Shown in pieces: positions 1-64,000 of a stretch of 64,000 nucleotides of DNA. A program made the position numbers and the translations under genes. The stretch is from assembly GCA_023458595.1 (NCBI GenBank), contig JAEWYT010000121.1, forward strand, positions 2,983 to 66,982, written 5' to 3'. The DNA is from Pseudomonadota bacterium (GTDB taxonomy: Bacteria; Pseudomonadota; Alphaproteobacteria; Rhizobiales; Tepidamorphaceae). The notes under the pieces were generated by a model. That model saw only the letters and a list, made by a program, of their open reading frames with translations, did no database searches and was not told the origin of the DNA. How positions within the stretch are numbered: the stretch's first letter is position 1; the number at the start of each line of letters is the position of its first letter.

Positions 1-1
1 G

Positions 2-1180
2 CTCGGAGGCGTCACGGCGGCGCTCGGCGTGCTCTACGCGCTGATGCAGAACGACATCAAGCGCCTGCTCGCCTACAGCACGGTGGAGAACATCGGCATC
101 GTCTTCATCGGTCTCGGCCTCTCGCTCGCCTTCCAGGCCAACGGGATGGGCTGGGCCGCGGCCCTCGCCCTGACGGCCGCCCTGTTCCACGTCTTCAACC
201 ACTCGCTGTTCAAGAGCCTCCTCTTCTTCGGTGCCGGCGCGGTGCTGACGGCGACGGGCGAGCGCGACATGGACCGTCTCGGCGGCCTCATCCACCGTAT
301 GCCCTATACGAGTTTCGCCTTCCTTGTCGGCTGCGTCGCGATATCGGCTTTGCCACCGCTCAACGGCTTCGTCTCGGAATGGCTGACGTTCCAGGCAATA
401 CTCCAGAGCCCGCAGCTGCCGCAGTGGGGCCTCAAGATTCTGGTGCCGGCGGTGGGCGCGCTGCTCGCCCTCGCCGCCGCGCTAGCCGCGGCATGCTTCG
501 TCAGGGCCTTCGGCACGACATTCCTGGGGCGGCCGCGCTCGACGCTGGCGGAGAAAGCCGTCGAGGTCGACGCCTATTCGCTCACCGCCATGTTCGCCCT
601 CGGAGGGCTCTGTCTTGCAGCCGGTGTCGTGCCGGGTTTTGTCATGGATGCGCTCGCCCCGGTCACGACCGCGCTGCTTGGTGACCGCGTGCCGGGCCAG
701 GTAGGCGTCCCCTGGCTCTCCATTGTCCCGATCACCGAGAGCCGCAGCTCCTACAACGGCGTGCTGGTCTTCCTCTTCATCGCGGTGTCCGCCTCGCTTG
801 CCGCCATGGCGATCCACCGCTTCGCTTCCCGCGCGACGCGACGCGCGCCCGCATGGGACTGCGGCTTCCCGGATCCGAGCCCGGCGACGCAGTACACCGC
901 AGGTAGCTTCGCCCAGCCGATCCGCCGCGTCTTCGGCACGCTCGTGTTCCAGGCCCGCGAGCATGTCGACATGCCGCCGCCCGGTGATCCGGGGCCCGCT
1001 CGCTTCCGCGTCGACCTGAGGGATCCGGTCTGGGATATCCTTTACGCCCCGGTCGAGATTGCCGTGAACGCGGCGTCGGGCCGCCTGAACCACCTGCAAT
1101 TCCTGACCATCCGCCGGTATCTCAGTCTCGTCTTCTTCTCCCTCGTCGTCCTGCTGCTGGCGCTCGCCCTATGGCCATGA
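2..1180 (+). CDS. NuoL/HyfB/HycC-type antiporter-like membrane subunit of a group-4 hydrogenase-like complex; C-terminal part, 5' end lies outside the window
   Basis: The frame is open to the window edge (LGGVTAALGVLYALMQNDIKRLLAYSTVENIG...). Family-typical motifs are AYSTVENIG and FHVFNHSLFKSLLFFGAG, and the protein is polytopic and hydrophobic. Its stop overlaps the next start (ATGGCCATGA). Confidence 0.85.
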   Translation, partial: LGGVTAALGVLYALMQNDIKRLLAYSTVENIGIVFIGLGLSLAFQANGMGWAAALALTAALFHVFNHSLFKSLLFFGAGAVLTATGERDMDRLGGLIHRMPYTSFAFLVGCVAISALPPLNGFVSEWLTFQAILQSPQLPQWGLKILVPAVGALLALAAALAAACFVRAFGTTFLGRPRSTLAEKAVEVDAYSLTAMFALGGLCLAAGVVPGFVMDALAPVTTALLGDRVPGQVGVPWLSIVPITESRSSYNGVLVFLFIAVSASLAAMAIHRFASRATRRAPAWDCGFPDPSPATQYTAGSFAQPIRRVFGTLVFQAREHVDMPPPGDPGPARFRVDLRDPVWDILYAPVEIAVNAASGRLNHLQFLTIRRYLSLVFFSLVVLLLALALWP

Positions 1181-2127
1181 TCGTCGACCTCCTGGTCCAG
1201 GGCGGGCAGATGGCCCTGGTGCTTCTGCTGGCGCCGCTGCTGACGGGCTTCGTGCGCAAGGTGAAGGCGCGGCTGCTGCGCCGGCGCGGCGCCTCCGTCT
1301 TCCAGCCCTACCGCGATCTCGCCCGGCTGCTGCGCAAGGACGTCGTGCTTGCCGAGAACGCCTCGTGGCTGTTTCGCGCGACGCCCTATCTGGTCTTCGC
1401 CGCGACCTGGGTTGCCGCTGCGCTGGTGCCGACCTTCGCACCGGGCCTCATGTTCAGCTGGAGCGCCGATCTGATTGCCCTGATCGCGCTGCTCGCGAGC
1501 GCGCGCTTCTTCCTCGCGCTCGCCGGCATGGACGTCGGCACGAGCTTCGGCGGCATCGGCTCGAGCCGCGAGGTGATGATCGCCTCGCTCGCCGAGCCGG
1601 CGATGTTGCTGATCGTCTTCACGCTGGCGCTGATCGCGGGCTCGACGCAGCTCTCCACGGTGGCCGCCTACATGGCGTCTCCCGATGTGGGGCTCAGGGT
1701 TTCGCTCGGTCTTGCGTTGATCGGCCTCATCATCGTCGCCGTCGCCGAGAACGCCCGCATTCCGGTCGACAACCCGGCGACGCATCTCGAACTCACCATG
1801 GTGCATGAGGCAATGGTGCTCGAATATTCCGGGCGGCACCTGGCGATGATCGAGTTCGCCGCGTTTCTGAAGCTCCTTCTCTACGTCTCGCTGATCGCCT
1901 GCATCTTCATGCCCTGGGGTCTCGCCGCGTCGGGGTCCGGGGCCGCGGGCTATGCGATCGCGATCGGCGCCTACGTCGCCAAGCTCGCCGTTGCAGGCTT
2001 CCTGCTCGCGGTGTTCGAGACGGCAATCGCCAAGATGCGCGTGTTCCGCGTGCCGGATTTCCTGGGTGCAGCCCTGATGCTCGGCTTCCTGGGCACCTTG
2101 CTCCTGTTCGTTTCGAAGAGTCTCTAG
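1171..2127 (+). CDS. NuoH/HycD/HyfC-type membrane subunit
   Basis: 318-aa polytopic ORF with a NuoH/HycD-like core (ENARIPVDNPATHLELTMVHEAMVLEYSG). Its start overlaps the upstream stop. Confidence 0.85.
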   Translation: MAMIVDLLVQGGQMALVLLLAPLLTGFVRKVKARLLRRRGASVFQPYRDLARLLRKDVVLAENASWLFRATPYLVFAATWVAAALVPTFAPGLMFSWSADLIALIALLASARFFLALAGMDVGTSFGGIGSSREVMIASLAEPAMLLIVFTLALIAGSTQLSTVAAYMASPDVGLRVSLGLALIGLIIVAVAENARIPVDNPATHLELTMVHEAMVLEYSGRHLAMIEFAAFLKLLLYVSLIACIFMPWGLAASGSGAAGYAIAIGAYVAKLAVAGFLLAVFETAIAKMRVFRVPDFLGAALMLGFLGTLLLFVSKSL

Positions 2128-2790
2128 ATGGGCAGCCTCACCTTCGATATCGCGCATCTTCTGGCCGGCGGTCTCGTGCTGGTGAGCTTCATGCTGCTCT
2201 ACCAGGACCGGCTCTACGCCCTCCTCAACACCTACGCGCTGCACGCCTTCGTCCTGGCGCTCTCGGTTGCCTGGCAGGCCTACGTCCAGGACGCCCCGCA
2301 CCTCTACGTGACGGCGGCGATCGCGCTCGTCTTCAAGGCGATCGTCATCCCGATGGCGCTGCATCGGATCATCCAGCGGCTCGGTATCCACCGCGAGATC
2401 GAAACGGTGGTCGGGATCGGCCCGACCATGATCGCCGGGATGGGGCTCGTCGCGCTGTCGATGGTGGTGATGCTGAGGGTGACGGCGGAGGCCGATCCTC
2501 TGGCTCGCGAGGACCTGGCCTTCGCGCTCTCCGTCGTGCTGCTCGGCCTTTTGATGATGGTGACCCGCCGCAATGCGGTCAGTCAGGTGGTCGGCTTCAT
2601 GTCGCTGGAGAACGGCCTGATCCTCGCCGCGACCGGGGCAAAGGGCATGCCGCTCGTCGTCGAGATCAGCGTCGCCTTCTCGGTCCTGATCGCCTTCATC
2701 GTCATTGGGATATTCCTGTTCCGCATCCGCGAGCGCTTCGACACGGTCGACATCCAGGCGCTCGACCGTTTCCGGGGAGAGCGGCGATGA
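2128..2790 (+). CDS. HyfE-like small membrane subunit (NuoK-related)
   Basis: 220-aa hydrophobic ORF that starts on the base after the upstream TAG. It carries GFMSLENGLILAA-type helices and sits between the NuoH-like and NuoN-like genes, as in hyf operons. Confidence 0.7.
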   Translation: MGSLTFDIAHLLAGGLVLVSFMLLYQDRLYALLNTYALHAFVLALSVAWQAYVQDAPHLYVTAAIALVFKAIVIPMALHRIIQRLGIHREIETVVGIGPTMIAGMGLVALSMVVMLRVTAEADPLAREDLAFALSVVLLGLLMMVTRRNAVSQVVGFMSLENGLILAATGAKGMPLVVEISVAFSVLIAFIVIGIFLFRIRERFDTVDIQALDRFRGERR

Positions 2791-4238
2791 CCTCGCTTCC
2801 CTTCGATTCGGTCGCCGCCGTCCTGGTGATCCCGCTGGCCGCCGCCGCGCTGGTCGCCGCGCTGCCGAACTACCGTGTCACCGCCCGCCTCAACGTGCTC
2901 GCTTCGTTCCTGACCTTTCTTGCCGCCGTGTCGCTGCTGTTCACCGACTGGGCGCCGGCGGGTGAATATCTGTTCATCGACGACCTCAACATCGTCTTCA
3001 TCGTGCTCAACACTTTCGTCGGCTTTACGACGAGCGTGTTCAGCGCGAGCTACATCGCCCACGAGATCGAGACGGGCCGGCTGACCCAGAACCATCTGCG
3101 CTTCTACCACGCGATGTACCAGGTGCTGATGTTCGGCATGAACCTGGCGCTGGTCGCCGACAACATCGGCCTGATGTGGGTTGCGATCGAGCTCGCCACC
3201 CTGACGACCGTGCTCATGGTCGGCATCTACCGTACCCACGAGGCGCTGGAGGCGGCGTGGAAGTACTTCATCCTCGGCAGTGTCGGCATCGCGCTCGCAC
3301 TGTTCGGCACGATCCTCGTCTACATGGCCGCCCGTCCAGTGGTCGGCGAGGGGATCGATGCGATGGTCTGGACCGTCCTGATCGCGCATGCGTCCAGGTT
3401 CGACGCGGCGCTGCTGAATGTCGCGTTCGCCTTCCTGCTCCTCGGCTACGGCACCAAGGTGGGCCTCGCGCCGCTGCACGCCTGGCTGCCCGACGCCCAT
3501 GCCGAGGGCCCGACACCGATCTCGGCGGTCCTGTCCGGCCTTTTGCTGAACGTTGCGCTCTACGCCGTGTTGCGCTTCAAGCTGCTGCTTGCGGCCAATC
3601 CCGCGGCGATCGCGCCGGGACCCCTGATGGTCACGATGGGCCTCACGTCGCTGATCTTCGCCGCTTTCATGCTCTATCGGCGCCGCGACATAAAGCGCAT
3701 GTTCGCCTATTCCTCGATCGAGCACATGGGAATCATCGCCTTCGCCTTCGGCATGGGCGGGCCGCTCGCCAACTTCGCCGGGCTCCTGCACATGACGATG
3801 CACAGCCTGACCAAGTCGGCGATCTTCTTCGCCGTCGGCCACATCGCGCAGGTCAAAGGAACGCAGAAGATCGCCGATATCCGCGGACTGACGGTCAGCC
3901 ACCCTTGGCTCGGCTGGTCGCTCGTCGTCGGCGTCGTCGCGATCGCCGGCCTGCCGCCGCTCGGCATCTTCATGAGCGAGTTCCTGGTCGTCAGCTCGAC
4001 CTTCGCCCGCGAGCCGTTGCTGGCCGTGCCGCTGGTCTTCGGCCTTTTGATCGCCTTCGGGGCGCTGCTCCTGCGGGTCAGCGGCATGGCGTTCGGCGAG
4101 CCTGCCGGCAGCACGGCGCCGGTGCAGGCGTCCTACGTTCCGATGTTCGCGCATCTCGGCCTCGTCCTTGCCGCCGGCATATATCTGCCGCCGCCGCTGG
4201 TCGCCTGGTTCCAGCAAGTCGCCGCCGCGCTCGGGTGA
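2787..4238 (+). CDS. NuoN/NuoM/HyfF-type antiporter-like membrane subunit
   Basis: 483 aa with motifs WLPDAHAEGPTPISAVLSGLLLN and AYSSIEHMG. ATGA overlap with the upstream gene. Confidence 0.85.
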   Translation: MTSLPFDSVAAVLVIPLAAAALVAALPNYRVTARLNVLASFLTFLAAVSLLFTDWAPAGEYLFIDDLNIVFIVLNTFVGFTTSVFSASYIAHEIETGRLTQNHLRFYHAMYQVLMFGMNLALVADNIGLMWVAIELATLTTVLMVGIYRTHEALEAAWKYFILGSVGIALALFGTILVYMAARPVVGEGIDAMVWTVLIAHASRFDAALLNVAFAFLLLGYGTKVGLAPLHAWLPDAHAEGPTPISAVLSGLLLNVALYAVLRFKLLLAANPAAIAPGPLMVTMGLTSLIFAAFMLYRRRDIKRMFAYSSIEHMGIIAFAFGMGGPLANFAGLLHMTMHSLTKSAIFFAVGHIAQVKGTQKIADIRGLTVSHPWLGWSLVVGVVAIAGLPPLGIFMSEFLVVSSTFAREPLLAVPLVFGLLIAFGALLLRVSGMAFGEPAGSTAPVQASYVPMFAHLGLVLAAGIYLPPPLVAWFQQVAAALG

Positions 4239-4249
4239 GGTCGGAAGCC

Positions 4250-5749
4250 ATGACAACGCTTCAAGATCTGATCGGGAAGGGGGTGCGCGCACCGGACCAC
4301 CGGCCCTGGCTGCGCGCAAGCGTAGACATGGCGACATGGGGCGCTATCTCGGACCGTCTCGCTGCCGGCGAGGGGACCCTGCTCGGGCTTTGGGGCGAGG
4401 CGGACGCCGTTCATATGGCGCTGCTTGCCGGCGAGGACGGGGCAGTGGTCAGCCTCGGCTGTCCCGACGGGCATTTTCCTTCGGTAGCCGCCAAACATCC
4501 CCCGGCGATGCGTCTCGAACGCGCGATCCGCGACCTCTTCGGACTGACGCCCGACGGCCTGCCCGACGCGCGACCCTGGCTCGATCACGGCCGTTGGGGC
4601 GTGAAGGCCCCGCTCGGAGCGAATCCCGAAAACACCGACGGCGACACCGGCTACACGTTCCTCCCGGTCGAGGGCGAGAGCCTGCACCAGATCCCCGTCG
4701 GCCCCGTCCATGCGGGCATCATCGAGCCCGGCCACTTCCGCTTCACGGCCAACGGCGAGACCGTCGTGCGCCTGGAGCAGCGGCTCGGCTACGCGCACAA
4801 GGGTATCGAGGGCCTGATGGCCGGGGCAGATCTCGATCGCGCCGCCAGGCTCGCCGGACGCACGTCCGGGGACAGCGCCGTCGCCTACGGGGTAGCCTTC
4901 GCCCGCGCCGCCGAGGCCGCGCTCGACGTCGATGCTCCACCACGGGCGCAATGGATCCGCGCGCTGATGGCGGAGATGGAGCGGCTCGCCAATCATCTCG
5001 GCGATATCGGCGCGATCTGCAACGACGCCGCGTTCGCCCTGATGCTTGCGCACTGCGCTGTCCTGCGCGAGCGGGTCCTGCGCGTCGCCGGCACCTGCTT
5101 CGGGCATCGGCTGATGCGCGACCGGGTGGTGCCGGGCGGCGTTACCGTGGATCTCGACGCGAACGGCGTGGTCGCGGTTCGCGACCTCGTCGCCGAGATT
5201 CGCCGCCTCTTCCCGCCGCTGGTGCACCTCTACGACAACACCGCCTCGCTCCTCGACCGGACGGTCACGACCGGTATCCTGCGGGCCGACCTCGCCGGCC
5301 AATACGGCGCTGGCGGCTATGTCGGCCGCGCCTCCGGCCGTGGCTTCGACGCCCGGCGGCTCGGCTATCCGCCCTATGACCGGCTCGACTTCGACGTGCC
5401 CGTGTTGGCGGAGGGCGACGTCAATGCGCGCGTCTGGATCCGCATCCGGGAAGTGGAGCAGAGCCTCTCGCTGATCGAGCAGATCCTGGATCGGATGCCC
5501 GATGGCCCGATCCGCGCCGATCCTCCGCGCAGGGCAGGGGAGGGCGTGGCGCTCGTGGAGGGCTTTCGCGGCGACATCCTCGCCTGGCTGCGCCTCGGCG
5601 CGGAGGGAACGGTCATGCGCTGCCACCTGCGCGATCCGTCCTGGTTCCAGTGGCCGCTGCTCCAAGCCGTCATAGAGGGCAACATCGTCGCCGACTTCCC
5701 GATCTGCAACAAATCCTTCAACTGCTCCTATTCCGGGCACGACCTGTAG
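4250..5749 (+). CDS. Fused NuoC-NuoD / HycE-HyfG-type large subunit homologue lacking canonical [NiFe] cysteine ligands (Ehr-like)
   Basis: I take the ATG at 4250 (MTTLQDLIGKG) as the start, 12 nt after the upstream stop. The conserved core is PVGPVHAGIIEPGHFRF. The N-terminal ligand position reads RTSGDSAVAY (4859-4888) and the C-terminus reads ADFPICNKSFNCSYSGHDL-stop. Confidence 0.8.
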   Translation: MTTLQDLIGKGVRAPDHRPWLRASVDMATWGAISDRLAAGEGTLLGLWGEADAVHMALLAGEDGAVVSLGCPDGHFPSVAAKHPPAMRLERAIRDLFGLTPDGLPDARPWLDHGRWGVKAPLGANPENTDGDTGYTFLPVEGESLHQIPVGPVHAGIIEPGHFRFTANGETVVRLEQRLGYAHKGIEGLMAGADLDRAARLAGRTSGDSAVAYGVAFARAAEAALDVDAPPRAQWIRALMAEMERLANHLGDIGAICNDAAFALMLAHCAVLRERVLRVAGTCFGHRLMRDRVVPGGVTVDLDANGVVAVRDLVAEIRRLFPPLVHLYDNTASLLDRTVTTGILRADLAGQYGAGGYVGRASGRGFDARRLGYPPYDRLDFDVPVLAEGDVNARVWIRIREVEQSLSLIEQILDRMPDGPIRADPPRRAGEGVALVEGFRGDILAWLRLGAEGTVMRCHLRDPSWFQWPLLQAVIEGNIVADFPICNKSFNCSYSGHDL

Positions 5750-5757
5750 AGGCGGCG

Positions 5758-6282
5758 ATGCGCGATCTCCTGTTCCGGAACATCTTTCGCAGGCCCCTCA
5801 CCGAGCGTGCGCCGGAGGTCGAGGACGCGGCGATCGACGAACTCGCGGCGAGCGTCGGCCGCGCCGCGCGCAAGCGCCTCGGGCGCAGCCTCTCGATCCG
5901 CGAGGTCGACGCCGGCTCCTGCAACGGCTGCGAACTGGAAATCCACGCCCTCAACAACGCCTTCTACGATGTGGAGCGTTTCGGCATCCGCTTCGTCGCT
6001 TCGCCCCGCCACGCTGACGTACTGCTGGTGACCGGACCGGTGACGAAGAACATGCGCGAGGCGCTGGAGCGGACCTACAACGCCACGCCGGATCCGAAAT
6101 GGGTGGTCGCGGTCGGCGACTGCGCCTTCGACGGCGGCTGTTTTTCGACAAGCTATGCGGTCGTCGGAGGCGTCTCGCAGGTCGTTCCCGTCGATCTCCA
6201 CATCCGGGGCTGCCCACCGAACCCGACCCAGATACTTCGAGGTCTGCTCGCGCTCCTGGACTCGTCTTCGTCTGGTCGATAG
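5758..6282 (+). CDS. NuoB/HycG-type small subunit with a [4Fe-4S] cluster
   Basis: 174 aa. The cluster cysteines are retained (DAGSCNGCELE, VGDCAFDGG, GCPPNP). Starts 9 nt after the large-subunit stop. Confidence 0.85.
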   Translation: MRDLLFRNIFRRPLTERAPEVEDAAIDELAASVGRAARKRLGRSLSIREVDAGSCNGCELEIHALNNAFYDVERFGIRFVASPRHADVLLVTGPVTKNMREALERTYNATPDPKWVVAVGDCAFDGGCFSTSYAVVGGVSQVVPVDLHIRGCPPNPTQILRGLLALLDSSSSGR

Positions 6283-6367
6283 TCCGTATCGATCCCGAAA
6301 GTCGAAAGGCGCACCGCTACGTAGCCCCCTTGGGAGGCCGTGAATTGCGTTCTGACCAGGTGTCGCG

Positions 6368-6607
6368 TCAGTTCTTCAGGGTGTATTGAAACGGAAAGCG
6401 CGCGGCTCGAGCGCAGTCATGCGTGCAAATGCCCCGAAAAGCAATCACAATTTCGTTGTCTTTGACGTATGTCGTTGCGGCAAAGTTCGAGTCTGTTGCT
6501 GAAAAACCATCCGGATCGTCTTGGACAGCCCACCCTGCGGGATAAGGCGGCGTGTCGCTATAGGCATCCAGCGCCAATAGAGCGTATTCGAGATTACTTG
6601 TCGTCAT
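6368..6607 (-). pseudogene. Truncated N-terminal remnant of a class-3 (fungal-type) lipase family gene
   Basis: The 79-aa ORF begins like Lipase_3 proteins (LEYALLALDAYSD...GFSATDSNFAATTYVKDNEIVIAFRG). It stops making sense right after the IVIAFRG motif, near nt 6430, and it lacks the GxSxG nucleophile region. Confidence 0.5.
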
Positions 6608-6643
6608 TCGACCGTCACCTTCAGATCTATTTTATCAATAGTA

Positions 6644-7744
6644 TCATCTGCAGATCGCATCTTTACTATACAGATCGTCCCCTATCACTCTTATTACTTT
6701 TGAATACGGGTCAAAAAAGGCTACATTTGGCGGACGTAATTTCTTTCCGATAACGACAAGTGTAAAATCGGCAAAAGATGTCCCATGCTTTAAAGAATCT
6801 ATTTTATGAAATTCGTAGTACCCAATATTTAATTTGTTATATTTTTCTATAACCAGTTGATCTGCAGTAATATTTACAATAATATTTTGCAACGGGTATC
6901 TATATATATTTATTGTTTCTGGCCATTTTATTGTTTCTATACGATTTATACGCCTAAGGTACTCCAATTCTTCTTTTTCATACCACACCTCTTCATCAAC
7001 AACATACGTGAAATACCCAACCCAGGTAGCCGGACTTGGCTTGCAGACGACTTTATCGGGGGGCCTTCGCCCTTCCAGCCATGGCACCTCGCGGTCGGGA
7101 TTTTCAGGCCCAGTTGATGGAGCGTGCCGCAATCGCCTGTAGCGGATATTGTGAATTCGAAGGTCCGTATCCCGACGCGTGGCGTATTCGCGCCAGTAAG
7201 CCGCTATTAGCGACGGGTCTTCCGCATCGTCCAGACGCAAAACCTTCGGCGAGTCGGTAGGGCCTTGGAATTCCAGGTAATTCTGTAGATCGACAGTCCG
7301 GATATCGTAGGGGTCGGAAATGTCTTCCTTGACGGTGATTCTGGGCAATTCCGATAAACGTGGCTCGGAGCACAGAGCCGGCCCGACAATGATCAGACCG
7401 GCGCCCGAGGGAAGCCGTTTGGCCATGAGGCCGCCGGTTATCACGGTCGGCGTGTCGCCGGCGACGAGCCCTCCGAATCGCGCCTTGGCGCGGAGTGTGC
7501 ATTTGGCAATACTGCTGAGCTGATAACGCTGGCCTTCCGCTGTCACGTCGGCAAACACTTCGGTGTAGTAGACCGTGGGCCACAGATAGCTGAGCACCAT
7601 CGGAATGATTCCGGTGACGAGGAGAAAAAACAAAACGACCAGACCGGCGAGCGACAGCAGAACGATCCGAATGGCCCGCCCCCAGTTCGAGCCATCCTTT
7701 CTTGATTGGCTGTCGCCCTCAGATGCTTTGTTACCGACGCTCAC
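6644..7744 (-). CDS. Hypothetical membrane-anchored protein with no recognisable family
   Basis: 366-aa ORF, the only long ORF in the AT-rich island. It has one N-terminal TM helix (IRIVLLSLAGLVVLFFLLVTGIIPMVL) followed by a Tyr/Ile/Lys/Asn-rich C-terminal domain. GC falls strongly from the 5' end to the 3' end of the gene. Confidence 0.6.
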   Translation of the reverse strand: MSVGNKASEGDSQSRKDGSNWGRAIRIVLLSLAGLVVLFFLLVTGIIPMVLSYLWPTVYYTEVFADVTAEGQRYQLSSIAKCTLRAKARFGGLVAGDTPTVITGGLMAKRLPSGAGLIIVGPALCSEPRLSELPRITVKEDISDPYDIRTVDLQNYLEFQGPTDSPKVLRLDDAEDPSLIAAYWREYATRRDTDLRIHNIRYRRLRHAPSTGPENPDREVPWLEGRRPPDKVVCKPSPATWVGYFTYVVDEEVWYEKEELEYLRRINRIETIKWPETINIYRYPLQNIIVNITADQLVIEKYNKLNIGYYEFHKIDSLKHGTSFADFTLVVIGKKLRPPNVAFFDPYSKVIRVIGDDLYSKDAICR

Positions 7745-8281
7745 GCTGTATCCCTATCATGCTCCAGCGGCACTTCTGTTGACACGAGCGATCAAGCACT
7801 GCTTTGAGGCGTACCGACCCGCCGGCAAGATTTTCAGTGTGAGAATCGCTCTCGTCCACCGAGCCTCCCCCAACGCGAACCGCCATGCTCAAACGTAATC
7901 AAGGGAGCTTGCACCACGCGCGATGCGTGCACAACCATAAATTGCTAACAACGTGTAAGTTGCAGCTCGATGGGGTAAGCAGCCGATACGCTTCGGAATC
8001 ATCGGCCTAGCTTGCGATAGATGCGACGCAGGTCTCGGTCCGGGATCGGTACAGAATCGAGAGCCCTGTCCGCCAGCCGCGCCGACGCGTCGCCTTGGCT
8101 TGCGAAGAGACTGGCTGACGACGGAAGGGCGGGCTGCGCGTCGGGCATGGGTCTATGCAGAAAAATTGCGGACACACCCGTCTTCACTTTGACGGCGCTT
8201 CGAACTAGATAACTTGATCGAATTGATAGAGAATTGTCGTGCGCTGGTTCGGATGCCGACAATCCCGCTAAATCGGGTTAC

Positions 8282-8752
8282 ATGATTTCCCATAAGGCAA
8301 AATACGCGTTGCGGGCCCTTCTTGCGCTCGCCCGCGCCCCCCGCGACAAGCCGCTTCTGACGTCGGAGATCGCCGACAGCCAGTCGATACCCAAGAAGTT
8401 CCTCGAGCAGATCCTGCTTGAGCTCAAACACCAGGGCATCGTCATGAGCCGCCGCGGCAAGTTCGGCGGCTACCTGCTGCTGCGCAGGCCGGAGGAGATA
8501 ACCTTCGGCCAGGTGCTCCGGATCGTGGACGGCCCCATCGCGCCGCTGCCGTGCCTGTCCAAGATCGCATACCGGCGCTGCGACGACTGCAACAGCGAGG
8601 CCGATTGCGAGGTGCGCCACGTCTTCGCACGGGTCGCCGAAGCGACCCGGGAGGTGCTCGACAACACGACGCTGGCGGATGCCTTGCGCTCGGCGCCGGC
8701 GTTGCTGCAGCAGGACATGGGCGATGAGGTCGACGTCGCCGAAGCCGTCTGA
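8282..8752 (+). CDS. Rrf2 family transcriptional regulator
   Basis: MISHKAKYALRALLALA... is a typical Rrf2 wHTH N-terminus. A C-terminal Cys cluster is present (PLPCLSKIAYRRCDDCNSEADC). I prefer the ATG at 8282 over the upstream alternative start of the ORF track. Confidence 0.85.
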   Translation: MISHKAKYALRALLALARAPRDKPLLTSEIADSQSIPKKFLEQILLELKHQGIVMSRRGKFGGYLLLRRPEEITFGQVLRIVDGPIAPLPCLSKIAYRRCDDCNSEADCEVRHVFARVAEATREVLDNTTLADALRSAPALLQQDMGDEVDVAEAV

Positions 8753-8920
8753 CTCGAACTCCCGCGACCTAGGCTCTATCAATCCCGTCCGCGCTTTCGC
8801 CAAGTGGTGAGGGCTGCCGATCCTTTGCTGCTCCCACCTCCTCCGGATGCGTGGGGAACGGAATTCCACGCCGTTTCGACCCGGCAGAACAGACTTCTCC
8901 GATCGCTGCAAAATTCAAAA

Positions 8921-8949
8921 TTGACAATCTCGATCTATTAGGTCGAGAT
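8921..8949 (+). promoter_or_regulatory. Candidate promoter/operator upstream of the sulfate-binding protein gene
   Basis: AT-rich stretch with TTGACA (8921-8926), immediately followed by a 7-bp inverted repeat ATCTCGA-N9-TCGAGAT (8927-8949), about 35 nt upstream of the sbp ATG. I could not identify a clean -10 box. Confidence 0.3.
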
Positions 8950-8984
8950 AATGGGGTAACGGAGATCACAGAGGGGTATCCGCC

Positions 8985-10031
8985 ATGTCCACAGCCATGT
9001 TCGCCATATCCAGGCGATTGCGAAACAGTGCCGCGATCCTCGGTTTCACCGCAGCCTTCACGATGATCCTCACAATCGTGGCTTTCGCACAGACGACGCT
9101 GCTGAACGTCAGCTACGACCCGACACGAGAGCTGTACAAGGAATTCAACACGGCCTTCGCGAAGCACTGGAAGGAAAAGACGGGGGAGGAGATCGCCATC
9201 CAGATGTCGCACGGCGGTTCCGGCAAGCAGGCGAGAGCCGTGATCGATGGTCTGCCTGCCGACGTCGTGACGCTCGCGCTGGAGGCCGACATCAACGCCA
9301 TTGCAGACAACACCGGCAAGATCCCCGCCGATTGGCGCGGCAAGCTGCCGAACAACAGCGCGCCATATACCTCGACGATCGTCTTTCTTGTCCGCAAGGG
9401 CAATCCCAAGGGGCTGAAGGATTGGTCGGATCTCGTCGGTGACGGCGTCGAGGTCATCACGCCGAACCCCAAGACCTCGGGCGGCGCCCGATGGAACTTC
9501 CTCGCCGCCTGGGGGTGGGCGGAACAGGAATTCGGCGGCGATGAGGAGAAGGTCCGCGCCTATGTCGCGGATCTGTTCAAGCATGTCCCGGTGCTCGACA
9601 CGGGAGCCCGTGGTTCGACGACGACATTCGTTCAGCGCGGAATCGGCGACGTACTGCTCGCGTGGGAGAACGAGGCTTTCCTGGCGCTCGAAGAACTGGG
9701 GCCGGACCAGTTCGAGATCGTCGTCCCGTCCGTGTCGGTGAAGGCGGAGCCGCCGGTGTCGCTGGTCGACGGCAATGTCGACCGGAAGGGCACGCGCGAA
9801 GCGGCGCAAGCCTATCTCGAGTATCTCTATTCGCCGGTCGGACAGCAGATCGCGGCGAAGCACTACTACCGGCCGGCCGATCCGCAAGCCGTGACCAACA
9901 AGGCGGACCTCGAGCGGTTCCCCGAGTTGATGCTGGTGACGGTCGACGATTTCGGCGGGTGGAAGGAAGCCCAGCCGTATTTCTTCGGCGACGGCGGCGT
10001 CTTCGATCAGATCTACAAGCCGTCGAAGTGA
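8985..10031 (+). CDS. sbp: Sulfate/thiosulfate ABC transporter periplasmic binding protein
   Basis: 348 aa with a signal peptide ([10 protein letters not shown]). Sbp/CysP-like body ([46 protein letters not shown]). It lies upstream of cysTWA. Confidence 0.9.
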
Positions 10032-10053
10032 GACGGGGCCAGGGGCTTCGCAG

Positions 10054-10899
10054 ATGACCGGCGCGCACGTCGCGCTCAGGCGGCCGAGCGTCATCCCGGG
10101 CTTCGGGCTGGCTCTCGGTCTCACCCTGAGCTACCTCAGCCTTATCGTGCTCATACCGCTCGCCGCGCTCGGTCTCGAGGCCGCGAGCCTCGGCTGGGCG
10201 GAGTTCTGGCGCATCGCCTCCGACGAGCGAACCGTCGCGGCCCTGCGGCTCAGCTTCGGCGCCTCGCTCGTCGCGGCTCTGATCAATGCCCTGTTCGGCC
10301 TGGTCGTCGCATGGGTACTCGTGCGGTATCGCTTCCCGGGCCGCCGCATCCTCGATGCCTTCGTCGACCTGCCTTTCGCCTTGCCGACCGCGGTAGCCGG
10401 GATCGCGCTGACGGCTCTCTACGCACCCAACGGCTGGATAGGGCAGCTTCTGACGCCGCTCGGGCTGAAAGTCGCCTACACCCCGCTCGGCATCGTCGTT
10501 GCCCTGACGTTCATCGGCTTGCCTTTCGTCGTGCGCACCCTGCAGCCGGTTCTCGAGGAGATCGATCCCGAGATCGAGGAAGCTGCCGCGACCCTCGGAG
10601 CCTGGCGTCGGCAGACGGTCCTCAGGGTGGTGCTTCCGACCGTGTCGCCCGCGCTGCTCACCGGATTCGCGCTGGCGCTCGCCAGGGCGATCGGCGAATA
10701 CGGCTCGGTCATCTTCATCGCCGGCAACATTCCCTACGTGTCGGAGATCGCGCCTCTCCTCATCGTCATCCGTCTCGAGGAGTTCGACTACGCGGGCGCC
10801 ACCGCTGTCGGCGCCGTGATGCTGATAATCTCGTTCGCCCTTCTCCTCGCGATCAACCTGATTCAGGCGTGGGCACGCAGGAGGCTCGGCCATGGCTGA
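10054..10899 (+). CDS. cysT: Sulfate ABC transporter permease CysT
   Basis: 281-aa polytopic permease with an EAA-type loop ([21 protein letters not shown]). First permease after sbp. Confidence 0.9.
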
Positions 10900-11758
10900 T
10901 CGGGCTGTTCCCGCCGTGTCGGGATCCGCGATCACCGAGCCCCCGGTGGCGCGTGCGGCGCTCACGGTGGTCGCGGTGGTCTTCCTGAGTCTGTTTCTCC
11001 TTCTGCCGCTCGTCGCCGTGTTCGTCGAAGCACTGCGCAGCGGCATCGGGGCGTACGCGGCGGCGATCGTGGAGCCGGATGCGCTAGCGGCGATCCGGCT
11101 AACGCTGCTCGTCGCCGCGATCGCTGTCCCGGCGAACCTCGCCTTCGGAATCGCCGCAGCGTGGTCCGTGGCGAAGTTCGAATTCAGGGGCAAGAGCCTG
11201 CTGATCACGCTGATCGATCTGCCGTTCTCGGTCTCGCCGGTGATTTCCGGTCTCGTGTACGTGCTTCTGTTCGGTGCCCAGGGCCTGCTCGGACCGTGGC
11301 TGGAAGCACACGGCATTCAAATCATCTTCGCTGTGCCGGGCATCGTGCTGGCGACGGTGTTCGTGACCTTGCCATTCATCGCCCGCGAGCTGATTCCGTT
11401 GATGCAGGATCAGGGCACGCAGGACGAGGAAGCGGCTCTTTCTCTCGGTGCGAGCGGTTTCAAGACCTTCCTGTTCGTAACGCTGCCGAACGTGAGATGG
11501 GCGCTTCTTTATGGCGTTCTGCTCTGCAACGCGCGCGCCATGGGCGAGTTCGGCGCGGTTTCCGTCGTCTCCGGCCACATCCGCGGCCTGACCAACACAA
11601 TGCCGCTGCACGTCGAGATTCTCTACAACGAGTACAGTTTCGCGGCGGCCTTCGCGGTCGCCTCGCTTCTGGCCCTGCTCGCCCTGCTCACTCTGATGCT
11701 CAAGACGCTCCTGGAGCTGCGGTATGGCGGCGATCTTTCCGGTAACGGCCGACACTGA
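10892..11758 (+). CDS. cysW: Sulfate ABC transporter permease CysW
   Basis: 288-aa permease ([31 protein letters not shown]). It overlaps the cysT stop by 8 nt. Confidence 0.9.
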
Positions 11759-11861
11759 AGGGGGATCCATGGACGTTTCGGTGCCGTATGATAGGAGGGA
11801 CGGCAGCGCTGCCGCCGGCGATACGGCTTTCGTTCCGATCGACCGATCCTGGGGTGAGCCC

Positions 11862-12908
11862 ATGGACGTAACCGTAGACAATGTCGTCAAGGCGTTCGGC
11901 GAAACGCCCGCGCTGCACGGCGTCTCCCTCGATATCGCCGGCGGCGAGCTGATCGCGCTGCTCGGGCCCTCCGGGTCCGGCAAGACGACGCTGTTGCGCA
12001 TTCTGGCCGGGCTCGAGTCCCCGACGTCCGGGCGCGTGCTCTTCGGCGACGAGGATGCTTCGACCAAGACCGTCCAGGAGCGCAACGTCGGTTTCGTCTT
12101 CCAGCACTACGCCTTGTTCAGGCACATGACCGTTTTCCAAAATATCGCCTTCGGCCTGAAGGTGCGCCCGCGCGGGCGGCGCCCGCAGGGTGCGGCGATC
12201 CGCGAGCGGGTGCTGACGCTGCTTGACCTCGTCCAGCTGTCGGGTCTTGAGAACCGCTATCCGGCGCAGCTCTCGGGCGGGCAGCGGCAGCGGGTGGCGC
12301 TCGCCCGTGCGCTTGCCATAGAACCGCGTATCCTCCTCCTGGACGAACCGTTCGGCGCGCTCGACGCCAAGGTTCGCAAGGAGCTGAGGCGTTGGCTCAG
12401 GGAACTTCACGACCGCACGGGGCACACGACGGTCTTCGTGACCCACGACCAGGAAGAGGCACTCGAGCTCGCCGACCGCGTCGTCGTCATGAGCCAGGGG
12501 CGTGTCGAGCAGGTTGGTAGCGCCGACGACATCTACGATCGGCCGGCCACGCCCTTCGTATTCGACTTCATCGGGGATTCCAGCACGCTTCCCGTGACGG
12601 TCGAAACCGGCAAGGTTCAACTCGACGACCGGCATCTCGATATCGACCCGGGCGTGCGGAAGGACGGCGTGTATACGCTCGCCTTCCGACCCCAGCATGT
12701 CCAGATCGTCACCGACGGAGCCGGCACGATCCCCGGGATCGTCACCGCTACCCGCCGTCACTGGGGAGGTCGCCGCATCGAGATCGAGGTCGGCCTTGCG
12801 CGGCACCGGGTCGAACTCGACGTCCCTGCGGACACCCCGATTCCCGGGAACGGCCGACTGGCGATCAGGCCGACACGGTGGACGCTGTTCGAGAGGCGGA
12901 CCGCGTGA
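11862..12908 (+). CDS. cysA: Sulfate ABC transporter ATP-binding protein CysA
   Basis: Walker [10 protein letters not shown], signature [15 protein letters not shown], Walker B ILLLDEPF and a C-terminal TOBE-like domain. I chose the start at [13 protein letters not shown]. An alternative ATG at 11769, with a GAAGGGGGA RBS, would add 31 aa. Confidence 0.88.
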
Positions 12909-12992
12909 TCATATCGTCATTGACGTCGCTGCGACCGGCGGGAGTACGTCCGCCGGACGCACGCGCCGGCGGGGCGTCCGTCAACCGGTGAG

Positions 12993-13802
12993 ATGCGGAT
13001 GGACCTCCAACTGTCGATCATTATCGGCCTGACCTTCGTCATTCACCTGATTGGCACGCTTGCCTACGCCTTCCGTATTGCCGGGGTGCGGACCGGCAAG
13101 ATCGCGACGGCGCTGTCGCTCTTCAATATCCTCGTCCTGGTATCGCGGACGTCGAATTCCTTTCAGGGACCGTTCATCGCCAAGCGCGTCGAGATGGACA
13201 TACTCGGAGCCGCGACCTACGGCCTGGCCCGTGATTTCGGCTTGATCTTGCTCGCGGCGTCGGTCGCCACGGTCGCAGGATCGCTCATGATCCCGACGGT
13301 GCAGCGAATCGCGTCCCGGGCCGTGAACCGTTTCGGTCGCGACCGCTCCGTGCTGCGCCTCGTTCGCGCGGCATTGACGGCGCGCGGACTACGCTCGGCC
13401 GCGCAGTGCGGTGCCCTCCCGCGTCGGGGCTCGCTCACGAGCCTGCGCATCGGCCGGGACTTGCCGACCCGGGTAGTGCTGCTGAACGTCGGCGCCAACG
13501 CACTGTGGACGGTCGGCGTCCTGGCGGCGCTCTATGCGGGCTCGCTCGATCCGCAGTTCCGGGTGACGGCATCGACCTTGTCGTCGGTGATCAACGGCAT
13601 TGCTACGATCGTCCTGTTCGTGATCGTCGACCCCTATCTGGGCGGGCTTACGGACGATGTCGTCAACGGCAAGGAGACGGATGCCCGCTTCCGACGGGTC
13701 GTGGTGTGGATGGTCGGCAGCAGGCTCGCCGGCACGGTCCTCGCTCAGTTCCTCCTTCTGCCGAGCGCATATCTCATTGTTGAAGTGGCGCACTTGATCT
13801 GA
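12993..13802 (+). CDS. Amj/DUF2837-like integral membrane protein (candidate alternate lipid II flippase family)
   Basis: 269-aa polytopic ORF. The N-terminus IHLIGTLAYAFRIAGVRTGKIATALSLFNILVLVSRTSN resembles the Amj family as I recall it. The family call comes from memory only. Confidence 0.55.
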   Translation: MRMDLQLSIIIGLTFVIHLIGTLAYAFRIAGVRTGKIATALSLFNILVLVSRTSNSFQGPFIAKRVEMDILGAATYGLARDFGLILLAASVATVAGSLMIPTVQRIASRAVNRFGRDRSVLRLVRAALTARGLRSAAQCGALPRRGSLTSLRIGRDLPTRVVLLNVGANALWTVGVLAALYAGSLDPQFRVTASTLSSVINGIATIVLFVIVDPYLGGLTDDVVNGKETDARFRRVVVWMVGSRLAGTVLAQFLLLPSAYLIVEVAHLI

Positions 13803-14159
13803 AGTGCGAACGGGCCCCTGGTCTGCGTCGGAACGGCGGAATCCGTCGACGAAGCCCTGGTGGTTTGCCTCCGCGCCACGTTCAAGCGTGAAGATGCCTT
13901 CATGATGATGCCCCGAGGGCTCGACGAGATTCGGCGCATGGGCACAGGCTTGAATCACTTGGCTCTTCGAGCCGAAACTGGCTTCACGCCGATAGACGTC
14001 GGTCCCGGCGACGTCGATGAGACGAGAGGACGGAATCTATGCGATCGTATCGGTCGGATGGCCGGCGTCGCCGATCCGGAGGTCGGGTCGCGCGACTCGG
14101 CGACGCCGGATGACGCCCTAAGTGGAGTTCAGATTCCGACGGTTACGGTCAACAAATAG

Positions 14160-15401
<1,242 letters not shown>

Positions 15402-15404
15402 GCC

Positions 15405-16418
15405 ATGCCGCGCATGACCATGATCGAGGCGATCCGCTCGGCGATCGACGTGTCGATGGAAGCCGACCGGAAGGTTGTCGTTTTCGGTGAGGACGTCGGC
15501 TATTTCGGCGGCGTCTTCCGCTGCACCGCCGGTCTTCAGCAGAAATACGGCAGGACGCGTTGTTTCGACACGCCGATCAGCGAACTCGGCATCGTCGGCA
15601 CCGCGATCGGCATGGCGGCCTACGGCCTGAGGCCCTGCATCGAGATCCAGTTCGCCGATTACGTCTATCCCGCCTACGACCAGATCGTCTCGGAGGCGGC
15701 GCGACTGCGCTACAGGTCCAACGGCCAGTTCACCTGTCCGATCGTCGTGCGGATGCCGGCGGGCGGCGGCATCTTCGGCGGTCAGACCCACAGCCAGAGC
15801 CCGGAAGCGCTGTTCACCCACGTCTGCGGTCTGAAGGTGGTCGTCCCGTCCAACCCGCGAGACGCCAAGGGCCTGCTGATATCTGCCATCGAGGACCCCG
15901 ACCCGGTGATCTTCCTGGAGCCGAAGCGGCTCTACAACGGCCCCTTCGACGGCCATCACGAGCGCCCGGTGACGCCGTGGTCGAAGCATCCGCTCGGCGA
16001 GGTCGACGCCGGGCGTTTCGTCGTTCCGCTCGGCAAGGCCGAGGTCCGGCGCGAGGGTGGCGCCGTCACCATCCTGACCTACGGCACGATGGTCTACGTG
16101 GCGGAGGCGGCGGCGCAGGAGACCGGGATCGACGCGGAGATCATCGATCTGAGGACGCTGATGCCGCTCGACCTCGATGCGATCGTCGCCTCGGTCGGCA
16201 AGACCGGGCGCTGCGTGATCGTGCACGAGGCGACGCTGACGTCCGGCTTCGGCGCCGAGCTCGCGGCTCTCGTCCAGGAACATTGCTTCTATCACCTCGA
16301 GGCGCCCGTCGCCCGCGTCACCGGTTGGGACACGCCGTATCCCCACGCCCAGGAATGGGACTATTTCCCCGGGCCGGGTCGCGTCGGTGAAGCGCTCGTG
16401 CGCGCGATGGAGGCCTGA
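15405..16418 (+). CDS. bkdA2: Branched-chain 2-oxoacid dehydrogenase E1 beta subunit
   Basis: 337-aa transketolase-like pyrimidine-binding and C-terminal domains (VFGEDVGYFGGVFRCT, FDTPISELGIVG). Starts 3 nt after the E1 alpha stop. Confidence 0.9.
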   Translation: MPRMTMIEAIRSAIDVSMEADRKVVVFGEDVGYFGGVFRCTAGLQQKYGRTRCFDTPISELGIVGTAIGMAAYGLRPCIEIQFADYVYPAYDQIVSEAARLRYRSNGQFTCPIVVRMPAGGGIFGGQTHSQSPEALFTHVCGLKVVVPSNPRDAKGLLISAIEDPDPVIFLEPKRLYNGPFDGHHERPVTPWSKHPLGEVDAGRFVVPLGKAEVRREGGAVTILTYGTMVYVAEAAAQETGIDAEIIDLRTLMPLDLDAIVASVGKTGRCVIVHEATLTSGFGAELAALVQEHCFYHLEAPVARVTGWDTPYPHAQEWDYFPGPGRVGEALVRAMEA

Positions 16419-17696
16419 ATGGGCGAGCGCATCATCAAGCTGCCGGATGTCGGTGAGGGCATCGCCGAGGCCGAGCTCGTCGAATGGCACGTGAAGGTCG
16501 GCGACCCGGTGCTCGAGGATACGATCCTCGCCGCCGTGATGACCGACAAGGCGACGGTCGAGATTCCGTCTCCGGTGGAGGGTACGGTCGAGTGGCTCGG
16601 TGCCGAGATCGGCGAGAAGGTCGCCGTCGGCGCTCCCCTCGTGCGGCTCGTGACAAGTGGTGCGAGCGGTGCCGAGCCCCGAACCGAACCCGGAGCCGGG
16701 GAGAAGCCGGCCGTGCAGGAGCCGGCGACCGCGACCGAAACCGTGGCGGAACGGCCCGAGCCGGTGCGGAAGCCGGTATCGGGTCCAACGTCTGTCCCGA
16801 CGACGGGAGCGCCGCGACCGGCGGGCGAGAAGCCTGTCGCCTCTCCGGCGGTCCGCGGCCGGGCGCGCGAGGCTGGCATCGACCTGCGCCAGGTCGCGGG
16901 AACCGGCCCCGCCGGACGCATAACCCACGAAGACATCGACGCCTTCCTGCGCGGGGGGCCGGGTGAGGGCGCCAGGCCTGCACTCGCGCGCGACACTTCG
17001 GTCGAGGAGATCAAGGTCGTCGGGTTGCGCCGGCGCATTTCAGAGCGCATGGCGCACGCGCACGCGCACGTCGTGCCGATCACCTATGTCGAGGAGGTCG
17101 ACGTCACGGAGCTCGAGGAACTCCGGGCCAAGCTCAACGCCGGCAAGCGCGCCGACCGTCCGCGCCTGACGATTCTCCCGTTCCTTATGCGGGCGATGGT
17201 CGCCGCCGTTCGCGAGCAGCCGCTCGTCAACGCGCACTACGAGGACGAGGCGGGATTGATCCGCCGCTTTGGAGGCGTCCACATCGGCATCGCCACCCAG
17301 ACCGACACCGGTCTGATGGTGCCCGTCGTCCGCCACGTCGAGGCGCGCGACATCTGGGATTGCGCGGCGGAGATGGGCCGATTGTCGGATGCGGCGCGCA
17401 ACGGCACGGCGACGCGAGAAGAGCTTTCCGGCTCGACGATCACGATCACCTCGCTCGGCGCCCTCGGCGGCATCGCCACCACGCCCGTGATCAACTATCC
17501 GGAAGTGGCGATCGTCGGCGTCAACAGGATGGCCGTCCGGCCGCTCTGGGATGGCAAGGAGTTCGTTCCGCGCAGGGCCATGAACCTTTCGTGCTCCTTC
17601 GATCACCGCGTCGTCGACGGCTGGAATGCCGCCGTGTTCGTCCAGCGCCTAAAGACGCTCCTGGAAACGCCGGCGCTGATCTTCGTGGAAGGCTGA
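16419..17696 (+). CDS. bkdB: Dihydrolipoamide branched-chain transacylase E2
   Basis: Lipoyl domain ([15 protein letters not shown]), Pro/Ala linker, E3-binding domain ([16 protein letters not shown]) and catalytic domain with the DHRVVDG motif. Confidence 0.9.
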
Positions 17697-17705
17697 GAGA
17701 CGACG

Positions 17706-19100
17706 ATGAACGAGATCACCTGCTCACTCCTCGTCATCGGCGCCGGCCCCGGCGGCTATGTGTGCGCGATCCGCGCGGGTCAGCTCGGGATCGACACGAT
17801 GATCGTCGAGAAAGGTAAGCCGGGCGGCACATGCCTCAATGTCGGCTGCATTCCCTCCAAGGCGCTGATCCACGCCGCCGAGGAATTCGAGAAGGCCGTA
17901 CGCTGGTCGACCGCTTCGGACCCGCTCGGCATTTCCGTCACCGGACCGAACGTCGATCTGAAGAAGACGGTTGCCTGGAAGGACCACATCGTCGGCCGCC
18001 TCAACAACGGCGTCGCGGGACTCCTGAAGAAAGCCGGAGTGAAATCGGTCCACGGCCACGCCCGTTTCCGAGACGGCAAGACGGTCGCCGTCGAGACCGA
18101 GACCGGCGTGCAGGTCATCAAGGCGCGGACCATCGTCATAGCCACGGGTTCGGAACCGGTTGCCCTCCCGGATCTGCCTTTTGGTGGCACGGTGATCTCC
18201 TCGACGGAGGCGCTGGCTTTGACGGCGCAGCCCAAGACGCTCGCAGTCGTCGGCGGCGGCTATATCGGCCTCGAACTCGGCATGGCCTTCGCGAAGCTCG
18301 GCACCGACGTGACGATCGTGGAGGCCGAGTCCCGTATTCTGCCGCTCTACGATGCCGAGCTGACCCGCCCGGTCGTGAAGCGACTGAACGAGCTTGGCGT
18401 GACGACGGTGACTGGCGCGCGGGCGCGCGGGCTGTCGGGAAGGAAGGACGCACTGATCGTCGACGCCGCGGATGGTGAAAGACGCATTCCAGCGGAGAAA
18501 GTGCTGGTCACGGTCGGCCGCCGGCCGGTGACCGAGGGCTGGGGGCTGGAGGAAATCGATCTCGACATGGCCGGCCGGTTCCTGCGGATCGACGACCAGT
18601 GCCGTACTTCCATGCGCGGCGTCTATGCGATCGGAGACGTGACCGGCGAGCCGATGCTCGCCCATCGTGCCATGGCGCAGGGCGAGATGGTCGCCGAGAT
18701 CGTTGCCGGCAGACGTCGAAGTTGGGACGTCCGAGCGATCCCCGCGATCTGCTTCACCGATCCGGAGATCGTCTCGGTCGGATCGTCGCCCGACGAGGCG
18801 CGCGCGGCGGGACGCGAGATCAAGGTCGGCCAGTTCCCTTTCAGCGCCAACGGGCGCGCCATGACCCGGCTCGCCGAGGACGGCTTCGTGCGCGTCGTCG
18901 CGCGCGCCGACAACCATCTGGTTCTCGGTATTCAGGCCGTCGGGCAGGGCGTGTCCGAACTTTCGGCTGCGTTCGGCCTGGCTATCGAGATGGGCGCGCG
19001 GCTCGAGGACATCGCCGGCACGATACACGCACATCCCACCCAAGGCGAAGGTTTCCAGGAAGCCGCCCTCAAGGCGCTCGGCCACGCAGTTCACATATAG
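17706..19100 (+). CDS. lpdV: Dihydrolipoamide dehydrogenase E3
   Basis: 464 aa with FAD motif GAGPGGY, redox-active disulfide [16 protein letters not shown] motif GGGYIGLE and a C-terminal HAHPT motif. Confidence 0.9.
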
Positions 19101-19345
19101 CCGAGTGCGGATATGCGCGGGCCGGCCCTGTCATCGGCTGCCACGGGCTTGTATTCGGCCGACGCCGTTTCCTGCGGATATCTACGGCCATCCAGCCAAT
19201 GCGAACGCCATTGTCTTCGGCCAAGCCGTCTGCCTGGCGGACAGTCGCCCGATAGGAACTGCCTTGCGGTTAGAAATCGGTCTTTCCTTTCCGGATCGAA
19301 TGCCGTTAGACGGCGGGAAACCGCGAGCGAGGCGAGGGGGAGGAG

Positions 19346-19870
19346 ATGGCGAGGATCGGGTATTGTGACGTCGACGGCCCGGAGCGCGAGACGATCGCCG
19401 CCGATATCGTCGCGCAGCGGGGCAGTTTTCCGCATCTCTACCGCATGCTGCTGCACAGCCCTTCCGTTGCCGCGGGCTGGCTCACCTATCTGACCGCGAT
19501 CCGGCAGCAGACGAGCCTTCCGGGCGATCTTAGGGAACTCGTCATCATGCGCGTCGCCATCCTGAACGACGCGCCCTACGAGGCCGAGCAGCACGCCCCG
19601 ATCGCCCTGGCCGAAGGCATGACGCCGGCGCAGCTCGGCGAACTCGCCGAATGGGAAGGCTCCGCGCTGTTCGATGACCGGCAGCGCGCGGTCCTCGCCC
19701 TGACCGATGCCATGACCCGCAACGTCCACGTGGACGAAGCCATCTTCGCCGCCGCGCGTGCGCAGTTCGATGAAAGGCTGATGGTGGAGCTCGTCGCCAC
19801 GGTCGCCGCCTACAACATGGTCTCGCGTTTTCTCGAAGCCTTGGAGGTCCGGGGCAGCGACCCCGTCTAG
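19346..19870 (+). CDS. Carboxymuconolactone decarboxylase / AhpD-like family protein
   Basis: 174-aa all-helical ORF with CMD-family features (LRELVIMRVAILNDAPYEAEQH). Stand-alone gene. Confidence 0.65.
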   Translation: MARIGYCDVDGPERETIAADIVAQRGSFPHLYRMLLHSPSVAAGWLTYLTAIRQQTSLPGDLRELVIMRVAILNDAPYEAEQHAPIALAEGMTPAQLGELAEWEGSALFDDRQRAVLALTDAMTRNVHVDEAIFAAARAQFDERLMVELVATVAAYNMVSRFLEALEVRGSDPV

Positions 19871-20026
19871 CGCTCCGTGAGCGGACGGCGGGGGCCGTAA
19901 CGTCCCGTCCCGGCGGTCGGGACAGGTTTGTCCGCCAGGCGGACATTCCGCTGATTCCTCTGTCTGGCGCGTGAACCGCCGTCCTAGCCTTGGCTCAACA
20001 AACGACAAGACTTCAGCGAGGGGAGA

Positions 20027-20647
20027 ATGAACGCGCCCGGGCGAGAACGGCCGGAATCGCTCGCCGATCCCGCGGTCGAGACAGGGGCCGCCCGTGCCGG
20101 CAGCCTCGCGACGTATTTCATCGGGAGCGGGATCGACCCGCTGACCGGCGCGCGCCTGTCCCGGGCCGAGCGTTTCTCGAACGCCGTGATGTCGACGCTG
20201 CTCCTCGTTGCGGCCGGCTTCTTCGTCGCGGGCGCGGCCGTCACCATCGCCGACGTTCTGGCGAGGGCGCTGTTTTCCTCCAATGTCGATTCGGCGATCG
20301 AGCTGACCACGCTGTTCGTCGGCCTCGGCGCCCTCCTCAGCATGCCGACCTGCTTTGCCGGGCTGGAGCACGTCACCGCGAAGATGATCAGCGAGTTCCT
20401 GTCGGGCCGCAGCGGCGCTGTCCTGACGGTGTTCGGAGCCCTGCTTTCGATCGCTTTCGTGGTGCTCCTCTTCGTTTTTTCGGTCCAGAGCGCATGGGAG
20501 AAAGCCGGCAGCCTCCAGGCCACTCCCGACATCGGGCTGAGGGTTTCGACGCTCTGGATCGTCGTCGCGGCGGCGCTCGGCCTTGCGGTTCTGGCGGCGT
20601 TCCGCGGATTGCTTGCCGCGCTCGGGCGGGGCAAACCGAATGGATAG
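20027..20647 (+). CDS. TRAP transporter small permease (DctQ family)
   Basis: 206 aa with four predicted TM helices. It lies immediately upstream of a DctM-type gene and overlaps it. The N-terminal ~50 aa are hydrophilic, so the start is uncertain. Confidence 0.7.
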   Translation: MNAPGRERPESLADPAVETGAARAGSLATYFIGSGIDPLTGARLSRAERFSNAVMSTLLLVAAGFFVAGAAVTIADVLARALFSSNVDSAIELTTLFVGLGALLSMPTCFAGLEHVTAKMISEFLSGRSGAVLTVFGALLSIAFVVLLFVFSVQSAWEKAGSLQATPDIGLRVSTLWIVVAAALGLAVLAAFRGLLAALGRGKPNG

Positions 20648-21944
20648 CGGTCTGCTGATCGGCGGGACCGGCTTCGCCGTCACCATCGCGTTGATCATGC
20701 TGGAGGTCCCCGTCGGCGCGGCGATGGGCCTGGTCGGGCTCGCGGGCTGCGCCTGGATCATCGGCACCGGCGGCGTCGCCGCGATCGGCGCGACGACGCT
20801 GTGGGATTCGCTGACCAACTACACGCTGTCCGTCCTGCCCCTTTTCGTGCTGATGGGGAACCTCGCGGCCAAGAGCGGTCTGTCGGGCCGTCTCTACCGT
20901 TCGATGCGTACGCTGATCGGCCACCGCCAGGGCGGTCTCGCGCTCGCCACCATCGGGGCCTCGGCCGGGTTCGGCATGATCTCCGGCTCCTCGCTGGCGA
21001 CCACGGCGACAATGAGCCGTATCGCCATGCCGGAGATGCAGGCTGCCGGCTATACCAAGTCGCTGGCCTCCGGCACGGTCGCCGCCGGCGGGACGCTCGG
21101 CATCCTGATCCCGCCATCCACCGTCCTCGTCATCTATGCGTTTCTCGCCGAGCAGTCGATCAAGAGCCTTCTGCTCGCCACCTTCGGGCCGATCGCGATC
21201 GCCGTCGGGCTCTATTGCCTCGCCGTGTTCCTGCCGCTGCTGTTCGGCTGGGCGACGGCGCCGCGCATCGTGCGGGCCTCGGGCCCGGAGCGTTTGGCGG
21301 CTTTCGGCGATCTGGCGCCGCCGGTGGGCATATTCGCGCTTATCATGGGTGGGCTCTACTCCGGCGTCTTCACAGCCAACGAGACCGCCGCGATCGGCGT
21401 CGGCCTCGTGCTCGTCTACGGTCTTGTCTCCCGCCAGCTCGACATGGCCGGCCTCCTGTCGGCGGCCGCGGACACCGCGCGCACCTGCGGCGCGCTGTAT
21501 CTGGTCGTCATCGGCGCCAATCTCTTCAACTTCTTTCTGGCTCTGAGCGGGCTGCCGTTTTCTCTGACCTCCCTGTTCGGCGATCTCGTCGCCAACCCGA
21601 TCCTGCTGATCGTCGTCATGACGGTTGCCTACCTGCTGCTCGGCAGTCTGATGGATTCACTCGCCATGCTGCTGCTGACGGTACCGCTGTTCGTGCCGAT
21701 CGCGCGGGCCGCGGGCATCGATCTCGTCTGGTTCGGCATCTACGCCGTGATGGTCGTGGAAATGGGTCTGATCACGCCGCCCGTCGGCATGAACCTTTTC
21801 GTGATCAAGGCGAGTTACGGCGACGTCCGCCTCATCGAGATGTGGCGAGGCGTCCTTCCTTTCGTCGTCGCCGATCTCTTCCGCATCGCGATCGTCATCG
21901 CCTTTCCGGCACTCGTTCTCTGGCTGCCGCAACACGCTCACTGA
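20640..21944 (+). CDS. TRAP transporter large permease (DctM family)
   Basis: About 434-aa polytopic ORF starting at MDSGLLIGGTGFAV. DctM-like repeats are present (LFVLMGNLAAKSGLS, GSSLATTATM). The ATG overlaps the dctQ-like stop. Confidence 0.88.
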   Translation: MDSGLLIGGTGFAVTIALIMLEVPVGAAMGLVGLAGCAWIIGTGGVAAIGATTLWDSLTNYTLSVLPLFVLMGNLAAKSGLSGRLYRSMRTLIGHRQGGLALATIGASAGFGMISGSSLATTATMSRIAMPEMQAAGYTKSLASGTVAAGGTLGILIPPSTVLVIYAFLAEQSIKSLLLATFGPIAIAVGLYCLAVFLPLLFGWATAPRIVRASGPERLAAFGDLAPPVGIFALIMGGLYSGVFTANETAAIGVGLVLVYGLVSRQLDMAGLLSAAADTARTCGALYLVVIGANLFNFFLALSGLPFSLTSLFGDLVANPILLIVVMTVAYLLLGSLMDSLAMLLLTVPLFVPIARAAGIDLVWFGIYAVMVVEMGLITPPVGMNLFVIKASYGDVRLIEMWRGVLPFVVADLFRIAIVIAFPALVLWLPQHAH

Positions 21945-21976
21945 CCAACGCCCGCGGGCAACAACAGGAGGAAGCA

Positions 21977-23011
21977 ATGACCGTAGTCACCCGAAGTTTC
22001 AGAAGGGCCGTTCCCGCCGCTCTTGCACTTGCTGCGGCCATCGGTACGGGATTCGCCTCCGGAGCAGATGCGCGTGAGATGCGCGTGTCGAGCTGGGAAC
22101 CCGAGCAGGGCTTCTATTCGAGCAAGGTCATCCAGGCCTGGATCGATCAGATCAATCCGAAACTGAGCGAAGGCGTCTCCTTCAAGCTCTATCCGGGCGC
22201 AATCCTCGGTTCACCGCCCGCCCAGCAGGAACTGGTGCGCAAGGGTGTCGCCGATGTAGCCCTGATCGGCCCGACCTATACGCCCGGCGTCTTTCCTCGG
22301 ACCACTGTCGTCGAGGTCCCCGGCATCGCACCGTCGAGCGCCGCGGGCACGGACGTCCTGCAGACGCTCCTCGACGAGGGCCTGCTCGGCGACGAATACA
22401 AGGACTTCAAGGTCATCGGCCTCTTCTCGACCAGCGGCTACAATCCGTTCATGCACGACCGGCCGGTCAGGATGCCCGAGGACATCAAGGGCATGAAGCT
22501 GCGCACGCCGTCCCAGTTCATGGCGACCTTGCTCGCCATGTTCGGCGCCAGCGGCGTCAGCATGCCCGCGCCGCAGGTCTACGAGTCGCTCGAGCGCAAT
22601 GTCGTCGACGGTGCGATGTGGACGTTCGACGCCTACACGACGTTCCGCCTCTACGAGACCGCACCCAACATCACGATGCTGAAGCTGTCGGCAAACCCGT
22701 TGGCCATCGTGATGAACAAGCAGGTCTACGAGGGCCTCCCGGAACCCGACCGCGCGGCGATCGACTCGCTTTCGGGGCGCGCCTTCGCCGACTGGGTCGC
22801 GCCGATCATCGACGGTTACGACCAGGAGCAGAGCGCCGCGATGTCGAAGAAGGAGGGGGTGACGTTCGTCGTTCCCGACGAAGCGGAGAGCGCGGCCTGG
22901 AAGAAGGCGTACGAAGGCGCGCCGCAAGCCTGGCTGGACTCCCGCAAGGAGCTCGGCATCGACGCCGCGGCTGTCCTCGACAGGGCCCGCGAGATCTCCG
23001 CGAAGCACTAG
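21977..23011 (+). CDS. TRAP transporter solute-binding protein (DctP family)
   Basis: 344 aa with an AGGAGG RBS at 21966-21971, a signal peptide (ALALAAAIGTGFASGADA) and a DctP-like body. Confidence 0.85.
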   Translation: MTVVTRSFRRAVPAALALAAAIGTGFASGADAREMRVSSWEPEQGFYSSKVIQAWIDQINPKLSEGVSFKLYPGAILGSPPAQQELVRKGVADVALIGPTYTPGVFPRTTVVEVPGIAPSSAAGTDVLQTLLDEGLLGDEYKDFKVIGLFSTSGYNPFMHDRPVRMPEDIKGMKLRTPSQFMATLLAMFGASGVSMPAPQVYESLERNVVDGAMWTFDAYTTFRLYETAPNITMLKLSANPLAIVMNKQVYEGLPEPDRAAIDSLSGRAFADWVAPIIDGYDQEQSAAMSKKEGVTFVVPDEAESAAWKKAYEGAPQAWLDSRKELGIDAAAVLDRAREISAKH

Positions 23012-23024
23012 CCAGGGACGAGAA

Positions 23025-23073
23025 GCATGGACAGCCTTCCTGGCCTTCTTGCCGGATCACGGGCTGTCCATGC
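23025..23073. promoter_or_regulatory. 12-bp perfect inverted repeat between the TRAP SBP gene and the dioxygenase gene (terminator or operator candidate)
   Basis: GCATGGACAGCC (23025-23036) pairs with GGCTGTCCATGC (23062-23073), separated by a 25-nt spacer. There is no downstream T-tract. Confidence 0.35.
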
Positions 23074-23168
23074 ATCGGACACCCCCGCATCGGCTCTTCC
23101 CGAACCGGCCGGGCGCGGTAGTGTTTATCGAACGATGGCAAGTCAGCCATGAAACCCGGGAGGCGGTG

Positions 23169-24137
23169 ATGGGCATTATCGCACTTGGATATTTAGGCGT
23201 ACGATCCGACAAGCTCGACGACTGGGGCGAATTCGCCTCGGGCCTTCTCGGCATGCAGCAGGTCGACAGGGCGGGCAAGATCCGCGCCTTCCGCATGGAC
23301 GACCGCAAGCAGCGGCTGGTCGTTTCCGACGAGCCGGGCGACACGCTCGCGTTCCTCGGCTGGGAGGTGGCCGAGAAGGAGGATCTCGATGCTTTCGCCG
23401 CTCTCCTCGAGAGCCGCGGCACGGCGGTGGAAAGAGGAACGCGCGCGCTCGCCGACAAGCGCTTCGTCACCGACCTCATCGTCTTCCGCGATCCGGGCGG
23501 CAACCGGATCGAGTTGTTCTGGGGTCCCATGATCGCCGACGATCCGTTCGTTCCCGGCCGGCCGATCTCCGGCTTCAAGACCGGTCCGCTCGGCATGGGG
23601 CACGCCGTGCTGAAGGTCGACAGCGTCGACGAACTGTTGCCGTTCTATCGCGACGTGCTCGGTTTCCACGTCAGCGACTACGGACTCACGCCCTATGACC
23701 TCTATTTCTTCCATGTGAACGGACGTCACCACAGCTTTGCCATGGCCGCGGTCGGCAATCCGGGCTTCCACCACTTCATGGTCGAGTTCAACAATCTCGA
23801 CGACGTCGGCCAGGGATACGACCTCGCCAATCTCCAGGAAGGGCGCATCGCCTATACGCTCGGGCGCCACACCAACGACTTCATGACCTCCTACTATGCC
23901 CACACGCCGTCGGGCTTTTTCGTCGAGAGCGGCTGGGGCGGCAGGGTGATCGACCCGGCGACCTGGGAGCCGCACGAAACGTTCACCGGACCGAGCTTCT
24001 GGGGACATGAGCGGCTGCATCTGGCGGAGGGGCCGCGGGCGGTCATGCGGCAGATGCGGCTCGACACGGCGGCGGCGGGCCTGCGGGCGCCGCCCGTCGT
24101 CGACTGTCCGTGGCTCTACCAGCAGATCAAGAAGTAG
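23169..24137 (+). CDS. Type I extradiol ring-cleavage dioxygenase (vicinal oxygen chelate; BphC/catechol 2,3-dioxygenase-like)
   Basis: 322 aa, two-domain VOC architecture (LGYLGVRSDKLDDW...; GMGHAVLKVDSVDELLPFY; HHSFAM; FHHFMVEF). Confidence 0.85.
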   Translation: MGIIALGYLGVRSDKLDDWGEFASGLLGMQQVDRAGKIRAFRMDDRKQRLVVSDEPGDTLAFLGWEVAEKEDLDAFAALLESRGTAVERGTRALADKRFVTDLIVFRDPGGNRIELFWGPMIADDPFVPGRPISGFKTGPLGMGHAVLKVDSVDELLPFYRDVLGFHVSDYGLTPYDLYFFHVNGRHHSFAMAAVGNPGFHHFMVEFNNLDDVGQGYDLANLQEGRIAYTLGRHTNDFMTSYYAHTPSGFFVESGWGGRVIDPATWEPHETFTGPSFWGHERLHLAEGPRAVMRQMRLDTAAAGLRAPPVVDCPWLYQQIKK

Positions 24138-24233
24138 GACGGCAACACGGGCCGACCTGGCACGGCGGCGGAGGTCGCCGTTCCCCCGGGGTCGGGCGAA
24201 TCCAAGAACCGAGACCCGCTACAGGGACATGCA

Positions 24234-25778
24234 ATGAACGGAATCGACCAGATCGAAGAGCCGCTCTACGACGTCGTCGTCATCGGCCTCGGGCCGGCCG
24301 GGGCGACCTTGGCGAGTCTCCTCGGCCTCTGCGGCTTGTCGACATTGGTTCTCGAGCGCGAGGCGGAGACGTTTCACCTGCCGCGCGCCGTCGGCTTCGA
24401 CGACGAGGCGATGCGCGTCTTCCAGACGATCGGTCTCGCCGACGAGATCGCGAGCACCACGCGGCTCAATCCGGGCATGCGGTTTGTCGATACCGGGGGC
24501 GAGCAGATCCTGATCTGGCCGCGCCCGGCCGTGATAGGACCGAACGGCTGGTACTCGGCCTACCGCTTCCACCAGCCCGAGCTCGAGGCGCTGCTGCGCC
24601 GGGGCCTTGCCCGGTTTCCGAGCGTCGAGGTGCGCACCCGTGCCGATGTCTTTGCTTTCGACGAGGAGGCCGAGTGGGTGCGCGTGCGCTACGAGGACCT
24701 CGACTCCGGCCGGCTCGCGAGCAGCCGGGGGCGTTACGTGGTCGGCTGCGACGGCGCTCGCTCGCTGGTGCGCCGTTTCGTCGGCTCCTCGATGGACGAC
24801 CTCGGCTTCCACGAGCGCTGGCTGATCGTCGACGTGGTGCTGAAGACGCCGAAGCCCGAACTCGGCGACTACACGGTGCAGTTCTGCGATCCGCATCGCC
24901 CCGCTACCTACGTGCGCGGTCTCGGCGACCGCCGCCGCTGGGAGATCACGGTCCGTCCGGAAGAGGACTCCCGCGAGATGGTGCGCCCGGACGCCGTGTG
25001 GGGAGTATTGAGCCCCTGGCTCGGACGGGACGAGGCCGAGCTCGAACGGGCGACCGTCTACACGTTCCACTCCGCCGTAGCCCAGGTTTGGCGGCATGAC
25101 CGGCTGCTCCTCGCCGGCGATGCCGCCCATCAGACGCCCCCCTTCCTGGGCCAGGGCATGTGCGCCGGAATCCGCGATGCCGCCAATCTCGCCTGGAAGC
25201 TGGAACGCGTCATTCGCGGCAAGGCGCCGGATACGCTGCTGGATACCTACGAAAGCGAGCGTTCGCCGAACGTGCGGGAATACATCAGGACTGCCGTCCG
25301 CCTCGGCGGCCTGATCAACACGCGCGATCCGGAAGCCGCGCTCACGGCGGCATTTCGAGACGCGGACGGCTCGGCTTTCATCGAGACGATCCAGCCGCGC
25401 CTTGGACCCGGCTGCTTCGCTGACCGCGGCGATCTGCGCGGCCGCCCCGCCGCGCAGCCCAGGCTCGGCGACGGCCGCCTGCTCGACGACCATGTCGGCT
25501 ACGCATTCGTGCTACTCGCCAATGACGGGTTCTGGCGAGGCGTTCCCCCCGATATAAGGGATGCCTTCGTAGGGGACGGTGTCTCGGTCGTGACCGATGC
25601 CGGCAATCCCGAACTCGCGGCGTGGCTCGAACAGGTGAATGCCGAGGCGGTGCTCGTCCGTCCCGATCGCTATGTGGCCGGAACGGCGGGCGCCGTCTCG
25701 GATCTCCGCGACCTTTCCGGTGTTCTCGCATCACAGAATCCGCGCTCGCGCGCAGCAGGTGTTAAGGAGACGATATGA
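24234..25778 (+). CDS. FAD-dependent aromatic hydroxylase (MhpA / PheA-TfdB-like class A flavoprotein monooxygenase)
   Basis: 514 aa with GLGPAG dinucleotide fold, DGARSLVR motif and LAGDAAHQTPPFLGQGMCAGIRDAANLAWKL motif. Confidence 0.85.
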   Translation: MNGIDQIEEPLYDVVVIGLGPAGATLASLLGLCGLSTLVLEREAETFHLPRAVGFDDEAMRVFQTIGLADEIASTTRLNPGMRFVDTGGEQILIWPRPAVIGPNGWYSAYRFHQPELEALLRRGLARFPSVEVRTRADVFAFDEEAEWVRVRYEDLDSGRLASSRGRYVVGCDGARSLVRRFVGSSMDDLGFHERWLIVDVVLKTPKPELGDYTVQFCDPHRPATYVRGLGDRRRWEITVRPEEDSREMVRPDAVWGVLSPWLGRDEAELERATVYTFHSAVAQVWRHDRLLLAGDAAHQTPPFLGQGMCAGIRDAANLAWKLERVIRGKAPDTLLDTYESERSPNVREYIRTAVRLGGLINTRDPEAALTAAFRDADGSAFIETIQPRLGPGCFADRGDLRGRPAAQPRLGDGRLLDDHVGYAFVLLANDGFWRGVPPDIRDAFVGDGVSVVTDAGNPELAAWLEQVNAEAVLVRPDRYVAGTAGAVSDLRDLSGVLASQNPRSRAAGVKETI

Positions 25779-26620
25779 AGCTTTGTTCGTTCGGTGCCGA
25801 TGGCCGGTCCAGCTTCGGGCTGGTCACCGATGGGGGGATCGTCGATCTTGGCCGACGCTTTCCGGGTGTTGCGAGCCTGAGGGCCTTTCTCGCCGACGAT
25901 GGACTTGCCAAGGCGAAGGCCTTCGCCGGCGACACGGCCGCCGACTACGCGCTCGACGCGGTCACCTTCGAGCCGGTCATCACCGATCCCGACAAGATCG
26001 TCTGCATCGGCCTGAATTACCGGGACCACGTGGCCGAAACGGGCCGCACCGTCACCGAGAAGCCGGTCCTGTTTTCCCGCTATCCGGGCAGCCAGATCGG
26101 CCACGGCCAGCCCATGGTCAAGCCGCTTGAGTCCGACGAGTTCGACTACGAGGGCGAACTCGCCGTCATCATCGGCAAGCGCGGCAGGCGGATCCCGGAG
26201 GCGGACGCGCTGTCCTACGTCGCGGGCTACTCCTGCTACAACGACGGCAGCGTGCGCGACTGGCAGCGCCATACGTCGCAGTTTCTGCCCGGCAAGACCT
26301 TCGCCGGAACCGGCGGCATCGGCCCCTGGATGGTGACGGCCGACGAGATCCCCGACCCCACGAAGCTCACGCTGACGACGCGGCTGAACGGGCAGGTGGT
26401 GCAGAACACCACGACCGACCTGATGATCACGCCGATCCCTGCGCTGATCGCCTACATTTCGACGATCTTGCCGGTCGAAGTCGGCGATGTCATCGTGTCC
26501 GGCACCCCGGGCGGCGTCGGCGCGCGGCGCAACCCGCCGCTTTGGATGAAGGCCGGGGACACCGTCGAGGTGGAGATCAGCTCGATCGGCTGTCTCAGCA
26601 ACCCGGTGGTGAACGAGTAG
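25775..26620 (+). CDS. Fumarylacetoacetate hydrolase (FAH) family hydrolase/isomerase
   Basis: 281 aa. The FAH C-terminal fold motifs are present (IVCIGLNYRDH, DYEGELAVIIGK, GTPGGVG). ATGA overlap with the hydroxylase gene. Confidence 0.85.
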   Translation: MKLCSFGADGRSSFGLVTDGGIVDLGRRFPGVASLRAFLADDGLAKAKAFAGDTAADYALDAVTFEPVITDPDKIVCIGLNYRDHVAETGRTVTEKPVLFSRYPGSQIGHGQPMVKPLESDEFDYEGELAVIIGKRGRRIPEADALSYVAGYSCYNDGSVRDWQRHTSQFLPGKTFAGTGGIGPWMVTADEIPDPTKLTLTTRLNGQVVQNTTTDLMITPIPALIAYISTILPVEVGDVIVSGTPGGVGARRNPPLWMKAGDTVEVEISSIGCLSNPVVNE

Positions 26621-26698
26621 GATCGACGGCGGCCGGGCTCGCTGTGCGGCCGCCTGCGCCGCCCGCGGCACAGGCGCGAGCCCGGGCAGGGACGGCGG

Positions 26699-27493
26699 TT
26701 GAGCGGAGAGAGGCGCACGAGCGATCCGAAGGGCGACAGCGTCCGGTCCCTGCGTCGCGGGCTGGCGATCCTTCGGTACGTGAATTCGGTCCGCTCCACC
26801 AATCCGGCCGAGATCGCCTCGGTCCTCGATATTCCGCGCTCCACCGTCTACCGTCTGCTCCAGACGCTCGAGGAAGACGGCTATGTCCGCTACTCGAGTT
26901 CCGACAACCGGGTGCGCGTCGCGCGGCTGGCGGCCTCGCTCGGCGACAGCTACGTCGCGACGACCGACGTTTGCCACGTGGCGGGACCGATCTTCGGGGA
27001 GTACGGGCCGAAGCTCGTCTGGCCACTCGATCTCAGCGTCTACGAGGACGCGGCGATGGTCGTCGAGGAGACGACCCATCCGCGCAGTCCGCTTTCGGTC
27101 GATCGGGGCATGATCGGCTCCAGGCTCCCGGTCCTGCGAACCTCCGCGGGACGGGTGTATCTTGCCCACTGCAGCGAACGGGAGCGTTCGATCATAGTCG
27201 AGCAGATCCGCCGCCTCGGCGACCCGAAGGATGCGTCCTACCTGACGGATCGATATCTGAACCCGATGCTGGCGGAAGCCGCACGGCGCGGATACGCGGT
27301 CCGGGCCGAGAGCAGCCTGCATCCCAAGACGGCAAGCGTCGCCGTGCCCGTGGTCGTCGACAGGTCGGTACGGGCGACCGTCTCGATGATATGGATCCGC
27401 TCCGCCATGGATCTGGAGACGTCGATCGCGACCTACGTCCCCGCGCTTCAGGAGATTGCCGCCACGATCGCCGAGGCCGCCGCGCGAAGCTAG
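26699..27493 (+). CDS. IclR family transcriptional regulator
   Basis: 264 aa with an N-terminal wHTH (SLRRGLAILRYVNS...EIASVLDIPRSTVYRLLQTLEEDGYV) and an IclR effector domain. The start appears to be TTG, since no in-frame ATG lies nearby. Confidence 0.8.
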   Translation: MSGERRTSDPKGDSVRSLRRGLAILRYVNSVRSTNPAEIASVLDIPRSTVYRLLQTLEEDGYVRYSSSDNRVRVARLAASLGDSYVATTDVCHVAGPIFGEYGPKLVWPLDLSVYEDAAMVVEETTHPRSPLSVDRGMIGSRLPVLRTSAGRVYLAHCSERERSIIVEQIRRLGDPKDASYLTDRYLNPMLAEAARRGYAVRAESSLHPKTASVAVPVVVDRSVRATVSMIWIRSAMDLETSIATYVPALQEIAATIAEAAARS

Positions 27494-28986
27494 TGAACGG
27501 CGGCGTACATGATCTTCTCCTCTGTCGCCTCGATGGGCGACAGCTCCTCCACGATCCGCCCCTGCCGGCAGACGAGGATCCGGTCCGACAGGTTCATGAT
27601 CTCCGGCAGGTACGAGGAGATCATCACGACCGCGAGGCCCTCGTCGGCGAGAGCCTTTATGGTTTCGTGGATCTCGGCGATGGCCGCGACGTCGACGCCG
27701 CGCGTCGGCTCGTCGAAGATCACCATGCGCGGCCTCTGGACCAGGCCCTTGCCGATCACGACCTTTTGCTGGTTGCCGCCCGACAGTTCCACGACGCGCG
27801 CGTCGGCGTTGATCGTCTTGATGTTGAGCCGGCCGGTCCATTCCTCCGCGAGGTCGCGGATCGCGCGGGTGCGGATGACGAGCCCCTCCTCGCGCCCCGC
27901 CGCCAGGAGGCCGCCGAACAGGTTCTCGCCGATCGACATCGTCTCGAAGATGCCTTCGGACTTGCGGTCCTCGGTCACGTAGGCGATGCCGTCGCGCACG
28001 GCCTCGGCGGGCGTGTAGTAGCGCACCGGCTGATCGTCGAGCGCGATCGCGCCGCCGCGCAGGAAGTCCCGCTTGTAGATTCCGGCGACGATCTTGAACG
28101 TCTCGGTCCGGCCTGAGCCGATCAGCCCGAAAACCCCCGTGATCTGTCCTTCGAACACGGAAAAGGACGTGTTGCGGACCATGTTGCCCATCGAGATGTC
28201 CTGCACCGAAAGCACCTTGCGGCCCGGCTTGCGCAGATGGGTCACGTCGCGCTTCGAGTAGAGCTCCCCGGACAGCGTCCGGCCGACCATCGCGGCGATG
28301 ATCTTCTCGCGGTCGAAACCCGAGGTCGGGCCGGTGGCCACCAGTTCGCCGTCGCGCAGTATGGTGATGCGGTCGGAGATCATCAGCGCTTCCTCCAGCG
28401 CATGGCTGATGAAGACGATCGACACGCCGCGCGCCTTCAGCCGGCGCAGGAGCGCGAAGAAGTGGCGCTTCTCCTCCGGCGTCAGCGAGGCCGTCGGTTC
28501 GTCGAAGATGATGACGCGGGCTTCGTGATGCACGGCCCGGGCGATCTCGATCATTTGCCGCTTGGCGGCTCCGAGCGTCTCGACCATCGCCGTCGGGTCG
28601 ACCGGGAAGTTCAGCGACTGCAGGAACTGCTGCGCGGAGATGTAGATGCCGCGCAGGCGGTTCAGGAAGTTCTCCGAACCGAGATAGAGGTTCTGCGCGA
28701 CCGTCATCGACGGCACCAGGCTCGTCTCCTGGAACACCATTGCGATCCCCGCCTGCAGCGCCTCGTGGGGCGTCGCGAACTGCACCTCCGCGCCGCGATA
28801 GGTCATCCGCCCGGCCGTCGGCTCCACGACGCCGGCCATCACCTTCGTCAGCGTCGACTTGCCCGCGCCGTTCTCGCCGAGGAGCGCATGGATCTCGCCC
28901 TCGTTGAGGTCGAAATCGACGTCCTTGACCGCCGGCACGCTGCGGTAGGCCTTGGTGATGCGCTCCATGCGCACGATCGGGTCCAT
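27490..28986 (-). CDS. Sugar-type ABC transporter ATP-binding protein with duplicated ABC domains (RbsA/MglA-like)
   Basis: 498 aa with two Walker A / signature sets (GENGAGKST ... LSGGNQQKVVIG). GGAGGTGA RBS. The ATG shares one base with the upstream gene's stop (TGATG). Confidence 0.9.
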   Translation of the reverse strand: MDPIVRMERITKAYRSVPAVKDVDFDLNEGEIHALLGENGAGKSTLTKVMAGVVEPTAGRMTYRGAEVQFATPHEALQAGIAMVFQETSLVPSMTVAQNLYLGSENFLNRLRGIYISAQQFLQSLNFPVDPTAMVETLGAAKRQMIEIARAVHHEARVIIFDEPTASLTPEEKRHFFALLRRLKARGVSIVFISHALEEALMISDRITILRDGELVATGPTSGFDREKIIAAMVGRTLSGELYSKRDVTHLRKPGRKVLSVQDISMGNMVRNTSFSVFEGQITGVFGLIGSGRTETFKIVAGIYKRDFLRGGAIALDDQPVRYYTPAEAVRDGIAYVTEDRKSEGIFETMSIGENLFGGLLAAGREEGLVIRTRAIRDLAEEWTGRLNIKTINADARVVELSGGNQQKVVIGKGLVQRPRMVIFDEPTRGVDVAAIAEIHETIKALADEGLAVVMISSYLPEIMNLSDRILVCRQGRIVEELSPIEATEEKIMYAAVH

Positions 28987-30020
28987 CACGTCACCTCCGG
29001 CGCCAGGATGCCGTCGCCGCCCTTCGAGGCGACGAGGAGCCGTCCGTCCGCCTCGATCGCGCTCGTCGTTCCGTGGCGGATGCCGTTCGCCCGGCTGTGC
29101 AGGCTGAAGACCGGGAGGAAGTTGGCGTCGAGCTTCGCGACGAGGCCGAACGACGTGCTGGGCGCCCAGGCCTTGTGCACGCCCATCGTCCGGATGCCGC
29201 CGCATTGCAGCGGCTCGAGGAAGCTGCGCCCCGACGACAGCGCCGGCGCGATCCAGAACTCGCGCGGCACTTCGGCCATCATGTCGTGCCGGTAGAGGGT
29301 TTCCTGAAGCACGAGTTCGATCAGCCGGTTGCGCGGCGCGAAGATCGAAAGCCACGCTCCGCCGTCGGCGGCGGGCGAAATCCGCGCCGGGTAGCCCGGC
29401 AGGTGAGTGAGGAGCGGATCCACGCCGTCGAGACCGACCCGCACGAGCCGGTGCCGCCAGCACTCGCTGACGAGCGCCGCCTCGCCCGTGGGGAGGATTC
29501 CGTAGGGCCATTCGAGGCCCTTGGCGATGCCCTTGAACCCTTCGCCCTTCCGCCGGTACCAGACCGAGCCGTTGGCGTTCTTCTCCATGAGATCGGCGGC
29601 CCAGCCGGAAGCCGGGTGGCGGTCGGAGCCGTTGGCAAGCCACAGCGACCCGTCGGATCCGTAGGCGAGGGCGGTGATGCAGGACACGCCCTTCGGTAGC
29701 TCGGCCGGCCTTCCGCCTTCGATCAGCGTTCCATCGTCGAGGGCGACGGCGAGCGTTCCCTCCGGCGCGGCTGCGACCGCCGTGATCTCTGCAGGAAAGG
29801 TCTCGACGAGGTCCGGCGGGGCGCCGTCCCTCACGGCGTAGAGGCGAGCGCCGCTCGTCGCGAGCAGGCGGCCGCCGGCCTTGCACAGATTGTCGGCCGC
29901 GGGCAGGTGGGCGACGACGGCCGCCTCGTCGAGTGCCGTATTCGCGCGGAACGCGCCGTCCAGCGGGGGGATCGTGACCGCCTTGCCGCGGAAGATGTCG
30001 AGGATCGGGTCGAAGATCAT
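28986..30020 (-). CDS. Stand-alone strictosidine-synthase/SMP-30-like beta-propeller protein, no signal peptide
   Basis: 344 aa starting at MIFDPILDIF. Propeller-like blades are present (ALAYGSDGSLWLANG, EWPYGILPTGEAALVSECWRHRLVRV, PGYPARISPAADGGAWLSIF). It parallels the C-terminal domain of the upstream fusion protein. Confidence 0.65.
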   Translation of the reverse strand: MIFDPILDIFRGKAVTIPPLDGAFRANTALDEAAVVAHLPAADNLCKAGGRLLATSGARLYAVRDGAPPDLVETFPAEITAVAAAPEGTLAVALDDGTLIEGGRPAELPKGVSCITALAYGSDGSLWLANGSDRHPASGWAADLMEKNANGSVWYRRKGEGFKGIAKGLEWPYGILPTGEAALVSECWRHRLVRVGLDGVDPLLTHLPGYPARISPAADGGAWLSIFAPRNRLIELVLQETLYRHDMMAEVPREFWIAPALSSGRSFLEPLQCGGIRTMGVHKAWAPSTSFGLVAKLDANFLPVFSLHSRANGIRHGTTSAIEADGRLLVASKGGDGILAPEVT

Positions 30021-32140
30021 GACCGTTTGCCCCAATAGGCGTCGTTCGACGTCCAGGCCGCATCGGCCCCCTCGATGCGATAACGGCCGACCCGGTTGTT
30101 GAGGATGCCGCCGATGTAGAGGTAGCCCTTGTGCTCGCGCATCGACGTCACCATCGGATGCGACAGCCCGGACAGATCGCCGTAGGTCCGGATGATCTCG
30201 CCCCTGTCGTCGAACTTCACCACGCCGCCGGTGTTGATGTTCGGGAACAGCCAGTCGTCCTGCGGCAGGCGGCGCGTCATGCGCTTGCGCATTCCCGGAT
30301 GGCGCAGCGACAGGTCGAAGCTCGGCGTCCGCATGCCGAGCCACGCCATCCAGTAGGTCCCGTCGGAGGCCCGGTTCACGTTGTCCGGGTATCCGGGCAT
30401 GTCGCGGATCACGCACTCGGCGGTGCCGGCCTTCGGACCTTCGAGCCAGTAGCGGTGGATGCGGCACGCCCAGCTTTCGCAGAAGAACAGCGACTTGTTG
30501 TCGTGCGCCATGCAGACGCCGTTCGTATAGCGGTAGCCGTCGAGCAGCGTGCGCGTGCTGCCGTCCTTCGGGTCGTAGACCAGGAGTCGCCCGGTCGCCC
30601 GGTTCTCGATCGAGTCGAGCGCCCAGTCGTGGGCGTCGTAGCGCTTGGTGGAATCGGTGAAGTAGACCTTGCCGTCCGGCGCGATGTCGAGGTCGTTTGG
30701 ATCGCGCAGGCGGGCGTCGTCGACGATCGAGGTGAACGAGCGGTGCGTCTCGGCCGAAAGCCGCGTCACCTCGCGCTCGGGCGATATCCTGTAGAGCCCC
30801 ATCGCGCCGACGCAGGACAGCAGGTTGCCGTCGTGGTCGAAGGCGAGGCCGAGCGGGAAGCCGCCGATATGGGCGAACACCTCCGAGCGGGTGTAGTCGG
30901 GCGCGAAGAAGCGCACGATCTCGCCGTGGCGCGTGCCGCAATAGAGGTTGTCGTCGCGGTCGAGGATGACGTCCTCGGGCCCCTCGAGCTCGCCGAGGCC
31001 GATCGGCTCGGCCTCCGACAGACGGTTGTTCAGCGCGTAGGGCGAGCCGGAGCCGGGCACGGCGGACTGCGTGTCGCCCATGCGCAGATAGACCGGGGCG
31101 ACATAGACCTCGTTCAGCACCTTGTGGCGGTTCTTGAGCCAGCGGATGTCGATCGTCACGGCGGCGGCGAGCAGGATGCCCAGAACCATCTGGTTGGTTC
31201 CGGTGCCGTAGCCGAGACGGATCAGGCCGTTGGTCATCACCAGCACGATCACCGCGCCCATCAGGCCCTTGACGACCGATCCGCGCCCGCCGCCGAGGCT
31301 GTTGCCGCCGACGACTGCGGCGGTCAGCGCGAGGATCTCGAGCCCGAGGCCGGTGCCCGGTCCGGCGCCGCTCAGCCGCGTCGCGATCAGGAAGCCGGCG
31401 CCCGCCGAGCAGAGGCCGGAGAACACATAGGTCAGGAAAACCGTCAGCCGGACCCGGATGCCGGCATTGTGCGCCGAGCGCCGAGATCCGCCGACGGCGA
31501 GCACGTGCCAGCCGGGCCGGGAGCGCGTCAGCGCGACATGGGTGACGATGGCAAGCGCGATCGCCGCCAGCACGGGCACGGAAATGCCGAGGAGCGTGCC
31601 GTCGCCGATGAAGTCCCAGGTGTCGGACGAGGCGAAGGAAAGCTGGATCTTCGAACCGTGGGCGACGACGAGGATGTCGTAGAGAGCCCGGCCGATGATG
31701 AAGGTCACCAGCGTCGTGATGAACGCCCTGAGCCTCAGGAAGCCGATCAGGTAGCCGTTGACCGCGCCGAAGACGAGGCCGGTCGCCATCGACGCCAGGA
31801 AGGCGACCCAGACGGGCTGCTCGAAGATGAAGAAGGTCGAGACCGCGGCGAAGGCCGAGAGTGCGAAGATGGAGCCGACGGCGAGGTCGATGCCGCCGCC
31901 CAGCATCACGACCGTCAGCCCGATCACGACGAGGCTGAACTCGCCGAGCTGGCGTGTCGATTCCTGTAGCGAATAGAGCTGGAAGAAGCCCGGGATGATG
32001 CTGCCGAACGTCGCCACCGTCGTGACGAGGGCGAGGAACGGGATCGCGTTGTCGGTCCACCGCTTTGTCAGGATCTCGCCGATGACGTGATCGGGAATGA
32101 AATTGTAGCGCCACGCCTGCAGGCGCTCACGGGTCGTCAT
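30017..32140 (-). CDS. Fusion protein: RbsC-type ABC permease (N-terminal ~345 aa) plus strictosidine synthase-like beta-propeller domain (C-terminal ~350 aa)
   Basis: 707 aa starting at MTTRERLQAW. The N-terminal half is a polytopic BPD_transp_2-type permease. The C-terminal half carries Str_synth hallmarks (GPEDVILDRDDNLYCG, NDLDIAPDGKVYFTDS, YTNGVCMAHDNKSLFFCESWACRIHRYWLEGPKAG, PGYPDNVNRASDGTYWMAW). The frame is continuous with no stop. Confidence 0.85.
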   Translation of the reverse strand: MTTRERLQAWRYNFIPDHVIGEILTKRWTDNAIPFLALVTTVATFGSIIPGFFQLYSLQESTRQLGEFSLVVIGLTVVMLGGGIDLAVGSIFALSAFAAVSTFFIFEQPVWVAFLASMATGLVFGAVNGYLIGFLRLRAFITTLVTFIIGRALYDILVVAHGSKIQLSFASSDTWDFIGDGTLLGISVPVLAAIALAIVTHVALTRSRPGWHVLAVGGSRRSAHNAGIRVRLTVFLTYVFSGLCSAGAGFLIATRLSGAGPGTGLGLEILALTAAVVGGNSLGGGRGSVVKGLMGAVIVLVMTNGLIRLGYGTGTNQMVLGILLAAAVTIDIRWLKNRHKVLNEVYVAPVYLRMGDTQSAVPGSGSPYALNNRLSEAEPIGLGELEGPEDVILDRDDNLYCGTRHGEIVRFFAPDYTRSEVFAHIGGFPLGLAFDHDGNLLSCVGAMGLYRISPEREVTRLSAETHRSFTSIVDDARLRDPNDLDIAPDGKVYFTDSTKRYDAHDWALDSIENRATGRLLVYDPKDGSTRTLLDGYRYTNGVCMAHDNKSLFFCESWACRIHRYWLEGPKAGTAECVIRDMPGYPDNVNRASDGTYWMAWLGMRTPSFDLSLRHPGMRKRMTRRLPQDDWLFPNINTGGVVKFDDRGEIIRTYGDLSGLSHPMVTSMREHKGYLYIGGILNNRVGRYRIEGADAAWTSNDAYWGKRS

Positions 32141-32221
32141 CTGCAATCCGTCTGTTCGATGCGCACGCGGCAAGAGGGGCGGCCGCCCTGGGCCGGCCAC
32201 CCCCGGATTCGTGGAGCCGGA

Positions 32222-33241
32222 CTACTCTCCCGCTTCCGCCTGAAGGGCCTTCAGGTCCCAGCAGCTGTCGGGCTTGAGGTTGTCCTTCGTCGTCGCCTTC
32301 AGCAGCGTGTAGAGGTACGGCGACGAGGTTCCGGGCGGCTGGCCGCTCTGCAGCAGGTACTTGATCATCGTGACCATGTTGTAGCTTTCCTGCTTCAGCT
32401 CGGTCATGACGACGGCGCCGTAGGTGCCGTTCTCGATCATGTCGCAGTCGGCCGTCTTCTCGCCGCCGCCCGTCGTCACGAGGAACACCTTGTCCTGCAT
32501 GCCGGCGTCGCGGATCGCCGCGGCCGCACCGGTCGCGTCGCCGTCCCAGAAGTCGATGATCCCGCAGATGTCAGGGTGCTGCTGCAGCATGGTGGTGGTC
32601 ACGTTGCGCGAGGTCGTCGCGTCCCAGTTCGAGTCGGGCTTGGCCACGACCTCGAAGTCGGGATGCTTGGAGAGCACGTCCATGATGCCGGCATACTGGA
32701 ACAGGCTCGTCGCGTTCACCTGATCGCCTTGCACGAGGCCGATCTTCTTCGAGGAGTCGGGGCCGCAGCCCTTGACCACGGCTTCCGCCTCCAGCCGGCC
32801 GAGCTGGGTCCAGTCGCTGCCGAGATAGGCGTCGGCCTTGAAGTTCGCCGGGTTGTCGATGAGCAGGACGTAGATTCCCGCCTCCTGCGCCTTCTTCATG
32901 AGCTTGGAGTAGGAATTCAGGTCCGGCGACATGACGATCAGCACGTCGGGCTTGGGATCCGCCGAGATCGCCTCGGTGATCGCCTGGGCGCCGGCTTCCA
33001 CGCTCCAGTTCGGATCGCGCGTCTCGAAGACGCCGCCGAAGGCGTCGACCTCGCGCTTGAGGATCGCGGCCCAGCCCTGGGCGAGGTCGAAGCCCATGGC
33101 CATCGGCACGAGCAGGACGCGCTTGCCCTTGAGCGCTTCGGCATAGGCGGCCGGAGCGGGATCCTGCGCATATGCCGGCAGCGCGGCGAAAGTCGCCGCC
33201 GTCAGCGCGGCAGCGGCCAGTACGGTTCTCATCGGTTTCAT
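32222..33241 (-). CDS. Sugar-type ABC transporter periplasmic binding protein (Peripla_BP_4-like)
   Basis: 339 aa starting at MKPMRTVLAAAALTAATFAALPAYAQ (signal peptide), with a type I PBP fold pattern. Confidence 0.85.
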   Translation of the reverse strand: MKPMRTVLAAAALTAATFAALPAYAQDPAPAAYAEALKGKRVLLVPMAMGFDLAQGWAAILKREVDAFGGVFETRDPNWSVEAGAQAITEAISADPKPDVLIVMSPDLNSYSKLMKKAQEAGIYVLLIDNPANFKADAYLGSDWTQLGRLEAEAVVKGCGPDSSKKIGLVQGDQVNATSLFQYAGIMDVLSKHPDFEVVAKPDSNWDATTSRNVTTTMLQQHPDICGIIDFWDGDATGAAAAIRDAGMQDKVFLVTTGGGEKTADCDMIENGTYGAVVMTELKQESYNMVTMIKYLLQSGQPPGTSSPYLYTLLKATTKDNLKPDSCWDLKALQAEAGE

Positions 33242-33291
33242 CGTTTCACTCTTTCCCCTGTTGGACTCTGATGTCGTTGTCGGCGCTCCGT

Positions 33292-34284
33292 TCAGATATC
33301 GCCCTGCTGGGCCGTCTGCTCGTCGCGCGGGTTGAGCACGCCGTCGACGATGATCGCAAACAGCAGGATCGTCGATTTGATGAGGTTCTGATAGAGCAGC
33401 GGGATGTCGATGATCGTCATCGCGTTCAGCATGATGCCGATCAGCGCCGCGCCGACGAGGACGTTGCGGACGCCACCCTTTCCGCCGGACAGGCCGATGC
33501 CGCCGATCACCGCGACGAGCACGATGTCGTAGAGCAGGGTGGAATTGACCACGCGGGTGTTGATCGAGTGCAGGCTGGCCGCCGTCAGCAGTCCCGCCAC
33601 GAAGGCGATCACCGCCGACAGAGCGTAGCGCAGCATCAGCATCGGCCGCACCGGGATGCCGATGTTGCGCGCCCCGATCGGATTGTCGCCGGCGTAGTAG
33701 ACGTACCGGCCCCATTTCGTGAAGCGCAGGAGAACGAACGCCGCGCCGGAGAGCAGCAGGAAGAGATAGATCTCGATCGGCACGCCGAGAAACCGCAGCC
33801 CGCCCGTGATCTCGACCCAATGCCCGTCGGGCACCGGCACCGCGTCCGAAGGGATCAGCTGCGAGCGCACGTAGCCGAAGACGAAGGCCCCGCTCGCCAG
33901 CGTCACGAAGATCGCCGGGACGTCGGCATAGGCGATGAGGAAGCCGTTTATCAGCCCGATCGCCAGCACGCCGCCGAGCACCAGCGCGAACGCCAGGGAG
34001 TCCGGCATCCCGTCGCCGAGAAGCTGCAGGTACCAGGCGACCGACATCGCCATCACGGCGACCATCGACAGGTCGATGCCACGCCCGATGATGACGACCG
34101 ACATCCCCAGCGCGAGGATGCCCAAAACCGCGATGGAGCGGACGATGGCGATCAGGTTCGCCGCCGTCAGGAATCCCGGCAGCCCGATCACGGCGGCGCC
34201 GAAGATCAGGACCGCGACGACGAGGACGATCCGTTCCTGGTTCAGATTCCGCAGGAAAGTCGCGACGCTCCCGCCCATGCACAC
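33292..34284 (-). CDS. RbsC-type ABC transporter permease
   Basis: 330-aa polytopic ORF, similar to the N-terminal half of the fusion protein (GGIGLSGGKGGV versus GGNSLGGGRGSV). Confidence 0.88.
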   Translation of the reverse strand: MCMGGSVATFLRNLNQERIVLVVAVLIFGAAVIGLPGFLTAANLIAIVRSIAVLGILALGMSVVIIGRGIDLSMVAVMAMSVAWYLQLLGDGMPDSLAFALVLGGVLAIGLINGFLIAYADVPAIFVTLASGAFVFGYVRSQLIPSDAVPVPDGHWVEITGGLRFLGVPIEIYLFLLLSGAAFVLLRFTKWGRYVYYAGDNPIGARNIGIPVRPMLMLRYALSAVIAFVAGLLTAASLHSINTRVVNSTLLYDIVLVAVIGGIGLSGGKGGVRNVLVGAALIGIMLNAMTIIDIPLLYQNLIKSTILLFAIIVDGVLNPRDEQTAQQGDI

Positions 34285-34401
34285 CTCGTCGCCCGGTTGG
34301 TCTCGGATCCGCCCCGGAACCGAAAATTCAGCTTAGCGAGCGCCGAAAGCCGGCGTCCAATGAAAGATTCTGCGCATTATCGATACCGAACCGGAATGTG
34401 T

Positions 34402-35346
34402 TCAAACGATATGCAGATGCGGCCCCGGCGTGCGCCCCTGTGCCGCCGTTTTGTTCTCTTCGGCCATGATGTGCGCCCTGAGGCCTTCGATGAACCGCTT
34501 GCCGTAGGCCGGCAGGGGCATTCGCCCGTCCCAGATGGCGCATATGTCGAAGCTGATCTGCTCGCCGCGCAGCGTGATCGGGCGGCTCGTCAGCGTGTGG
34601 CTGTCGAGCCGCGCCGACGAGGGTACGACGGCGACGCCGTTTCCGCCTTCCGCCAGCGCGAACAGCGTGTGCGGCGAAGCCCCTTCCAGCACGATCCGCG
34701 GCACGATTCCGGTCAGCCGGCAAGCGGCGTCGAAGACCTCGCGCGAGGCGTGGCGGCGGTTCAGCGTCAGGATCGGGCTTTCGAGCAGCGCGGCGATCTC
34801 GATCGGACCGCCGGTATCCGGAAGCAGGTCGGGCGTGGCGACCGCCAGGAAGGCGAGCTCGCCGAGGCGAAGGGTCTCGAAGGGCTCGATCGGCGTGGAG
34901 GGCATCGCGCTGATCGTCAGGTGTACCGAGCCCGCCTGGAGCCTTTCCATCAGTTCGGGCCCGCCGGCGTCCTCGAGCCGCACGTCGATCCCCGCATTGG
35001 CCGCGCGCCAGTCGCGCAGGAACATCGGCAGGTAGCGCTCGATCAGCTGCGAACAGGCGCCGATCTTCAGGAGCCCGCTCTGGTCCCGCGCGAGATCGCC
35101 GGCGAAGGCGCGCAGGTCGCGGTCCGCCGCCAGCACGCCGTTGACGCGCGACAGGAGCGCCTCGCCGGCCGCCGTCAGCCTCACGTTGCGTCCCGCCTTC
35201 TCGAACAGGCGCAGCCCGAGGGACTCCTCCAGGCTGCGGATCTGCCGCGACAGCGCCGACTGGGTGATGTTCAGCATCTGCGCCGCCAGCGTGATGTTCT
35301 GCGTTTCGGCGGCCGTCACGAAGCCGGTATAGGTGCGGATATCCAT
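34402..35346 (-). CDS. LysR family transcriptional regulator
   Basis: 314 aa with an N-terminal HTH (FVTAAETQNITLAAQMLNITQSALSRQIRSLEE) and a LysR substrate-binding domain. Confidence 0.9.
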   Translation of the reverse strand: MDIRTYTGFVTAAETQNITLAAQMLNITQSALSRQIRSLEESLGLRLFEKAGRNVRLTAAGEALLSRVNGVLAADRDLRAFAGDLARDQSGLLKIGACSQLIERYLPMFLRDWRAANAGIDVRLEDAGGPELMERLQAGSVHLTISAMPSTPIEPFETLRLGELAFLAVATPDLLPDTGGPIEIAALLESPILTLNRRHASREVFDAACRLTGIVPRIVLEGASPHTLFALAEGGNGVAVVPSSARLDSHTLTSRPITLRGEQISFDICAIWDGRMPLPAYGKRFIEGLRAHIMAEENKTAAQGRTPGPHLHIV

Positions 35347-35421
35347 CGACGTGGCCCGGATTGACGCGATTACGCTATTGGCCGCGCGACGGCGCTGTCA
35401 ACTTCGGCGCGGCGCCGGCGG

Positions 35422-36060
35422 TCAGCCGGCCAGTTCGGCGACCAGCGCGTCGGTCGTCACCTGCCGGCAGTAGCCCTTGATGGTCGTCAGCGAATGGTCG
35501 TGCCGCGCCTGCGTATAGGTGAGGCAGGCGTCGGTCACCTGCGTCACCAGATAGCCGAGATCGCAGGCGTCCCGGATCGCGCTCTCCACGCACTGGTCCG
35601 TGACGAGCCCGGAGATGACGAGTTGCCTCACCCCGAGGTTGCGCAGGACGTAGTCGATATGGGTCGAGACGAAAACCGAGGAGGACGATTTCGGCAGGAC
35701 GATCTCGTCGTCGCCCGGCTTCAGCGCGTCGATCACCTTGCCGTCCCACGACCCCTTCGGGACGTTGAAGCCGGTGATCTTGTAGTCGAGGCTGCGGTCG
35801 CGGCCGTCCCGCGTGAGGCTCTCGATCGTGGTGTACATCACCTCGATTCCCGCCGCGCGGCAGGCCGCCTGCAGTCGCTGCATGTTCGGCACCACGCGCG
35901 CCTCGAGCTGGTCGAAGAACCAGCCGTACTTCTCGCCGAACTCGGGCGCGGGGACGTCCTTGAACTCGCCGCCCTTGCGATGCGCGCAGAAGTTCTGCAC
36001 GTCGATATAGAGGAGCGCGGACTGCTCCGTGACGAGCGGCACGTCCCGGGTGAGCGTCAT
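35422..36060 (-). CDS. Isochorismatase-family cysteine hydrolase
   Basis: About 212 aa with family pattern ALLYIDVQNF ... LVISGLVTDQCVESAIRDA (catalytic Cys context). I prefer the ATG at 36060 (AAGGGA RBS) to the TTG at 36075. Confidence 0.8.
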   Translation of the reverse strand: MTLTRDVPLVTEQSALLYIDVQNFCAHRKGGEFKDVPAPEFGEKYGWFFDQLEARVVPNMQRLQAACRAAGIEVMYTTIESLTRDGRDRSLDYKITGFNVPKGSWDGKVIDALKPGDDEIVLPKSSSSVFVSTHIDYVLRNLGVRQLVISGLVTDQCVESAIRDACDLGYLVTQVTDACLTYTQARHDHSLTTIKGYCRQVTTDALVAELAG

Positions 36061-36061
36061 T

Positions 36062-36838
36062 TCACGTCCCTTCAAGCCAGCGGTCGAGCGTCACGGATAG
36101 CCATTCCGCCCAGCGGTCCTGTCCCGCGGCGCCATCGATATGGTCGTTGCGGATCTCCATCAGGCTGTGCGGCAGGCCGCGGGCCTCGCCGTGCCGCGGG
36201 ACGAACCAGTCCGACAGGTCGTCGATCCGGTAGGGCTCGTTCATGCCGATCCGCAGTTCGGGGCGGAGATCTTTGACGAGATCGGCGAGGCGCGCGGATG
36301 TGTGCTCGTCCTTTCGGAACAGGAAGCCGATGTCCCAGGGACGGGAAACGCCTCCGAAGACCGGCGTGAACGAATGGATGGAGAAAGCCGCCCGGACAGG
36401 ACCCCGATCGAGGACGTTCGCCACGGCGTCCTGGAACGGCTGGAAAATCTCGTCCACCCGGGCCGTGCGCTCCGGTTCCGTCAGGTCCAGATTTGCCGGG
36501 ACGGTCGATCCGTCGCTGACCTCGGGAATCGAGTCCGGGGCGGCGGTCGGTCGGTTGCAGTCGATGACGAGCCGGCTGTAGGGCTGCAGCACGCACGCGC
36601 ATCCGAGGCGCTCGGCCATGCGCCTGGCGACCGCACCGGCGCCGATGTCCCAGCCTATGTGCCGGTCTATATCGCCTCCGGGCAACCCGAGATCGCCGAG
36701 AACCGACGGGATCGCCTGGCCCGCGTGCTCGCAGACCAGCAGGATCGGGTGGTCGCTGTCGGGATTGACGATCTCCAGCGGCGCCGGATCGTCCGGCGTC
36801 AGAAGTGTGCGGGAGGTCGCGTCCGAAACAGCCGCCAT
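36062..36838 (-). CDS. N-formylglutamate amidohydrolase (FGase) family protein
   Basis: 258 aa with FGase-family features (ILLVCEHAG, SRLVIDCNR, AFSIHSFTP, EIRND). Confidence 0.75.
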   Translation of the reverse strand: MAAVSDATSRTLLTPDDPAPLEIVNPDSDHPILLVCEHAGQAIPSVLGDLGLPGGDIDRHIGWDIGAGAVARRMAERLGCACVLQPYSRLVIDCNRPTAAPDSIPEVSDGSTVPANLDLTEPERTARVDEIFQPFQDAVANVLDRGPVRAAFSIHSFTPVFGGVSRPWDIGFLFRKDEHTSARLADLVKDLRPELRIGMNEPYRIDDLSDWFVPRHGEARGLPHSLMEIRNDHIDGAAGQDRWAEWLSVTLDRWLEGT

Positions 36839-37014
36839 GTCGCCTCTTCGGTTCCGGCGGGAAGGGATGTCGGCACGCTAGTCCGGATCGCGGGGAAGCG
36901 CCAGCGGGGACGGACGGCGCCGGTTGTCACGGCGCACGGCAAGTGTTTGTCTCCTGTCTGACGATTGCGCCGGATTCCCCGATCCGGCGGCCCCGCAAGT
37001 TCGAGAAGCCGCGC

Positions 37015-38328
37015 ATGATCGCCAATCCGCTGATTTTCGTCGCCGCCCCCGATATCGCCGGCAAGACCCGCGGCAAGGCGTTTCCGGTCGCCGATCTGGA
37101 CAAACGGCTACGCAGGGGCGTCGGCTGGACGCCCACCAACGTCATGATCACCTGCTTCGACGCCATCGCCGAAAGTCCGTTCGGCGCGCTGGGCGATCTC
37201 CTGCTCGTCCCCGATCCGAATGCCGGCGTCGAGATCGATTTCGGCGACGACGGCCCGGTCGAGCGCTTCATGCTCGGCGACATCACCGGGCTCGACGGTA
37301 CGCCCTGGAACCTCTGCACGCGGTCGATCCTCAGGGGTGCGCTGGATAGGCTGAAGAGGGTTGCCGGCATCGAGCTCGTGGCGGCCTTCGAGCACGAGTT
37401 CCAGTTCAAGGGGGCCAGTCCGCCTCTCGGACAGGCCTACGCGCTGACCGGGTTCTCCGGGCGCCGCCGTTTCGGCGAGGCCCTGATGGCCGCGCTGGAC
37501 CAAGCCGGGCTGACGCCCGACACCTTCATGAAGGAATACGGCGCGAGCCAGTTCGAGATAACCAACGACCCGCGAAAGGGCGTCGGCGCCGCGGACGCCG
37601 CGGTGATCCTGCGCGAGCTGACGCGGATGACGGCCGCCCGGCTCGGCGAGGAGGTGAACTTCACGCCTATCCGCGATCCGGCGAGCGTCGGCAACGGCGT
37701 CCACATCCACATGAGCTTCGTCGACGGCGAGGGAAACCCCGCGACCTATTCGGCCGACAGTCCGGCAGGGCTGTCGGAGATCGCCGGGTCCTTCGTCGCC
37801 GGGGTCCTGAAGTACCTCGACCGTTTCCTCGCGCTCACCGCGCCCTCCGACATTTCCTACCTGCGGCTGACGCCGCATCGCTGGAGCGCGGCCTTCAACA
37901 ATCTCGGCTTTCGCGACAGGGAGGCGGCGGTGCGGATATGCCCGGTCACCGCCGCCGATCCGCAGGCGGTCGCGCGGCAGTTCAATTTCGAGTTCCGCGC
38001 CGGAGACGCGGCCGCCTCGCCCCATCTGGCGCTGGCCGCGATCGTCCATGCCGGCTCGCAAGGAATAGAAGAAGGCCTGCCGGCCCCTGCGATCACGCAG
38101 GAGGACCTGTCGCTGCTGCCGGCCACGGAGCTGGCGAAGCGCGGCCTCATCCGGCTGCCGCGGTCGCTCGAGGAGGCCCTGGCGAAATTCGAGGCCGACG
38201 ACACGGTTCGCGGCTGGTTCACGGGCGATTTCGCGTCCGTCTACGTCGCCCACAAGCGCGGCGAGCTGGCCTTTCTGAAGGGTATGAGCCCGGAGGAACG
38301 CTGCGCGGCCTATGAATCGTCGTATTGA
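37015..38328 (+). CDS. Glutamine synthetase-family (gamma-glutamyl ligase type) protein
   Basis: 437 aa starting at MIANPLIFVAAP, with GS catalytic-domain motifs (FEHEFQF, YGASQFEIT, GNGVHIHMSF). Divergent from the FGase-like gene. Confidence 0.75.
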   Translation: MIANPLIFVAAPDIAGKTRGKAFPVADLDKRLRRGVGWTPTNVMITCFDAIAESPFGALGDLLLVPDPNAGVEIDFGDDGPVERFMLGDITGLDGTPWNLCTRSILRGALDRLKRVAGIELVAAFEHEFQFKGASPPLGQAYALTGFSGRRRFGEALMAALDQAGLTPDTFMKEYGASQFEITNDPRKGVGAADAAVILRELTRMTAARLGEEVNFTPIRDPASVGNGVHIHMSFVDGEGNPATYSADSPAGLSEIAGSFVAGVLKYLDRFLALTAPSDISYLRLTPHRWSAAFNNLGFRDREAAVRICPVTAADPQAVARQFNFEFRAGDAAASPHLALAAIVHAGSQGIEEGLPAPAITQEDLSLLPATELAKRGLIRLPRSLEEALAKFEADDTVRGWFTGDFASVYVAHKRGELAFLKGMSPEERCAAYESSY

Positions 38329-38364
38329 CGCCTTCCGGCGGGCAACGCCGCGCCGGGTGGGAAT

Positions 38365-40047
38365 TCAGTCGCCGTCGCCGTCGTCGTCCGTCCGGTCCGG
38401 CCAGAACCGCACGCCCGGTCGCGCGTGGCCGCCGCTCGTCGCCGAGACGCTGCCGTCGGCGCGCCAGCACGCGGCGCCCTCCATGGTGCCGTCCTCCGAA
38501 AAGGCGATCGCGTTCATGCCGCCGCCGATATGCGGCACCACCCGCACGTCGTGTCCGCGCGCGTCGAGCGCGGCCCGGGCGCCGCTGTAACCCTTTTCGA
38601 TCTCCACCTCCTCGCCCTGCGTCCAGATGCGAGGGGCCTCCACGGCATGCTGGAGCGGCATGCCGTGATCGACGACGTTGACGATCATCTGCATGGCGGA
38701 CGGGAAGATGCGCGTCCCGCCGGGCAGGCCCACGGCGAAAGCCGGGCGCCCGTCCCGCAGCACGATGGTAGGCGACATCGCCGTCGGCACGCGCTTGCCC
38801 GGCACGATGGACATGGCGTTGCCCGGATGCGGATCGAAATTCGCCATGTAGTTGTTCGGAACGATCCCCGTGCCCGGGACCATGAAGCGGGCGCCGAAGA
38901 GCCAGTTGATGGTGTGGGTCGCGGCGACGACGTTGCCGGACCTGTCGGCGACCGTGACGTGGGTGGTGTTGCGCGGTTCCGCGTCGGGCGCCGGGCCCGT
39001 GGTTGGGCCGCCGCGCGCCCGGATTCGCCCCGCCGCCTCGCGCGCATAGTCCTTCGAGACCAGGCGTTCGACCGGAACGTCGACGAACGCGGGGTCGCCG
39101 TTGTAGGCGCGCCGGTCCTCGAAGGCGATCCGCATGACCTCTATGAGCAGGTGCAGCGTGTCGGGGGCGCCGAAGCCGAGCTCTCGCAGATCGTGGGCCT
39201 CCAGCATGTTCAGCATCTGCAGGACGTGAGTGCCGGATGCGGGCGGCGGCGCGCCCAGCACCTCGTATCCGCGGTAGCTGCCCGAGACGGGCGCGCGGTC
39301 GACGGTCCGGTAGCCGCGCAGGTCCTCGGCGCTCAGCCATCCCGCGTCTTCGCCGCCCGTCGCGATGCGCTCGGCGAGAGCGGTCCCGAGCACGCCTCCG
39401 TAAAGGGTGGGGGCGCCCTCCCGCGCGATCAGCGCCAGGGTCTCCGCGTACTGGGGCTGCACCAGTCGTTCCCCCGGCGTCAGCGGCCGCCCGCCCGGCA
39501 CCAGCACCCGGGAGATCTCCGGGTCGAGCGACATGTCCGCGGCGCAGTCCCTGATCGCGCCGGCGAGATAGTGGGAGGCGACGAAGCCGCGCCGCGCGAA
39601 GCGGATGGCCGGCTCGACGACGTCGGCCAGGGACAGGCGCCCGAAACGGGCGAGCATGTCGCACCAGCCCGCGAGGTTTCCCGGCACGGCCACGGCGGAC
39701 GGTCCGACGATGTTCCGCCGGTTCTCCACCTCCATGTAGTCCGGCATCGTGTCGGAAATCGGCGTATAGATCGCCGCGTGTGCGGATTTCGGCGCCGTCG
39801 CCATCGCGTCGATGATCACGTGCGTGCCGTCCGCGAGACGCAGATGCGATATGCCGCCGCCGGCGATGCCCACCATCATCGGCTCGACCACGGTCAGGGC
39901 GAAGAGCGCCGCCACCGCTGCATCGATCGCGTTTCCGCCCTCAGCCAGGATCTCGGTGCCGGCGGCCGAGGCGAGGGGATGGTTGGTCGCCACCACGCCG
40001 TTTCGGCCGGTCGCCGGCGCCTTTTCGCAGGAAAACGGCCACGTCAT
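38365..40047 (-). CDS. Gamma-glutamyltransferase family (Ntn hydrolase) protein, apparently cytoplasmic
   Basis: About 560 aa starting at MTWPFSCEKAPATGRNGVVATNHPLAS, with no signal peptide. GGT motifs are present, including the putative autoprocessing site (GNVVAATHTINWLFGA) and GGGMNAI. Confidence 0.85.
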   Translation of the reverse strand: MTWPFSCEKAPATGRNGVVATNHPLASAAGTEILAEGGNAIDAAVAALFALTVVEPMMVGIAGGGISHLRLADGTHVIIDAMATAPKSAHAAIYTPISDTMPDYMEVENRRNIVGPSAVAVPGNLAGWCDMLARFGRLSLADVVEPAIRFARRGFVASHYLAGAIRDCAADMSLDPEISRVLVPGGRPLTPGERLVQPQYAETLALIAREGAPTLYGGVLGTALAERIATGGEDAGWLSAEDLRGYRTVDRAPVSGSYRGYEVLGAPPPASGTHVLQMLNMLEAHDLRELGFGAPDTLHLLIEVMRIAFEDRRAYNGDPAFVDVPVERLVSKDYAREAAGRIRARGGPTTGPAPDAEPRNTTHVTVADRSGNVVAATHTINWLFGARFMVPGTGIVPNNYMANFDPHPGNAMSIVPGKRVPTAMSPTIVLRDGRPAFAVGLPGGTRIFPSAMQMIVNVVDHGMPLQHAVEAPRIWTQGEEVEIEKGYSGARAALDARGHDVRVVPHIGGGMNAIAFSEDGTMEGAACWRADGSVSATSGGHARPGVRFWPDRTDDDGDGD

Positions 40048-40267
40048 CGCTGAAATCTCGCTTTCGGAAGGCAAATCGATTTCTTTTCGCGCGGTTCGCA
40101 CCCTCGGGGCCGGGGCGCCGTCACGTTAGGCCATCGCATCGATCGATCCAATGGGCCGCGGATTCGTGCGGCAAATCCTCTCGCGATACGCCGGACATGG
40201 CGTCCGGCCGGCGGGCCGAGTAAGGTGGCGCCGTCGCGAGTCCGTTTGTAACCGAAGGAAAGTTGTT

Positions 40268-41128
40268 ATGCGCTACGCGGCGCCTGAAACCATAGAAAGC
40301 GCGGTGGGGCTGCTCGCCGCCGAGAGCGGCGGAGTCCATGTCCTTGCCGGGGGAACCGATCTCCTGGTGCGGATGAAATCGGGGTTCGTGGAGCCCGACC
40401 TCGTGGTCGACATAAAGCGCATCCCCGAAATGCGGACGATCATTGAGGAAGACGGCGGCTTCCGCATCGGCGCGGGTGTCCCGACCGCCGAGATGGGCGA
40501 GCATGACGGCCTCGAGGCCGCCTGGCCGGGGGTCGTCGAGGCGGCCGAGCTGATCGGGTCGACGCAGGTCCAGGGCCGCGCCACGATCGCCGGTAATCTC
40601 TGCAACGCCTCGCCCGCCGCCGACAGCGTTCCCGCGCTCGTCGCCGCCGGCGCGACGGCGCGGATCGCCGGACCCGACGGGGTTCGCGAGCTCCCGGTCG
40701 AGGAGGTCCCGAAAGGGCCGGGCAAGACGGCGCTGAAGCGCGGCGAGTTCATCACCTCGATCTTCCTGCCGAAGCCCGCGCCGCGCTCGGCCGACGCCTA
40801 TCTGCGCTTCATCCCGCGCACCGAGATGGACATCGCGGTGGTCGGCTGCGGCATCGCCGTGACGCTCGACGGCAAGGGCACCTGCACGGCGGCGCGCGTC
40901 GGTCTCGGCGCGGTCGCCCCGACGGTCCTCCTCGTCGAGGACGCGGCGAAGGCCCTGATCGGCACCGATTTGGGCGAGGCTGCGCTCGAACGTGTCGCCG
41001 AAGCCGTCTCCGCCGCCTGCCGCCCGATCGACGACAAGCGCGGCACCGTCGCCTTCAGAACCCGCGTCGCCGGCGTGCTCGCCCGCCGCGTCGCCGTCAT
41101 CGCCCGCGACAGAGCCCGGAGCCAGTGA
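40268..41128 (+). CDS. Molybdenum hydroxylase FAD-binding medium subunit (CoxM/XdhB-like)
   Basis: 286 aa with LAGGTDLLVRMK and GNLCNASPAADS motifs. First gene of an M-S-L array. Confidence 0.85.
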   Translation: MRYAAPETIESAVGLLAAESGGVHVLAGGTDLLVRMKSGFVEPDLVVDIKRIPEMRTIIEEDGGFRIGAGVPTAEMGEHDGLEAAWPGVVEAAELIGSTQVQGRATIAGNLCNASPAADSVPALVAAGATARIAGPDGVRELPVEEVPKGPGKTALKRGEFITSIFLPKPAPRSADAYLRFIPRTEMDIAVVGCGIAVTLDGKGTCTAARVGLGAVAPTVLLVEDAAKALIGTDLGEAALERVAEAVSAACRPIDDKRGTVAFRTRVAGVLARRVAVIARDRARSQ

Positions 41129-41607
41129 TGAGCCAGATCCACGTTACCGCCACCATCAACGGCGACGTCACCGAGTTCCTCTGCGAGCCCGACGAGACGC
41201 TGCTCGACGTCCTGCGCGACCGTCTCGGCCTCACCGGCTCCAAGGAAGGCTGCGGCACCGGCGACTGCGGCGCCTGCTCGGTGACCGTCGACGACCGCCT
41301 CGTCTGCTCTTGCCTGGTGCTGGGCGCGGAGGCGGACGGCGCCAGGATCGAGACGATCGAGGGCATGGCCGACGGCGAGACGCTGCATCCGCTGCAGCGC
41401 AAGTTCCTCGACCACGCCGCCCTGCAGTGCGGCATCTGCACGCCCGGCATCCTCATCGCCGCCAGATCGTTGCTCGAGCGCAATCCCGATCCGAGCGAGG
41501 AAGAGGCCCGTTACTGGCTCGCCGGCAACCTCTGCCGCTGCACGGGTTACGACAAGATCATCCGGGCCGTCCTCGATACGGCGGCCGAGATGAGGGAGGC
41601 ACGCTGA
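41125..41607 (+). CDS. Molybdenum hydroxylase [2Fe-2S] small subunit (CoxS-like)
   Basis: 160 aa with CGTGDCGACSV and QCGICTPG ... CRCTGY cluster motifs. ATGA overlap with the upstream gene. Confidence 0.9.
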   Translation: MMSQIHVTATINGDVTEFLCEPDETLLDVLRDRLGLTGSKEGCGTGDCGACSVTVDDRLVCSCLVLGAEADGARIETIEGMADGETLHPLQRKFLDHAALQCGICTPGILIAARSLLERNPDPSEEEARYWLAGNLCRCTGYDKIIRAVLDTAAEMREAR

Positions 41608-43853
41608 TGCTCGACAAGCCGACCCCGGAAACCCGTGAGTTCAAGGTCGTCGGTACCCGGCCGATCCGTCCCGACGGCATCGACAAGGTCACCGGCAGGG
41701 CCCGCTTCGGCGCCGACATGACGGCCCCGGGCGCGCTCGTCGGCCTTGTCCTGCGCAGCCCGCACGCCCACGCGCGCATCCGCTCGATCGACGCTTCGAA
41801 GGCGGAAGCGCTGCAGGGCGTGAGGGCGGTCGTCACGCGCGCCGATTTCGCCACCGCGCGCGATCCAGGCGACGACACGCTCGACAACTGCATGGCCGGC
41901 GCCAAGGCGCTCTACGACGGCCACGCCGTGGCCGCCGTCGCGGCGGTGAGCCGGTCGGTGGCGCGCAAGGCCCTGAAGCTGATCGACGTCGACTACGAGG
42001 TGCTGCCGCACGTCACCGACGTCGACGAGGCGATGAAGCCGGATGCGCCGGTGCTGCATGAAGGCCGGGCCAGCGAGACCGTGCCGAAGGGCATGTCCGG
42101 CAACGTCGTCAACCGCTACGAGTTCGGCCACGGCGACCCCGAGGCGGGCTTCGCCGAGGCCGACCGCGTCGTCGAGCGGACGTTCCGCACCGCAGCCACC
42201 CACCAGGGCTACATCGAGCCGCACGCCTGCCTCGCCACCATGGGCGGCGACGGCCAGGCGGACCTGTGGTGCTGCACCCAGGGCCACTACATGGTGCGCG
42301 ATTTCTGCGCCGCCATGCTCGGCATCGAGATCGGCAAGCTGCGCGTCACCGCCTCCGAGATCGGCGGCGGCTTCGGCGGCAAGACGACGGTCTTCCTCGA
42401 GCCCGTGGCGCTGGCGCTCTCGCGCAAGGCCGGACGGCCGGTGAAGATGGTGATGAACCGCGAGGAGGTGCTCCGCGCGACCGGTCCGACCGCCTCCACC
42501 TCGATCGACGTCAAGATCGGCATGAAGGCGGACGGCACGATCACCGGCGCCCATGCCGAGCTGCGCTACCAGGGCGGCGCCTATCCGGGCTCCCCCGTCG
42601 AGTTCGGCTCGATGTCGGCGTTCGCCCCCTATGACCTGAAGAACGTCAGGACGGTCGGCTGGGACGTGGTCACCAACCGGCCGCGCCAGGCGGCCTATCG
42701 CGCGCCGGGCGCGCCGATGGCGGCCTACGCCGTCGAGAGCGTCATCGACGAGCTGGCGCGCAGCTTCGACCTCGATCCGATCGACGTTCGCCTGAAGAAC
42801 GCCGCCAGGCAGGGCACCCGCTCGTCCTACGGGCCGACGTTCCAGCAGATCGGCTGCGCGGCGACCCTCGAGGCGGCCAGGAAGCACCCGCACTGGTCGG
42901 CCCCGCTCGGCCCGGACCAGGGCAGGGGCGTCGCCTGCGGCTTCTGGTTCAATTTCGGCGGCAACACCTGCGTGTCGCTCAACATCAACGTCGACGGCAC
43001 GGTGAGCCTGTCGGAGGGCAATCCCGACATCGGCGGCTCGCGCGCGTCGATGTCGATGATGGCGGCCGAGGAGCTCGGCGTCCCTTACGAGAAGGTCCGC
43101 GCCATCATCGCCGACACCGGCGCGCTCGGCCTCAACGACGTCACCGACGGTAGCCGCGTCACCTTCGCGGTCGGTCTCGCCACCATCGAGGCGGCCCGCG
43201 CGGCGATCCGCGAGATGTGCGGCCGCGCCGCCAAGGTCTGGGGCATCGATCCCGACGCGGTCGAATGGGTGGACGGCGCCGCGCGTCCGGCCGGTCCGAA
43301 CGCCGGCCAGTTCCCGCCGATGGCGCTCGCCGAGATCGCGGCCATCGCCTCGAACACCGGCGGCCCGATCGCCGGCCACTGCGAGGTGAACGCGGAAGGC
43401 GCGGGCGTGAGCTTCGCCACCCACATCGTCGACACCGAGATCGATCGCGAGACGGGCGCGGTGAAGGTCCTGCGCTACACGGTCGTCCAGGACGCGGGCA
43501 AGGCCGTGCATCCGGCCTATGTCGAGGGGCAGCTCCAGGGCGGTGCGGTGCAGGGGATCGGCTGGGCGCTCAACGAGGAGTACATCTACGGCAAGGACGG
43601 CCGTCTGCAGAACCCGGGCTTCCTCGACTACCGCATTCCGGTCGCCTCCGACCTGCCGATGATCGACACGGTCGTGCTGGAAATCCCGAACCCCGGTCAC
43701 CCCTACGGCGTGCGCGGCGTCGGCGAGACGTCGATCGTGCCGCCGCTGGCGGCGGTGTCCAACGCGGTCTCCCATGCCGCGGGCGTGCGGATGACCGAGC
43801 TGCCGATGTCGCCGCCGAGGGTCCTGGCCGCCCTGGACCGCGCCCGGGCCTGA
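41607..43853 (+). CDS. Molybdopterin-binding large subunit of a xanthine dehydrogenase / aldehyde oxidase family enzyme (CoxL-like; substrate unknown)
   Basis: 748 aa. The ATG overlaps the upstream TGA. The active-site loop region reads AAYRAPGAP rather than the CO-dehydrogenase AYxCSFR signature. Confidence 0.85.
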   Translation: MLDKPTPETREFKVVGTRPIRPDGIDKVTGRARFGADMTAPGALVGLVLRSPHAHARIRSIDASKAEALQGVRAVVTRADFATARDPGDDTLDNCMAGAKALYDGHAVAAVAAVSRSVARKALKLIDVDYEVLPHVTDVDEAMKPDAPVLHEGRASETVPKGMSGNVVNRYEFGHGDPEAGFAEADRVVERTFRTAATHQGYIEPHACLATMGGDGQADLWCCTQGHYMVRDFCAAMLGIEIGKLRVTASEIGGGFGGKTTVFLEPVALALSRKAGRPVKMVMNREEVLRATGPTASTSIDVKIGMKADGTITGAHAELRYQGGAYPGSPVEFGSMSAFAPYDLKNVRTVGWDVVTNRPRQAAYRAPGAPMAAYAVESVIDELARSFDLDPIDVRLKNAARQGTRSSYGPTFQQIGCAATLEAARKHPHWSAPLGPDQGRGVACGFWFNFGGNTCVSLNINVDGTVSLSEGNPDIGGSRASMSMMAAEELGVPYEKVRAIIADTGALGLNDVTDGSRVTFAVGLATIEAARAAIREMCGRAAKVWGIDPDAVEWVDGAARPAGPNAGQFPPMALAEIAAIASNTGGPIAGHCEVNAEGAGVSFATHIVDTEIDRETGAVKVLRYTVVQDAGKAVHPAYVEGQLQGGAVQGIGWALNEEYIYGKDGRLQNPGFLDYRIPVASDLPMIDTVVLEIPNPGHPYGVRGVGETSIVPPLAAVSNAVSHAAGVRMTELPMSPPRVLAALDRARA

Positions 43854-43868
43854 GCCCGGGGCGACGGC

Positions 43869-44114
43869 ATGGTCAAGGTCGTGATCTGGGGCTCTCTGCA
43901 GTCCGTCACCGACGGCGCAGCGGAGGTCGAGGTCGAAGCGGATACGCTCGGAGAGCTCCTGAAGGGGCTCGCCGAACGCTATCCGGGCCTGGAACCGCAG
44001 TTGAAGCGCGGGATTTCGGTCGCGATCGACGGGCGCATCTACAACGACTCCTGGTTCAAGGCGATCACGCCGGACAGCGAGGTCGTGCTCCTGCCGCGGC
44101 TGACCGGCGGATAG
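43869..44114 (+). CDS. MoaD/ThiS-like ubiquitin-fold protein ending in Gly-Gly
   Basis: 81-aa ORF, MVKVVIWGSL...VVLLPRLTGG-stop. Its length and C-terminal GG are typical of sulfur-carrier beta-grasp proteins. Starts 15 nt after the CoxL-like stop. Confidence 0.65.
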   Translation: MVKVVIWGSLQSVTDGAAEVEVEADTLGELLKGLAERYPGLEPQLKRGISVAIDGRIYNDSWFKAITPDSEVVLLPRLTGG

Positions 44115-44280
44115 CCGGACGCAGGCAGGAAGCCGTGCTTCCGTCCCGCCCGCCGCCGGTAATGCCGTGTCGTCGGCGCGGTGCATGTCGAAAACGGGGC
44201 GGCTGCGACCTGTCGCATCCTTGCGCCGGCCGGCGGGAACTTCCATCCTGCCGGTTCGGCGACGAGCTGAGGGTGCGCTG

Positions 44281-44622
44281 ATGCACGAACTGTCGCTTTG
44301 CGAGAGTATCGTCGACGTCCTGGAGCGCCGGGCGGTCGACCACAGCTATTCGCGTGTGAGGACGGTGTGGCTCGAGATCGGCCCGCTCGCGGGCGTCGAG
44401 CTGGAGGCGCTGCGCTTCTCCTTCGACGTGGCGACGCGCGGCACGCTCGCGGAGAACGCGGCGCTGAGGATCATCGAGACGAAGGGCGAGGCCTGGTGCA
44501 TGGCCTGCTCGAAGACCGTGCCGGTGAAGGAGCGTTTCGCCGCCTGCCCCGAATGCGGCAGCTACCGGCTGCAGCTCACCGGCGGCGAGGAACTGAGGAT
44601 CAAGGAACTGGAGGTGGACTGA
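44281..44622 (+). CDS. hypA: Hydrogenase nickel-insertion protein HypA
   Basis: 113 aa with the [12 protein letters not shown]-terminus and a Zn site (CMAC...CPECG). Confidence 0.92.
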
Positions 44623-45527
44623 TGTGCACCGTTTGCGGCTGCGGCCAGGGCGAGACGAGGATCGAGGGCAAGGGGCGCGTACATCGTCATGACCATTCCC
44701 ATGATCACGACCACGACCATGGGCACGACCATGGGCACGACCACGGGCATCATCACCACGATCATGACCATCACCACGGGCACGGCCATACCCACGACTA
44801 CGGCACCGGGCCGGCGCGGGCGCACGCGCCGGGCCTGAGCCAGGCGCGCATGGTGCAGATCGAGGAGGACATCCTCGCCAAGAACAACCGGTACGCCGCC
44901 GCCAACCGCCGCTATTTCGAGGCGCGCGGCATCCTCGCCCTGAACCTCGTCTCCTCGCCGGGCTCCGGCAAGACGACGCTGCTGGTTCAGACCATCGAGG
45001 CGCTCATGCGAGAGATGCCGGTCTCGGTCATCGAGGGCGACCAGCAGACCGCCAACGACGCCGAGCGCATCCGCGAGACCGGCGCCGACGCGATCCAGAT
45101 AAACACCGGCAAGGGCTGCCATCTCGACGGCCACATGATCGGCCACGCGCTCGAAAGCCTGTCGCCGGACGAGCGCGGCGTGCTGTTCATCGAGAATGTC
45201 GGCAATCTCGTCTGCCCGGCCGCCTTCGATCTCGGCGAAGCGCACAAGGTGGTGATCCTCTCGGTCACCGAGGGCGAGGACAAGCCGCTGAAGTATCCCG
45301 ACATGTTCCACGCCTCCGACCTGATGATCCTGAGCAAGGTCGACCTGCTGCCGCATCTGAATTTCGACGCCGGGCGCTGCATCGAGTACGCCCGCCGCGT
45401 CAATCCGCGCATCAAGGTGCTTAAAGTTTCGGCGACGAGCGGCGAGGGCATGGAGAGCTGGTACGCCTGGATACGCGCGACCCGGCAGCTCGCCATGACC
45501 GGCCTGCCGGCGGCGGCGGCGGAATAG
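44622..45527 (+). CDS. hypB: Hydrogenase nickel-incorporation GTPase HypB with a His-rich tract
   Basis: N-terminal MCTVCGCG motif, a His-rich tract of ~40 aa ([38 protein letters not shown]) and a GTPase P-loop ([11 protein letters not shown]). The ATG overlaps the hypA stop. Confidence 0.92.
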
Positions 45528-45537
45528 GAGAGTAGAC

Positions 45538-45786
45538 ATGTGTCTCGCCCTGCCGGCCCTGGTCGTGTCGATCGACGAAGCCAGCGAGATGGCGACGGTC
45601 GCGCTCGCGGGCGTCCGCAAGGCGATTTCCATCGCCCTGCTCGACGACGTCGCGATCGGCGACTACGTGCTCGTCCACGTCGGCTACGCGCTGCACAAGA
45701 TCAGCCCGGAGGAGGCCGACCGCACGCTGAAGCTGATGGAAGAGGCCGGGATCATCGAGGAAGAGCTCGAGGAGATCCGGTCATGA
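45538..45786 (+). CDS. hypC: Hydrogenase assembly chaperone HypC
   Basis: 82 aa with the invariant MCLALP N-terminus. Confidence 0.9.
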   Translation: MCLALPALVVSIDEASEMATVALAGVRKAISIALLDDVAIGDYVLVHVGYALHKISPEEADRTLKLMEEAGIIEEELEEIRS

Positions 45787-46934
45787 AATACGTCGACGAG
45801 TATCGCCGCCCGGATCTCGCGAAATCCCTCGCCGCGGCGATCGCCCGCGAGGCCGGGCCCGACCGCCGGTATCACCTGATGGAATTCTGCGGCGGCCACA
45901 CCCACGCGATCTTCCGCTATGGCGTGCAGGACCTGATGCCCGACAACGTCCATTTCGTCCACGGGCCGGGCTGCCCGGTCTGCGTGCTGCCGATCGGGCG
46001 CATCGACGGGGCGATGGAGATCGCCGAGAAATACGGCGCCATCCTGTGCAGCTACGGCGACATGATGCGCGTGCCGGCGAGCGGGCGGCGCAGCCTGCTG
46101 AAGGCGAAGGCGGCCGGCGCCGACATCCGCATGGTCTATTCGACCCAGGACGCGCTCAGGATCGCCCGCGACAACCCGGATCGCGAGGTCGTGTTCTTCG
46201 CCATCGGCTTCGAGACCACGACGCCGCCGACTGCCGTCGCGATCAGGCAGGCCGAGGCCGAGGGCCTGAAGAACTTCACCGTCTACTGCAACCACGTGCT
46301 GACCCCGGCCGCGATCCGGCACATCCTTAAATCCCCGGAGGTGTGCGACACGGGAACGGTTGCCATCGACGGATTCCTGGGCCCCTCGCACGTCAGCGCG
46401 GTGATCGGCAGCGCACCCTACGAGTCCGTCGCCGAGGAGTTCCAGCGCCCGGTGGTGATCGCCGGCTTCGAGCCGCTCGACGTCATGCAGGCGACCCTGA
46501 TGCTGATCCGCCAGCTCAACGAGGGCCGCCACGAGGTCGAGAACGAATACCACCGCGTCGTCACCCGCGAGGGCAACCGCAAGGCGCAGGCGCTCGTCGC
46601 CGATGTGTTCGAGCTGCGCAAGGCCTTCGAGTGGCGCGGCCTCGGCGAGGTTCCCAGCAGCGCGCTCAGGATCGGGCGGGCATACGCCGACTTCGACGCC
46701 GAGGCGCGCTTCGCGCTGTCCGGGCGCCGCGTCAGGGACGTCAAGGGCTGCGAATGCCCGGCGATCCTGCGCGGCGTAAAGAAGCCGACCGACTGCAAGC
46801 TGTTCGGCACGGTATGCACGCCCGACAACCCGATGGGCTCGTGCATGGTGTCGTCCGAAGGCGCCTGCGCGGCCTACTGGACCTACCGGCGTTTCCGCGC
46901 ACCCGAGGAAGAGGGCGAGGAGGCGGCGGCATGA
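45783..46934 (+). CDS. hypD: Hydrogenase maturation protein HypD
   Basis: 383 aa with MKYVDEYR, EFCGGHTH, GPGCPVCV and GFETT motifs. ATGA overlap with hypC. Confidence 0.92.
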   Translation: MKYVDEYRRPDLAKSLAAAIAREAGPDRRYHLMEFCGGHTHAIFRYGVQDLMPDNVHFVHGPGCPVCVLPIGRIDGAMEIAEKYGAILCSYGDMMRVPASGRRSLLKAKAAGADIRMVYSTQDALRIARDNPDREVVFFAIGFETTTPPTAVAIRQAEAEGLKNFTVYCNHVLTPAAIRHILKSPEVCDTGTVAIDGFLGPSHVSAVIGSAPYESVAEEFQRPVVIAGFEPLDVMQATLMLIRQLNEGRHEVENEYHRVVTREGNRKAQALVADVFELRKAFEWRGLGEVPSSALRIGRAYADFDAEARFALSGRRVRDVKGCECPAILRGVKKPTDCKLFGTVCTPDNPMGSCMVSSEGACAAYWTYRRFRAPEEEGEEAAA

Positions 46935-47980
46935 ACGCCATGCACAACCGCTTCCCCGGCAGGCTCGATATGCGCGATGGCACGATCGACATGACGCACG
47001 GCAGCGGCGGCCGGGCGATGGCGCAGCTCATCGACGAACTGTTCGTCGCCCATTTCGACAACGACCTGTTGCGCCGGGCGAACGACCAGGCCGCCTTCGA
47101 CGTGCCCGCCGGCCGGCTCGTCATGTCGACGGACGGCCACGTCATCTCGCCGCTGTTCTTCCCCGGCGGCGACATCGGCTCGCTCGCCGTGCACGGCACG
47201 ATCAACGACGTGGCGATGGCCGGCGCGAGGCCGCTCTATCTCTCCGCCGGCTTCATTCTGGAGGAGGGCTTCCCGCTCGCCGATCTGGAACGGATCGTCA
47301 TCAGCATGGCCGAGGCCTCGAGGGCGGCGGGTGTTCCCGTCGTCACCGGCGACACCAAGGTCGTCGAGAAGGGCAAGGGCGACGGCGTCTTCATCACCAC
47401 GACCGGCGTCGGCATCGTCCCGGTGGGCGTCGACATCTCCGGCGACCGCGCCGAGCAGGGCCACGCGATCCTGTTGAGCGGCTCGATCGGCGACCATGGC
47501 GTCGCCGTCTTGTCGAAGCGCGAGAACCTCGATTTCGAGACCGAGATCCTGTCGGACTCCGCTGCCCTGCACGGCCTCGTCGCGGCGATGGTGGAGGCCG
47601 TGCCTGAGATCCGCTGCCTGCGCGATCCGACGCGCGGTGGGCTGGCGGCGACGCTGAACGAGCTCGCCCGCCAGTCCGGCGTCGGCATGCGGATCAGGGA
47701 ATCGGCGATTCCCCTGAAGCCCGACGTGGCGGCGGCCTGCGAGTTGCTCGGTCTCGACCCGCTCTATGTGGCCAACGAGGGCAAGCTGATCGCGATCTGC
47801 GAGGCGGCCGATGCCGGGACGCTGCTTTCCGCCATGCGCGCCCATCCGCTCGGCGCGGAGGCTGCCATCGTCGGCGAGGTCGTCGCCGACCCGCATTCCT
47901 TCGTGCAGATGGAGACGCTGCTCGGCGGCAGCCGCATCGTCGACTGGCTCGCCGGGGAGCAGCTGCCCCGGATCTGCTGA
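46931..47980 (+). CDS. hypE: Hydrogenase maturation carbamoyl dehydratase HypE
   Basis: 349 aa with a PurM-like fold and the characteristic C-terminal PRIC-stop. ATGA overlap with hypD. Confidence 0.92.
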   Translation: MNAMHNRFPGRLDMRDGTIDMTHGSGGRAMAQLIDELFVAHFDNDLLRRANDQAAFDVPAGRLVMSTDGHVISPLFFPGGDIGSLAVHGTINDVAMAGARPLYLSAGFILEEGFPLADLERIVISMAEASRAAGVPVVTGDTKVVEKGKGDGVFITTTGVGIVPVGVDISGDRAEQGHAILLSGSIGDHGVAVLSKRENLDFETEILSDSAALHGLVAAMVEAVPEIRCLRDPTRGGLAATLNELARQSGVGMRIRESAIPLKPDVAAACELLGLDPLYVANEGKLIAICEAADAGTLLSAMRAHPLGAEAAIVGEVVADPHSFVQMETLLGGSRIVDWLAGEQLPRIC

Positions 47981-48175
47981 TGCGCGTCCTTTTCCGCACC
48001 CACGGTTTCAGCGCGCCCGCCTCGTCGCCCGGTCTCGAAGCCCGTCTCGCCGGGAAGCGCGACCGCCGCGCGACCGACGAACGGGTGAAGCCGCTTCGCG
48101 AATGCCGGGCCGGGATGCAGGAAGGCTGCGTCATGAGCGGGCCTGCGACCGTCCTCGCCGAGCGTTGAGGCGTCG

Positions 48176-50506
48176 ATGGCAGGCGTCGGATTCCGGGTAC
48201 GCGGACTCGTGCAGGGCGTCGGCTTTCGCCCGCATGTCTGGCGTCTCGCCCATGAACTCGGGCTGACTGGCGAGGTCCTGAACGACGGCGAGGGCGTGCT
48301 GATCTCGGCCTACGGCGATCCGGCCGCGCTCGCCGGATTCCGCGAAAGGCTGTCGAGAGAGGCGCCGCCGCTGTCGCGCATCGACGTCATCGAGGAAAGC
48401 GTGCTTGCCGGAACGCCGCCCGGCACGGATTTCGTCATCGTCGAGAGCCGGCCGGGCCGGGTGCGCACCGGCATCGTCCCGGATGCGGCGACCTGCCCGC
48501 AGTGCCTCGCCGACATCCGCGATCCCGGCAATCGCCGCTACCGCTATCCCTTCGCCAACTGCACCCATTGCGGCCCGCGCCTGTCGATCGTCCGGGCGAT
48601 CCCCTACGACCGCGCGAACACCAGCATGGCCGCCTTCCCGATGTGCCCGGCCTGCGCCGCCGAGTACGCCGATCCCGCCGACCGCCGCTTCCATGCCCAG
48701 CCGAACGCCTGCCCCGCGTGCGGCCCGGGACTGTGGCTGGAAGGTCCGGCGGGCGAGCTGGCCGAAGGCGAGACGGTCGAGGGCGATCCGATCGAAAGGG
48801 CCCGCGCCCTGATCCTCGACGGCGCCATCGTCGCGGTGAAGGGCATCGGCGGCTTCCACCTCGCCTGCGACGCCGCCGACGGCGATGCGGTCGAGCGCCT
48901 GCGTGCGCGCAAGCACCGCTACGCCAAGCCGTTCGCCCTGATGGCCCGCGACCTGGCGACGGTCGCGGAGTACGCGGACCTCTCGGATGCGGAAGCCGGC
49001 ATGCTGGCGAGCGCGGCCGCCCCCATCGTGGTGCTCGAAACCAGGCGGGACCGGACGCAATTGCCGGCCGCCGTCGCACCCGGCCGGCGCAGCCTCGGCT
49101 TCATGCTGCCCTATACGCCGCTGCACCATCTGCTGATGGACGGACTGGACCGGCCGGTCGTGCTCACCTCCGGCAACCGCAGCGACGAGCCGCAGGCGAT
49201 CGGCAACGACGAGGCCCGGGAGCGCCTGGGGCCGATCGCGGACTGGTGGCTCATGCACGACCGCGACATCGTCAACCGTCTCGACGATTCCGTGGTCCGG
49301 GTCATGGCCGGCGCACCGACGGTGCTGCGGGGCGGACGCGGGCTGGCACCGGCGACATTTCCGCTGCCCGCGGGTTTCGCGGGGGCTGCGACCGGGCTGG
49401 GGATGGGCGGCGAGCTGAAGGCGACTTTTTGCCTTCTCAAGGAGGGCGAGGCGATCCTTTCCCAGCACATCGGCGATCTGGAGGAAGCGAGCGTCCACGC
49501 CGACTATCGCCGGAACCTCGAGCTCTATCGCCAGATATTCGATTTCGATCCGGCAGTCGTCGCTGTCGATATGCATCCCGACTACCTGTCGGCCCAATGG
49601 GGCCGGAATCTCGTGGAAAACGAGGGTTTGCGCCTCGAGGAGGTCCAGCACCACCACGCCCATATCGCGTCCTGCATGGCCGAGCACGGCCTCGATCTCG
49701 ACCATCCGCCGGTGCTCGGAATCGTCCTGGACGGCCTCGGCCACGGGGCCGACGGAACGGTGTGGGGCGGCGAATTCCTCCTGGCCGACTACCGCGGTTT
49801 CGACCGGCTCGCCCATTTCATGCCCGCCCCGCTGATCGGCGGCACGAAGGCGATGAAGCAGCCCTGGCGAAACGCCTACGCGTTCCTCGATACCTGCCTC
49901 GGCTGGCAGGAAGTCCTTGAAGATCATGCCGAATTGCCGATCGTCGCGTTGGTGCGCACGAAGTCGCCCGCGATCCTCCGCCGGATGATCGAGCAGGGGC
50001 TCAACACGCCGATGGCGGTCTCCGCCGGCCGGCTTTTCGATGCCGCCGCCGCGATCCTCGGCATCTGCCCGGACTCGATTGCCTACGAGGGCCAGGCGGC
50101 GATCGAGATGGAGGCGCTGGCGGCCGTCGCCGACGACCATCGCGGCTACGGCCATGCGATCCGGCAGGGGGTTCCGGCCGTCATCGACTGGACGCCGCTA
50201 TGGCGAGAGATGCTCGCCGACCTGTCCGGCGGGACGCCCCGGCAAACGGTCGCCGCACGCTTCCACAACGGCGTCGCGGCCGCCGTCGCCGGGATGGCGA
50301 AGGCGCTCGCGGCCGGCTGCGATTTCGAGAAAATCGTGCTCTCCGGCGGCGTTTTCCAGAACCGGCTGCTGCTCGAAGGCGTCGCGGCGCGGCTTCGTTC
50401 GGCAGGACTCCAGGTGCTGATCCACCGGCAGGTCCCGCCGAACGATGGCGGCATCGCCCTCGGCCAGGCGGTCATCGCCGCGGCCCGGTCACTCGGAGCG
50501 GGCTGA
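48176..50506 (+). CDS. hypF: Carbamoyltransferase HypF
   Basis: 776 aa with an acylphosphatase domain (VRGLVQGVGFRPHVWRLA), two CxxC zinc-finger pairs (CPQC...CTHCGPR; CPAC...CPACGP), a YrdC-like domain and a Kae1-like domain. Confidence 0.92.
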   Translation: MAGVGFRVRGLVQGVGFRPHVWRLAHELGLTGEVLNDGEGVLISAYGDPAALAGFRERLSREAPPLSRIDVIEESVLAGTPPGTDFVIVESRPGRVRTGIVPDAATCPQCLADIRDPGNRRYRYPFANCTHCGPRLSIVRAIPYDRANTSMAAFPMCPACAAEYADPADRRFHAQPNACPACGPGLWLEGPAGELAEGETVEGDPIERARALILDGAIVAVKGIGGFHLACDAADGDAVERLRARKHRYAKPFALMARDLATVAEYADLSDAEAGMLASAAAPIVVLETRRDRTQLPAAVAPGRRSLGFMLPYTPLHHLLMDGLDRPVVLTSGNRSDEPQAIGNDEARERLGPIADWWLMHDRDIVNRLDDSVVRVMAGAPTVLRGGRGLAPATFPLPAGFAGAATGLGMGGELKATFCLLKEGEAILSQHIGDLEEASVHADYRRNLELYRQIFDFDPAVVAVDMHPDYLSAQWGRNLVENEGLRLEEVQHHHAHIASCMAEHGLDLDHPPVLGIVLDGLGHGADGTVWGGEFLLADYRGFDRLAHFMPAPLIGGTKAMKQPWRNAYAFLDTCLGWQEVLEDHAELPIVALVRTKSPAILRRMIEQGLNTPMAVSAGRLFDAAAAILGICPDSIAYEGQAAIEMEALAAVADDHRGYGHAIRQGVPAVIDWTPLWREMLADLSGGTPRQTVAARFHNGVAAAVAGMAKALAAGCDFEKIVLSGGVFQNRLLLEGVAARLRSAGLQVLIHRQVPPNDGGIALGQAVIAAARSLGAG

Positions 50507-50847
50507 ACGTCCCGATTGTGCCGCCGGCCCGAGAAGAGACGGCGACGAGGCGTTCTCGCACTCCCGTAGCGATCGTCTCCGCGTCCGGCCCCGCCGCCGA
50601 GGATCGGCCCTTCGTCATCGGCCTGAGGGCCCGCACGTAGCGGGTGCGCGGACCTCTGCCGCGCGGGACATCCGAGGAACTTCGGGACGATCCGTTCGAA
50701 TACAAACAGTCGGCAAAAAAACAGACCGTTTGATATACGCCCGTACTCGCGAACGTGCGGACGCCCGCGGTATGGTCCACCATTCAACGACAGGCCCCCG
50801 ACCGCTCGCAGCGGATCGGAAGGCCGAGAATGGGAGGAACGGACGTT

Positions 50848-52101
50848 ATGAAATCCAGCTTGTTCTGTGCGGTTGCAGCCACCGCTCTTCTGATGGCCGC
50901 CGGCACCAACGCCGCCGAACCGCTCAAGATCGGCGTGACGGCGACGCTAGAAGGTACGTACACCGTGCTCGGGGAGGACGGCATGCGCGGCTTCGAGGTC
51001 GCGCTGCGGGAGCACAACAAGATGGCCGGTGGCCGGCCGCTCGAGATCATCGTCGCCTCGACGGACGCGAGCCCCGACTCCGCGGTGCGCGCGGTCCGCA
51101 AGCTCGTCGAGCAGGACAAGGTCGACGTCGTCGTCTCGCCGCTGTCCGGCGACGAGGGCATCGCGGTCAAGAACTACGCCAAGACGCAGCCGCAGATGAC
51201 CTTCATCAACGGCGGGTCGGGCGCGCAGGAGACGACCTTCGTCGATCCGTCGGAAAACTTCTTCCGCTTCAACATGGACGGCGCCCAGTGGTCCGCCGGC
51301 CTTGGCAACTATATCTACAACAACAAGGGCTGGAAGAAGATTGCCACGATCGGCGAGGACTACTCCTTCGTCTACACGCAGGTATTCGGCCTCGCGGTCG
51401 AGTACTGCAGCGCCGGCGGCGAGATTTCGGAGCGGTTCTGGGTCCCGCTCGGCACCAAGGACTTCTCGTCGATCATCGCCGCGCTGCCTGACGACGTCGA
51501 CGCCATCTATCTCGGCCTTGGCGGCGGCGACGCCGTCAACTTCCTGAACCAGTACGCCCAGGCCGGCGGCGACGCCCACTTCCTCGGCGGCTCGATCATG
51601 GTCGACCAGACCGTGCTGTCGTCGAAGGGCAAGGCCAAGGAACTCCTGCTCGGCACCCCGGCCGCGTCCGGCCAGGCCGACACCTGGGACAATCCGAAGT
51701 GGCAGGCCTTCGTGAAGGCCTATCAGGACGCGTTCCCGCCGGAGAAGCGCTTCGCCGGCCCCTCGCTGCTCGCCACCAACTACTATGACGCTGCGACCGC
51801 CGTGTTCAACGCGCTCGACCAGGTCAACGGCGACCTGAGCGACGGTCAGGCGAAGTTCCGCGACGCACTGAAGAACATGGTTCTCGACGCGCCGAACGGC
51901 GAGATCAAGCTCGACGAGAACCGCCAGGCGATCGGCACCAACTTCGTCACCGAAGTGATCGCCGACAAGGACGGCAACCTGGTCTCCAAGGTCGTGGACG
52001 TGGTCCCGAACGTGAACCAGACGCTCGGTATCCCGCTGGACGAGTTCAAGAAAATCGGCCTGCCGAGCCGCGACGTTCCGGAGTGCAAGAAGTACAAGTA
52101 A
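50848..52101 (+). CDS. Liv-type (branched-chain amino acid family) ABC transporter substrate-binding protein
   Basis: 417 aa with a GGGAGGA RBS, a signal peptide (ATALLMAAGTNAAEP) and a type I PBP pattern (LKIGVTATLEGTYTVLGEDG). Confidence 0.85.
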   Translation: MKSSLFCAVAATALLMAAGTNAAEPLKIGVTATLEGTYTVLGEDGMRGFEVALREHNKMAGGRPLEIIVASTDASPDSAVRAVRKLVEQDKVDVVVSPLSGDEGIAVKNYAKTQPQMTFINGGSGAQETTFVDPSENFFRFNMDGAQWSAGLGNYIYNNKGWKKIATIGEDYSFVYTQVFGLAVEYCSAGGEISERFWVPLGTKDFSSIIAALPDDVDAIYLGLGGGDAVNFLNQYAQAGGDAHFLGGSIMVDQTVLSSKGKAKELLLGTPAASGQADTWDNPKWQAFVKAYQDAFPPEKRFAGPSLLATNYYDAATAVFNALDQVNGDLSDGQAKFRDALKNMVLDAPNGEIKLDENRQAIGTNFVTEVIADKDGNLVSKVVDVVPNVNQTLGIPLDEFKKIGLPSRDVPECKKYK

Positions 52102-52291
52102 GGCACTCGCCGGAATGGACGTGGCGGCGTGCCGCGAGGCCGCCGCAGGAGTGACGAGGGTCCCGTGCCGTGGGGGCGGCGCGGGGCTTTCGCGTGCCTT
52201 GCCCGCCACAACGTATACGAAATCCGTAGCCAGCCACCAAAAGCTGGACCATACTCAAAAGAAAAAGCCGAAAATCCAAAGGGAGGAGCCG

Positions 52292-53122
52292 TTGAGCACA
52301 GCAATTTCTGTGTACCACGGCCACTTCGGCCGTGCGACGCTTTACGCGCTTGATCGCGCGATGATCAAGCACGCCCACCGGGAAGGTCACCTGACCTTCT
52401 GGGTCCAGGGCGGGCTGTCGACCATAGCGATCAAGGACGTCCCCTGCGTGCTATCACCCGAGACGGGGGCGGCGGTGAATTCGTGGGAGCTTCACTCCTA
52501 CGATCCGCACGAATGTGAGGTCCGCCAGCACTGTCTGGTCCTCTACATCAGGCCGGAGTGGTTCTTGAACTTCAGCCGGTCCACGTGCGGCGCGTTGAAA
52601 TTCGGCCGCCCCGAGGTCGAGATGACACCGCTGATCGTCCGGCTGGTCGCCCATGTCGTCCACCTGCTGACCGACCCGCACGGCAGCGATCTCCTGGACG
52701 GCTATCTCTACGAGCTGACGTCGGCCTGTTTCGAGCAGACCCACACCTGGGTGCCGGGCGCCCAGGAGGTCGGAGACGAGAGCCGCATCAACGACTTCCG
52801 CGTCCGCAAGTCGATCCGGCTGATGACCGAGAATGTCGGCCAGATCATGGGTCTCGACGACGTCGCCAGCGAGTCGGGCCTGTCGCGCCCGCACTTCTTC
52901 AAGCTGTTCCGCAGCCAGACCGGCGTCACGCCCAAGCTGTTCTGGAACACGATCCGCATGGAGCGGGCGCTGGCCGAGCTGGCGGAGTCGCCGAAGTCGA
53001 TCACCGACATAAGCCTCGACCTCGGTTTTTCCTCGCAGTCGAGCTTCACGCGGTTCTTCGTGCTGAACACGGGGCTCGCGCCGACCGAGTACCGACGGGT
53101 CGCGCACGTGTTGCACTCCTGA
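52292..53122 (+). CDS. AraC family transcriptional regulator
   Basis: About 276 aa with a TTG start preceded by GGGAGGAG. The C-terminal double HTH is present (ESGLSRPHFFKLFRSQTGVTPKLFW ... DLGFSSQSSFTRFFVLNTGLAPTEYRR). Confidence 0.8.
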   Translation: MSTAISVYHGHFGRATLYALDRAMIKHAHREGHLTFWVQGGLSTIAIKDVPCVLSPETGAAVNSWELHSYDPHECEVRQHCLVLYIRPEWFLNFSRSTCGALKFGRPEVEMTPLIVRLVAHVVHLLTDPHGSDLLDGYLYELTSACFEQTHTWVPGAQEVGDESRINDFRVRKSIRLMTENVGQIMGLDDVASESGLSRPHFFKLFRSQTGVTPKLFWNTIRMERALAELAESPKSITDISLDLGFSSQSSFTRFFVLNTGLAPTEYRRVAHVLHS

Positions 53123-53390
53123 CGCTGCCCGCGTCCGGACGGTCTTTCGAAAAGAGACTGTTTGGCATGCGCCGATCGCGGGCGGTGTCTAAGTTTGAAC
53201 AACGGGGGAGGGCCCCTGCGGGAAAACCGCCGCAAGGAGACTGGCGTGCGAGTGCGCCAGCCGACGAAGAACGGCGAACGGGGAAAGGAGACGCGGTCAT
53301 GGGCGCGCGTACGGCGATAGCTTCCGGCACACGTCGGTCGGGCGCCGGTCGCGCGCACGCACGGCCGGCCCGTTGTTTCCGGAGAACTGG

Positions 53391-54401
53391 ATGAGCCGGT
53401 TCTTCGAGCGCCACCCGATCTGGTCGATCGTCATCGTGCTCGCCGCCGCCCTGGTGCTGTGGCTGATCATCGCGCCTTGGCCCGAATGGCTCGAGACACT
53501 GATCGATCGCAAGAAGGTCTTCGTCAACGCGGTGTTCAACGGGGTGACGCTCGGCGCGCTCTATTTCCTCGTCGCCTCGGGCTTCACCCTGATCTTCGGC
53601 CTGATGCGCAACGTCAACCTGGCGCATGGCTCTCTCTATCTGTTCGGCGGCTATCTCGGCTACACGGTCACGGCGGCGACCGGCAGCTGGTATCTCGCCT
53701 TCGTCGTCGCCTTCGCCGCCATGGCCCTCTTCGGCATCGTTCTGCAGGTCGGCGTGTTCCGCCGCATGGAAGGCGAGGAGCTGCGCCAGACGCTGGTGAC
53801 GATCGGCATCTCGATCGTCCTCGCCGACGTGATGCTTTGGATCTGGGGCGGCGACTTCTACCAGGTCGAGCCGCCCGGCTGGCTGTTCGGCGCGGTCGAT
53901 CTGCCGATCATCACCGCGGTGAAGAGCGACGGCACGGCGGTCTACATGAAGTATCCGGCGGTGCGAATATTCATCCTGATCGCCTCGATCATCGTCGGGG
54001 TGCTGATGTGGCTCGCGCTCAACCGCACCAGGATCGGCATGATGATCCGCGCCGGCGTCGACGACCGCGACATGCTGTCGGCGACTGGCGTGCCCATTCA
54101 GCTCGTGTTCGTCGCGGTCTTCGCGGTCGGCGCGGGGCTTGCCGGCGTCGCCGGCGTCGTCGGCGGTACGTTCCAGGCTCTGGCGCCCGGCGTCGACACG
54201 CGATTCCTGCTCGCTTCCCTCGTCGTCGTCATCGTCGGCGGGATGGGTTCGATTCCAGGCGCCGCGATCGGCGCCGTTCTCATCGGCCTCTCCGAGCAGC
54301 TCGGCTCGGTCTACGTCCCGACCTACGCCGTCGTGCTGACGTTTCTTATCATGGTGATCGTGCTGGCTTTCCGCCCGCAGGGACTCCTTGGCAGGAGGTG
54401 A
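53391..54401 (+). CDS. LivH-type ABC transporter permease
   Basis: About 336-aa polytopic ORF with LivH motifs (GVTLGALYFLVASGFTLIFGLMRNVNLAHG). An alternative ATG lies at 53373. Confidence 0.88.
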   Translation: MSRFFERHPIWSIVIVLAAALVLWLIIAPWPEWLETLIDRKKVFVNAVFNGVTLGALYFLVASGFTLIFGLMRNVNLAHGSLYLFGGYLGYTVTAATGSWYLAFVVAFAAMALFGIVLQVGVFRRMEGEELRQTLVTIGISIVLADVMLWIWGGDFYQVEPPGWLFGAVDLPIITAVKSDGTAVYMKYPAVRIFILIASIIVGVLMWLALNRTRIGMMIRAGVDDRDMLSATGVPIQLVFVAVFAVGAGLAGVAGVVGGTFQALAPGVDTRFLLASLVVVIVGGMGSIPGAAIGAVLIGLSEQLGSVYVPTYAVVLTFLIMVIVLAFRPQGLLGRR

Positions 54402-54404
54402 GCG

Positions 54405-55508
54405 ATGGCGGTGCTCGATCAGGACCCGGCAGGCAGTCGAACGGGCGTCCGCGCGTCTGATGGCGCCTCGCTCCCCGTCTGGCTGCGCGGCATCGACCCG
54501 GGCGTCTGGCTCGTCGGCCTGTTTCTCCTGTTCGTGCCGGCATTCACCAACGACTTCATCCAGTTCCAGATCTTCGGCTGGAGTTTCGTGCTCGGCATGA
54601 TCGCGCTGAGCCTGATGTTCCTTGCGGGCTACGGCGGCATGGTGTCGCTCGTGCAGATGACCGTCGCCTGCGTCGCCGGCTACATGACCGCGATCTTCGG
54701 CCATAGCGCCTTCGAGTCGATCAGCTTCTTCTGGCCGCTGTGGATCGCGGTGCCGATCGCGATCCTCGTCGCCGTCGTCTTCGGCACCCTCACCGGCGCG
54801 CTCGCCGTGCGCACCACCGGCATCTACACGATCATGATCACGCTCGCGATCGCGGCGGCCTTCTACTATTTCGGCGAGCAGAACTACTCGATCCTGAACG
54901 GCCATCAGGGGTTCAACAGCGTGGCGGCGCCGATCGTGTTCGGCATCGATTTCCACGACTCGACGCCCTTCTACTACCTCTCGCTCTGCCTGGCCGCGCT
55001 CAGCTATTTCGTGGTGCTCTATATCTCGCGCTCGCCCTTCGGCCTGGCCCTCCAGGGTATCCGCGACAATCCGCGCCGCATGGCGGCAATCGGCTTCAAC
55101 GTCACGGCCCACCGCATCGCGGCATACGCGTTCGCCGCTTTCATCGCCGCGATCGCCGGTATCCTGCTCACCTGGCAGAACGGTCAGATCTCGCCGTTCA
55201 CGGCCGGCATCGGCCCGGTCATCGACATCCTGGTGATCGCCGTCATCGGCGGCCTCGGCCATCCGATAGGCCCGTTCATCGGCGCGCTCATCTACGTGGT
55301 GCTGCGCACGTTCGCGATCGACATTCTCCAGAACGTCGGCCTGGATCCGTCCCGCTTCAACCTGCTCGTCGGCTTCGGTTTCCTGGTGATCGTGTTCTGG
55401 TCGCCGGACGGCGTGCTCGGCCTGTGGACGCGCTGGCGCGACCGGTCGCGCGACCGCGACCCGCTGACCGGTGCCCAGAACACGGGCGACCGGCGGGAGG
55501 GCCCGTGA
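54405..55508 (+). CDS. LivM-type ABC transporter permease
   Basis: 367-aa polytopic ORF (LAGYGGMVSLVQMTV), starting 3 nt after the LivH-like stop. Confidence 0.88.
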   Translation: MAVLDQDPAGSRTGVRASDGASLPVWLRGIDPGVWLVGLFLLFVPAFTNDFIQFQIFGWSFVLGMIALSLMFLAGYGGMVSLVQMTVACVAGYMTAIFGHSAFESISFFWPLWIAVPIAILVAVVFGTLTGALAVRTTGIYTIMITLAIAAAFYYFGEQNYSILNGHQGFNSVAAPIVFGIDFHDSTPFYYLSLCLAALSYFVVLYISRSPFGLALQGIRDNPRRMAAIGFNVTAHRIAAYAFAAFIAAIAGILLTWQNGQISPFTAGIGPVIDILVIAVIGGLGHPIGPFIGALIYVVLRTFAIDILQNVGLDPSRFNLLVGFGFLVIVFWSPDGVLGLWTRWRDRSRDRDPLTGAQNTGDRREGP

Positions 55509-56296
55509 TGGCGGAAAGCGTCGCCCAGCGCCTCTCCACGGCCGGAGCCGCCAACGCGCTGGAGCTGCGCGGCGTCTCGCGCATGTTCGGCGCGCTCGCG
55601 GCGATGACCGACGTCACGATGACCGTGCGCCCCGGCGAGCGCCGCGCCGTGCTCGGCTCGAACGGCGCCGGCAAGACGACGCTCTTCAACTGCATCACCG
55701 GCGACTTCCTGCCGACGTCCGGCACGATCCGGCTGTTCGGCGAGGACGTGACGGCCTTTCCCGCCTACGAGCGCATCCGCCGGGGGCTCAGGCGCACCTA
55801 CCAGATATCGCTTCTGTTCGGCGGCCTGAGCGTCCTCGACAACATCTATCTCGCCTGCCGGGGCGTCTCGCGCGGACGGTTCTCGCTGCTGAGGCCACGC
55901 CGCAACGACGCGTTGGTCAACGCGGCGGAGGAACTCCTCGACGCCGTCCACCTGACCTCGGCGCGCGACACGCTGGTCTCGCAGCTGTCCTACGGCCAGC
56001 AGCGCCAGCTCGAGATCGCGCTCGCGCTCGCCGGCGCGCCGCGCTTCATCCTGTTCGATGAACCCGCCGCCGGCCTGTCGCCGACCGAGCGGCGTGAACT
56101 GATCGCCATCCTCTCGGGCCTGCCGGAGCACATCGGCTTCATCATCATCGAGCACGACATGGACGTGGCGCTGCGCGTCGCCGAGAGCGTGACGATGATG
56201 CACAACGGGCGCATCTTCAAGGAAGGCACGCCGGCGGAAATCGAGGACGATCCGGAAGTGCAGGCGCTCTATCTCGGAGGCGGCCACCATGGCTGA
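55508..56296 (+). CDS. LivG-type ABC transporter ATP-binding protein
   Basis: 262 aa with Walker A GSNGAGKTT, signature LSYGQQRQLEIA and Walker B ILFDEP. The ATG overlaps the upstream TGA. Confidence 0.9.
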   Translation: MAESVAQRLSTAGAANALELRGVSRMFGALAAMTDVTMTVRPGERRAVLGSNGAGKTTLFNCITGDFLPTSGTIRLFGEDVTAFPAYERIRRGLRRTYQISLLFGGLSVLDNIYLACRGVSRGRFSLLRPRRNDALVNAAEELLDAVHLTSARDTLVSQLSYGQQRQLEIALALAGAPRFILFDEPAAGLSPTERRELIAILSGLPEHIGFIIIEHDMDVALRVAESVTMMHNGRIFKEGTPAEIEDDPEVQALYLGGGHHG

Positions 56297-58496
56297 GCGC
56301 GAGCGCACCGGCACGCCCGTCCTCGATATCCGGGGCCTCAACGTCTACTACGGGGCCTCCCACGCGCTGCAGGGCGTCGACCTGCAGCTCAAGGGCGGGG
56401 CGCTCGCCGTCGTCGGCCGCAACGGCATGGGCAAGACGACGCTCTGCAAGGCCATCATGGGGCTCGTGCCGATCGCCTCGGGCTCGATCCGCTTCGCCGG
56501 CCAGGAGCTCGCCGGCCGGTCGCCCGCCGATATCGCCCGCCTCGGCATCGGCTACGTGCCGCAAGGGCGACGACTGTGGCGCTCGCTGACGGTCGACGAA
56601 CATCTGCGCATGGTCTCGACCGGCCATGCCGGCTCCTGGACGATCGAACGCATCTACTCGACGTTCCCGAGGCTCGCCGAGCGCCGCACCAACGGCGGCG
56701 GCCAGCTTTCGGGCGGCGAGCAGCAAATGCTGGCGATCGCCCGCGCGCTGCTTCTCAACCCGCAGCTCCTCGTCATGGACGAGCCGACCGAGGGTCTGGC
56801 GCCCGTCATCGTCGCCCAGGTCGAGGAACTGCTCATGAACCTCGCCGAGACGGGTGACGTCAACGTCCTCCTGATCGAGCAGAACATCGGCGTCGCCACC
56901 GAAGTCGCGCCGCAGGTCGCGATCATGGTCAACGGCCGTATCAACCGGCTCATCGAGTCCGGCCAGCTCGCCGGCGACCGCGACATGCAGCAGCGCCTCC
57001 TCGGCGTCGGCCGCCATGCCCACGACGAGACGCCGGATACGGAAACGCCCGCGAGGGCCGCGGCGGACCGGCGGGCGGCATCGGAGCACGGGCCGGTCCG
57101 TATCTACATGTCCAACCCCAAGCCGCCGACGCGCTGGTCGCAGCCGGTGTCCGTGCGCCAGATCGAGCAGTCGGCGCGTATCGTCTCCGCGCCGCGCATC
57201 CCCGGCGCGGAGGCCGGCATGCCGCACGCCGAGCTGCGGCCGCTCGCCTCGCCCGGCGAGAACATCGTCCTCGTCGCCGGTACGCTCGACACCAAGGGCG
57301 CGGAGCTGCGCTTCATCCGCGACGTCATCCGCGAGCACGGTCTTCCCGTTCGCATGGTCGATCTTTCGACGTCGGGCCGCCATTCCGGCGCGGAGATCCC
57401 GGCGCATCAGATCGCCGCCTTCCATCCGCGTGGCGCCAGCGGCGTGTTCACCAACGATCGCGGCGAGTCGGTTGCCGGCATGACGCTCGCCTTCGAGCGC
57501 TGGGTGGCGCGGCAGAGCGGCATCGCCGGCATCATCTCGGCCGGCGGCTCGGGGGGTACGGCGATCGTCGCGCCCGCCATGCGCGCGCTGCCCATAGGCA
57601 CGCCCAAGCTGATCGTCTCCACCGTCGCCTCGGGCGACGTGCGCCGCTACGTCGGCCCCTCGGACATCACCATGATGTACTCGGTCGCCGATGTTCAGGG
57701 CCTGAACTCGATCACCCGCCTTGTGCTGCGCAACGCCGCCGCGGCGATGGCCGGAATGGTCCGCGACCGGCGCGAGCATGCGCGCAGGGAGTCCGGAGCC
57801 GTCAAGCCCGCCGTCGGCCTCACCATGTTCGGCGTGACGACACCCTGTGTGCGTCAGGTCGCCGACGCGCTGGAGGGGGACTACGACTGCCTCGTCTTCC
57901 ACGCGACCGGCATCGGCGGCCAGTCGATGGAGAAGCTCGTCGACGGCGGCCAGATCCGCGCGGTGGTCGACATCACCACGACCGAGATCTGCGATATGGT
58001 CGCAGGCGGCATCTTCCCGGCGACCGCCGATCGCTTCGGCGCCATCATCCGCACCCGGATCCCGTACATCGGCTCCTGCGGCGCCCTCGACATGGTCAAT
58101 TTCGGTGCGCCCGACACGGTGCCGGAGAAATACCGCCACCGCACCTTCTATCACCACAACCCCCAGATCACGCTGATGCGCACGACGCCGGAGGAGAACG
58201 CGGAGATGGGCCGCTGGATCGGCGCGCGGCTCAACGAGATGGAAGGTCCGGTCCGCTTCTTCCTGCCCGAGGGCGGCGTCTCGCAGCTCGATCAGCCGGG
58301 CCAGCCCTTCCACGATCCCGCAGCCGACCGCGCGCTCTTCGCCGCGCTCGAGCAGACCGTGCGTCAGACCGCGACCCGGCAGCTGATACGGCTGCCCGGC
58401 AACATCAACGACCCCGCCTTTTCCGCAGAGCTCGTCGCCGCCTTCCGGGCGCTCCACGGCTCGACGCGGCCGAAACCGAGACGGGCGAGAAGGTGA
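56289..58496 (+). CDS. Fusion protein: LivF-type ABC ATPase (N-terminal ~240 aa) plus Tm-1-like UPF0261 ATP-binding domain (C-terminal ~410 aa)
   Basis: 735-aa continuous frame. The N-terminal part has [24 protein letters not shown] and LLVMDEPT. After a linker of ~90 aa, the C-terminal part has UPF0261 features ([60 protein letters not shown]). Confidence 0.8.
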
Positions 58497-58504
58497 CCGC
58501 GCGA

Positions 58505-59341
58505 ATGCCGATCGAACGAAAGAACATCCTCGAGAAGTTCCGCGCCATGATCGCGAGCGGCGAGCCGATCATCGGCGGCGGCGCGGGGACGGGCCTTTCC
58601 GCGAAGTGCGAGGAGGCCGGCGGCATCGATCTGATCGTGATCTACAATTCCGGGCGTTACCGGATGGCCGGTCGAGGTTCGCTGGCCGGACTTCTGGCCT
58701 ACGGCGACGCCAACCAGATCGTTGTCGAGATGGCCTCCGAGGTACTGCCCGTCGTGAAGCGCACGCCGGTACTCGCCGGCGTCAACGGCACCGACCCGTT
58801 CCGACTGATGGACGTCTTCCTCGACGAACTCAAGCGCATCGGCTTCTCGGGGGTGCAGAACTTCCCGACGGTCGGCCTCTTCGACGGCACGTTCCGCTCA
58901 AATCTGGAAGAGACCGGCATGTCCTATGGCCTCGAGGTCGACATGATCGGCAAGGCGCGCGCCAAGAACATGCTGACGACGCCTTACGTCTTCAACGAGG
59001 CTGACGCGGCGGCGATGGCGAAGGCCGGCGCCGACATCGTCGTCTGCCACCTGGGCCTCACCACCGGCGGCTCGATCGGCGCGGAGACCGCGCTCAAGCT
59101 CAAGGACTGCCCGGCCAAGGTCGACGCGTGGGCGGAGGCCGCCCTCAAGGTCAACAAGGATGTGATCGTGCTCGTCCACGGCGGCCCCGTCGCCATGCCG
59201 GACGACGCGCGCTTCATCCTCAAGGAAACGCGCAACTGTCACGGCTTCTACGGCGCCTCCTCGATGGAGCGCCTGCCGACGGAGGTCGCGCTGACGGAAC
59301 AAACGCGCCGGTTCAAGGAAATCGGCCGCAAGCATGGGTAA
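58505..59341 (+). CDS. Phosphoenolpyruvate hydrolase-like TIM-barrel protein (partner domain of Tm-1-type proteins)
   Basis: 278 aa with [33 protein letters not shown] and [12 protein letters not shown] motifs. It lies directly downstream of the UPF0261-containing gene. Confidence 0.75.
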
Positions 59342-59391
59342 CGGCAGGGGGTAGTCATGACGCTGCCGCTACCGGTTCGGGAGGAAAGACC

Positions 59392-62300
59392 ATGACTGGA
59401 CAGATCATTGGCCAGATCATCCTTTGGCTGATCGTCGCCGTAGTCGCGATCGCCATCATCTACTGGGTGATGAACAGGCTCTACCGCCGCTCCACCAAGG
59501 AGGTCGCGTTCGTCAGGACCGGTTTCCTCGGCGAGAAGGTCGTCATCGACGGCGGCGCGTTCGTCTGGCCCATCATCCACGACATCACGCCGGTGAACAT
59601 GAACACCGTGCCGCTGGAGGTCATCCGCGCCAGGGAGGAGGCGTTGATCACCCGCGACCGTATGCGCGTCGACGTCGAATCCGAGTTCTACATCCGGGTG
59701 AAGCCGACGAAGGAGGCCGTCTCCCGTGCCGCCGCCACCCTCGGTCGCCGCACCCTCGACACCGAGTACTTGAACAACCTCCTGTCGTCGAAGTTCGAGT
59801 CGGCCCTGCGCGCGGTCGCCGCCGACATGACCATGGCCGAGATGCACGAGCAGCGCGGCGCCTATGTCGCCCGCGTCAAGGAAGCCGCCCTCGAGGACAT
59901 GGCGACCAACGGTCTCGAGCTCGAGTCGGTGGCGATCATGGACATCGACCAGACGAGCCTCGAGTTCTTCAATCCTTCCAACCGCTTCGACGCCGAAGGT
60001 CTGACGGCCCTCATCAAGGACATCGAGGACCGCCGCAAGCTGCGCAACGACATCGAGCAGGACTCGATGATCCTGATCCGCGCGCGCAATCTCGAGGCCG
60101 AGAAGCAGGCCCTCGCGATCGAGCGGGAGAGCGAGGAAGCCCGGCTCGAGCAGGAACGCGACGTCGAGTTCCGCCGCGCCCAGCAGCGCGCCGAACTGGC
60201 TCGTGAACGTGCCGAGCGCGAGCGCGAGGCCGAGGAGGCGCAGATCGGCGCCCGCGAGGTCGTCGAGCGCGCCCGCATCGCCACCGACCAGTCCGTCACC
60301 TCGACGCGCATTCAGTCGGAGCGCGAGATCCGCCAGCGCGAGATCGAGCGCCAGCAGGCGATCGACTCCGCCGAGATCAAGTCGCGCGAGGAGATCGAGA
60401 AGGCCCGCATCCTGCAGGAGAGGGCGGTGCAGGAAGCCCGTATCGTCAACGAGCAGGAGACGCAGTCGCGCGACATCGCCCGCCGGCGCGCTATCGAGGA
60501 GGCCGAGATCGCCGCCCGCGAGGCGACCGAGCGTGCCCGTATCGAGCAGGAACGCGCCGTCCAGGAAGCCCGTATCGTCAACGAGCAGGAGACGCAGGCC
60601 CGCGAGATCATCCGCCGCCGCACGATCGAGGAGGCGGAGATCACTGCCCGGGAGGCGATCGAGCGCGCCCGCATCGAACAGGAACGGGCGATCCAGGAAT
60701 CCCGCATCGCCAACGAGCAGGAGACGCAGGCCCGCGAGATCACCCGCCGGCGCGTGCTCGAGGAGGCCGAAATCGCCGCTCGCGAATCGACCGAGCGGGC
60801 CCGCATCGAGCAGCAGCGGATCATCGAGGAAGCCCGTATCGCACAGGAACTGTCGGTCACCGACGCGCGTATCGCGAGCGAGGAGGAGACGCGCCGGCGC
60901 GAGATCGAGCGCAACCGGGCGATCGAGGCCGCCGAGATCGCCGCGCGCGAGGCGACCGAGAAGCTCAGGATCGCCGAGGCCGCCGGTGTCAACGAGGAGC
61001 GCATCTCGACAGACCGGCACATCCGCGAGTTGGAGATCGAGCGCCAGCGGGTCCTGGAAGAGGCCGAGATCGCCGCGACCCAGGCGACCGAAGCCGCCCG
61101 TATCGCCCGCGAGAAGCGGATCTCCGCCGAGCGTATCGCCTACGAGCAGGACGTGCGCGAACGCGAGATCGCCCGCGCCCGCGCGGTGGACACGGCAGAG
61201 ATCGCCGCGCGCCAGACTGTCGAGGCACAGCGGATCGAGGTTGACGCGAAGATCGATCAGGAGCGCATCGCCAAGCGGGAGGCGACCGTGCTCGCCGAGA
61301 CGGCGTCGGTGCTGAAGACCGAGGCCGCCGGCATCGAGCGGCAGAAGACGATAGAGATCGAGCGTATCGCGGCCGGCACCGAGACGCGCACCCGCGAGAT
61401 CGAGCGCAACGAGGTCATCGAGAGCCAGGAAGTCGCCTCCCGGCGCACCGTCGACCAGGTCCGCATCGAGAAGGAGCTCGAGACCTCGCGCGACAAGGTC
61501 CGGCGCGACGAGGAACTGCGCAATCTGGAGATCGCCCGCAACAAGGTGCTGGACGAGGCGGCGATCGCCGCCGAGCAGGCCGTGGAGGCGGCGCGCATCT
61601 CGCAGAAGAAGTCGCTGGACGCCGAGCGCATCGCCGCCGAGCAGGACGTGCGGCAGCGCGAGATCGCCCGCGAGGAAGCCGTCGAGACGAGCGACCTGCT
61701 GCGCCGCGACGCCGTCGAGCGCCAGCGCATCGGCGTCGAACTGGGCCTCGAGGAGGAGCGCATCACCTCGCAGAAGCAGCGCGAGGTTCTCGACATCAAT
61801 CGCAAGAGGGAGGTCGAGGAAGCCGACGAGAGCCGTATCATCGAGATCGCGGCCATCAAGGGCCAGCGCGCGGAAGCCGACGCAAGGCTGCGGCGCACCG
61901 AGATCGCGGCCAAGCGCGACGTCGAGACGACCGACGTACAGCGCGAGCAGGCGCTCGACGCGGCGAAGCTCGAGCGCAGGCGGTCGATCGAGCAGCTCGA
62001 GATCGCCCGCGTGCAGGCCCTGCGCGAAGCCGAGATCGCCTCGCACGAGGACATCGAGCGCGCCCGCATCGCCTCCGAGCGCGGCCTCGACGACGCCCGC
62101 ATCGGCCACGAGACCGCGCGCCGTCGCCTCGAGGTGCAGCGCGAGCGCGACGTCGAGACCGCGAAGATGGAGAAGGCGATCGCGCTCTACCAGAAATCTC
62201 TCGAGGAATCCGCCGCGCAGATCGAGGCCGATCTTGCCCGCGCACGCGCCGCAGAAGCCGAGGAGCAGGTCAAGACGACCCGCGAGACCGAGGAGGCCAA

Positions 62301-62889
62301 CCGCCGCAAGACGATCGATGTGCTCATGGCGCAGAAGGCCGCCGAGCAGGAGAAGATCGCGGCCGCCGCCGAAAAGGTTCGCCGTGCGGTCGAGGCCGAG
62401 GCCCAGCGTCTCATCAACGAGGCGGAGAACATCCTCACCGACGGCGCCCGCGCCTCGCTGTTCAAGCGCAAGCTGCTCGACCGCGTGGAGGGTATCGTCG
62501 CCGCCTCCGTCAAGCCCCTGGAGAAGATCAACGACATCCGCATCGTGCAGATGGACGGTCTCGGCCAGAACGGCGGCGGGATCGGCGGCAGCCCGACCGA
62601 CGAGGTGATCAACTCGGCGCTGCGCTACCGCGTGCAGGCGCCGCTGATCGACAGCCTGCTGTCGGAGATGGGTATCGAGGGCGCGAACCTGGCGAAACAG
62701 GCCGGCCTGATCCGAGAGGCCTCGGACATGCAGCGCATCGCCAAGGAGGCCGGACGGCCATCGGGGAGCGGCGGTGGCGGTGAAGGCGGCGGCTCGGGCG
62801 GCGGATCCGGCGGCGGGGGCAGCGGCGGATCCGGCGGCGGCTCGAAGTCCGGCGGTTCCCGGTCACGCCGCGGCCAGAAGGGCGAATGA
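59392..62889 (+). CDS. Giant flotillin/SPFH (band-7) family membrane-scaffold protein with an expanded hendecad-based coiled-coil repeat region and a Gly/Ser tail
   Basis: 1165 aa. I prefer the ATG at 59392 with a GGGAGGAAAG RBS. It has an N-terminal TM helix (IIGQIILWLIVAVVAIAIIYWV) and an SPFH domain (VAFVRTGFLGEKVVIDGGAFVWPIIHDITPVNMNTVPLEV). A very long Glu/Arg/Ala/Ile-rich repeat region follows, then a flotillin-type C-terminal region (LLDRVEGIVAASVKPLEKINDIRIV). Confidence 0.8.
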   Translation: MTGQIIGQIILWLIVAVVAIAIIYWVMNRLYRRSTKEVAFVRTGFLGEKVVIDGGAFVWPIIHDITPVNMNTVPLEVIRAREEALITRDRMRVDVESEFYIRVKPTKEAVSRAAATLGRRTLDTEYLNNLLSSKFESALRAVAADMTMAEMHEQRGAYVARVKEAALEDMATNGLELESVAIMDIDQTSLEFFNPSNRFDAEGLTALIKDIEDRRKLRNDIEQDSMILIRARNLEAEKQALAIERESEEARLEQERDVEFRRAQQRAELARERAEREREAEEAQIGAREVVERARIATDQSVTSTRIQSEREIRQREIERQQAIDSAEIKSREEIEKARILQERAVQEARIVNEQETQSRDIARRRAIEEAEIAAREATERARIEQERAVQEARIVNEQETQAREIIRRRTIEEAEITAREAIERARIEQERAIQESRIANEQETQAREITRRRVLEEAEIAARESTERARIEQQRIIEEARIAQELSVTDARIASEEETRRREIERNRAIEAAEIAAREATEKLRIAEAAGVNEERISTDRHIRELEIERQRVLEEAEIAATQATEAARIAREKRISAERIAYEQDVREREIARARAVDTAEIAARQTVEAQRIEVDAKIDQERIAKREATVLAETASVLKTEAAGIERQKTIEIERIAAGTETRTREIERNEVIESQEVASRRTVDQVRIEKELETSRDKVRRDEELRNLEIARNKVLDEAAIAAEQAVEAARISQKKSLDAERIAAEQDVRQREIAREEAVETSDLLRRDAVERQRIGVELGLEEERITSQKQREVLDINRKREVEEADESRIIEIAAIKGQRAEADARLRRTEIAAKRDVETTDVQREQALDAAKLERRRSIEQLEIARVQALREAEIASHEDIERARIASERGLDDARIGHETARRRLEVQRERDVETAKMEKAIALYQKSLEESAAQIEADLARARAAEAEEQVKTTRETEEANRRKTIDVLMAQKAAEQEKIAAAAEKVRRAVEAEAQRLINEAENILTDGARASLFKRKLLDRVEGIVAASVKPLEKINDIRIVQMDGLGQNGGGIGGSPTDEVINSALRYRVQAPLIDSLLSEMGIEGANLAKQAGLIREASDMQRIAKEAGRPSGSGGGGEGGGSGGGSGGGGSGGSGGGSKSGGSRSRRGQKGE
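60307..62170 (+). repeat. In-frame tandem repeat array inside the flotillin gene: 132-nt (44-codon) units, about 14 copies of decaying similarity
   Basis: Successive units start at 60307, 60439, 60571 and 60703, an exact 132-nt spacing (CGTATCGTCAACGAGCAGGAGACGCAG...). Each unit splits into four 11-residue sub-repeats. One extra 33-nt (11-aa) insertion lies at 60835-60867. Confidence 0.8.
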
Positions 62890-62892
62890 GCG

Positions 62893-63330
62893 ATGGCCCG
62901 CGTCTTCATATCGAGCGTGATCTCCGCCCCCGTCGTCCGTGTCTGGGAGCGCGTGCGTGACTTCAACGCCCTGCCGCGCTGGCATCCGGCGATCCGCGAA
63001 AGCCGCATCGAGAACGGCGAGCCGTCCGACAAGGTCGGCTGCGTGCGCGACTTCCGCCTGCAGAACGGGGACCGGATCCGGGAGAGGCTGCTCGGTCTCT
63101 CCGACTACGACTACTTCTGCACGTACTCGATCCTCGAAAGCCCGATGCCGCTCACGAACTACGTGGCGACGCTGCGGCTTACTCCCGTCACCGACGGCGA
63201 CCGGACCTTCGCGGAATGGTCGGCCGAGTTCGACTGCGCGCCGGAGGCGGCGAACGACCTCGTCGGCGGCATCGGCATGAATGTCTTTCAGGCCGGCTTC
63301 GACAGCCTCAAGAGGCATTTCGGAGGCTGA
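62893..63330 (+). CDS. SRPBCC (START/Bet v1/polyketide cyclase-like) family protein, copy A
   Basis: 145 aa (VISAPVVRVWERVRDFNALPRWHPAI...PSDKVGCVRDF...LTPVTDGDRTFAEW). Starts 3 nt after the flotillin stop. Confidence 0.75.
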   Translation: MARVFISSVISAPVVRVWERVRDFNALPRWHPAIRESRIENGEPSDKVGCVRDFRLQNGDRIRERLLGLSDYDYFCTYSILESPMPLTNYVATLRLTPVTDGDRTFAEWSAEFDCAPEAANDLVGGIGMNVFQAGFDSLKRHFGG

Positions 63331-63336
63331 CGGGCG

Positions 63337-63798
63337 ATGGTGAAGGTGGTCAAGAGCACGATCATGGACGCCCCCGTCGAGGCGGTATGGGACGTGCTGC
63401 GCGATTTCAACGGCCACGACCAGTGGCATCCGGCTGTTGCCGACAGCGCCATCGAGCGGGGCCTGCCGTCCGACAAGGTCGGCTGCGTGCGCCGGTTCCA
63501 TCTCGCCGACGGCTCGGAGCTGCGCGAGCAGTTGCTGACGCTCTCCGACGCGGACATGGCCTTCTCCTACTGCCTGCTCGACACGCCGGTGCCGCTCCTG
63601 AACTACGTCGCCCACGTTCGCCTCATTCCCGTGACCGACGGCGACCGCACCTTCTGGCACTGGGAGTCGCGCTTCGACACGCCCGAGGGCCGCGAGGAGG
63701 AGCTCGCCGGCATGGTCGGCGAACAGATCTACGAGGGCGGCTTCGCCGCCGTTCGCGAGTTCATGGGGCTCGGCCCCGCCGATACGGGAGAAACCTGA
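63337..63798 (+). CDS. SRPBCC family protein, copy B (tandem paralogue)
   Basis: 153 aa, roughly half identical to copy A by eye. The two copies share an identical 27-nt block, CCGTCCGACAAGGTCGGCTGCGTGCGC (63023-63049 and 63464-63490). Confidence 0.75.
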   Translation: MVKVVKSTIMDAPVEAVWDVLRDFNGHDQWHPAVADSAIERGLPSDKVGCVRRFHLADGSELREQLLTLSDADMAFSYCLLDTPVPLLNYVAHVRLIPVTDGDRTFWHWESRFDTPEGREEELAGMVGEQIYEGGFAAVREFMGLGPADTGET

Positions 63799-64000
63799 TG
63801 CCGGTGCGCGTCGAAACCTTTTCGGCGGTCGACCAGGCCGCCGGAGCGCTGGCCTCCAACGCGTCGGCGCGCATGTTCGGCGGCGGTACGCTGCTGATGC
63901 GCGCCGTCAATGAGGCCGACCAGTCCTTCGACACGCTGATCCGCGTGACCGATCCGGCGCTCAGGGAGATCCGTGTCGAGGGCGACGCGGTCGTCGTCGG
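63798..64000 (+). CDS. N-terminal part of a second molybdenum-hydroxylase FAD-binding (CoxM/XdhB-like) subunit; continues beyond the window
   Basis: The ATG overlaps the upstream TGA (TGATG). My own translation is MPVRVETFSAVDQAAGALASNASARMFGGGTLLMRAVNE..., with the GGGT-LL FAD-binding (PCMH) signature. The frame is open to the window end. Confidence 0.6.
   Translation, partial: MPVRVETFSAVDQAAGALASNASARMFGGGTLLMRAVNEADQSFDTLIRVTDPALREIRVEGDAVVV

What the first reader, a model, noticed from the sequence alone, without database searches (positions are those of the whole stretch)
59392..64000. Tightly packed operon: giant flotillin, two SRPBCC paralogues, then a molybdenum hydroxylase
The intergenic distances are 3 nt (62889/62893), 6 nt (63330/63337) and a 1-nt overlap (TGATG at 63796-63800). 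This argues for co-transcription and translational coupling.

SRPBCC proteins of the CoxG type are known to be associated with membrane recruitment of CO-dehydrogenase-type Mo enzymes. Flotillins scaffold membrane microdomains.

The arrangement suggests a dedicated system that tethers or organises a soluble Mo-hydroxylase at a flotillin platform. The NfeD-type partner gene that usually accompanies bacterial flotillins is absent here.
Basis: inference. Interest (0 to 1): 0.65.

Follow-up and report, generated by a model that had tools for sequence, protein, structure and literature searches.

The report
Flotillin built into a catabolic operon
A double-length flotillin (a membrane-scaffold protein) is a fixed member of a nutrient-uptake-and-breakdown operon in about 190 bacterial genomes, which for once names candidate client proteins for a bacterial flotillin, although its steadiest partners are the transporter-linked kinase-type module and two small ligand-binding proteins, not the molybdenum enzyme.

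Summary
A 1165-aa flotillin, two paralogous SRPBCC genes and the start of a molybdenum hydroxylase lie on one strand with 3-nt and 6-nt gaps and a 1-nt overlap. No NfeD gene is present.

The unit is larger than reported. It starts at about 50755 with a branched-chain-type ABC importer. The importer's second ATPase is fused to a UPF0261 (MarK/Tm-1-type kinase) domain, and a PEP-hydrolase-like TIM barrel follows. An identical contig shows the downstream genes: FAD, 2Fe-2S and split Mo subunits, CoxD, CoxE, and then hydrolases.

The neighbourhood is strongly conserved: 192 distinct flotillin loci were found, and the test anchored on the flotillin had no exceptions.

- The SRPBCCs are PYR/PYL-like (PF10604). 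They are not CoxG, and they lack a membrane anchor.
- 27 loci keep the flotillin and both SRPBCCs but have no Mo enzyme. There SRPBCC2 is fused to a Zn-ADH-type dehydrogenase.
- About 20 loci keep only UPF0261, the TIM barrel and an SRPBCC-SRPBCC fusion, with no flotillin.

The Mo hydroxylase is therefore a clade-specific add-on. Where it is present:
- the flotillin wall is expanded by 44-aa (4 x 11) repeats, to 853-1263 aa against 520-764 aa;
- the Mo subunit carries a disordered linker ending in a conserved peptide, RFSSxSGxRRR.

Substrate and mechanism remain inferred.

The parts
50755..52101 (+). Periplasmic substrate-binding protein (Peripla_BP_6) of a branched-chain/urea-type (HAAT) ABC importer. 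Probable first gene of the unit.
   Evidence: Pfam PF13458, 1.1e-53.
52115..53122 (+). AraC-type transcription regulator.
   Evidence: Pfam HTH_18 / HTH_AraC.
53373..54401 (+). ABC permease 1 (BPD_transp_2).
   Evidence: Pfam PF02653, 6.2e-33.
54405..55508 (+). ABC permease 2 (BPD_transp_2).
   Evidence: Pfam PF02653, 5.5e-37.
55508..56296 (+). ABC ATPase 1 (LivG-like). Its ATG overlaps the permease stop by 1 nt (TGATG).
   Evidence: Pfam ABC_tran and BCA_ABC_TP_C. Start mapped.
56289..58496 (+). Fusion of ABC ATPase 2 (LivF/UrtE-like, residues 12-224) with a UPF0261 domain (residues 326-722; MarK/Tm-1-type ATP-binding kinase family).
   Evidence: Pfam ABC_tran, UPF0261 and UPF0261_C. NCBIfam PRK02399 and UrtE-like. 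The fusion is present in 122/123 flotillin-bearing loci and in 0/20 flotillin-less loci.
58493..59341 (+). PEP-hydrolase-like TIM-barrel protein. This is the partner domain of UPF0261 in plant Tm-1.
   Evidence: Pfam PF09370, 2.9e-131. It lies immediately upstream of the flotillin in 72/72 loci.
59392..62889 (+). Giant flotillin, 1165 aa: N-terminal membrane helix, SPFH domain, about 800 residues of helix, Flot C-terminal domain, and a Gly/Ser-rich tail.
   Evidence: Pfam Band_7 and Flot. The SPFH region is 54% identical to E. coli plasmid flotillin. The best structural matches of the model are the flotillin complexes 9l3g and 9bq2. The ORF is intact in 68/72 loci, at 853-1263 aa.
59395..59493 (+). 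N-terminal hydrophobic helix (residues 2-34), followed by RLYRRSTK. By the positive-inside rule the rest of the protein is placed in the cytoplasm.
   Evidence: Sequence. AF2 helix 2-34, pLDDT 83-93. The topology is an inference.
59500..59952 (+). SPFH / Band 7 domain (residues 37-187).
   Evidence: Pfam PF01145, 1.4e-18.
59992..62433 (+). Helical wall region (residues about 201-1014), rich in E, R, A and I. It has 11-residue periodicity and a 44-residue super-repeat. The part between about residue 330 and 860 is extra relative to the short flotillins of Mo-less loci.
   Evidence: Autocorrelation peaks fall only at multiples of 11, and the same holds in 67 orthologues. AF2 gives one continuous helix over 201-429, pLDDT 76-91. 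BLASTP against class B flotillins locates the extra part.
60385..60841 (+). The most recent tandem repeats inside the wall region: 132 nt (44 aa) x 3.5 copies, 81% matches.
   Evidence: Tandem Repeats Finder, score 592.
62329..62676 (+). Flotillin C-terminal (Flot) domain, residues 980-1095. In solved flotillin cages this region forms the oligomerising cap.
   Evidence: Pfam PF15975, 2.2e-31. The role of the region is taken from PMC11260169.
62758..62886 (+). Gly/Ser-rich, low-complexity C-terminal tail (residues 1123-1165).
   Evidence: Sequence. TRF finds 12- and 24-nt repeats at 62785-62845.
62893..63330 (+). SRPBCC1, 145 aa, Polyketide_cyc2 / PYR-PYL-like, with no membrane anchor. It is 77-90% identical across several alphaproteobacterial orders.
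   Evidence: Pfam PF10604. Loci. Profile against PDB.
63337..63798 (+). SRPBCC2, 153 aa, a paralogue of SRPBCC1. In Mo-less loci its orthologue is fused to an MDR Zn-ADH-type dehydrogenase.
   Evidence: Pfam PF10604. Alignment A1 has 27 columns invariant across both paralogues. Fusions are shown.
63798..64000 (+). N-terminus of the FAD-binding (CoxM-like) subunit of an XDH-family Mo hydroxylase, cut by the window end. The identical contig L001 continues with the 2Fe-2S subunit, MoA (564 aa), MoB (340 aa), CoxD, CoxE and Amidohydro_2.
   Evidence: The nearest solved relative of MoA is E. barkeri nicotinate dehydrogenase NdhL, 4.8e-58. The active-site loop reads ATAMRGFG, with no CODH cysteine.

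Best explanation
The finding is the middle of a single catabolic operon of at least 17 genes. The flotillin is a dedicated component of that operon, not a general housekeeping scaffold.

Shown:
- A HAAT-type ABC importer comes first.
- Its second ATPase is fused to a UPF0261 domain. This is the family of the ATP-dependent aromatic kinase MarK.
- Then follow a PEP-hydrolase-like TIM barrel, the flotillin, and two paralogous PYR/PYL-like SRPBCC proteins.
- A redox enzyme and hydrolases close the operon.
- The module is layered. The core, found even without a flotillin, is UPF0261 + TIM barrel + two SRPBCC domains.
- A large clade adds the flotillin. In the same clade the UPF0261 domain is fused to the transporter ATPase.
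- One branch of that clade adds the four-subunit Mo hydroxylase with CoxD and CoxE. Another branch has an MDR dehydrogenase fused to SRPBCC2 instead.

Inferred mechanism:
1. The importer brings in a hydroxylated aromatic or N-heteroaromatic compound.
2. The compound is modified at the membrane face, probably phosphorylated, by the transporter-tethered UPF0261/TIM-barrel pair.
3. The SRPBCC pair binds the product and hands it to the oxidoreductase.
4. The flotillin has its SPFH domain and helical wall in the cytoplasm. It assembles the usual SPFH ring or cage around the importer and keeps the soluble enzymes there, so the pathway runs as a membrane-attached metabolon.
5. In the Mo-hydroxylase branch the wall helix is lengthened by 44-residue repeats.
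6. In that branch the MoA half-subunit also has a flexible P/A/Q-rich linker ending in the conserved peptide RFSS-x-S/F-G-x-RRR. I take this peptide to be a docking handle, partner unknown.
For: Gene content and packing.

Conservation:
- All 80 SRPBCC1-anchored loci keep the gene order.
- Median junction gaps are 3, 4 and -1 nt.
- The reciprocal flotillin-anchored test gives 72/72, 68/68 and 64/64.
- There are 192 distinct flotillin loci: 142 with the Mo enzyme and 27 without.
- The loci span Hyphomicrobiales, Rhodobacterales, Acetobacterales, Rhodospirillales, Burkholderiales, a gammaproteobacterium and Desulfobacteraceae.

Layering:
- Class B loci lack Mo genes and carry an SRPBCC2::Zn-ADH fusion.
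- Class C loci lack the flotillin and carry an SRPBCC-SRPBCC fusion next to unfused UPF0261 and the TIM barrel.
- Flotillin presence tracks the ATPase::UPF0261 fusion: 122/123 against 0/20.
- Other relatives fuse the SRPBCC to Amidohydro_2 or to a quinone-oxidoreductase-like domain.

Flotillin nature:
- Pfam gives Band_7 and Flot.
- AF2 gives a TM helix, an SPFH domain and one continuous helix.
- The best folds are flotillin cages, then prohibitin, stomatin and HflK/C.
- Hendecad periodicity fits the non-heptad, charged, right-handed helical barrel of solved flotillin (PMC11260169).
- Length is 853-1263 aa with the Mo enzyme (n=92) and 520-764 aa without it (n=22), with no overlap.

MoA tail: a conserved C-terminal peptide in 89 loci. 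Synonymous codon variation at R, F, S, S and G shows selection on the protein. The peptide is unique to MoA.

Family knowledge:
- UPF0261 as an aromatic kinase: PMC12624787.
- A Mo hydroxylase that needs a separate SRPBCC subunit plus phosphotransfer proteins: bioRxiv 10.1101/2020.01.08.898148.
Against: - Nothing here shows physical contact between the flotillin and any operon product. The scaffold role rests on gene context and on the behaviour of other SPFH proteins.
- The class correlations (flotillin length with Mo enzyme; flotillin with ATPase fusion) may each reflect one or two evolutionary events. The counts and the Mann-Whitney p-value are not independent evidence.
- Transcript evidence is weak. 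Contigs of a run labelled RNA-Seq span three junctions, but the run's kind is guessed and DNA can be present. The Bradyrhizobium runs were uninformative.
- The substrate is unknown. The UPF0261/TIM-barrel pair could be regulatory rather than catalytic.
- The many invariant polar residues in the SRPBCC paralogues (R22, D23, N25, H31, D46, C50, R52, R63, E64, D71) would suit an enzyme as well as a carrier.
- The final two arginines of the MoA peptide are largely explained by an AGGAGG Shine-Dalgarno sequence for the next gene.
- One giant-flotillin locus (L106) has a 461-aa MoA without the tail.
Confidence: 0.55

Rival explanations
1. CoxG-type SRPBCC proteins recruit a soluble Mo hydroxylase to a flotillin platform. 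The system exists to tether that enzyme to the membrane and, as with CoxG, perhaps to feed its electrons to quinone.
For: - SRPBCC genes sit directly before the FAD subunit with a 1-nt overlap. That junction is at most 20 nt in 94% of loci.
- CoxD and CoxE homologues follow.
- All 64 testable flotillin-anchored loci carry the Mo genes.
- The giant flotillin is seen only with the Mo enzyme.
- CoxG is an SRPBCC that shuttles quinone to an XDH-family enzyme (PMC12202499).
- In class B, SRPBCC2 is fused to a quinone-oxidoreductase-like MDR domain. This keeps a quinone or redox-carrier role possible.
Against: - There is no PF06240 (CoxG) match.
- A profile search shows no chain named CoxG among the 60 listed of 75 matched at E <= 10.
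- The proteins have no linker or C-terminal membrane helix.
- 27 loci keep the flotillin and both SRPBCCs without any Mo hydroxylase.
- About 20 loci keep the SRPBCC pair with UPF0261 and the TIM barrel but with neither flotillin nor Mo enzyme.
- The SRPBCC pair is therefore older than its link to the hydroxylase, and independent of it.
Confidence: 0.17
2. The flotillin forms a closed, very tall SPFH cage on the cytoplasmic face of the membrane and works as an enzyme nanocompartment. It encloses the importer's cytoplasmic side and the pathway enzymes. The Mo hydroxylase is loaded through the C-terminal RFSSxSGxRRR peptide on its flexible linker. Wall length is scaled to the cargo.
For: - Solved flotillin cages have a hole-free helical wall thought to be impermeable even to small molecules (PMC11260169).
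- HflK/C cages enclose FtsH (same paper).
- The wall repeat is expanded only where the roughly 290-kDa Mo enzyme is present.
- A hypervariable linker followed by a short conserved C-terminal peptide is the layout of encapsulin cargo-loading peptides (the comparison is from general knowledge).
- The transporter-fused UPF0261 domain places the first enzyme at the membrane patch.
Against: - No interaction was tested, because no multimer prediction was available.
- Only one protein carries the peptide.
- The peptide could dock on MoB, CoxD or CoxE instead.
- A wall helix of about 800 residues would be roughly 100 nm long if continuous. No such cage has been described.
- The single-sequence model of the whole protein shows breaks in the helix, at low confidence.
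- Class B flotillins of ordinary length serve the same core without such cargo.
Confidence: 0.12
3. The flotillin acts only on the membrane part of the system. It helps the ABC importer assemble or stay stable, as FloA and FloT do for membrane complexes in Firmicutes. It has no relation to the soluble enzymes.
For: - The flotillin appears together with the ATPase::UPF0261 fusion, and it always follows the transporter genes.
- Staphylococcal flotillin stabilises membrane-protein clients (PMC11222466, listed).
Against: - The flotillin gene is placed between the TIM-barrel gene and the SRPBCC genes and is translationally coupled to SRPBCC1 (median gap 3 nt). It does not sit next to the permeases.
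- Its length changes with the type of downstream soluble enzyme.
Confidence: 0.12
4. The flotillin is a passenger: a general membrane organiser that happens to be inherited inside this operon, without a pathway-specific function.
For: - Flotillin-less versions of the core exist, so the core can work without it.
- A Martelella plasmid flotillin also sits in an unrelated ABC/catabolic cluster.
Against: - The same position is retained in 192 distinct loci across several orders and at least three classes of Pseudomonadota (Alpha-, Beta- and Gammaproteobacteria), with near-zero intergenic gaps.
- The SPFH domain is 71-90% identical across these loci.
- Canonical flotillins in related bacteria keep the usual NfeD/OB-fold partner elsewhere in the genome (Paracoccus PD1222).
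Confidence: 0.04

Closest known systems
YqiK/FloT-type bacterial flotillins, usually paired with an NfeD protein (E. coli YqiJK; Paracoccus denitrificans PD1222 plasmid pair)
   Same: - N-terminal membrane helix, SPFH domain, long non-heptad helix and Flot C-terminal domain.
- 54% identity to E. coli plasmid flotillin over the SPFH region.
- 11-residue periodicity is also present in the canonical 560-aa Paracoccus protein.
   Different: - No NfeD/OB-fold partner.
- About twice the length, through 44-residue repeats.
- Embedded in, and translationally coupled within, a catabolic operon.
Solved SPFH cages: human flotillin-1/2 (9bq2, 9l3g), HflK/C-FtsH, prohibitin, stomatin, QmcA-YbbJ
   Same: - These are the best structural matches of the N-terminal 430-residue model.
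- The helical wall is rich in charged residues and lacks heptads (PMC11260169).
- HflK/C sets the precedent of an SPFH cage that holds a dedicated client enzyme.
   Different: - The wall helix here is about 800 residues; it is far shorter in human flotillins, whose whole chains are about 420 residues.
- The candidate clients here are an ABC importer and catabolic enzymes, not a protease.
- Oligomeric state has not been tested.
CoxG of Mo-CO dehydrogenases (SRPBCC quinone shuttle and membrane recruiter; PMC12202499, PMC4240915)
   Same: An SRPBCC-fold protein encoded beside an XDH-family enzyme that has CoxD and CoxE maturation genes.
   Different: - Different Pfam family: PF10604, not PF06240.
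- No membrane-anchoring C-terminal helix.
- Two paralogues with many invariant polar residues.
- The pair persists in loci that have no Mo enzyme.
- The Mo enzyme here lacks the CODH active-site cysteine loop.
Four-component 3-hydroxypyridine dehydrogenase HpdA of Ensifer adhaerens HP1 (bioRxiv 10.1101/2020.01.08.898148)
   Same: A Mo hydroxylase with a separate, essential SRPBCC subunit. Its activity also requires phosphotransfer-type proteins (a PEP-utilising protein and pyruvate-phosphate dikinase). This is the same three-way combination as seen here.
   Different: - HpdA3 has a signal peptide and a transmembrane segment.
- The phosphotransfer proteins belong to other families.
- No flotillin is reported.
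- Homology to the present genes was not tested, because no sequences were at hand.
Nicotinate dehydrogenase of Eubacterium barkeri (NdhL/NdhM, PDB 3hrd)
   Same: - Nearest solved relative of MoA, 4.8e-58.
- The large subunit is split at the same domain boundary.
- The active-site loop is of the xxAxRGFG type.
   Different: The present MoA adds a P/A/Q-rich tail of roughly 70-200 residues ending in RFSSxSGxRRR. The substrate is unknown.
MarK / plant Tm-1 (UPF0261 domain, with a TIM-barrel partner)
   Same: The UPF0261 domain is followed by the PEP-hydrolase-like TIM barrel. In Tm-1 these two form one protein. MarK is an ATP-dependent aromatic kinase (PMC12624787; PMC5028733).
   Different: Here UPF0261 is fused to an ABC-transporter ATPase. 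Kinase activity and substrate have not been tested.

Membership tests
Flotillin (SPFH superfamily, flotillin branch) | SPFH/Band 7 domain | tested here: met
   PF01145 at 1.4e-18, residues 37-187. The AF2 model has an alpha/beta domain at 73-187, and Foldseek hits SPFH domains.
Flotillin (SPFH superfamily, flotillin branch) | Flotillin C-terminal oligomerisation domain | tested here: met
   PF15975 at 2.2e-31, residues 980-1095, covering profile positions 2-124 of 124.
Flotillin (SPFH superfamily, flotillin branch) | Long non-heptad helical wall region between the SPFH domain and the C-terminal domain | tested here: met
   Continuous helix 201-429 at pLDDT 76-91. Hendecad periodicity. The region is about five times longer than usual.
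Flotillin (SPFH superfamily, flotillin branch) | Assembly into a membrane-attached ring or cage | not testable with these tools
   Only monomer prediction was available. Needs cryo-EM or cryo-ET, or multimer modelling.
Flotillin-NfeD operon pair | Adjacent NfeD/OB-fold gene | tested here: not met
   No operon product matches NfeD. The gap before the flotillin is 50 nt. The Paracoccus comparator does have the OB-fold gene.
CoxG (PF06240) membrane recruiter / quinone shuttle | Sequence membership in the CoxG family | tested here: not met
   No PF06240 hit at E <= 0.01. A profile search of the PDB shows no chain named CoxG among the 60 listed of 75 matched at E <= 10.
CoxG (PF06240) membrane recruiter / quinone shuttle | Flexible linker plus C-terminal membrane-anchoring helix | tested here: not met
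   The proteins end at 145 and 153 aa, directly after the SRPBCC fold. The feature is as described in PMC12202499.
CoxG (PF06240) membrane recruiter / quinone shuttle | Binds respiratory quinone | not testable with these tools
   Needs ligand analysis of purified protein.
SRPBCC superfamily, Polyketide_cyc2 / PYR-PYL-like branch | PF10604 match over the full length | tested here: met
   5.6e-25 and 6.9e-20. The nearest structures are 7tmu, 2le1, 3f08, 3cnw (XoxI) and 3p51.
Xanthine-dehydrogenase-family Mo hydroxylase | FAD subunit (FAD_binding_5 + CO_deh_flav_C), 2x[2Fe-2S] subunit (Fer2 + Fer2_2) and Mo subunit (Ald_Xan_dh_C + MoCoBD_1 + MoCoBD_2) | tested here: met
   All domains are found on the identical contig L001. 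Only 67 residues of the FAD subunit lie inside the window.
Form I Mo-Cu CO dehydrogenase | Active-site loop AYxCSFR with the Cu-binding cysteine | tested here: not met
   The aligned loop reads ATAMRGFG. The M. smegmatis CoxL loop reads AYACSFR.
Single operon (co-transcription) | Same strand, minimal gaps, no internal terminators | tested here: met
Single operon (co-transcription) | Transcripts that span the gene junctions | tested here: inconclusive
   Contigs of run X1 span three junctions: UPF0261/TIM barrel, TIM barrel/flotillin and SRPBCC1/SRPBCC2. The run's RNA nature is only guessed. One search was uninformative.
UPF0261 / MarK-type kinase | UPF0261 N- and C-terminal domains | tested here: met
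   PF06792 at 2.9e-60 and PF23189 at 1e-90. NCBIfam PRK02399 at 8.9e-184.
UPF0261 / MarK-type kinase | ATP-dependent phosphorylation of an aromatic substrate | not testable with these tools
   Needs an enzyme assay. The precedent is in PMC12624787.

The most novel reading that the evidence does not exclude
The giant flotillin builds a closed, roughly 100-nm-tall SPFH cage on the inner face of the membrane. This cage serves as a catabolic nanocompartment. The ABC importer delivers substrate into it, and the transporter-fused kinase domain and the SRPBCC pair work inside it. The Mo hydroxylase is loaded through the conserved C-terminal peptide on MoA's flexible linker. The number of 44-residue wall repeats sets the cage volume to fit the cargo. 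It would be the first protein-walled, membrane-floored metabolic compartment in bacteria, and the first defined client set for a bacterial flotillin.
Probability: 0.12. Interest if true: 0.92.

Novelty: new variant of a known kind. Interest (0 to 1): 0.7.

Why it matters
What bacterial flotillins do, and for which clients, is still largely open. Most evidence comes from pleiotropic knockouts in Bacillus and Staphylococcus.

Here comparative genomics supplies a flotillin with a fixed place in one pathway and a short list of candidate partners. Nature has also done three of the experiments:
- the core without a flotillin;
- the core with a normal-length flotillin and an SRPBCC-fused dehydrogenase;
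- the core with a double-length flotillin and a Mo hydroxylase.

That makes several questions directly testable in culturable carriers such as Shinella, Bradyrhizobium, Hoeflea, Mesorhizobium and Jannaschia:
- Does an SPFH scaffold organise a metabolic pathway?
- Does wall length matter?
- Does the conserved MoA peptide dock on the scaffold?

The result also corrects an easy annotation error, since these SRPBCCs are not CoxG. It further points to a widespread, uncharacterised module, UPF0261 + TIM barrel + SRPBCC, whose substrate is unknown.

Tried and rejected
- **CoxG identity of the SRPBCCs.** Tested by Pfam and by a profile search of the PDB, and rejected.
- **CO dehydrogenase identity of the Mo enzyme.** Rejected on the active-site loop.
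- **Whole-protein AF2 of the flotillin without an alignment.** Mean pLDDT was 52. Only the helical content is usable, and the model was not used for fold search.
- **AF2 of SRPBCC1 with the orthologue alignment.**
- **Transcript evidence.** One sludge run labelled RNA-Seq gives contigs across three junctions, but its nature is uncertain. Runs matched to a Bradyrhizobium locus were 92-95% alike and of unknown kind, so they were not informative.
- **Literature.** I searched for any link between flotillin and Mo hydroxylases, SRPBCC or UPF0261. No paper in the library links them.
- **The MoA C-terminal peptide on other operon proteins.** Looked for a shared cargo tag. Only MoA carries it; the other hits are spurious antisense ORFs.
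- **The MoA peptide as a nucleotide-level element.** Rejected for RFSSxSG, which shows abundant synonymous variation. Accepted for the last two arginines, which are AGG AGG, the Shine-Dalgarno sequence of MoB.
- **Plasmid annotation for the Shinella orthologue.** The record is unannotated.
- **Substrate identity.** It could not be determined. The gene set only suggests a hydroxylated aromatic or N-heteroaromatic acid.

Full report
**1. Observation**

The ORF map and sequence confirm every coordinate in the finding.
- The flotillin runs from ATG 59392 (GGAGG 8 nt upstream) to TGA 62889, 1165 aa. Pfam gives Band_7 at residues 37-187 and Flot at residues 980-1095.
- SRPBCC1 (62893-63330) and SRPBCC2 (63337-63798) both match Polyketide_cyc2, PF10604. 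They share 69 identical residues.
- The gaps are 3 nt and 6 nt, followed by a TGATG overlap.
- The last ORF (63798 to the window end) is the N-terminus of an FAD-binding CoxM-like subunit.

A public contig (L001) overlaps the last 3288 nt of the window without a mismatch. It continues with these genes:
- the full FAD subunit;
- a 2x[2Fe-2S] subunit;
- a Mo subunit split into MoA (564 aa: Ald_Xan_dh_C + MoCoBD_1) and MoB (340 aa: MoCoBD_2);
- a CoxD-like AAA+ protein and a CoxE-like VWA protein;
- an Amidohydro_2 protein.

In related loci an MBL-fold hydrolase and an SMP-30/gluconolactonase::isochorismatase fusion follow.

**2. The unit is larger than reported**

Upstream, on the same strand, lie these genes:
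- a Peripla_BP_6 binding protein (50755-52101);
- an AraC-type regulator;
- two HAAT permeases;
- an ABC ATPase (55508-56296);
- a second ATPase fused to a UPF0261 domain (56289-58496);
- a PEP-hydrolase-like TIM barrel (58493-59341).

Overlaps of 1, 8 and 4 nt link them. No terminator-like site lies on the + strand between 54341 and 64000.

**3. Conservation**

- A scan of one genome per species, anchored on SRPBCC1, returned 80 loci. They come from Hyphomicrobiales, Rhodobacterales, Acetobacterales, Rhodospirillales and others.
- Wherever the contig reaches, the order is kept: ABC-UPF0261, TIM barrel, flotillin, SRPBCC1, SRPBCC2, FAD, FeS, MoA, MoB, CoxD, CoxE, Amidohydro_2.
- In 72 loci the flotillin is one intact ORF in 68. 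Median junction gaps are 3, 4 and -1 nt.
- The reciprocal scan, anchored on the flotillin N-terminus, had no exception. The TIM barrel lies upstream in 72/72 loci, SRPBCC1 downstream in 68/68, and Mo genes downstream in 64/64.

**4. The decisive twist: three classes of locus**

A scan seeded with more distant SRPBCC relatives split the loci.

Class A:
- taxa as in the first scan, plus Bradyrhizobium and Geminicoccaceae;
- carries the Mo hydroxylase.

Class B:
- found in Azospirillum, Dongiaceae, Denitrobaculum, Pelagibius, Marivibrio, Burkholderiales and a gammaproteobacterium;
- keeps ABC-UPF0261, TIM barrel, flotillin, SRPBCC1 and SRPBCC2, but has no Mo-hydroxylase, CoxD or CoxE genes;
- SRPBCC2 is instead the N-terminal domain of a protein of about 490 aa, whose remainder is an MDR Zn-ADH-type dehydrogenase;
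- different hydrolases follow.

Class C, found by a scan seeded with a tandem SRPBCC-SRPBCC fusion:
- found in Elioraea, Roseococcus and other Acetobacterales, and also in an Arachnia;
- has an ABC transporter, an unfused UPF0261, the TIM barrel and the SRPBCC-SRPBCC fusion;
- has no flotillin and no Mo enzyme.

After removing duplicates there are 192 distinct flotillin loci:
- 142 class A;
- 27 class B;
- 15 on contigs too short to classify;
- 8 cut by the contig end.

The system is therefore layered:
- The core is UPF0261 + TIM barrel + two SRPBCC domains.
- A large clade adds the flotillin. In the same clade UPF0261 is fused to the transporter ATPase: 122/123 flotillin loci are fused and 0/20 flotillin-less loci are.
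- One branch of that clade adds the Mo hydroxylase.

**5. What the parts are**

SRPBCCs:
- They are not CoxG. There is no PF06240 match.
- A 36-sequence profile hits uncharacterised SRPBCCs, XoxI, lachrymatory-factor synthase, hydroxynitrile lyase and PYR/PYL receptors. No chain named CoxG is among the 60 chains listed, of 75 matched at E <= 10.
- They lack CoxG's linker and membrane helix (PMC12202499).
- 27 columns are invariant across both paralogues, many of them polar.
- Relatives are fused to Amidohydro_2 or to dehydrogenases.

Mo enzyme:
- It is not a CO dehydrogenase. At the CODH AYACSFR loop it reads ATAMRGFG.
- Its nearest solved relative is the split nicotinate dehydrogenase of E. 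barkeri.

Flotillin:
- It is a true flotillin. With an alignment, AF2 gives an N-terminal membrane helix, an SPFH domain and a single helix from residue 201 to the end of the 430-residue fragment.
- The best structural matches are the human flotillin cages, followed by prohibitin, stomatin and HflK/C.
- The positive residues after the membrane helix put the bulk of the protein in the cytoplasm, with the operon's soluble products. This is an inference.

**6. The giant wall**

- Residues about 250-980 are E/R/A/I-rich. Their autocorrelation peaks fall only at multiples of 11, and the strongest is at 44.
- All 67 orthologues show the same pattern.
- Ordinary flotillins of this family, including the NfeD-partnered Paracoccus protein, also show the 11-residue period.
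- This fits the non-heptad, charged, right-handed helical barrel of solved flotillin (PMC11260169).
- Class A proteins carry about 500 extra residues between about 330 and 860 of the window protein.
- Lengths are 853-1263 aa in class A (n=92) and 520-764 aa in class B (n=22), with no overlap. Class A may be a single clade, so this is a pattern and not a statistical proof.

**7. A second class-A feature, found in passing**

- MoA ends in a hypervariable P/A/Q-rich linker of roughly 70-200 residues, followed by a conserved peptide, RFSS[ILV][SF]G[LFT]RRR.
- Codon tables over 89 loci show free synonymous change at R, F, S, S and G, so the peptide itself is under selection.
- The last two arginines are mostly AGG AGG, the Shine-Dalgarno sequence of MoB.
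- No other operon protein carries the motif.
- A flexible linker followed by a short conserved end is the usual layout of a docking or cargo-loading peptide. Its partner is unknown.

**8. Mechanism**

I commit to the following, at 0.55.
- The flotillin is a pathway-dedicated SPFH scaffold.
- It surrounds the ABC importer, whose ATPase carries the UPF0261 domain.
- It keeps the TIM-barrel protein, the SRPBCC pair and the downstream oxidoreductase at that membrane patch.
- The imported compound is then modified, bound and oxidised without diffusing away.

UPF0261 is an ATP-dependent aromatic kinase in the one characterised case (PMC12624787). One Mo hydroxylase, for 3-hydroxypyridine, needs both a separate SRPBCC subunit and phosphotransfer proteins (bioRxiv 10.1101/2020.01.08.898148). 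Together with the Amidohydro_2 and isochorismatase-type hydrolases, this suggests a hydroxylated aromatic or N-heteroaromatic substrate.

What is shown: gene content, order, packing, conservation, fusions, fold and repeat structure. What is inferred: physical association, topology, chemistry and substrate.

**9. Rivals**

- A closed flotillin nanocompartment with peptide-directed loading: 0.12.
- A flotillin that only stabilises the importer: 0.12.
- A passenger flotillin: 0.04.

**10. Novelty**

Every family here is known. I found no paper that links a flotillin with a Mo hydroxylase, an SRPBCC protein or UPF0261. A flotillin fixed inside a catabolic operon, NfeD-less, with partner-correlated wall expansion, is a new variant of a known kind. 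It also offers a direct experimental route to the question of which proteins a bacterial flotillin serves.

Noticed in passing
L001:5700-6083 (MoA C-terminus, just beyond the window end); 89 related loci: The first half of the split Mo subunit ends in a hypervariable P/A/Q-rich linker and a conserved peptide, RFSS[ILV][SF]G[LFT]RRR. Selection acts on the protein. The last two Arg codons (AGG AGG) double as the Shine-Dalgarno sequence of MoB. The layout resembles a docking or cargo-loading peptide.
   Followed up: partly
window 40151-50506 (+): A second XDH-family enzyme (FAD subunit 40151-41128, large Mo subunit about 40992-43853) is followed directly by hypA (44104-44622), a CobW/HypB-like GTPase (44298-45527), hypD (45540-46934), a hypE-like AIRS protein (to 47980) and hypF (48176-50506). 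No hydrogenase gene was seen between them.
   Followed up: no
window 30017-32221 (-): An unusual fusion of a HAAT-type ABC permease (BPD_transp_2) with a strictosidine-synthase-like / SMP-30 beta-propeller domain, in a divergent cluster that also has a LysR regulator, an isochorismatase and an N-formylglutamate amidohydrolase.
   Followed up: no
window 56289-58496; all class A and B loci: An ABC-transporter ATPase is fused to a UPF0261 (MarK/Tm-1-type) domain. The fusion tracks flotillin presence almost perfectly: 122/123 against 0/20.
   Followed up: yes
L104:10440-11909, L152:10443-11942, L129:10444-11904: In loci without the Mo hydroxylase, SRPBCC2 is fused to an MDR Zn-ADH / quinone-oxidoreductase-type dehydrogenase. 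Other relatives are fused to Amidohydro_2 (P0210) or occur as SRPBCC-SRPBCC tandems (P0121-P0123).
   Followed up: partly
L030:10446-11188; L139:10475-10534; also L033, L036, L040, L052: The SRPBCC1-SRPBCC2 spacer is a hotspot for insertions. In L030 it holds a DUF559/Vsr-like endonuclease ORF on the opposite strand, flanked by repeats. In L139 it holds a short element that is multi-copy in the read data.
   Followed up: partly
Protein search of the flotillin N-terminus: All 120 best database hits are under 450 aa, although the genes are 850-1260 aa in the loci. The window's own protein was also not listed. The likely cause is genes broken at the tandem repeats in short-read assemblies or gene calls, but this was not established.
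   Followed up: no
L083:8179-13076 (Martelella lutilitoris plasmid): A different, normal-length flotillin (55% identical in the SPFH region) also sits inside an ABC-transporter/catabolic cluster (attM lactonase, alcohol and succinate-semialdehyde dehydrogenases). It lies next to a gene annotated bacteriorhodopsin and has no NfeD. Flotillins embedded in catabolic operons may therefore be recurrent.
   Followed up: no
window 62758-62886: The flotillin ends in a 43-residue Gly/Ser-rich tail (GSGGGGEGGGSGGGSGGGG...). The C-terminal tails of the related flotillins compared differ in length and composition.
   Followed up: no

Follow-up and report, generated by a model that had tools for sequence, protein, structure and literature searches.

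A flotillin of the SPFH2 group, in its 'giant' form of 1165 aa, is encoded in the window, that is, the whole stretch of 64,000 nucleotides analysed here. In the reading preferred here, which is given a probability of about 60%, this giant SPFH2 flotillin grew by the addition of 44-aa modules, and its repeat is a code for the side-by-side packing of helices in the wall of a cage. The identity of the protein, the anatomy of its repeat, the quantisation of its length, the variation of its copy number and the synteny of its gene are observed directly.

Domain layout and family membership

The gene and the features of its product are arranged as follows (all on the + strand).
59379..59385, +: Shine-Dalgarno-like GGGAGGA, 6 nt 5' of the ATG at 59392
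59392..62889, +: giant flotillin gene, an ORF of 1165 codons plus stop (1165 aa; Pfam)
59395..59490, +: N-terminal membrane anchor, aa 2-33 (sequence; helix aa 3-33 in the AF2 model)
59500..59952, +: SPFH/Band_7 domain (PF01145), aa 37-187 (Pfam E 1.4e-18; AF2 pLDDT 88-96; Foldseek)
59983..62427, +: helical region of ~815 residues, aa 198-1012, putative cage-wall (CC1) helix (DSSP; Pro/Gly count)
60121..61803, +: hendecad block 1, aa 244-804, ~50 hendecads in a single unbroken phase, 44-residue a-b-c-d units
60385..60912, +: youngest 44-aa units, aa 332-507 (DNA repeat; the closest relative has one unit fewer here)
60781..60879, +: b-c-c hendecads with a single extra 11-residue insertion (the DNA unit is longer by 33 nt)
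61804..61857, +: phase discontinuity, aa 805-822, hydrophobic register shifted by +3 residues
61858..62181, +: hendecad block 2, shifted phase, aa 823-930 (~8-10 hendecads)
62329..62676, +: Flot domain (PF15975), aa 980-1095 (Pfam E 2.2e-31, profile positions 2-124 of 124)
62752..62886, +: disordered, lineage-specific Gly/Ser-rich tail with a basic end, aa 1121-1165 (sequence, orthologue alignment, AF2)

The N-terminus has the same residues as that of the closest orthologue and contains a hydrophobic helix (aa 3-33) followed by the basic cluster RLYRRSTK, an arrangement that indicates membrane attachment at the sequence level. Because this basic cluster follows the anchor, the positive-inside rule predicts that most of the giant flotillin is cytoplasmic. 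The long region after the SPFH domain includes 0 Pro and 10 Gly in its 815 residues, and DSSP assigns helices to aa 198-298, 303-660 and 667-1012 of the AF2 monomer model, in which the helix has moderate confidence (pLDDT 50-75) and is broken at aa 299-302 and 661-666. The Flot domain comprises the end of the wall helix, the cap helix, the connecting loop and the C-terminal helices (helices modelled at aa 1017-1046 and 1068-1092).

When the family profile was compared with PDB sequences, human flotillin-1 was the best match (9bq2_B, E 3e-9), and a Foldseek search with the MSA-based AF2 model placed the flotillin chains 9l3g_A (9.9e-12) and 9bq2_B (1.1e-11) at the top, followed by prohibitin, erlin, HflK/C, vault, QmcA and stomatin, all of which form closed cage or ring assemblies. 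Human flotillin-1/flotillin-2 (9bq2, 9l3g), the best match by both profile and fold, share with the window protein the domain order of SPFH, long CC1 helix, cap and C-terminal domain. The human complex is a hetero-oligomer that is attached to the membrane through lipidation and hydrophobic SPFH1 residues, whereas the window protein has an N-terminal transmembrane helix and, unlike flotillin-1/-2, no flotillin paralogue partner detectable in its operon. The bacterial flotillins YqiK (E. coli) and FloT/YuaG (B. subtilis) have an N-terminal anchor, SPFH and Flot domains, as does the window protein; FloT/YuaG is about 509 aa long and YqiK 553 aa, compared with 1165 aa here, in agreement with an earlier note on this DNA that put the protein at about twice the usual bacterial length. 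The NCBIfam FloT equivalog NF058507 gave 36.8 bits against a cut-off of 700.

Proteins termed 'giant SPFH2' (SPFH2b), with a 'strongly expanded coiled-coil region' and 800-1000 aa, have been reported in Alpha- and Gammaproteobacteria by Hinderhofer 2009, in one descriptive sentence that gives neither repeat unit, periodicity, length rule nor operon (PMC2636767). The window protein has both the expanded coiled coil (~815 helical residues) and the length of at least 800 aa that mark this type, and at 1165 aa (relatives up to 1286) it exceeds the quoted range. New here are the quantisation of length modulo 11, the difference of one unit from the closest relative, the 11-residue signature of the human wall and the operon.

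The hendecad array and its growth

The earlier note had ascribed the extra length to an expanded 44-residue (4 x 11) unit with hendecad rather than heptad periodicity, and the self-similarity of the protein bears out both points. Under BLOSUM62, aa 241-960 show peaks at multiples of 11 only (z against shuffles of 12.5 at lag 11, 11.7 at lag 22 and 19.4 at lag 44), and no heptad signal was found in this region (lag 7, z -0.4). Four hendecad types, a-b-c-d, hold their order through about 12 units, and this order is also kept across the family. The periodic region, previously estimated at ~620 aa, is longer, spanning about 690 aa (aa 244-930) in two blocks separated by the +3 shift, which occurs once in the class to which the window protein belongs; in Roseibium the unbroken phase reaches ~61 hendecads.

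The residue code of the repeat is strict. Position 9 is Ile in 44 of the 49 in-register hendecads and position 4 is V/I/T/L in 47 of them, while Ala leads at positions 7 and 10 and, jointly with Glu, at position 3. The wall as a whole consists of 20.6% E, 17.5% R, 16.1% A and 10.7% I (E+R 38%, I+V+L 20%), with opposite-charge pairs enriched at i/i+4 (z 6.2) and i/i+3 (z 4.2). The conserved hydrophobic positions 4 and 9 lie 5 and 6 residues apart and are separated by 131 degrees on an angular map, and the hydrophobic power spectrum reaches 725 at a period of 2.75 and 461 at 5.5 (5.49), compared with 79 at 3.6-3.67. Since power at 3.6-3.67 is minor, the helix has no single hydrophobic face, which argues against the surface-lying amphipathic helix suggested in the earlier note. 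The wall of human flotillin-1 (aa 169-353) resembles the window protein in that its top lag is 11 (z 6.5), its heptad lag is not significant and its hydrophobic harmonics (2.21, 2.72, 5.58) include values near 2.75 and 5.5; unlike the window protein, it lacks a super-period of 44 residues (z 1.0 at lag 44). YqiK is weakly periodic (z about 3.5 for both lag 11 and lag 22).

At the DNA level, a tandem repeat with a period of 132 bp, 3.5 copies and 81% identity is present at 60385-60841, and its units carry many synonymous differences. A single 11-aa insertion, also recognised earlier, was identified as an extra 'c' hendecad within aa 464-496, where two orthologues lack exactly 11 residues. Comparison of copy number among relatives, which the earlier note had recommended, revealed that the window protein differs from its closest relative, that of Microbaculum sp. 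FT89, by one clean in-phase 44-aa unit. Young units (at least 70% identity inside one protein) are present in some lineages and absent in others, and repeat units are still gained and lost between close relatives. The extra length arose by tandem duplication of a 132-bp (44-aa) module of four distinct hendecads, most likely through unequal recombination or slippage.

Long orthologues (951-1286 aa) occur in all 80 of the best-matching species genomes, which belong to Alphaproteobacteria, and orthologues with similarly expanded walls were found on 77 metagenome contigs; the giant length is ordinary for the group of the window protein, not exceptional. The earlier note had regarded common and already characterised homologues of similar length as evidence against its proposal: such homologues are indeed common and were noted in 2009, but they are not characterised. 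The distance from the SPFH end to the cap falls into two classes modulo 11 in 274 of 276 orthologues, and ranges from 344 to 941 residues, or ~2.7-fold, depending on the anchor pair. Gapless anchor-to-anchor distances in 199 orthologues take 43 distinct values, with 197 of the 199 in two mod-11 classes, and all of the 77 metagenome genes obey the same rule. The spacing of 223 in YqiK falls into one of these two classes, the one that also holds the 685-aa short form (355 = 223 + 3 x 44).

The proposed cage wall and competing readings

Cryo-EM studies from 2022 to 2026 have shown SPFH proteins to form cages whose helical walls are one layer thick; among them, HflK/C faces the periplasm and encloses FtsH. 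HflK/C, prohibitin, erlin, stomatin/QmcA and the vault cap helix resemble the window protein in having an SPFH(-like) domain followed by a helix, which in these assemblies packs side by side in a closed barrel, whereas their wall helices are much shorter and no Flot domain is present. The human flotillin wall is a right-handed, single-layer barrel of 44 helices of 186-189 residues (PMC11260169, PMC13000311), and the solved wall bends at pi-helical and 3-10 motifs (PMC13000311).

By homology, the giant flotillin probably forms a membrane-attached, homo-oligomeric cage, as in every solved SPFH complex, although both cage and cage size are extrapolated from relatives with wall helices of at most 189 residues. 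Each subunit would start with an N-terminal membrane anchor and the SPFH domain, continue as a single, greatly elongated helix (aa ~198-1012) and end in the cap helix and the C-terminal Flot region; the parallel, slightly right-handed long helices would form the wall in one layer. With Ile at 9, V/I/T at 4, Ala at 3, 7 and 10, and E/R at the rest, the hendecad code would create two packing seams ~130-150 degrees apart; each helix could therefore touch one neighbour on either side. E/R pairs at i/i+3 and i/i+4 would stabilise the helix and may bridge neighbouring helices. With length changing in steps of 11 residues only, the cap would keep its rotational register relative to the SPFH base, and the +3 shift near aa 805-822 would introduce one local bend. 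The ~815 helical residues would give a contour of ~120 nm, with a wall ~4 times that of human flotillin (186-189 residues), and the cage might be 60-100 nm high. In the manner of the ruler envisaged in the earlier note, the height of the assembly may plausibly be set by helix length. Several points count against this reading: the human-type truncated cone cannot simply be stretched four-fold, and therefore geometry or subunit number must differ; the 131-degree seam angle fits a small barrel, not a ring of 20-44 helices, unless Ala widens the seams; the AF2 monomer gives the helix moderate confidence and interrupts it twice; the strong i/i+4 charge pairing would also suit a single alpha-helix; and the NfeD gene that usually partners bacterial flotillins is missing from the neighbourhood.

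A long, uninterrupted helix with an 11-residue periodicity and no heptads would also suit a few-stranded stalk or ruler, in which two to four chains form a parallel right-handed, tetrabrachion-like coiled coil that holds the Flot domain ~100 nm off the membrane, and quantisation by 11 residues would keep such a coiled coil in register as well. However, the a/d/e/h core set contains no 5 + 6 spacing such as that of the conserved hydrophobic positions, the spectrum has little power at 3.67, the structural relatives that combine SPFH with a long helix are all closed rings or cages, the solved flotillin barrel wall shows the same harmonics, and the Flot C-terminal domain is a ring-closing cap in solved complexes (PMC11260169, PMC13000311); a stalk is accordingly considered unlikely. 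Tetrabrachion-type coiled coils share the 11-residue periodicity of the window protein but have a single a/d/e/h seam that it lacks, and assignment to this canonical hendecad type was rejected, as no dominant 3.67 period is present (79 vs 725/461). The non-canonical coiled coil of the earlier note, if taken as the canonical hendecad type, is a poor fit, given the same 5/6 spacing. Strong i/i+4 charge pairing is also a hallmark of stable single alpha-helices, and a monomeric, self-stable ER/K-type helix serving as a rigid linker from SPFH to the C-terminal domain would agree with the E+R content of 38% and with the enrichment of opposite charges at i/i+4 and i/i+3. ER/K helices are likewise E/R-rich with i/i+4 salt-bridge potential; the window protein adds two conserved hydrophobic stripes, and was not assigned to this class despite its charge pairing. 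Against such a linker, Ile is fixed in 44/49 and V/I/T/L in 47/49 hendecads, I+V+L amount to 20%, the order of the four hendecad types is kept across the family, and a free spacer has no reason to fall into two mod-11 classes in 274/276 orthologues, which together make it distinctly improbable.

A solenoid of helical hairpins, in which every 44-residue unit is a helix-turn-helix (HEAT- or Sel1-like) within a compact superhelix, draws on the fact that 44 residues lie within the size range of alpha-solenoid repeats and that the helix of the AF2 monomer doubles back on itself twice. It is very hard to reconcile with the lack of Pro and the small number of Gly (10) among the 815 residues, none recurring with the repeat, with DSSP helices of 358 and 346 residues, and with an 11-residue phase that runs unbroken over unit boundaries. 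Short reads can mis-assemble tandem repeats, and a second assembly of the strain was not found in the collections searched; an array inflated in this way, with a much shorter true gene, is nevertheless scarcely credible, as the DNA units match at only ~81% and differ at many synonymous sites, reading frame and hendecad phase are intact throughout, and one in-phase unit accounts exactly for the difference from the closest relative. The equally long genes (951-1286 aa) of the 80 best-matching species genomes come from independent assemblies, including 'complete genome' and 'chromosome' records, and make the assembly expansion raised in the earlier note very unlikely.

The orthologous group offers a natural length series for the idea, proposed by the authors of the flotillin structure, that cage size is set by helix length (PMC11260169): it consists of the same protein in the same operon, varying only in 11-residue steps. 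Such a series makes it testable whether cage height scales with wall length and whether it is the rotational register of cap and base that constrains length. In addition, the packing code (Ile, V/I/T and Ala stripes on an E/R background) may help to design helical barrels of defined length.

The conserved operon

The neighbours of the flotillin gene in the window are the following.
50755..52101, +: periplasmic solute-binding protein (Peripla_BP_6), with which the cluster begins in the window
52115..53122, +: AraC-type regulator
53373-54401 and 54405-55508, +: two branched-chain amino-acid-type ABC permeases (BPD_transp_2)
55508..56296, +: ABC ATPase, its start overlapping the previous stop (TGATG)
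56289..58496, +: fusion of an ABC ATPase with UPF0261 N- and C-terminal domains (kinase-like), in 80/80 related loci
58493..59341, +: PEP_hydrolase-like TIM-barrel protein (PF09370), directly 5' of the flotillin, in 77/80 related loci
62893-63330 and 63337-63798, +: two SRPBCC (Polyketide_cyc2) genes, the first 3 nt past the flotillin stop, in 78/80 related loci

The flotillin neighbours keep the same strand and the same spacing in 77-80 of 80 loci, the operon contains overlapping start and stop codons, and Mo-hydroxylase genes (CoxMSL-type) lie downstream in about 68/80 loci. For SPFH2b, NfeD2b partners were reported by Hinderhofer 2009, who also took yqiJ, which precedes yqiK, as an NfeD partner (PMC2636767). 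In contrast, no NfeD gene (YuaF/YqiJ type) was found among the neighbours of the window flotillin (ABC, UPF0261, PEP_hydrolase, SRPBCC), nor any NfeD family member among the called genes within 7 kb of the short and intermediate forms.

Synteny suggests that the flotillin is functionally tied to the importer and enzymes of its operon, and the conserved gene order provides concrete candidate clients, making it testable what a bacterial flotillin encloses. In a bolder and rather doubtful extension, the protein might build closed alpha-helical tubes ~60-100 nm tall, anchored in the membrane and reaching into the cytoplasm, which would constitute a new bacterial protein compartment enclosing the cytoplasmic face of the ABC importer together with kinase-like enzymes and the Mo-hydroxylase; evolution would have tuned its height, and hence its volume, through the gain or loss of 11-residue quanta, mostly in the form of 44-residue modules. 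The same neighbour genes accompany the short (684 aa) and intermediate (873 aa) forms.

Gene, modelled fold and repeat of the giant flotillin

The giant flotillin belongs to the flotillin family and consists of an N-terminal SPFH domain, a long helix referred to here as the wall, and a C-terminal cap. The gene and its domains are placed as follows:

59392-62889, + strand: giant flotillin ORF, from ATG 59392 to a stop codon at 62887-62889, 1165 residues
aa 37-187, + strand: Band_7/SPFH domain (Pfam)
aa 980-1095, + strand: Flotillin domain (Pfam)

The start codon at 59392 is sound, since a Shine-Dalgarno-like GGGAGGA lies 6 nt before it and residues 1-30 are identical between this protein and its closest orthologue. 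An antisense ORF of 953 aa (window 59248-62109, - strand) overlaps the gene, as do several further long ORFs; all of these are taken to be chance products of high-GC repetitive sequence rather than genes. A scan for promoters and terminators returned nothing useful. In the AF2 model, based on an MSA of 117 family sequences, the SPFH domain is confident (pLDDT 88-96) and is followed by long helices at aa 198-298, 303-660 and 667-1012. The cap helix covers 1017-1046; past a loop come two C-terminal helices and then a Gly/Ser tail that is disordered. This run was used instead of a single-sequence AF2 run without MSA, which had a mean pLDDT of 52, an unfolded SPFH domain and helix propensity only. 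Overall, the wall is an uninterrupted helix of ~815 residues (approximately aa 198-1012) with zero proline. The nearest solved proteins by family sequence profile are human flotillin-1 and flotillin-2; the profile was used for this PDB comparison, phmmer with the protein alone having placed Gly/Ser linker artefacts on top. The best Foldseek matches in the PDB are likewise flotillin complex chains (9l3g_A and 9bq2_B, E ~1e-11), followed in order by prohibitin, erlin, HflK/C, major vault protein, QmcA and stomatin. In all of these proteins, the helices after the SPFH domain stand side by side and form a closed barrel. The protein is not a FloT equivalog, the NCBIfam model scoring 36.8 bits against a cut-off of 700. 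The tail (aa 1121-1165, window 62752-62886) is Gly/Ser-rich and disordered with a basic end, SRSRRGQKGE, and lies behind spurious PDB matches to engineered GS linkers; it is common to the window and the related loci L001 and L003, while locus L002 has a different tail.

The earlier note had described about 620 aa of strictly periodic sequence built from 44-residue units of four hendecads (11-residue units). The repeat is real and its periodicity strict, but its extent requires correction: the periodic part covers ~690 residues and falls into two blocks (aa 244-804 and aa 823-930), between which the phase shifts by +3 residues (aa 805-822, window 61804-61857). Within aa 241-960, BLOSUM62 self-similarity is positive essentially only at multiples of 11 and reaches its maximum at 44 (z against shuffles: lag 11, 12.5; lag 22, 11.7; lag 44, 19.4), with no heptad signal (z -0.4). 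Across 49 consecutive hendecads, position 9 is Ile in 44 and position 4 is V/I/T/L in 47; Ala is most frequent at positions 7 and 10, position 3 is split between Ala and Glu, and the rest are mostly Glu, Arg or Gln. The composition of the repeat region is E 20.6%, R 17.5%, A 16.1% and I 10.7%. The four hendecad types keep a fixed a-b-c-d order through ~12 units, with one surplus 'c' hendecad inside aa 464-496. This is the clean 11-aa insertion previously noticed, and two orthologues are shorter by exactly 11 residues here. In the DNA, the repeat appears as a 132-bp unit in 3.5 copies of 81% identity (60385-60841), the copies being separated by many synonymous changes and the fourth carrying a 33-nt insert.

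Prevalence of giants and the 11-residue length rule

The length of the protein, which the earlier note considered exceptional, is less unusual than thought, as similar lengths are common, though they have remained without characterisation so far. A scan of one genome per species provided 466 relatives, the best 80 of which all encode 951-1286 aa, at least 14 of them exceeding 1165 aa. All of these 80 are from Alphaproteobacteria or unclassified MAGs, and the named groups among them include Microbaculum, Anderseniella, Roseibium/Labrenzia, Xanthobacteraceae, Rhizobiaceae, Hoeflea, Mesorhizobium, Geminicoccaceae and Rhodobacteraceae. Metagenomes contributed 77 further genes with a similarly expanded SPFH-to-cap spacing. 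An assembly artefact, with the repeat multiplied in the contig and not in the organism, is much less likely as the source of the length; several of the best 80 relatives come from records titled complete genome or chromosome. The window protein had first looked exceptional because a protein search showed mostly ~685-aa forms plus stepped longer ones; the genome scan then showed giants to be common. In that protein search most of the 120 matches listed were ~685 aa, and the window's own protein was absent from them. Three of its apparent giants are miscalled: P0002 and P0022 each run into neighbouring genes through a fused gene call, and the C-terminal part of P0003 looks frameshifted. P0046 (metagenome, 1181 aa) joins CHASE2, Band_7 and guanylate-cyclase domains; with 69% identity to the query's N-terminal part, it represents a domain fusion or else a contig chimera. 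A library of 1.84 billion representatives contains only two close ones of this group (897 and 693 aa), which are uninformative on length.

The only account of giant SPFH2 flotillins found in the literature searched is that of Hinderhofer et al. (2009, PMC2636767), who record flotillin-like proteins of 800-1000 aa with a 'strongly expanded coiled-coil region' in Alpha- and Gammaproteobacteria; no paper there joins flotillin with 'hendecad', and '11-residue' is absent from the SPFH papers found. This brief record and the genome scan together indicate that giant flotillins are known and common but uncharacterised, and the window protein is one of them. What is new is an explicit repeat grammar and a modulo-11 length rule across ~275 orthologues, together with the tie between the repeat and the solved flotillin barrel wall and a conserved operon.

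Length was measured as the distance from a conserved SPFH-end segment to a conserved cap-start segment by gapless local alignment, which replaced regular-expression anchors that had missed 39 sequences, with the same outcome. Wall length is quantised: 199 orthologues yielded 43 distinct anchor distances, yet 197 of the 199 fall in two classes modulo 11, one of the two exceptions being a fused gene call, and all 77 genes of the independent metagenome set fall in the same two classes. E. coli YqiK (553 aa) has a spacing of 223 (first anchor pair) and shares its class with the 685-aa short form (355 = 223 + 132). The two classes match two wall architectures, namely a single unbroken hendecad phase (e.g., short forms, or Roseibium with its ~61 hendecads) and, as in the window, a long block followed by 2-5 poorly periodic hendecads and a block shifted by +3 residues. 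A structural quantum of 44 was rejected because the spacings spread over several classes modulo 44; the quantum is therefore 11, while 44 residues is the usual mutational step.

Copy number has changed among close relatives. The closest, Microbaculum sp. FT89 (Tepidamorphaceae, Hyphomicrobiales), has a flotillin of 83% identity that differs from the window's by exactly one 44-residue unit; of five neighbouring genes compared, four are 91-92% identical. A second relative is shorter by 44 + 11 residues, and in a third the array is longer by two units. A metagenome search for closer relatives, in which population copy-number variation might be seen, found none above 73% identity. Units at least 70% identical within one protein occur in the window, L001, L002, L009, L031, L042 and P0006 and are absent in Roseibium, Xanthobacteraceae, Hoeflea and Anderseniella. 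This scatter of young units by lineage points to recurrent independent expansions that diverged later.

Packing code of the wall helix and the proposed barrel

Hydrophobicity along the wall follows a two-stripe hendecad code. A helix with one hydrophobic face is expected to show a period of 3.66. The observed spectrum instead peaks at 2.75 (power 725) and 5.49 (power 461) with only 79 at 3.66, which argues against the amphipathic helix lying on a surface that had been proposed earlier; the earlier interpretation was partly right. The conserved hydrophobic positions 4 and 9 are separated by 5 and 6 residues, a spacing that never occurs among the a/d/e/h core positions of a canonical hendecad coiled coil, so that this structure is disfavoured as well. 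Projected on an 11/3 helix, positions 4 and 9 are 131 degrees apart, with the Ala positions at 229-295 degrees. The helix thus carries two packing stripes that face roughly away from each other, which fits one neighbour per side. In human flotillin-1, the wall helix (aa 169-353, PDB alignment) also has 11 as its top lag (z 6.5; heptad z 1.4), with hydrophobic harmonics of 2.21, 2.72 and 5.58, and YqiK shows the 11-residue periodicity weakly, so that the hendecad is a family-wide trait of flotillin walls. Compared with other flotillin walls, the window protein's hendecad is unusually pure and extended. The 44-residue super-period, a feature particular to this orthologous group, already exists in the short forms, 99% of which have 44 as their top lag among 11-44.

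The human flotillin wall is a right-handed single-layer barrel of 44 helices of 186-189 residues each, in a cage 22 nm high (PMC11260169, PMC13000311). By analogy, the wall helices of the giant form would stand next to one another as the staves of a closed barrel with a slight right-handed twist, with an N-terminal helix anchor and SPFH ring as its base and the Flot-domain cap closing its top. The 11-residue rule may hold base and cap in rotational register, and the +3 phase shift would produce a local bend, or possibly a hoop; bends in the human wall occur at pi-helical and 3-10 motifs (PMC13000311). A contour length of ~120 nm would imply a cage several times taller than the human one. Under the positive-inside rule, basic residues after the membrane helix suggest that the bulk of the protein is cytoplasmic. 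A cone of the human flotillin type cannot simply be extended four-fold, and the 131-degree seam angle alone would suggest a small barrel.

Other forms of the wall appear much less likely than such a barrel. An ER/K spacer, in which each wall would stand as a single alpha-helix, draws on the strong i/i+4 charge pairing (z 6.2), which is also a trait of single alpha-helices; the two conserved hydrophobic stripes and the restriction of wall length to two classes modulo 11 speak against it. A stalk of few strands is likewise much less likely, the canonical hendecad core being disfavoured by the 5/6 spacing, and a solenoid folded from 44-residue repeats was rejected, the wall being free of proline and modelled in helices of up to 358 residues, with an 11-residue phase that runs on across the borders of the units.

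Operon context and candidate clients

The flotillin is the sixth gene in a tightly packed co-directional set:

50755-52101, + strand: solute-binding protein, first of the set
after the solute-binding protein, + strand: AraC regulator
after the AraC regulator, + strand: two branched-chain-type ABC permeases
55508-56296, + strand: ABC ATPase, its start overlapping the preceding stop
56289-58496, + strand: ABC ATPase fused to both UPF0261 domains (MarK kinase fold), 735 aa
58493-59341, + strand: PEP-hydrolase-like TIM barrel, preceding the flotillin
62893-63798, + strand: two SRPBCC genes, following the flotillin

The order and spacing of permease, ATPase::UPF0261, PEP-hydrolase-like, flotillin and SRPBCC pair are kept in 77-80 of 80 genomic loci, and the same neighbours lie beside the 684-aa and 873-aa forms, indicating that short, intermediate and giant variants are all orthologues in one operon. 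The NfeD partner typical of bacterial flotillin operons is absent among the neighbours at the window locus and at the short- and intermediate-form loci. The ATPase::UPF0261 fusion is kept in 80/80 related loci, always with the PEP-hydrolase-like gene next, an arrangement like that of a Tm-1-like protein split in two and coupled to a transporter. For UPF0261 one activity is known: MarK phosphorylates aromatic monomers in an ATP-dependent manner (PMC12624787).

In ~68 of the 80 loci, CoxM-like, CoxS-like and split CoxL-like molybdenum hydroxylase genes and a MoxR-type AAA ATPase lie downstream, past the SRPBCC genes (L047 10076-15029; L001 ~11084-15182); the window stops at 64000, short of this region. 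The 684-aa form differs in being followed by ADH, FAA-hydrolase, alpha/beta-hydrolase and amidohydrolase genes instead. Judged from synteny, the operon looks like an uptake-plus-catabolism unit in which the flotillin would be the sole scaffold-type component. With the ABC transporter, the UPF0261/PEP-hydrolase pair, the SRPBCC proteins and the Mo-hydroxylase as candidate clients, the group lends itself, as a natural experiment, to the question of what determines SPFH cage size.

Upstream in the window, a hydrogenase maturation cluster (44298-50506, + strand) comprises a cobW/HypB-type GTPase, HypD, a HypE-like protein (AIRS domains) and HypF. In a further MAG, the loci L083 and L084 carry the same 873-aa flotillin, SRPBCC pair and Mo-hydroxylase genes twice on the 4.7-Mb contig WLWT01000001.1 (GCA_012103455.1). 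The second copy is without the ABC, UPF0261 and PEP-hydrolase genes and adjoins transposase genes and a TPS/DUF637 toxin gene; the doubling may stem from duplication of a segment, from a mobile element or from faulty assembly.
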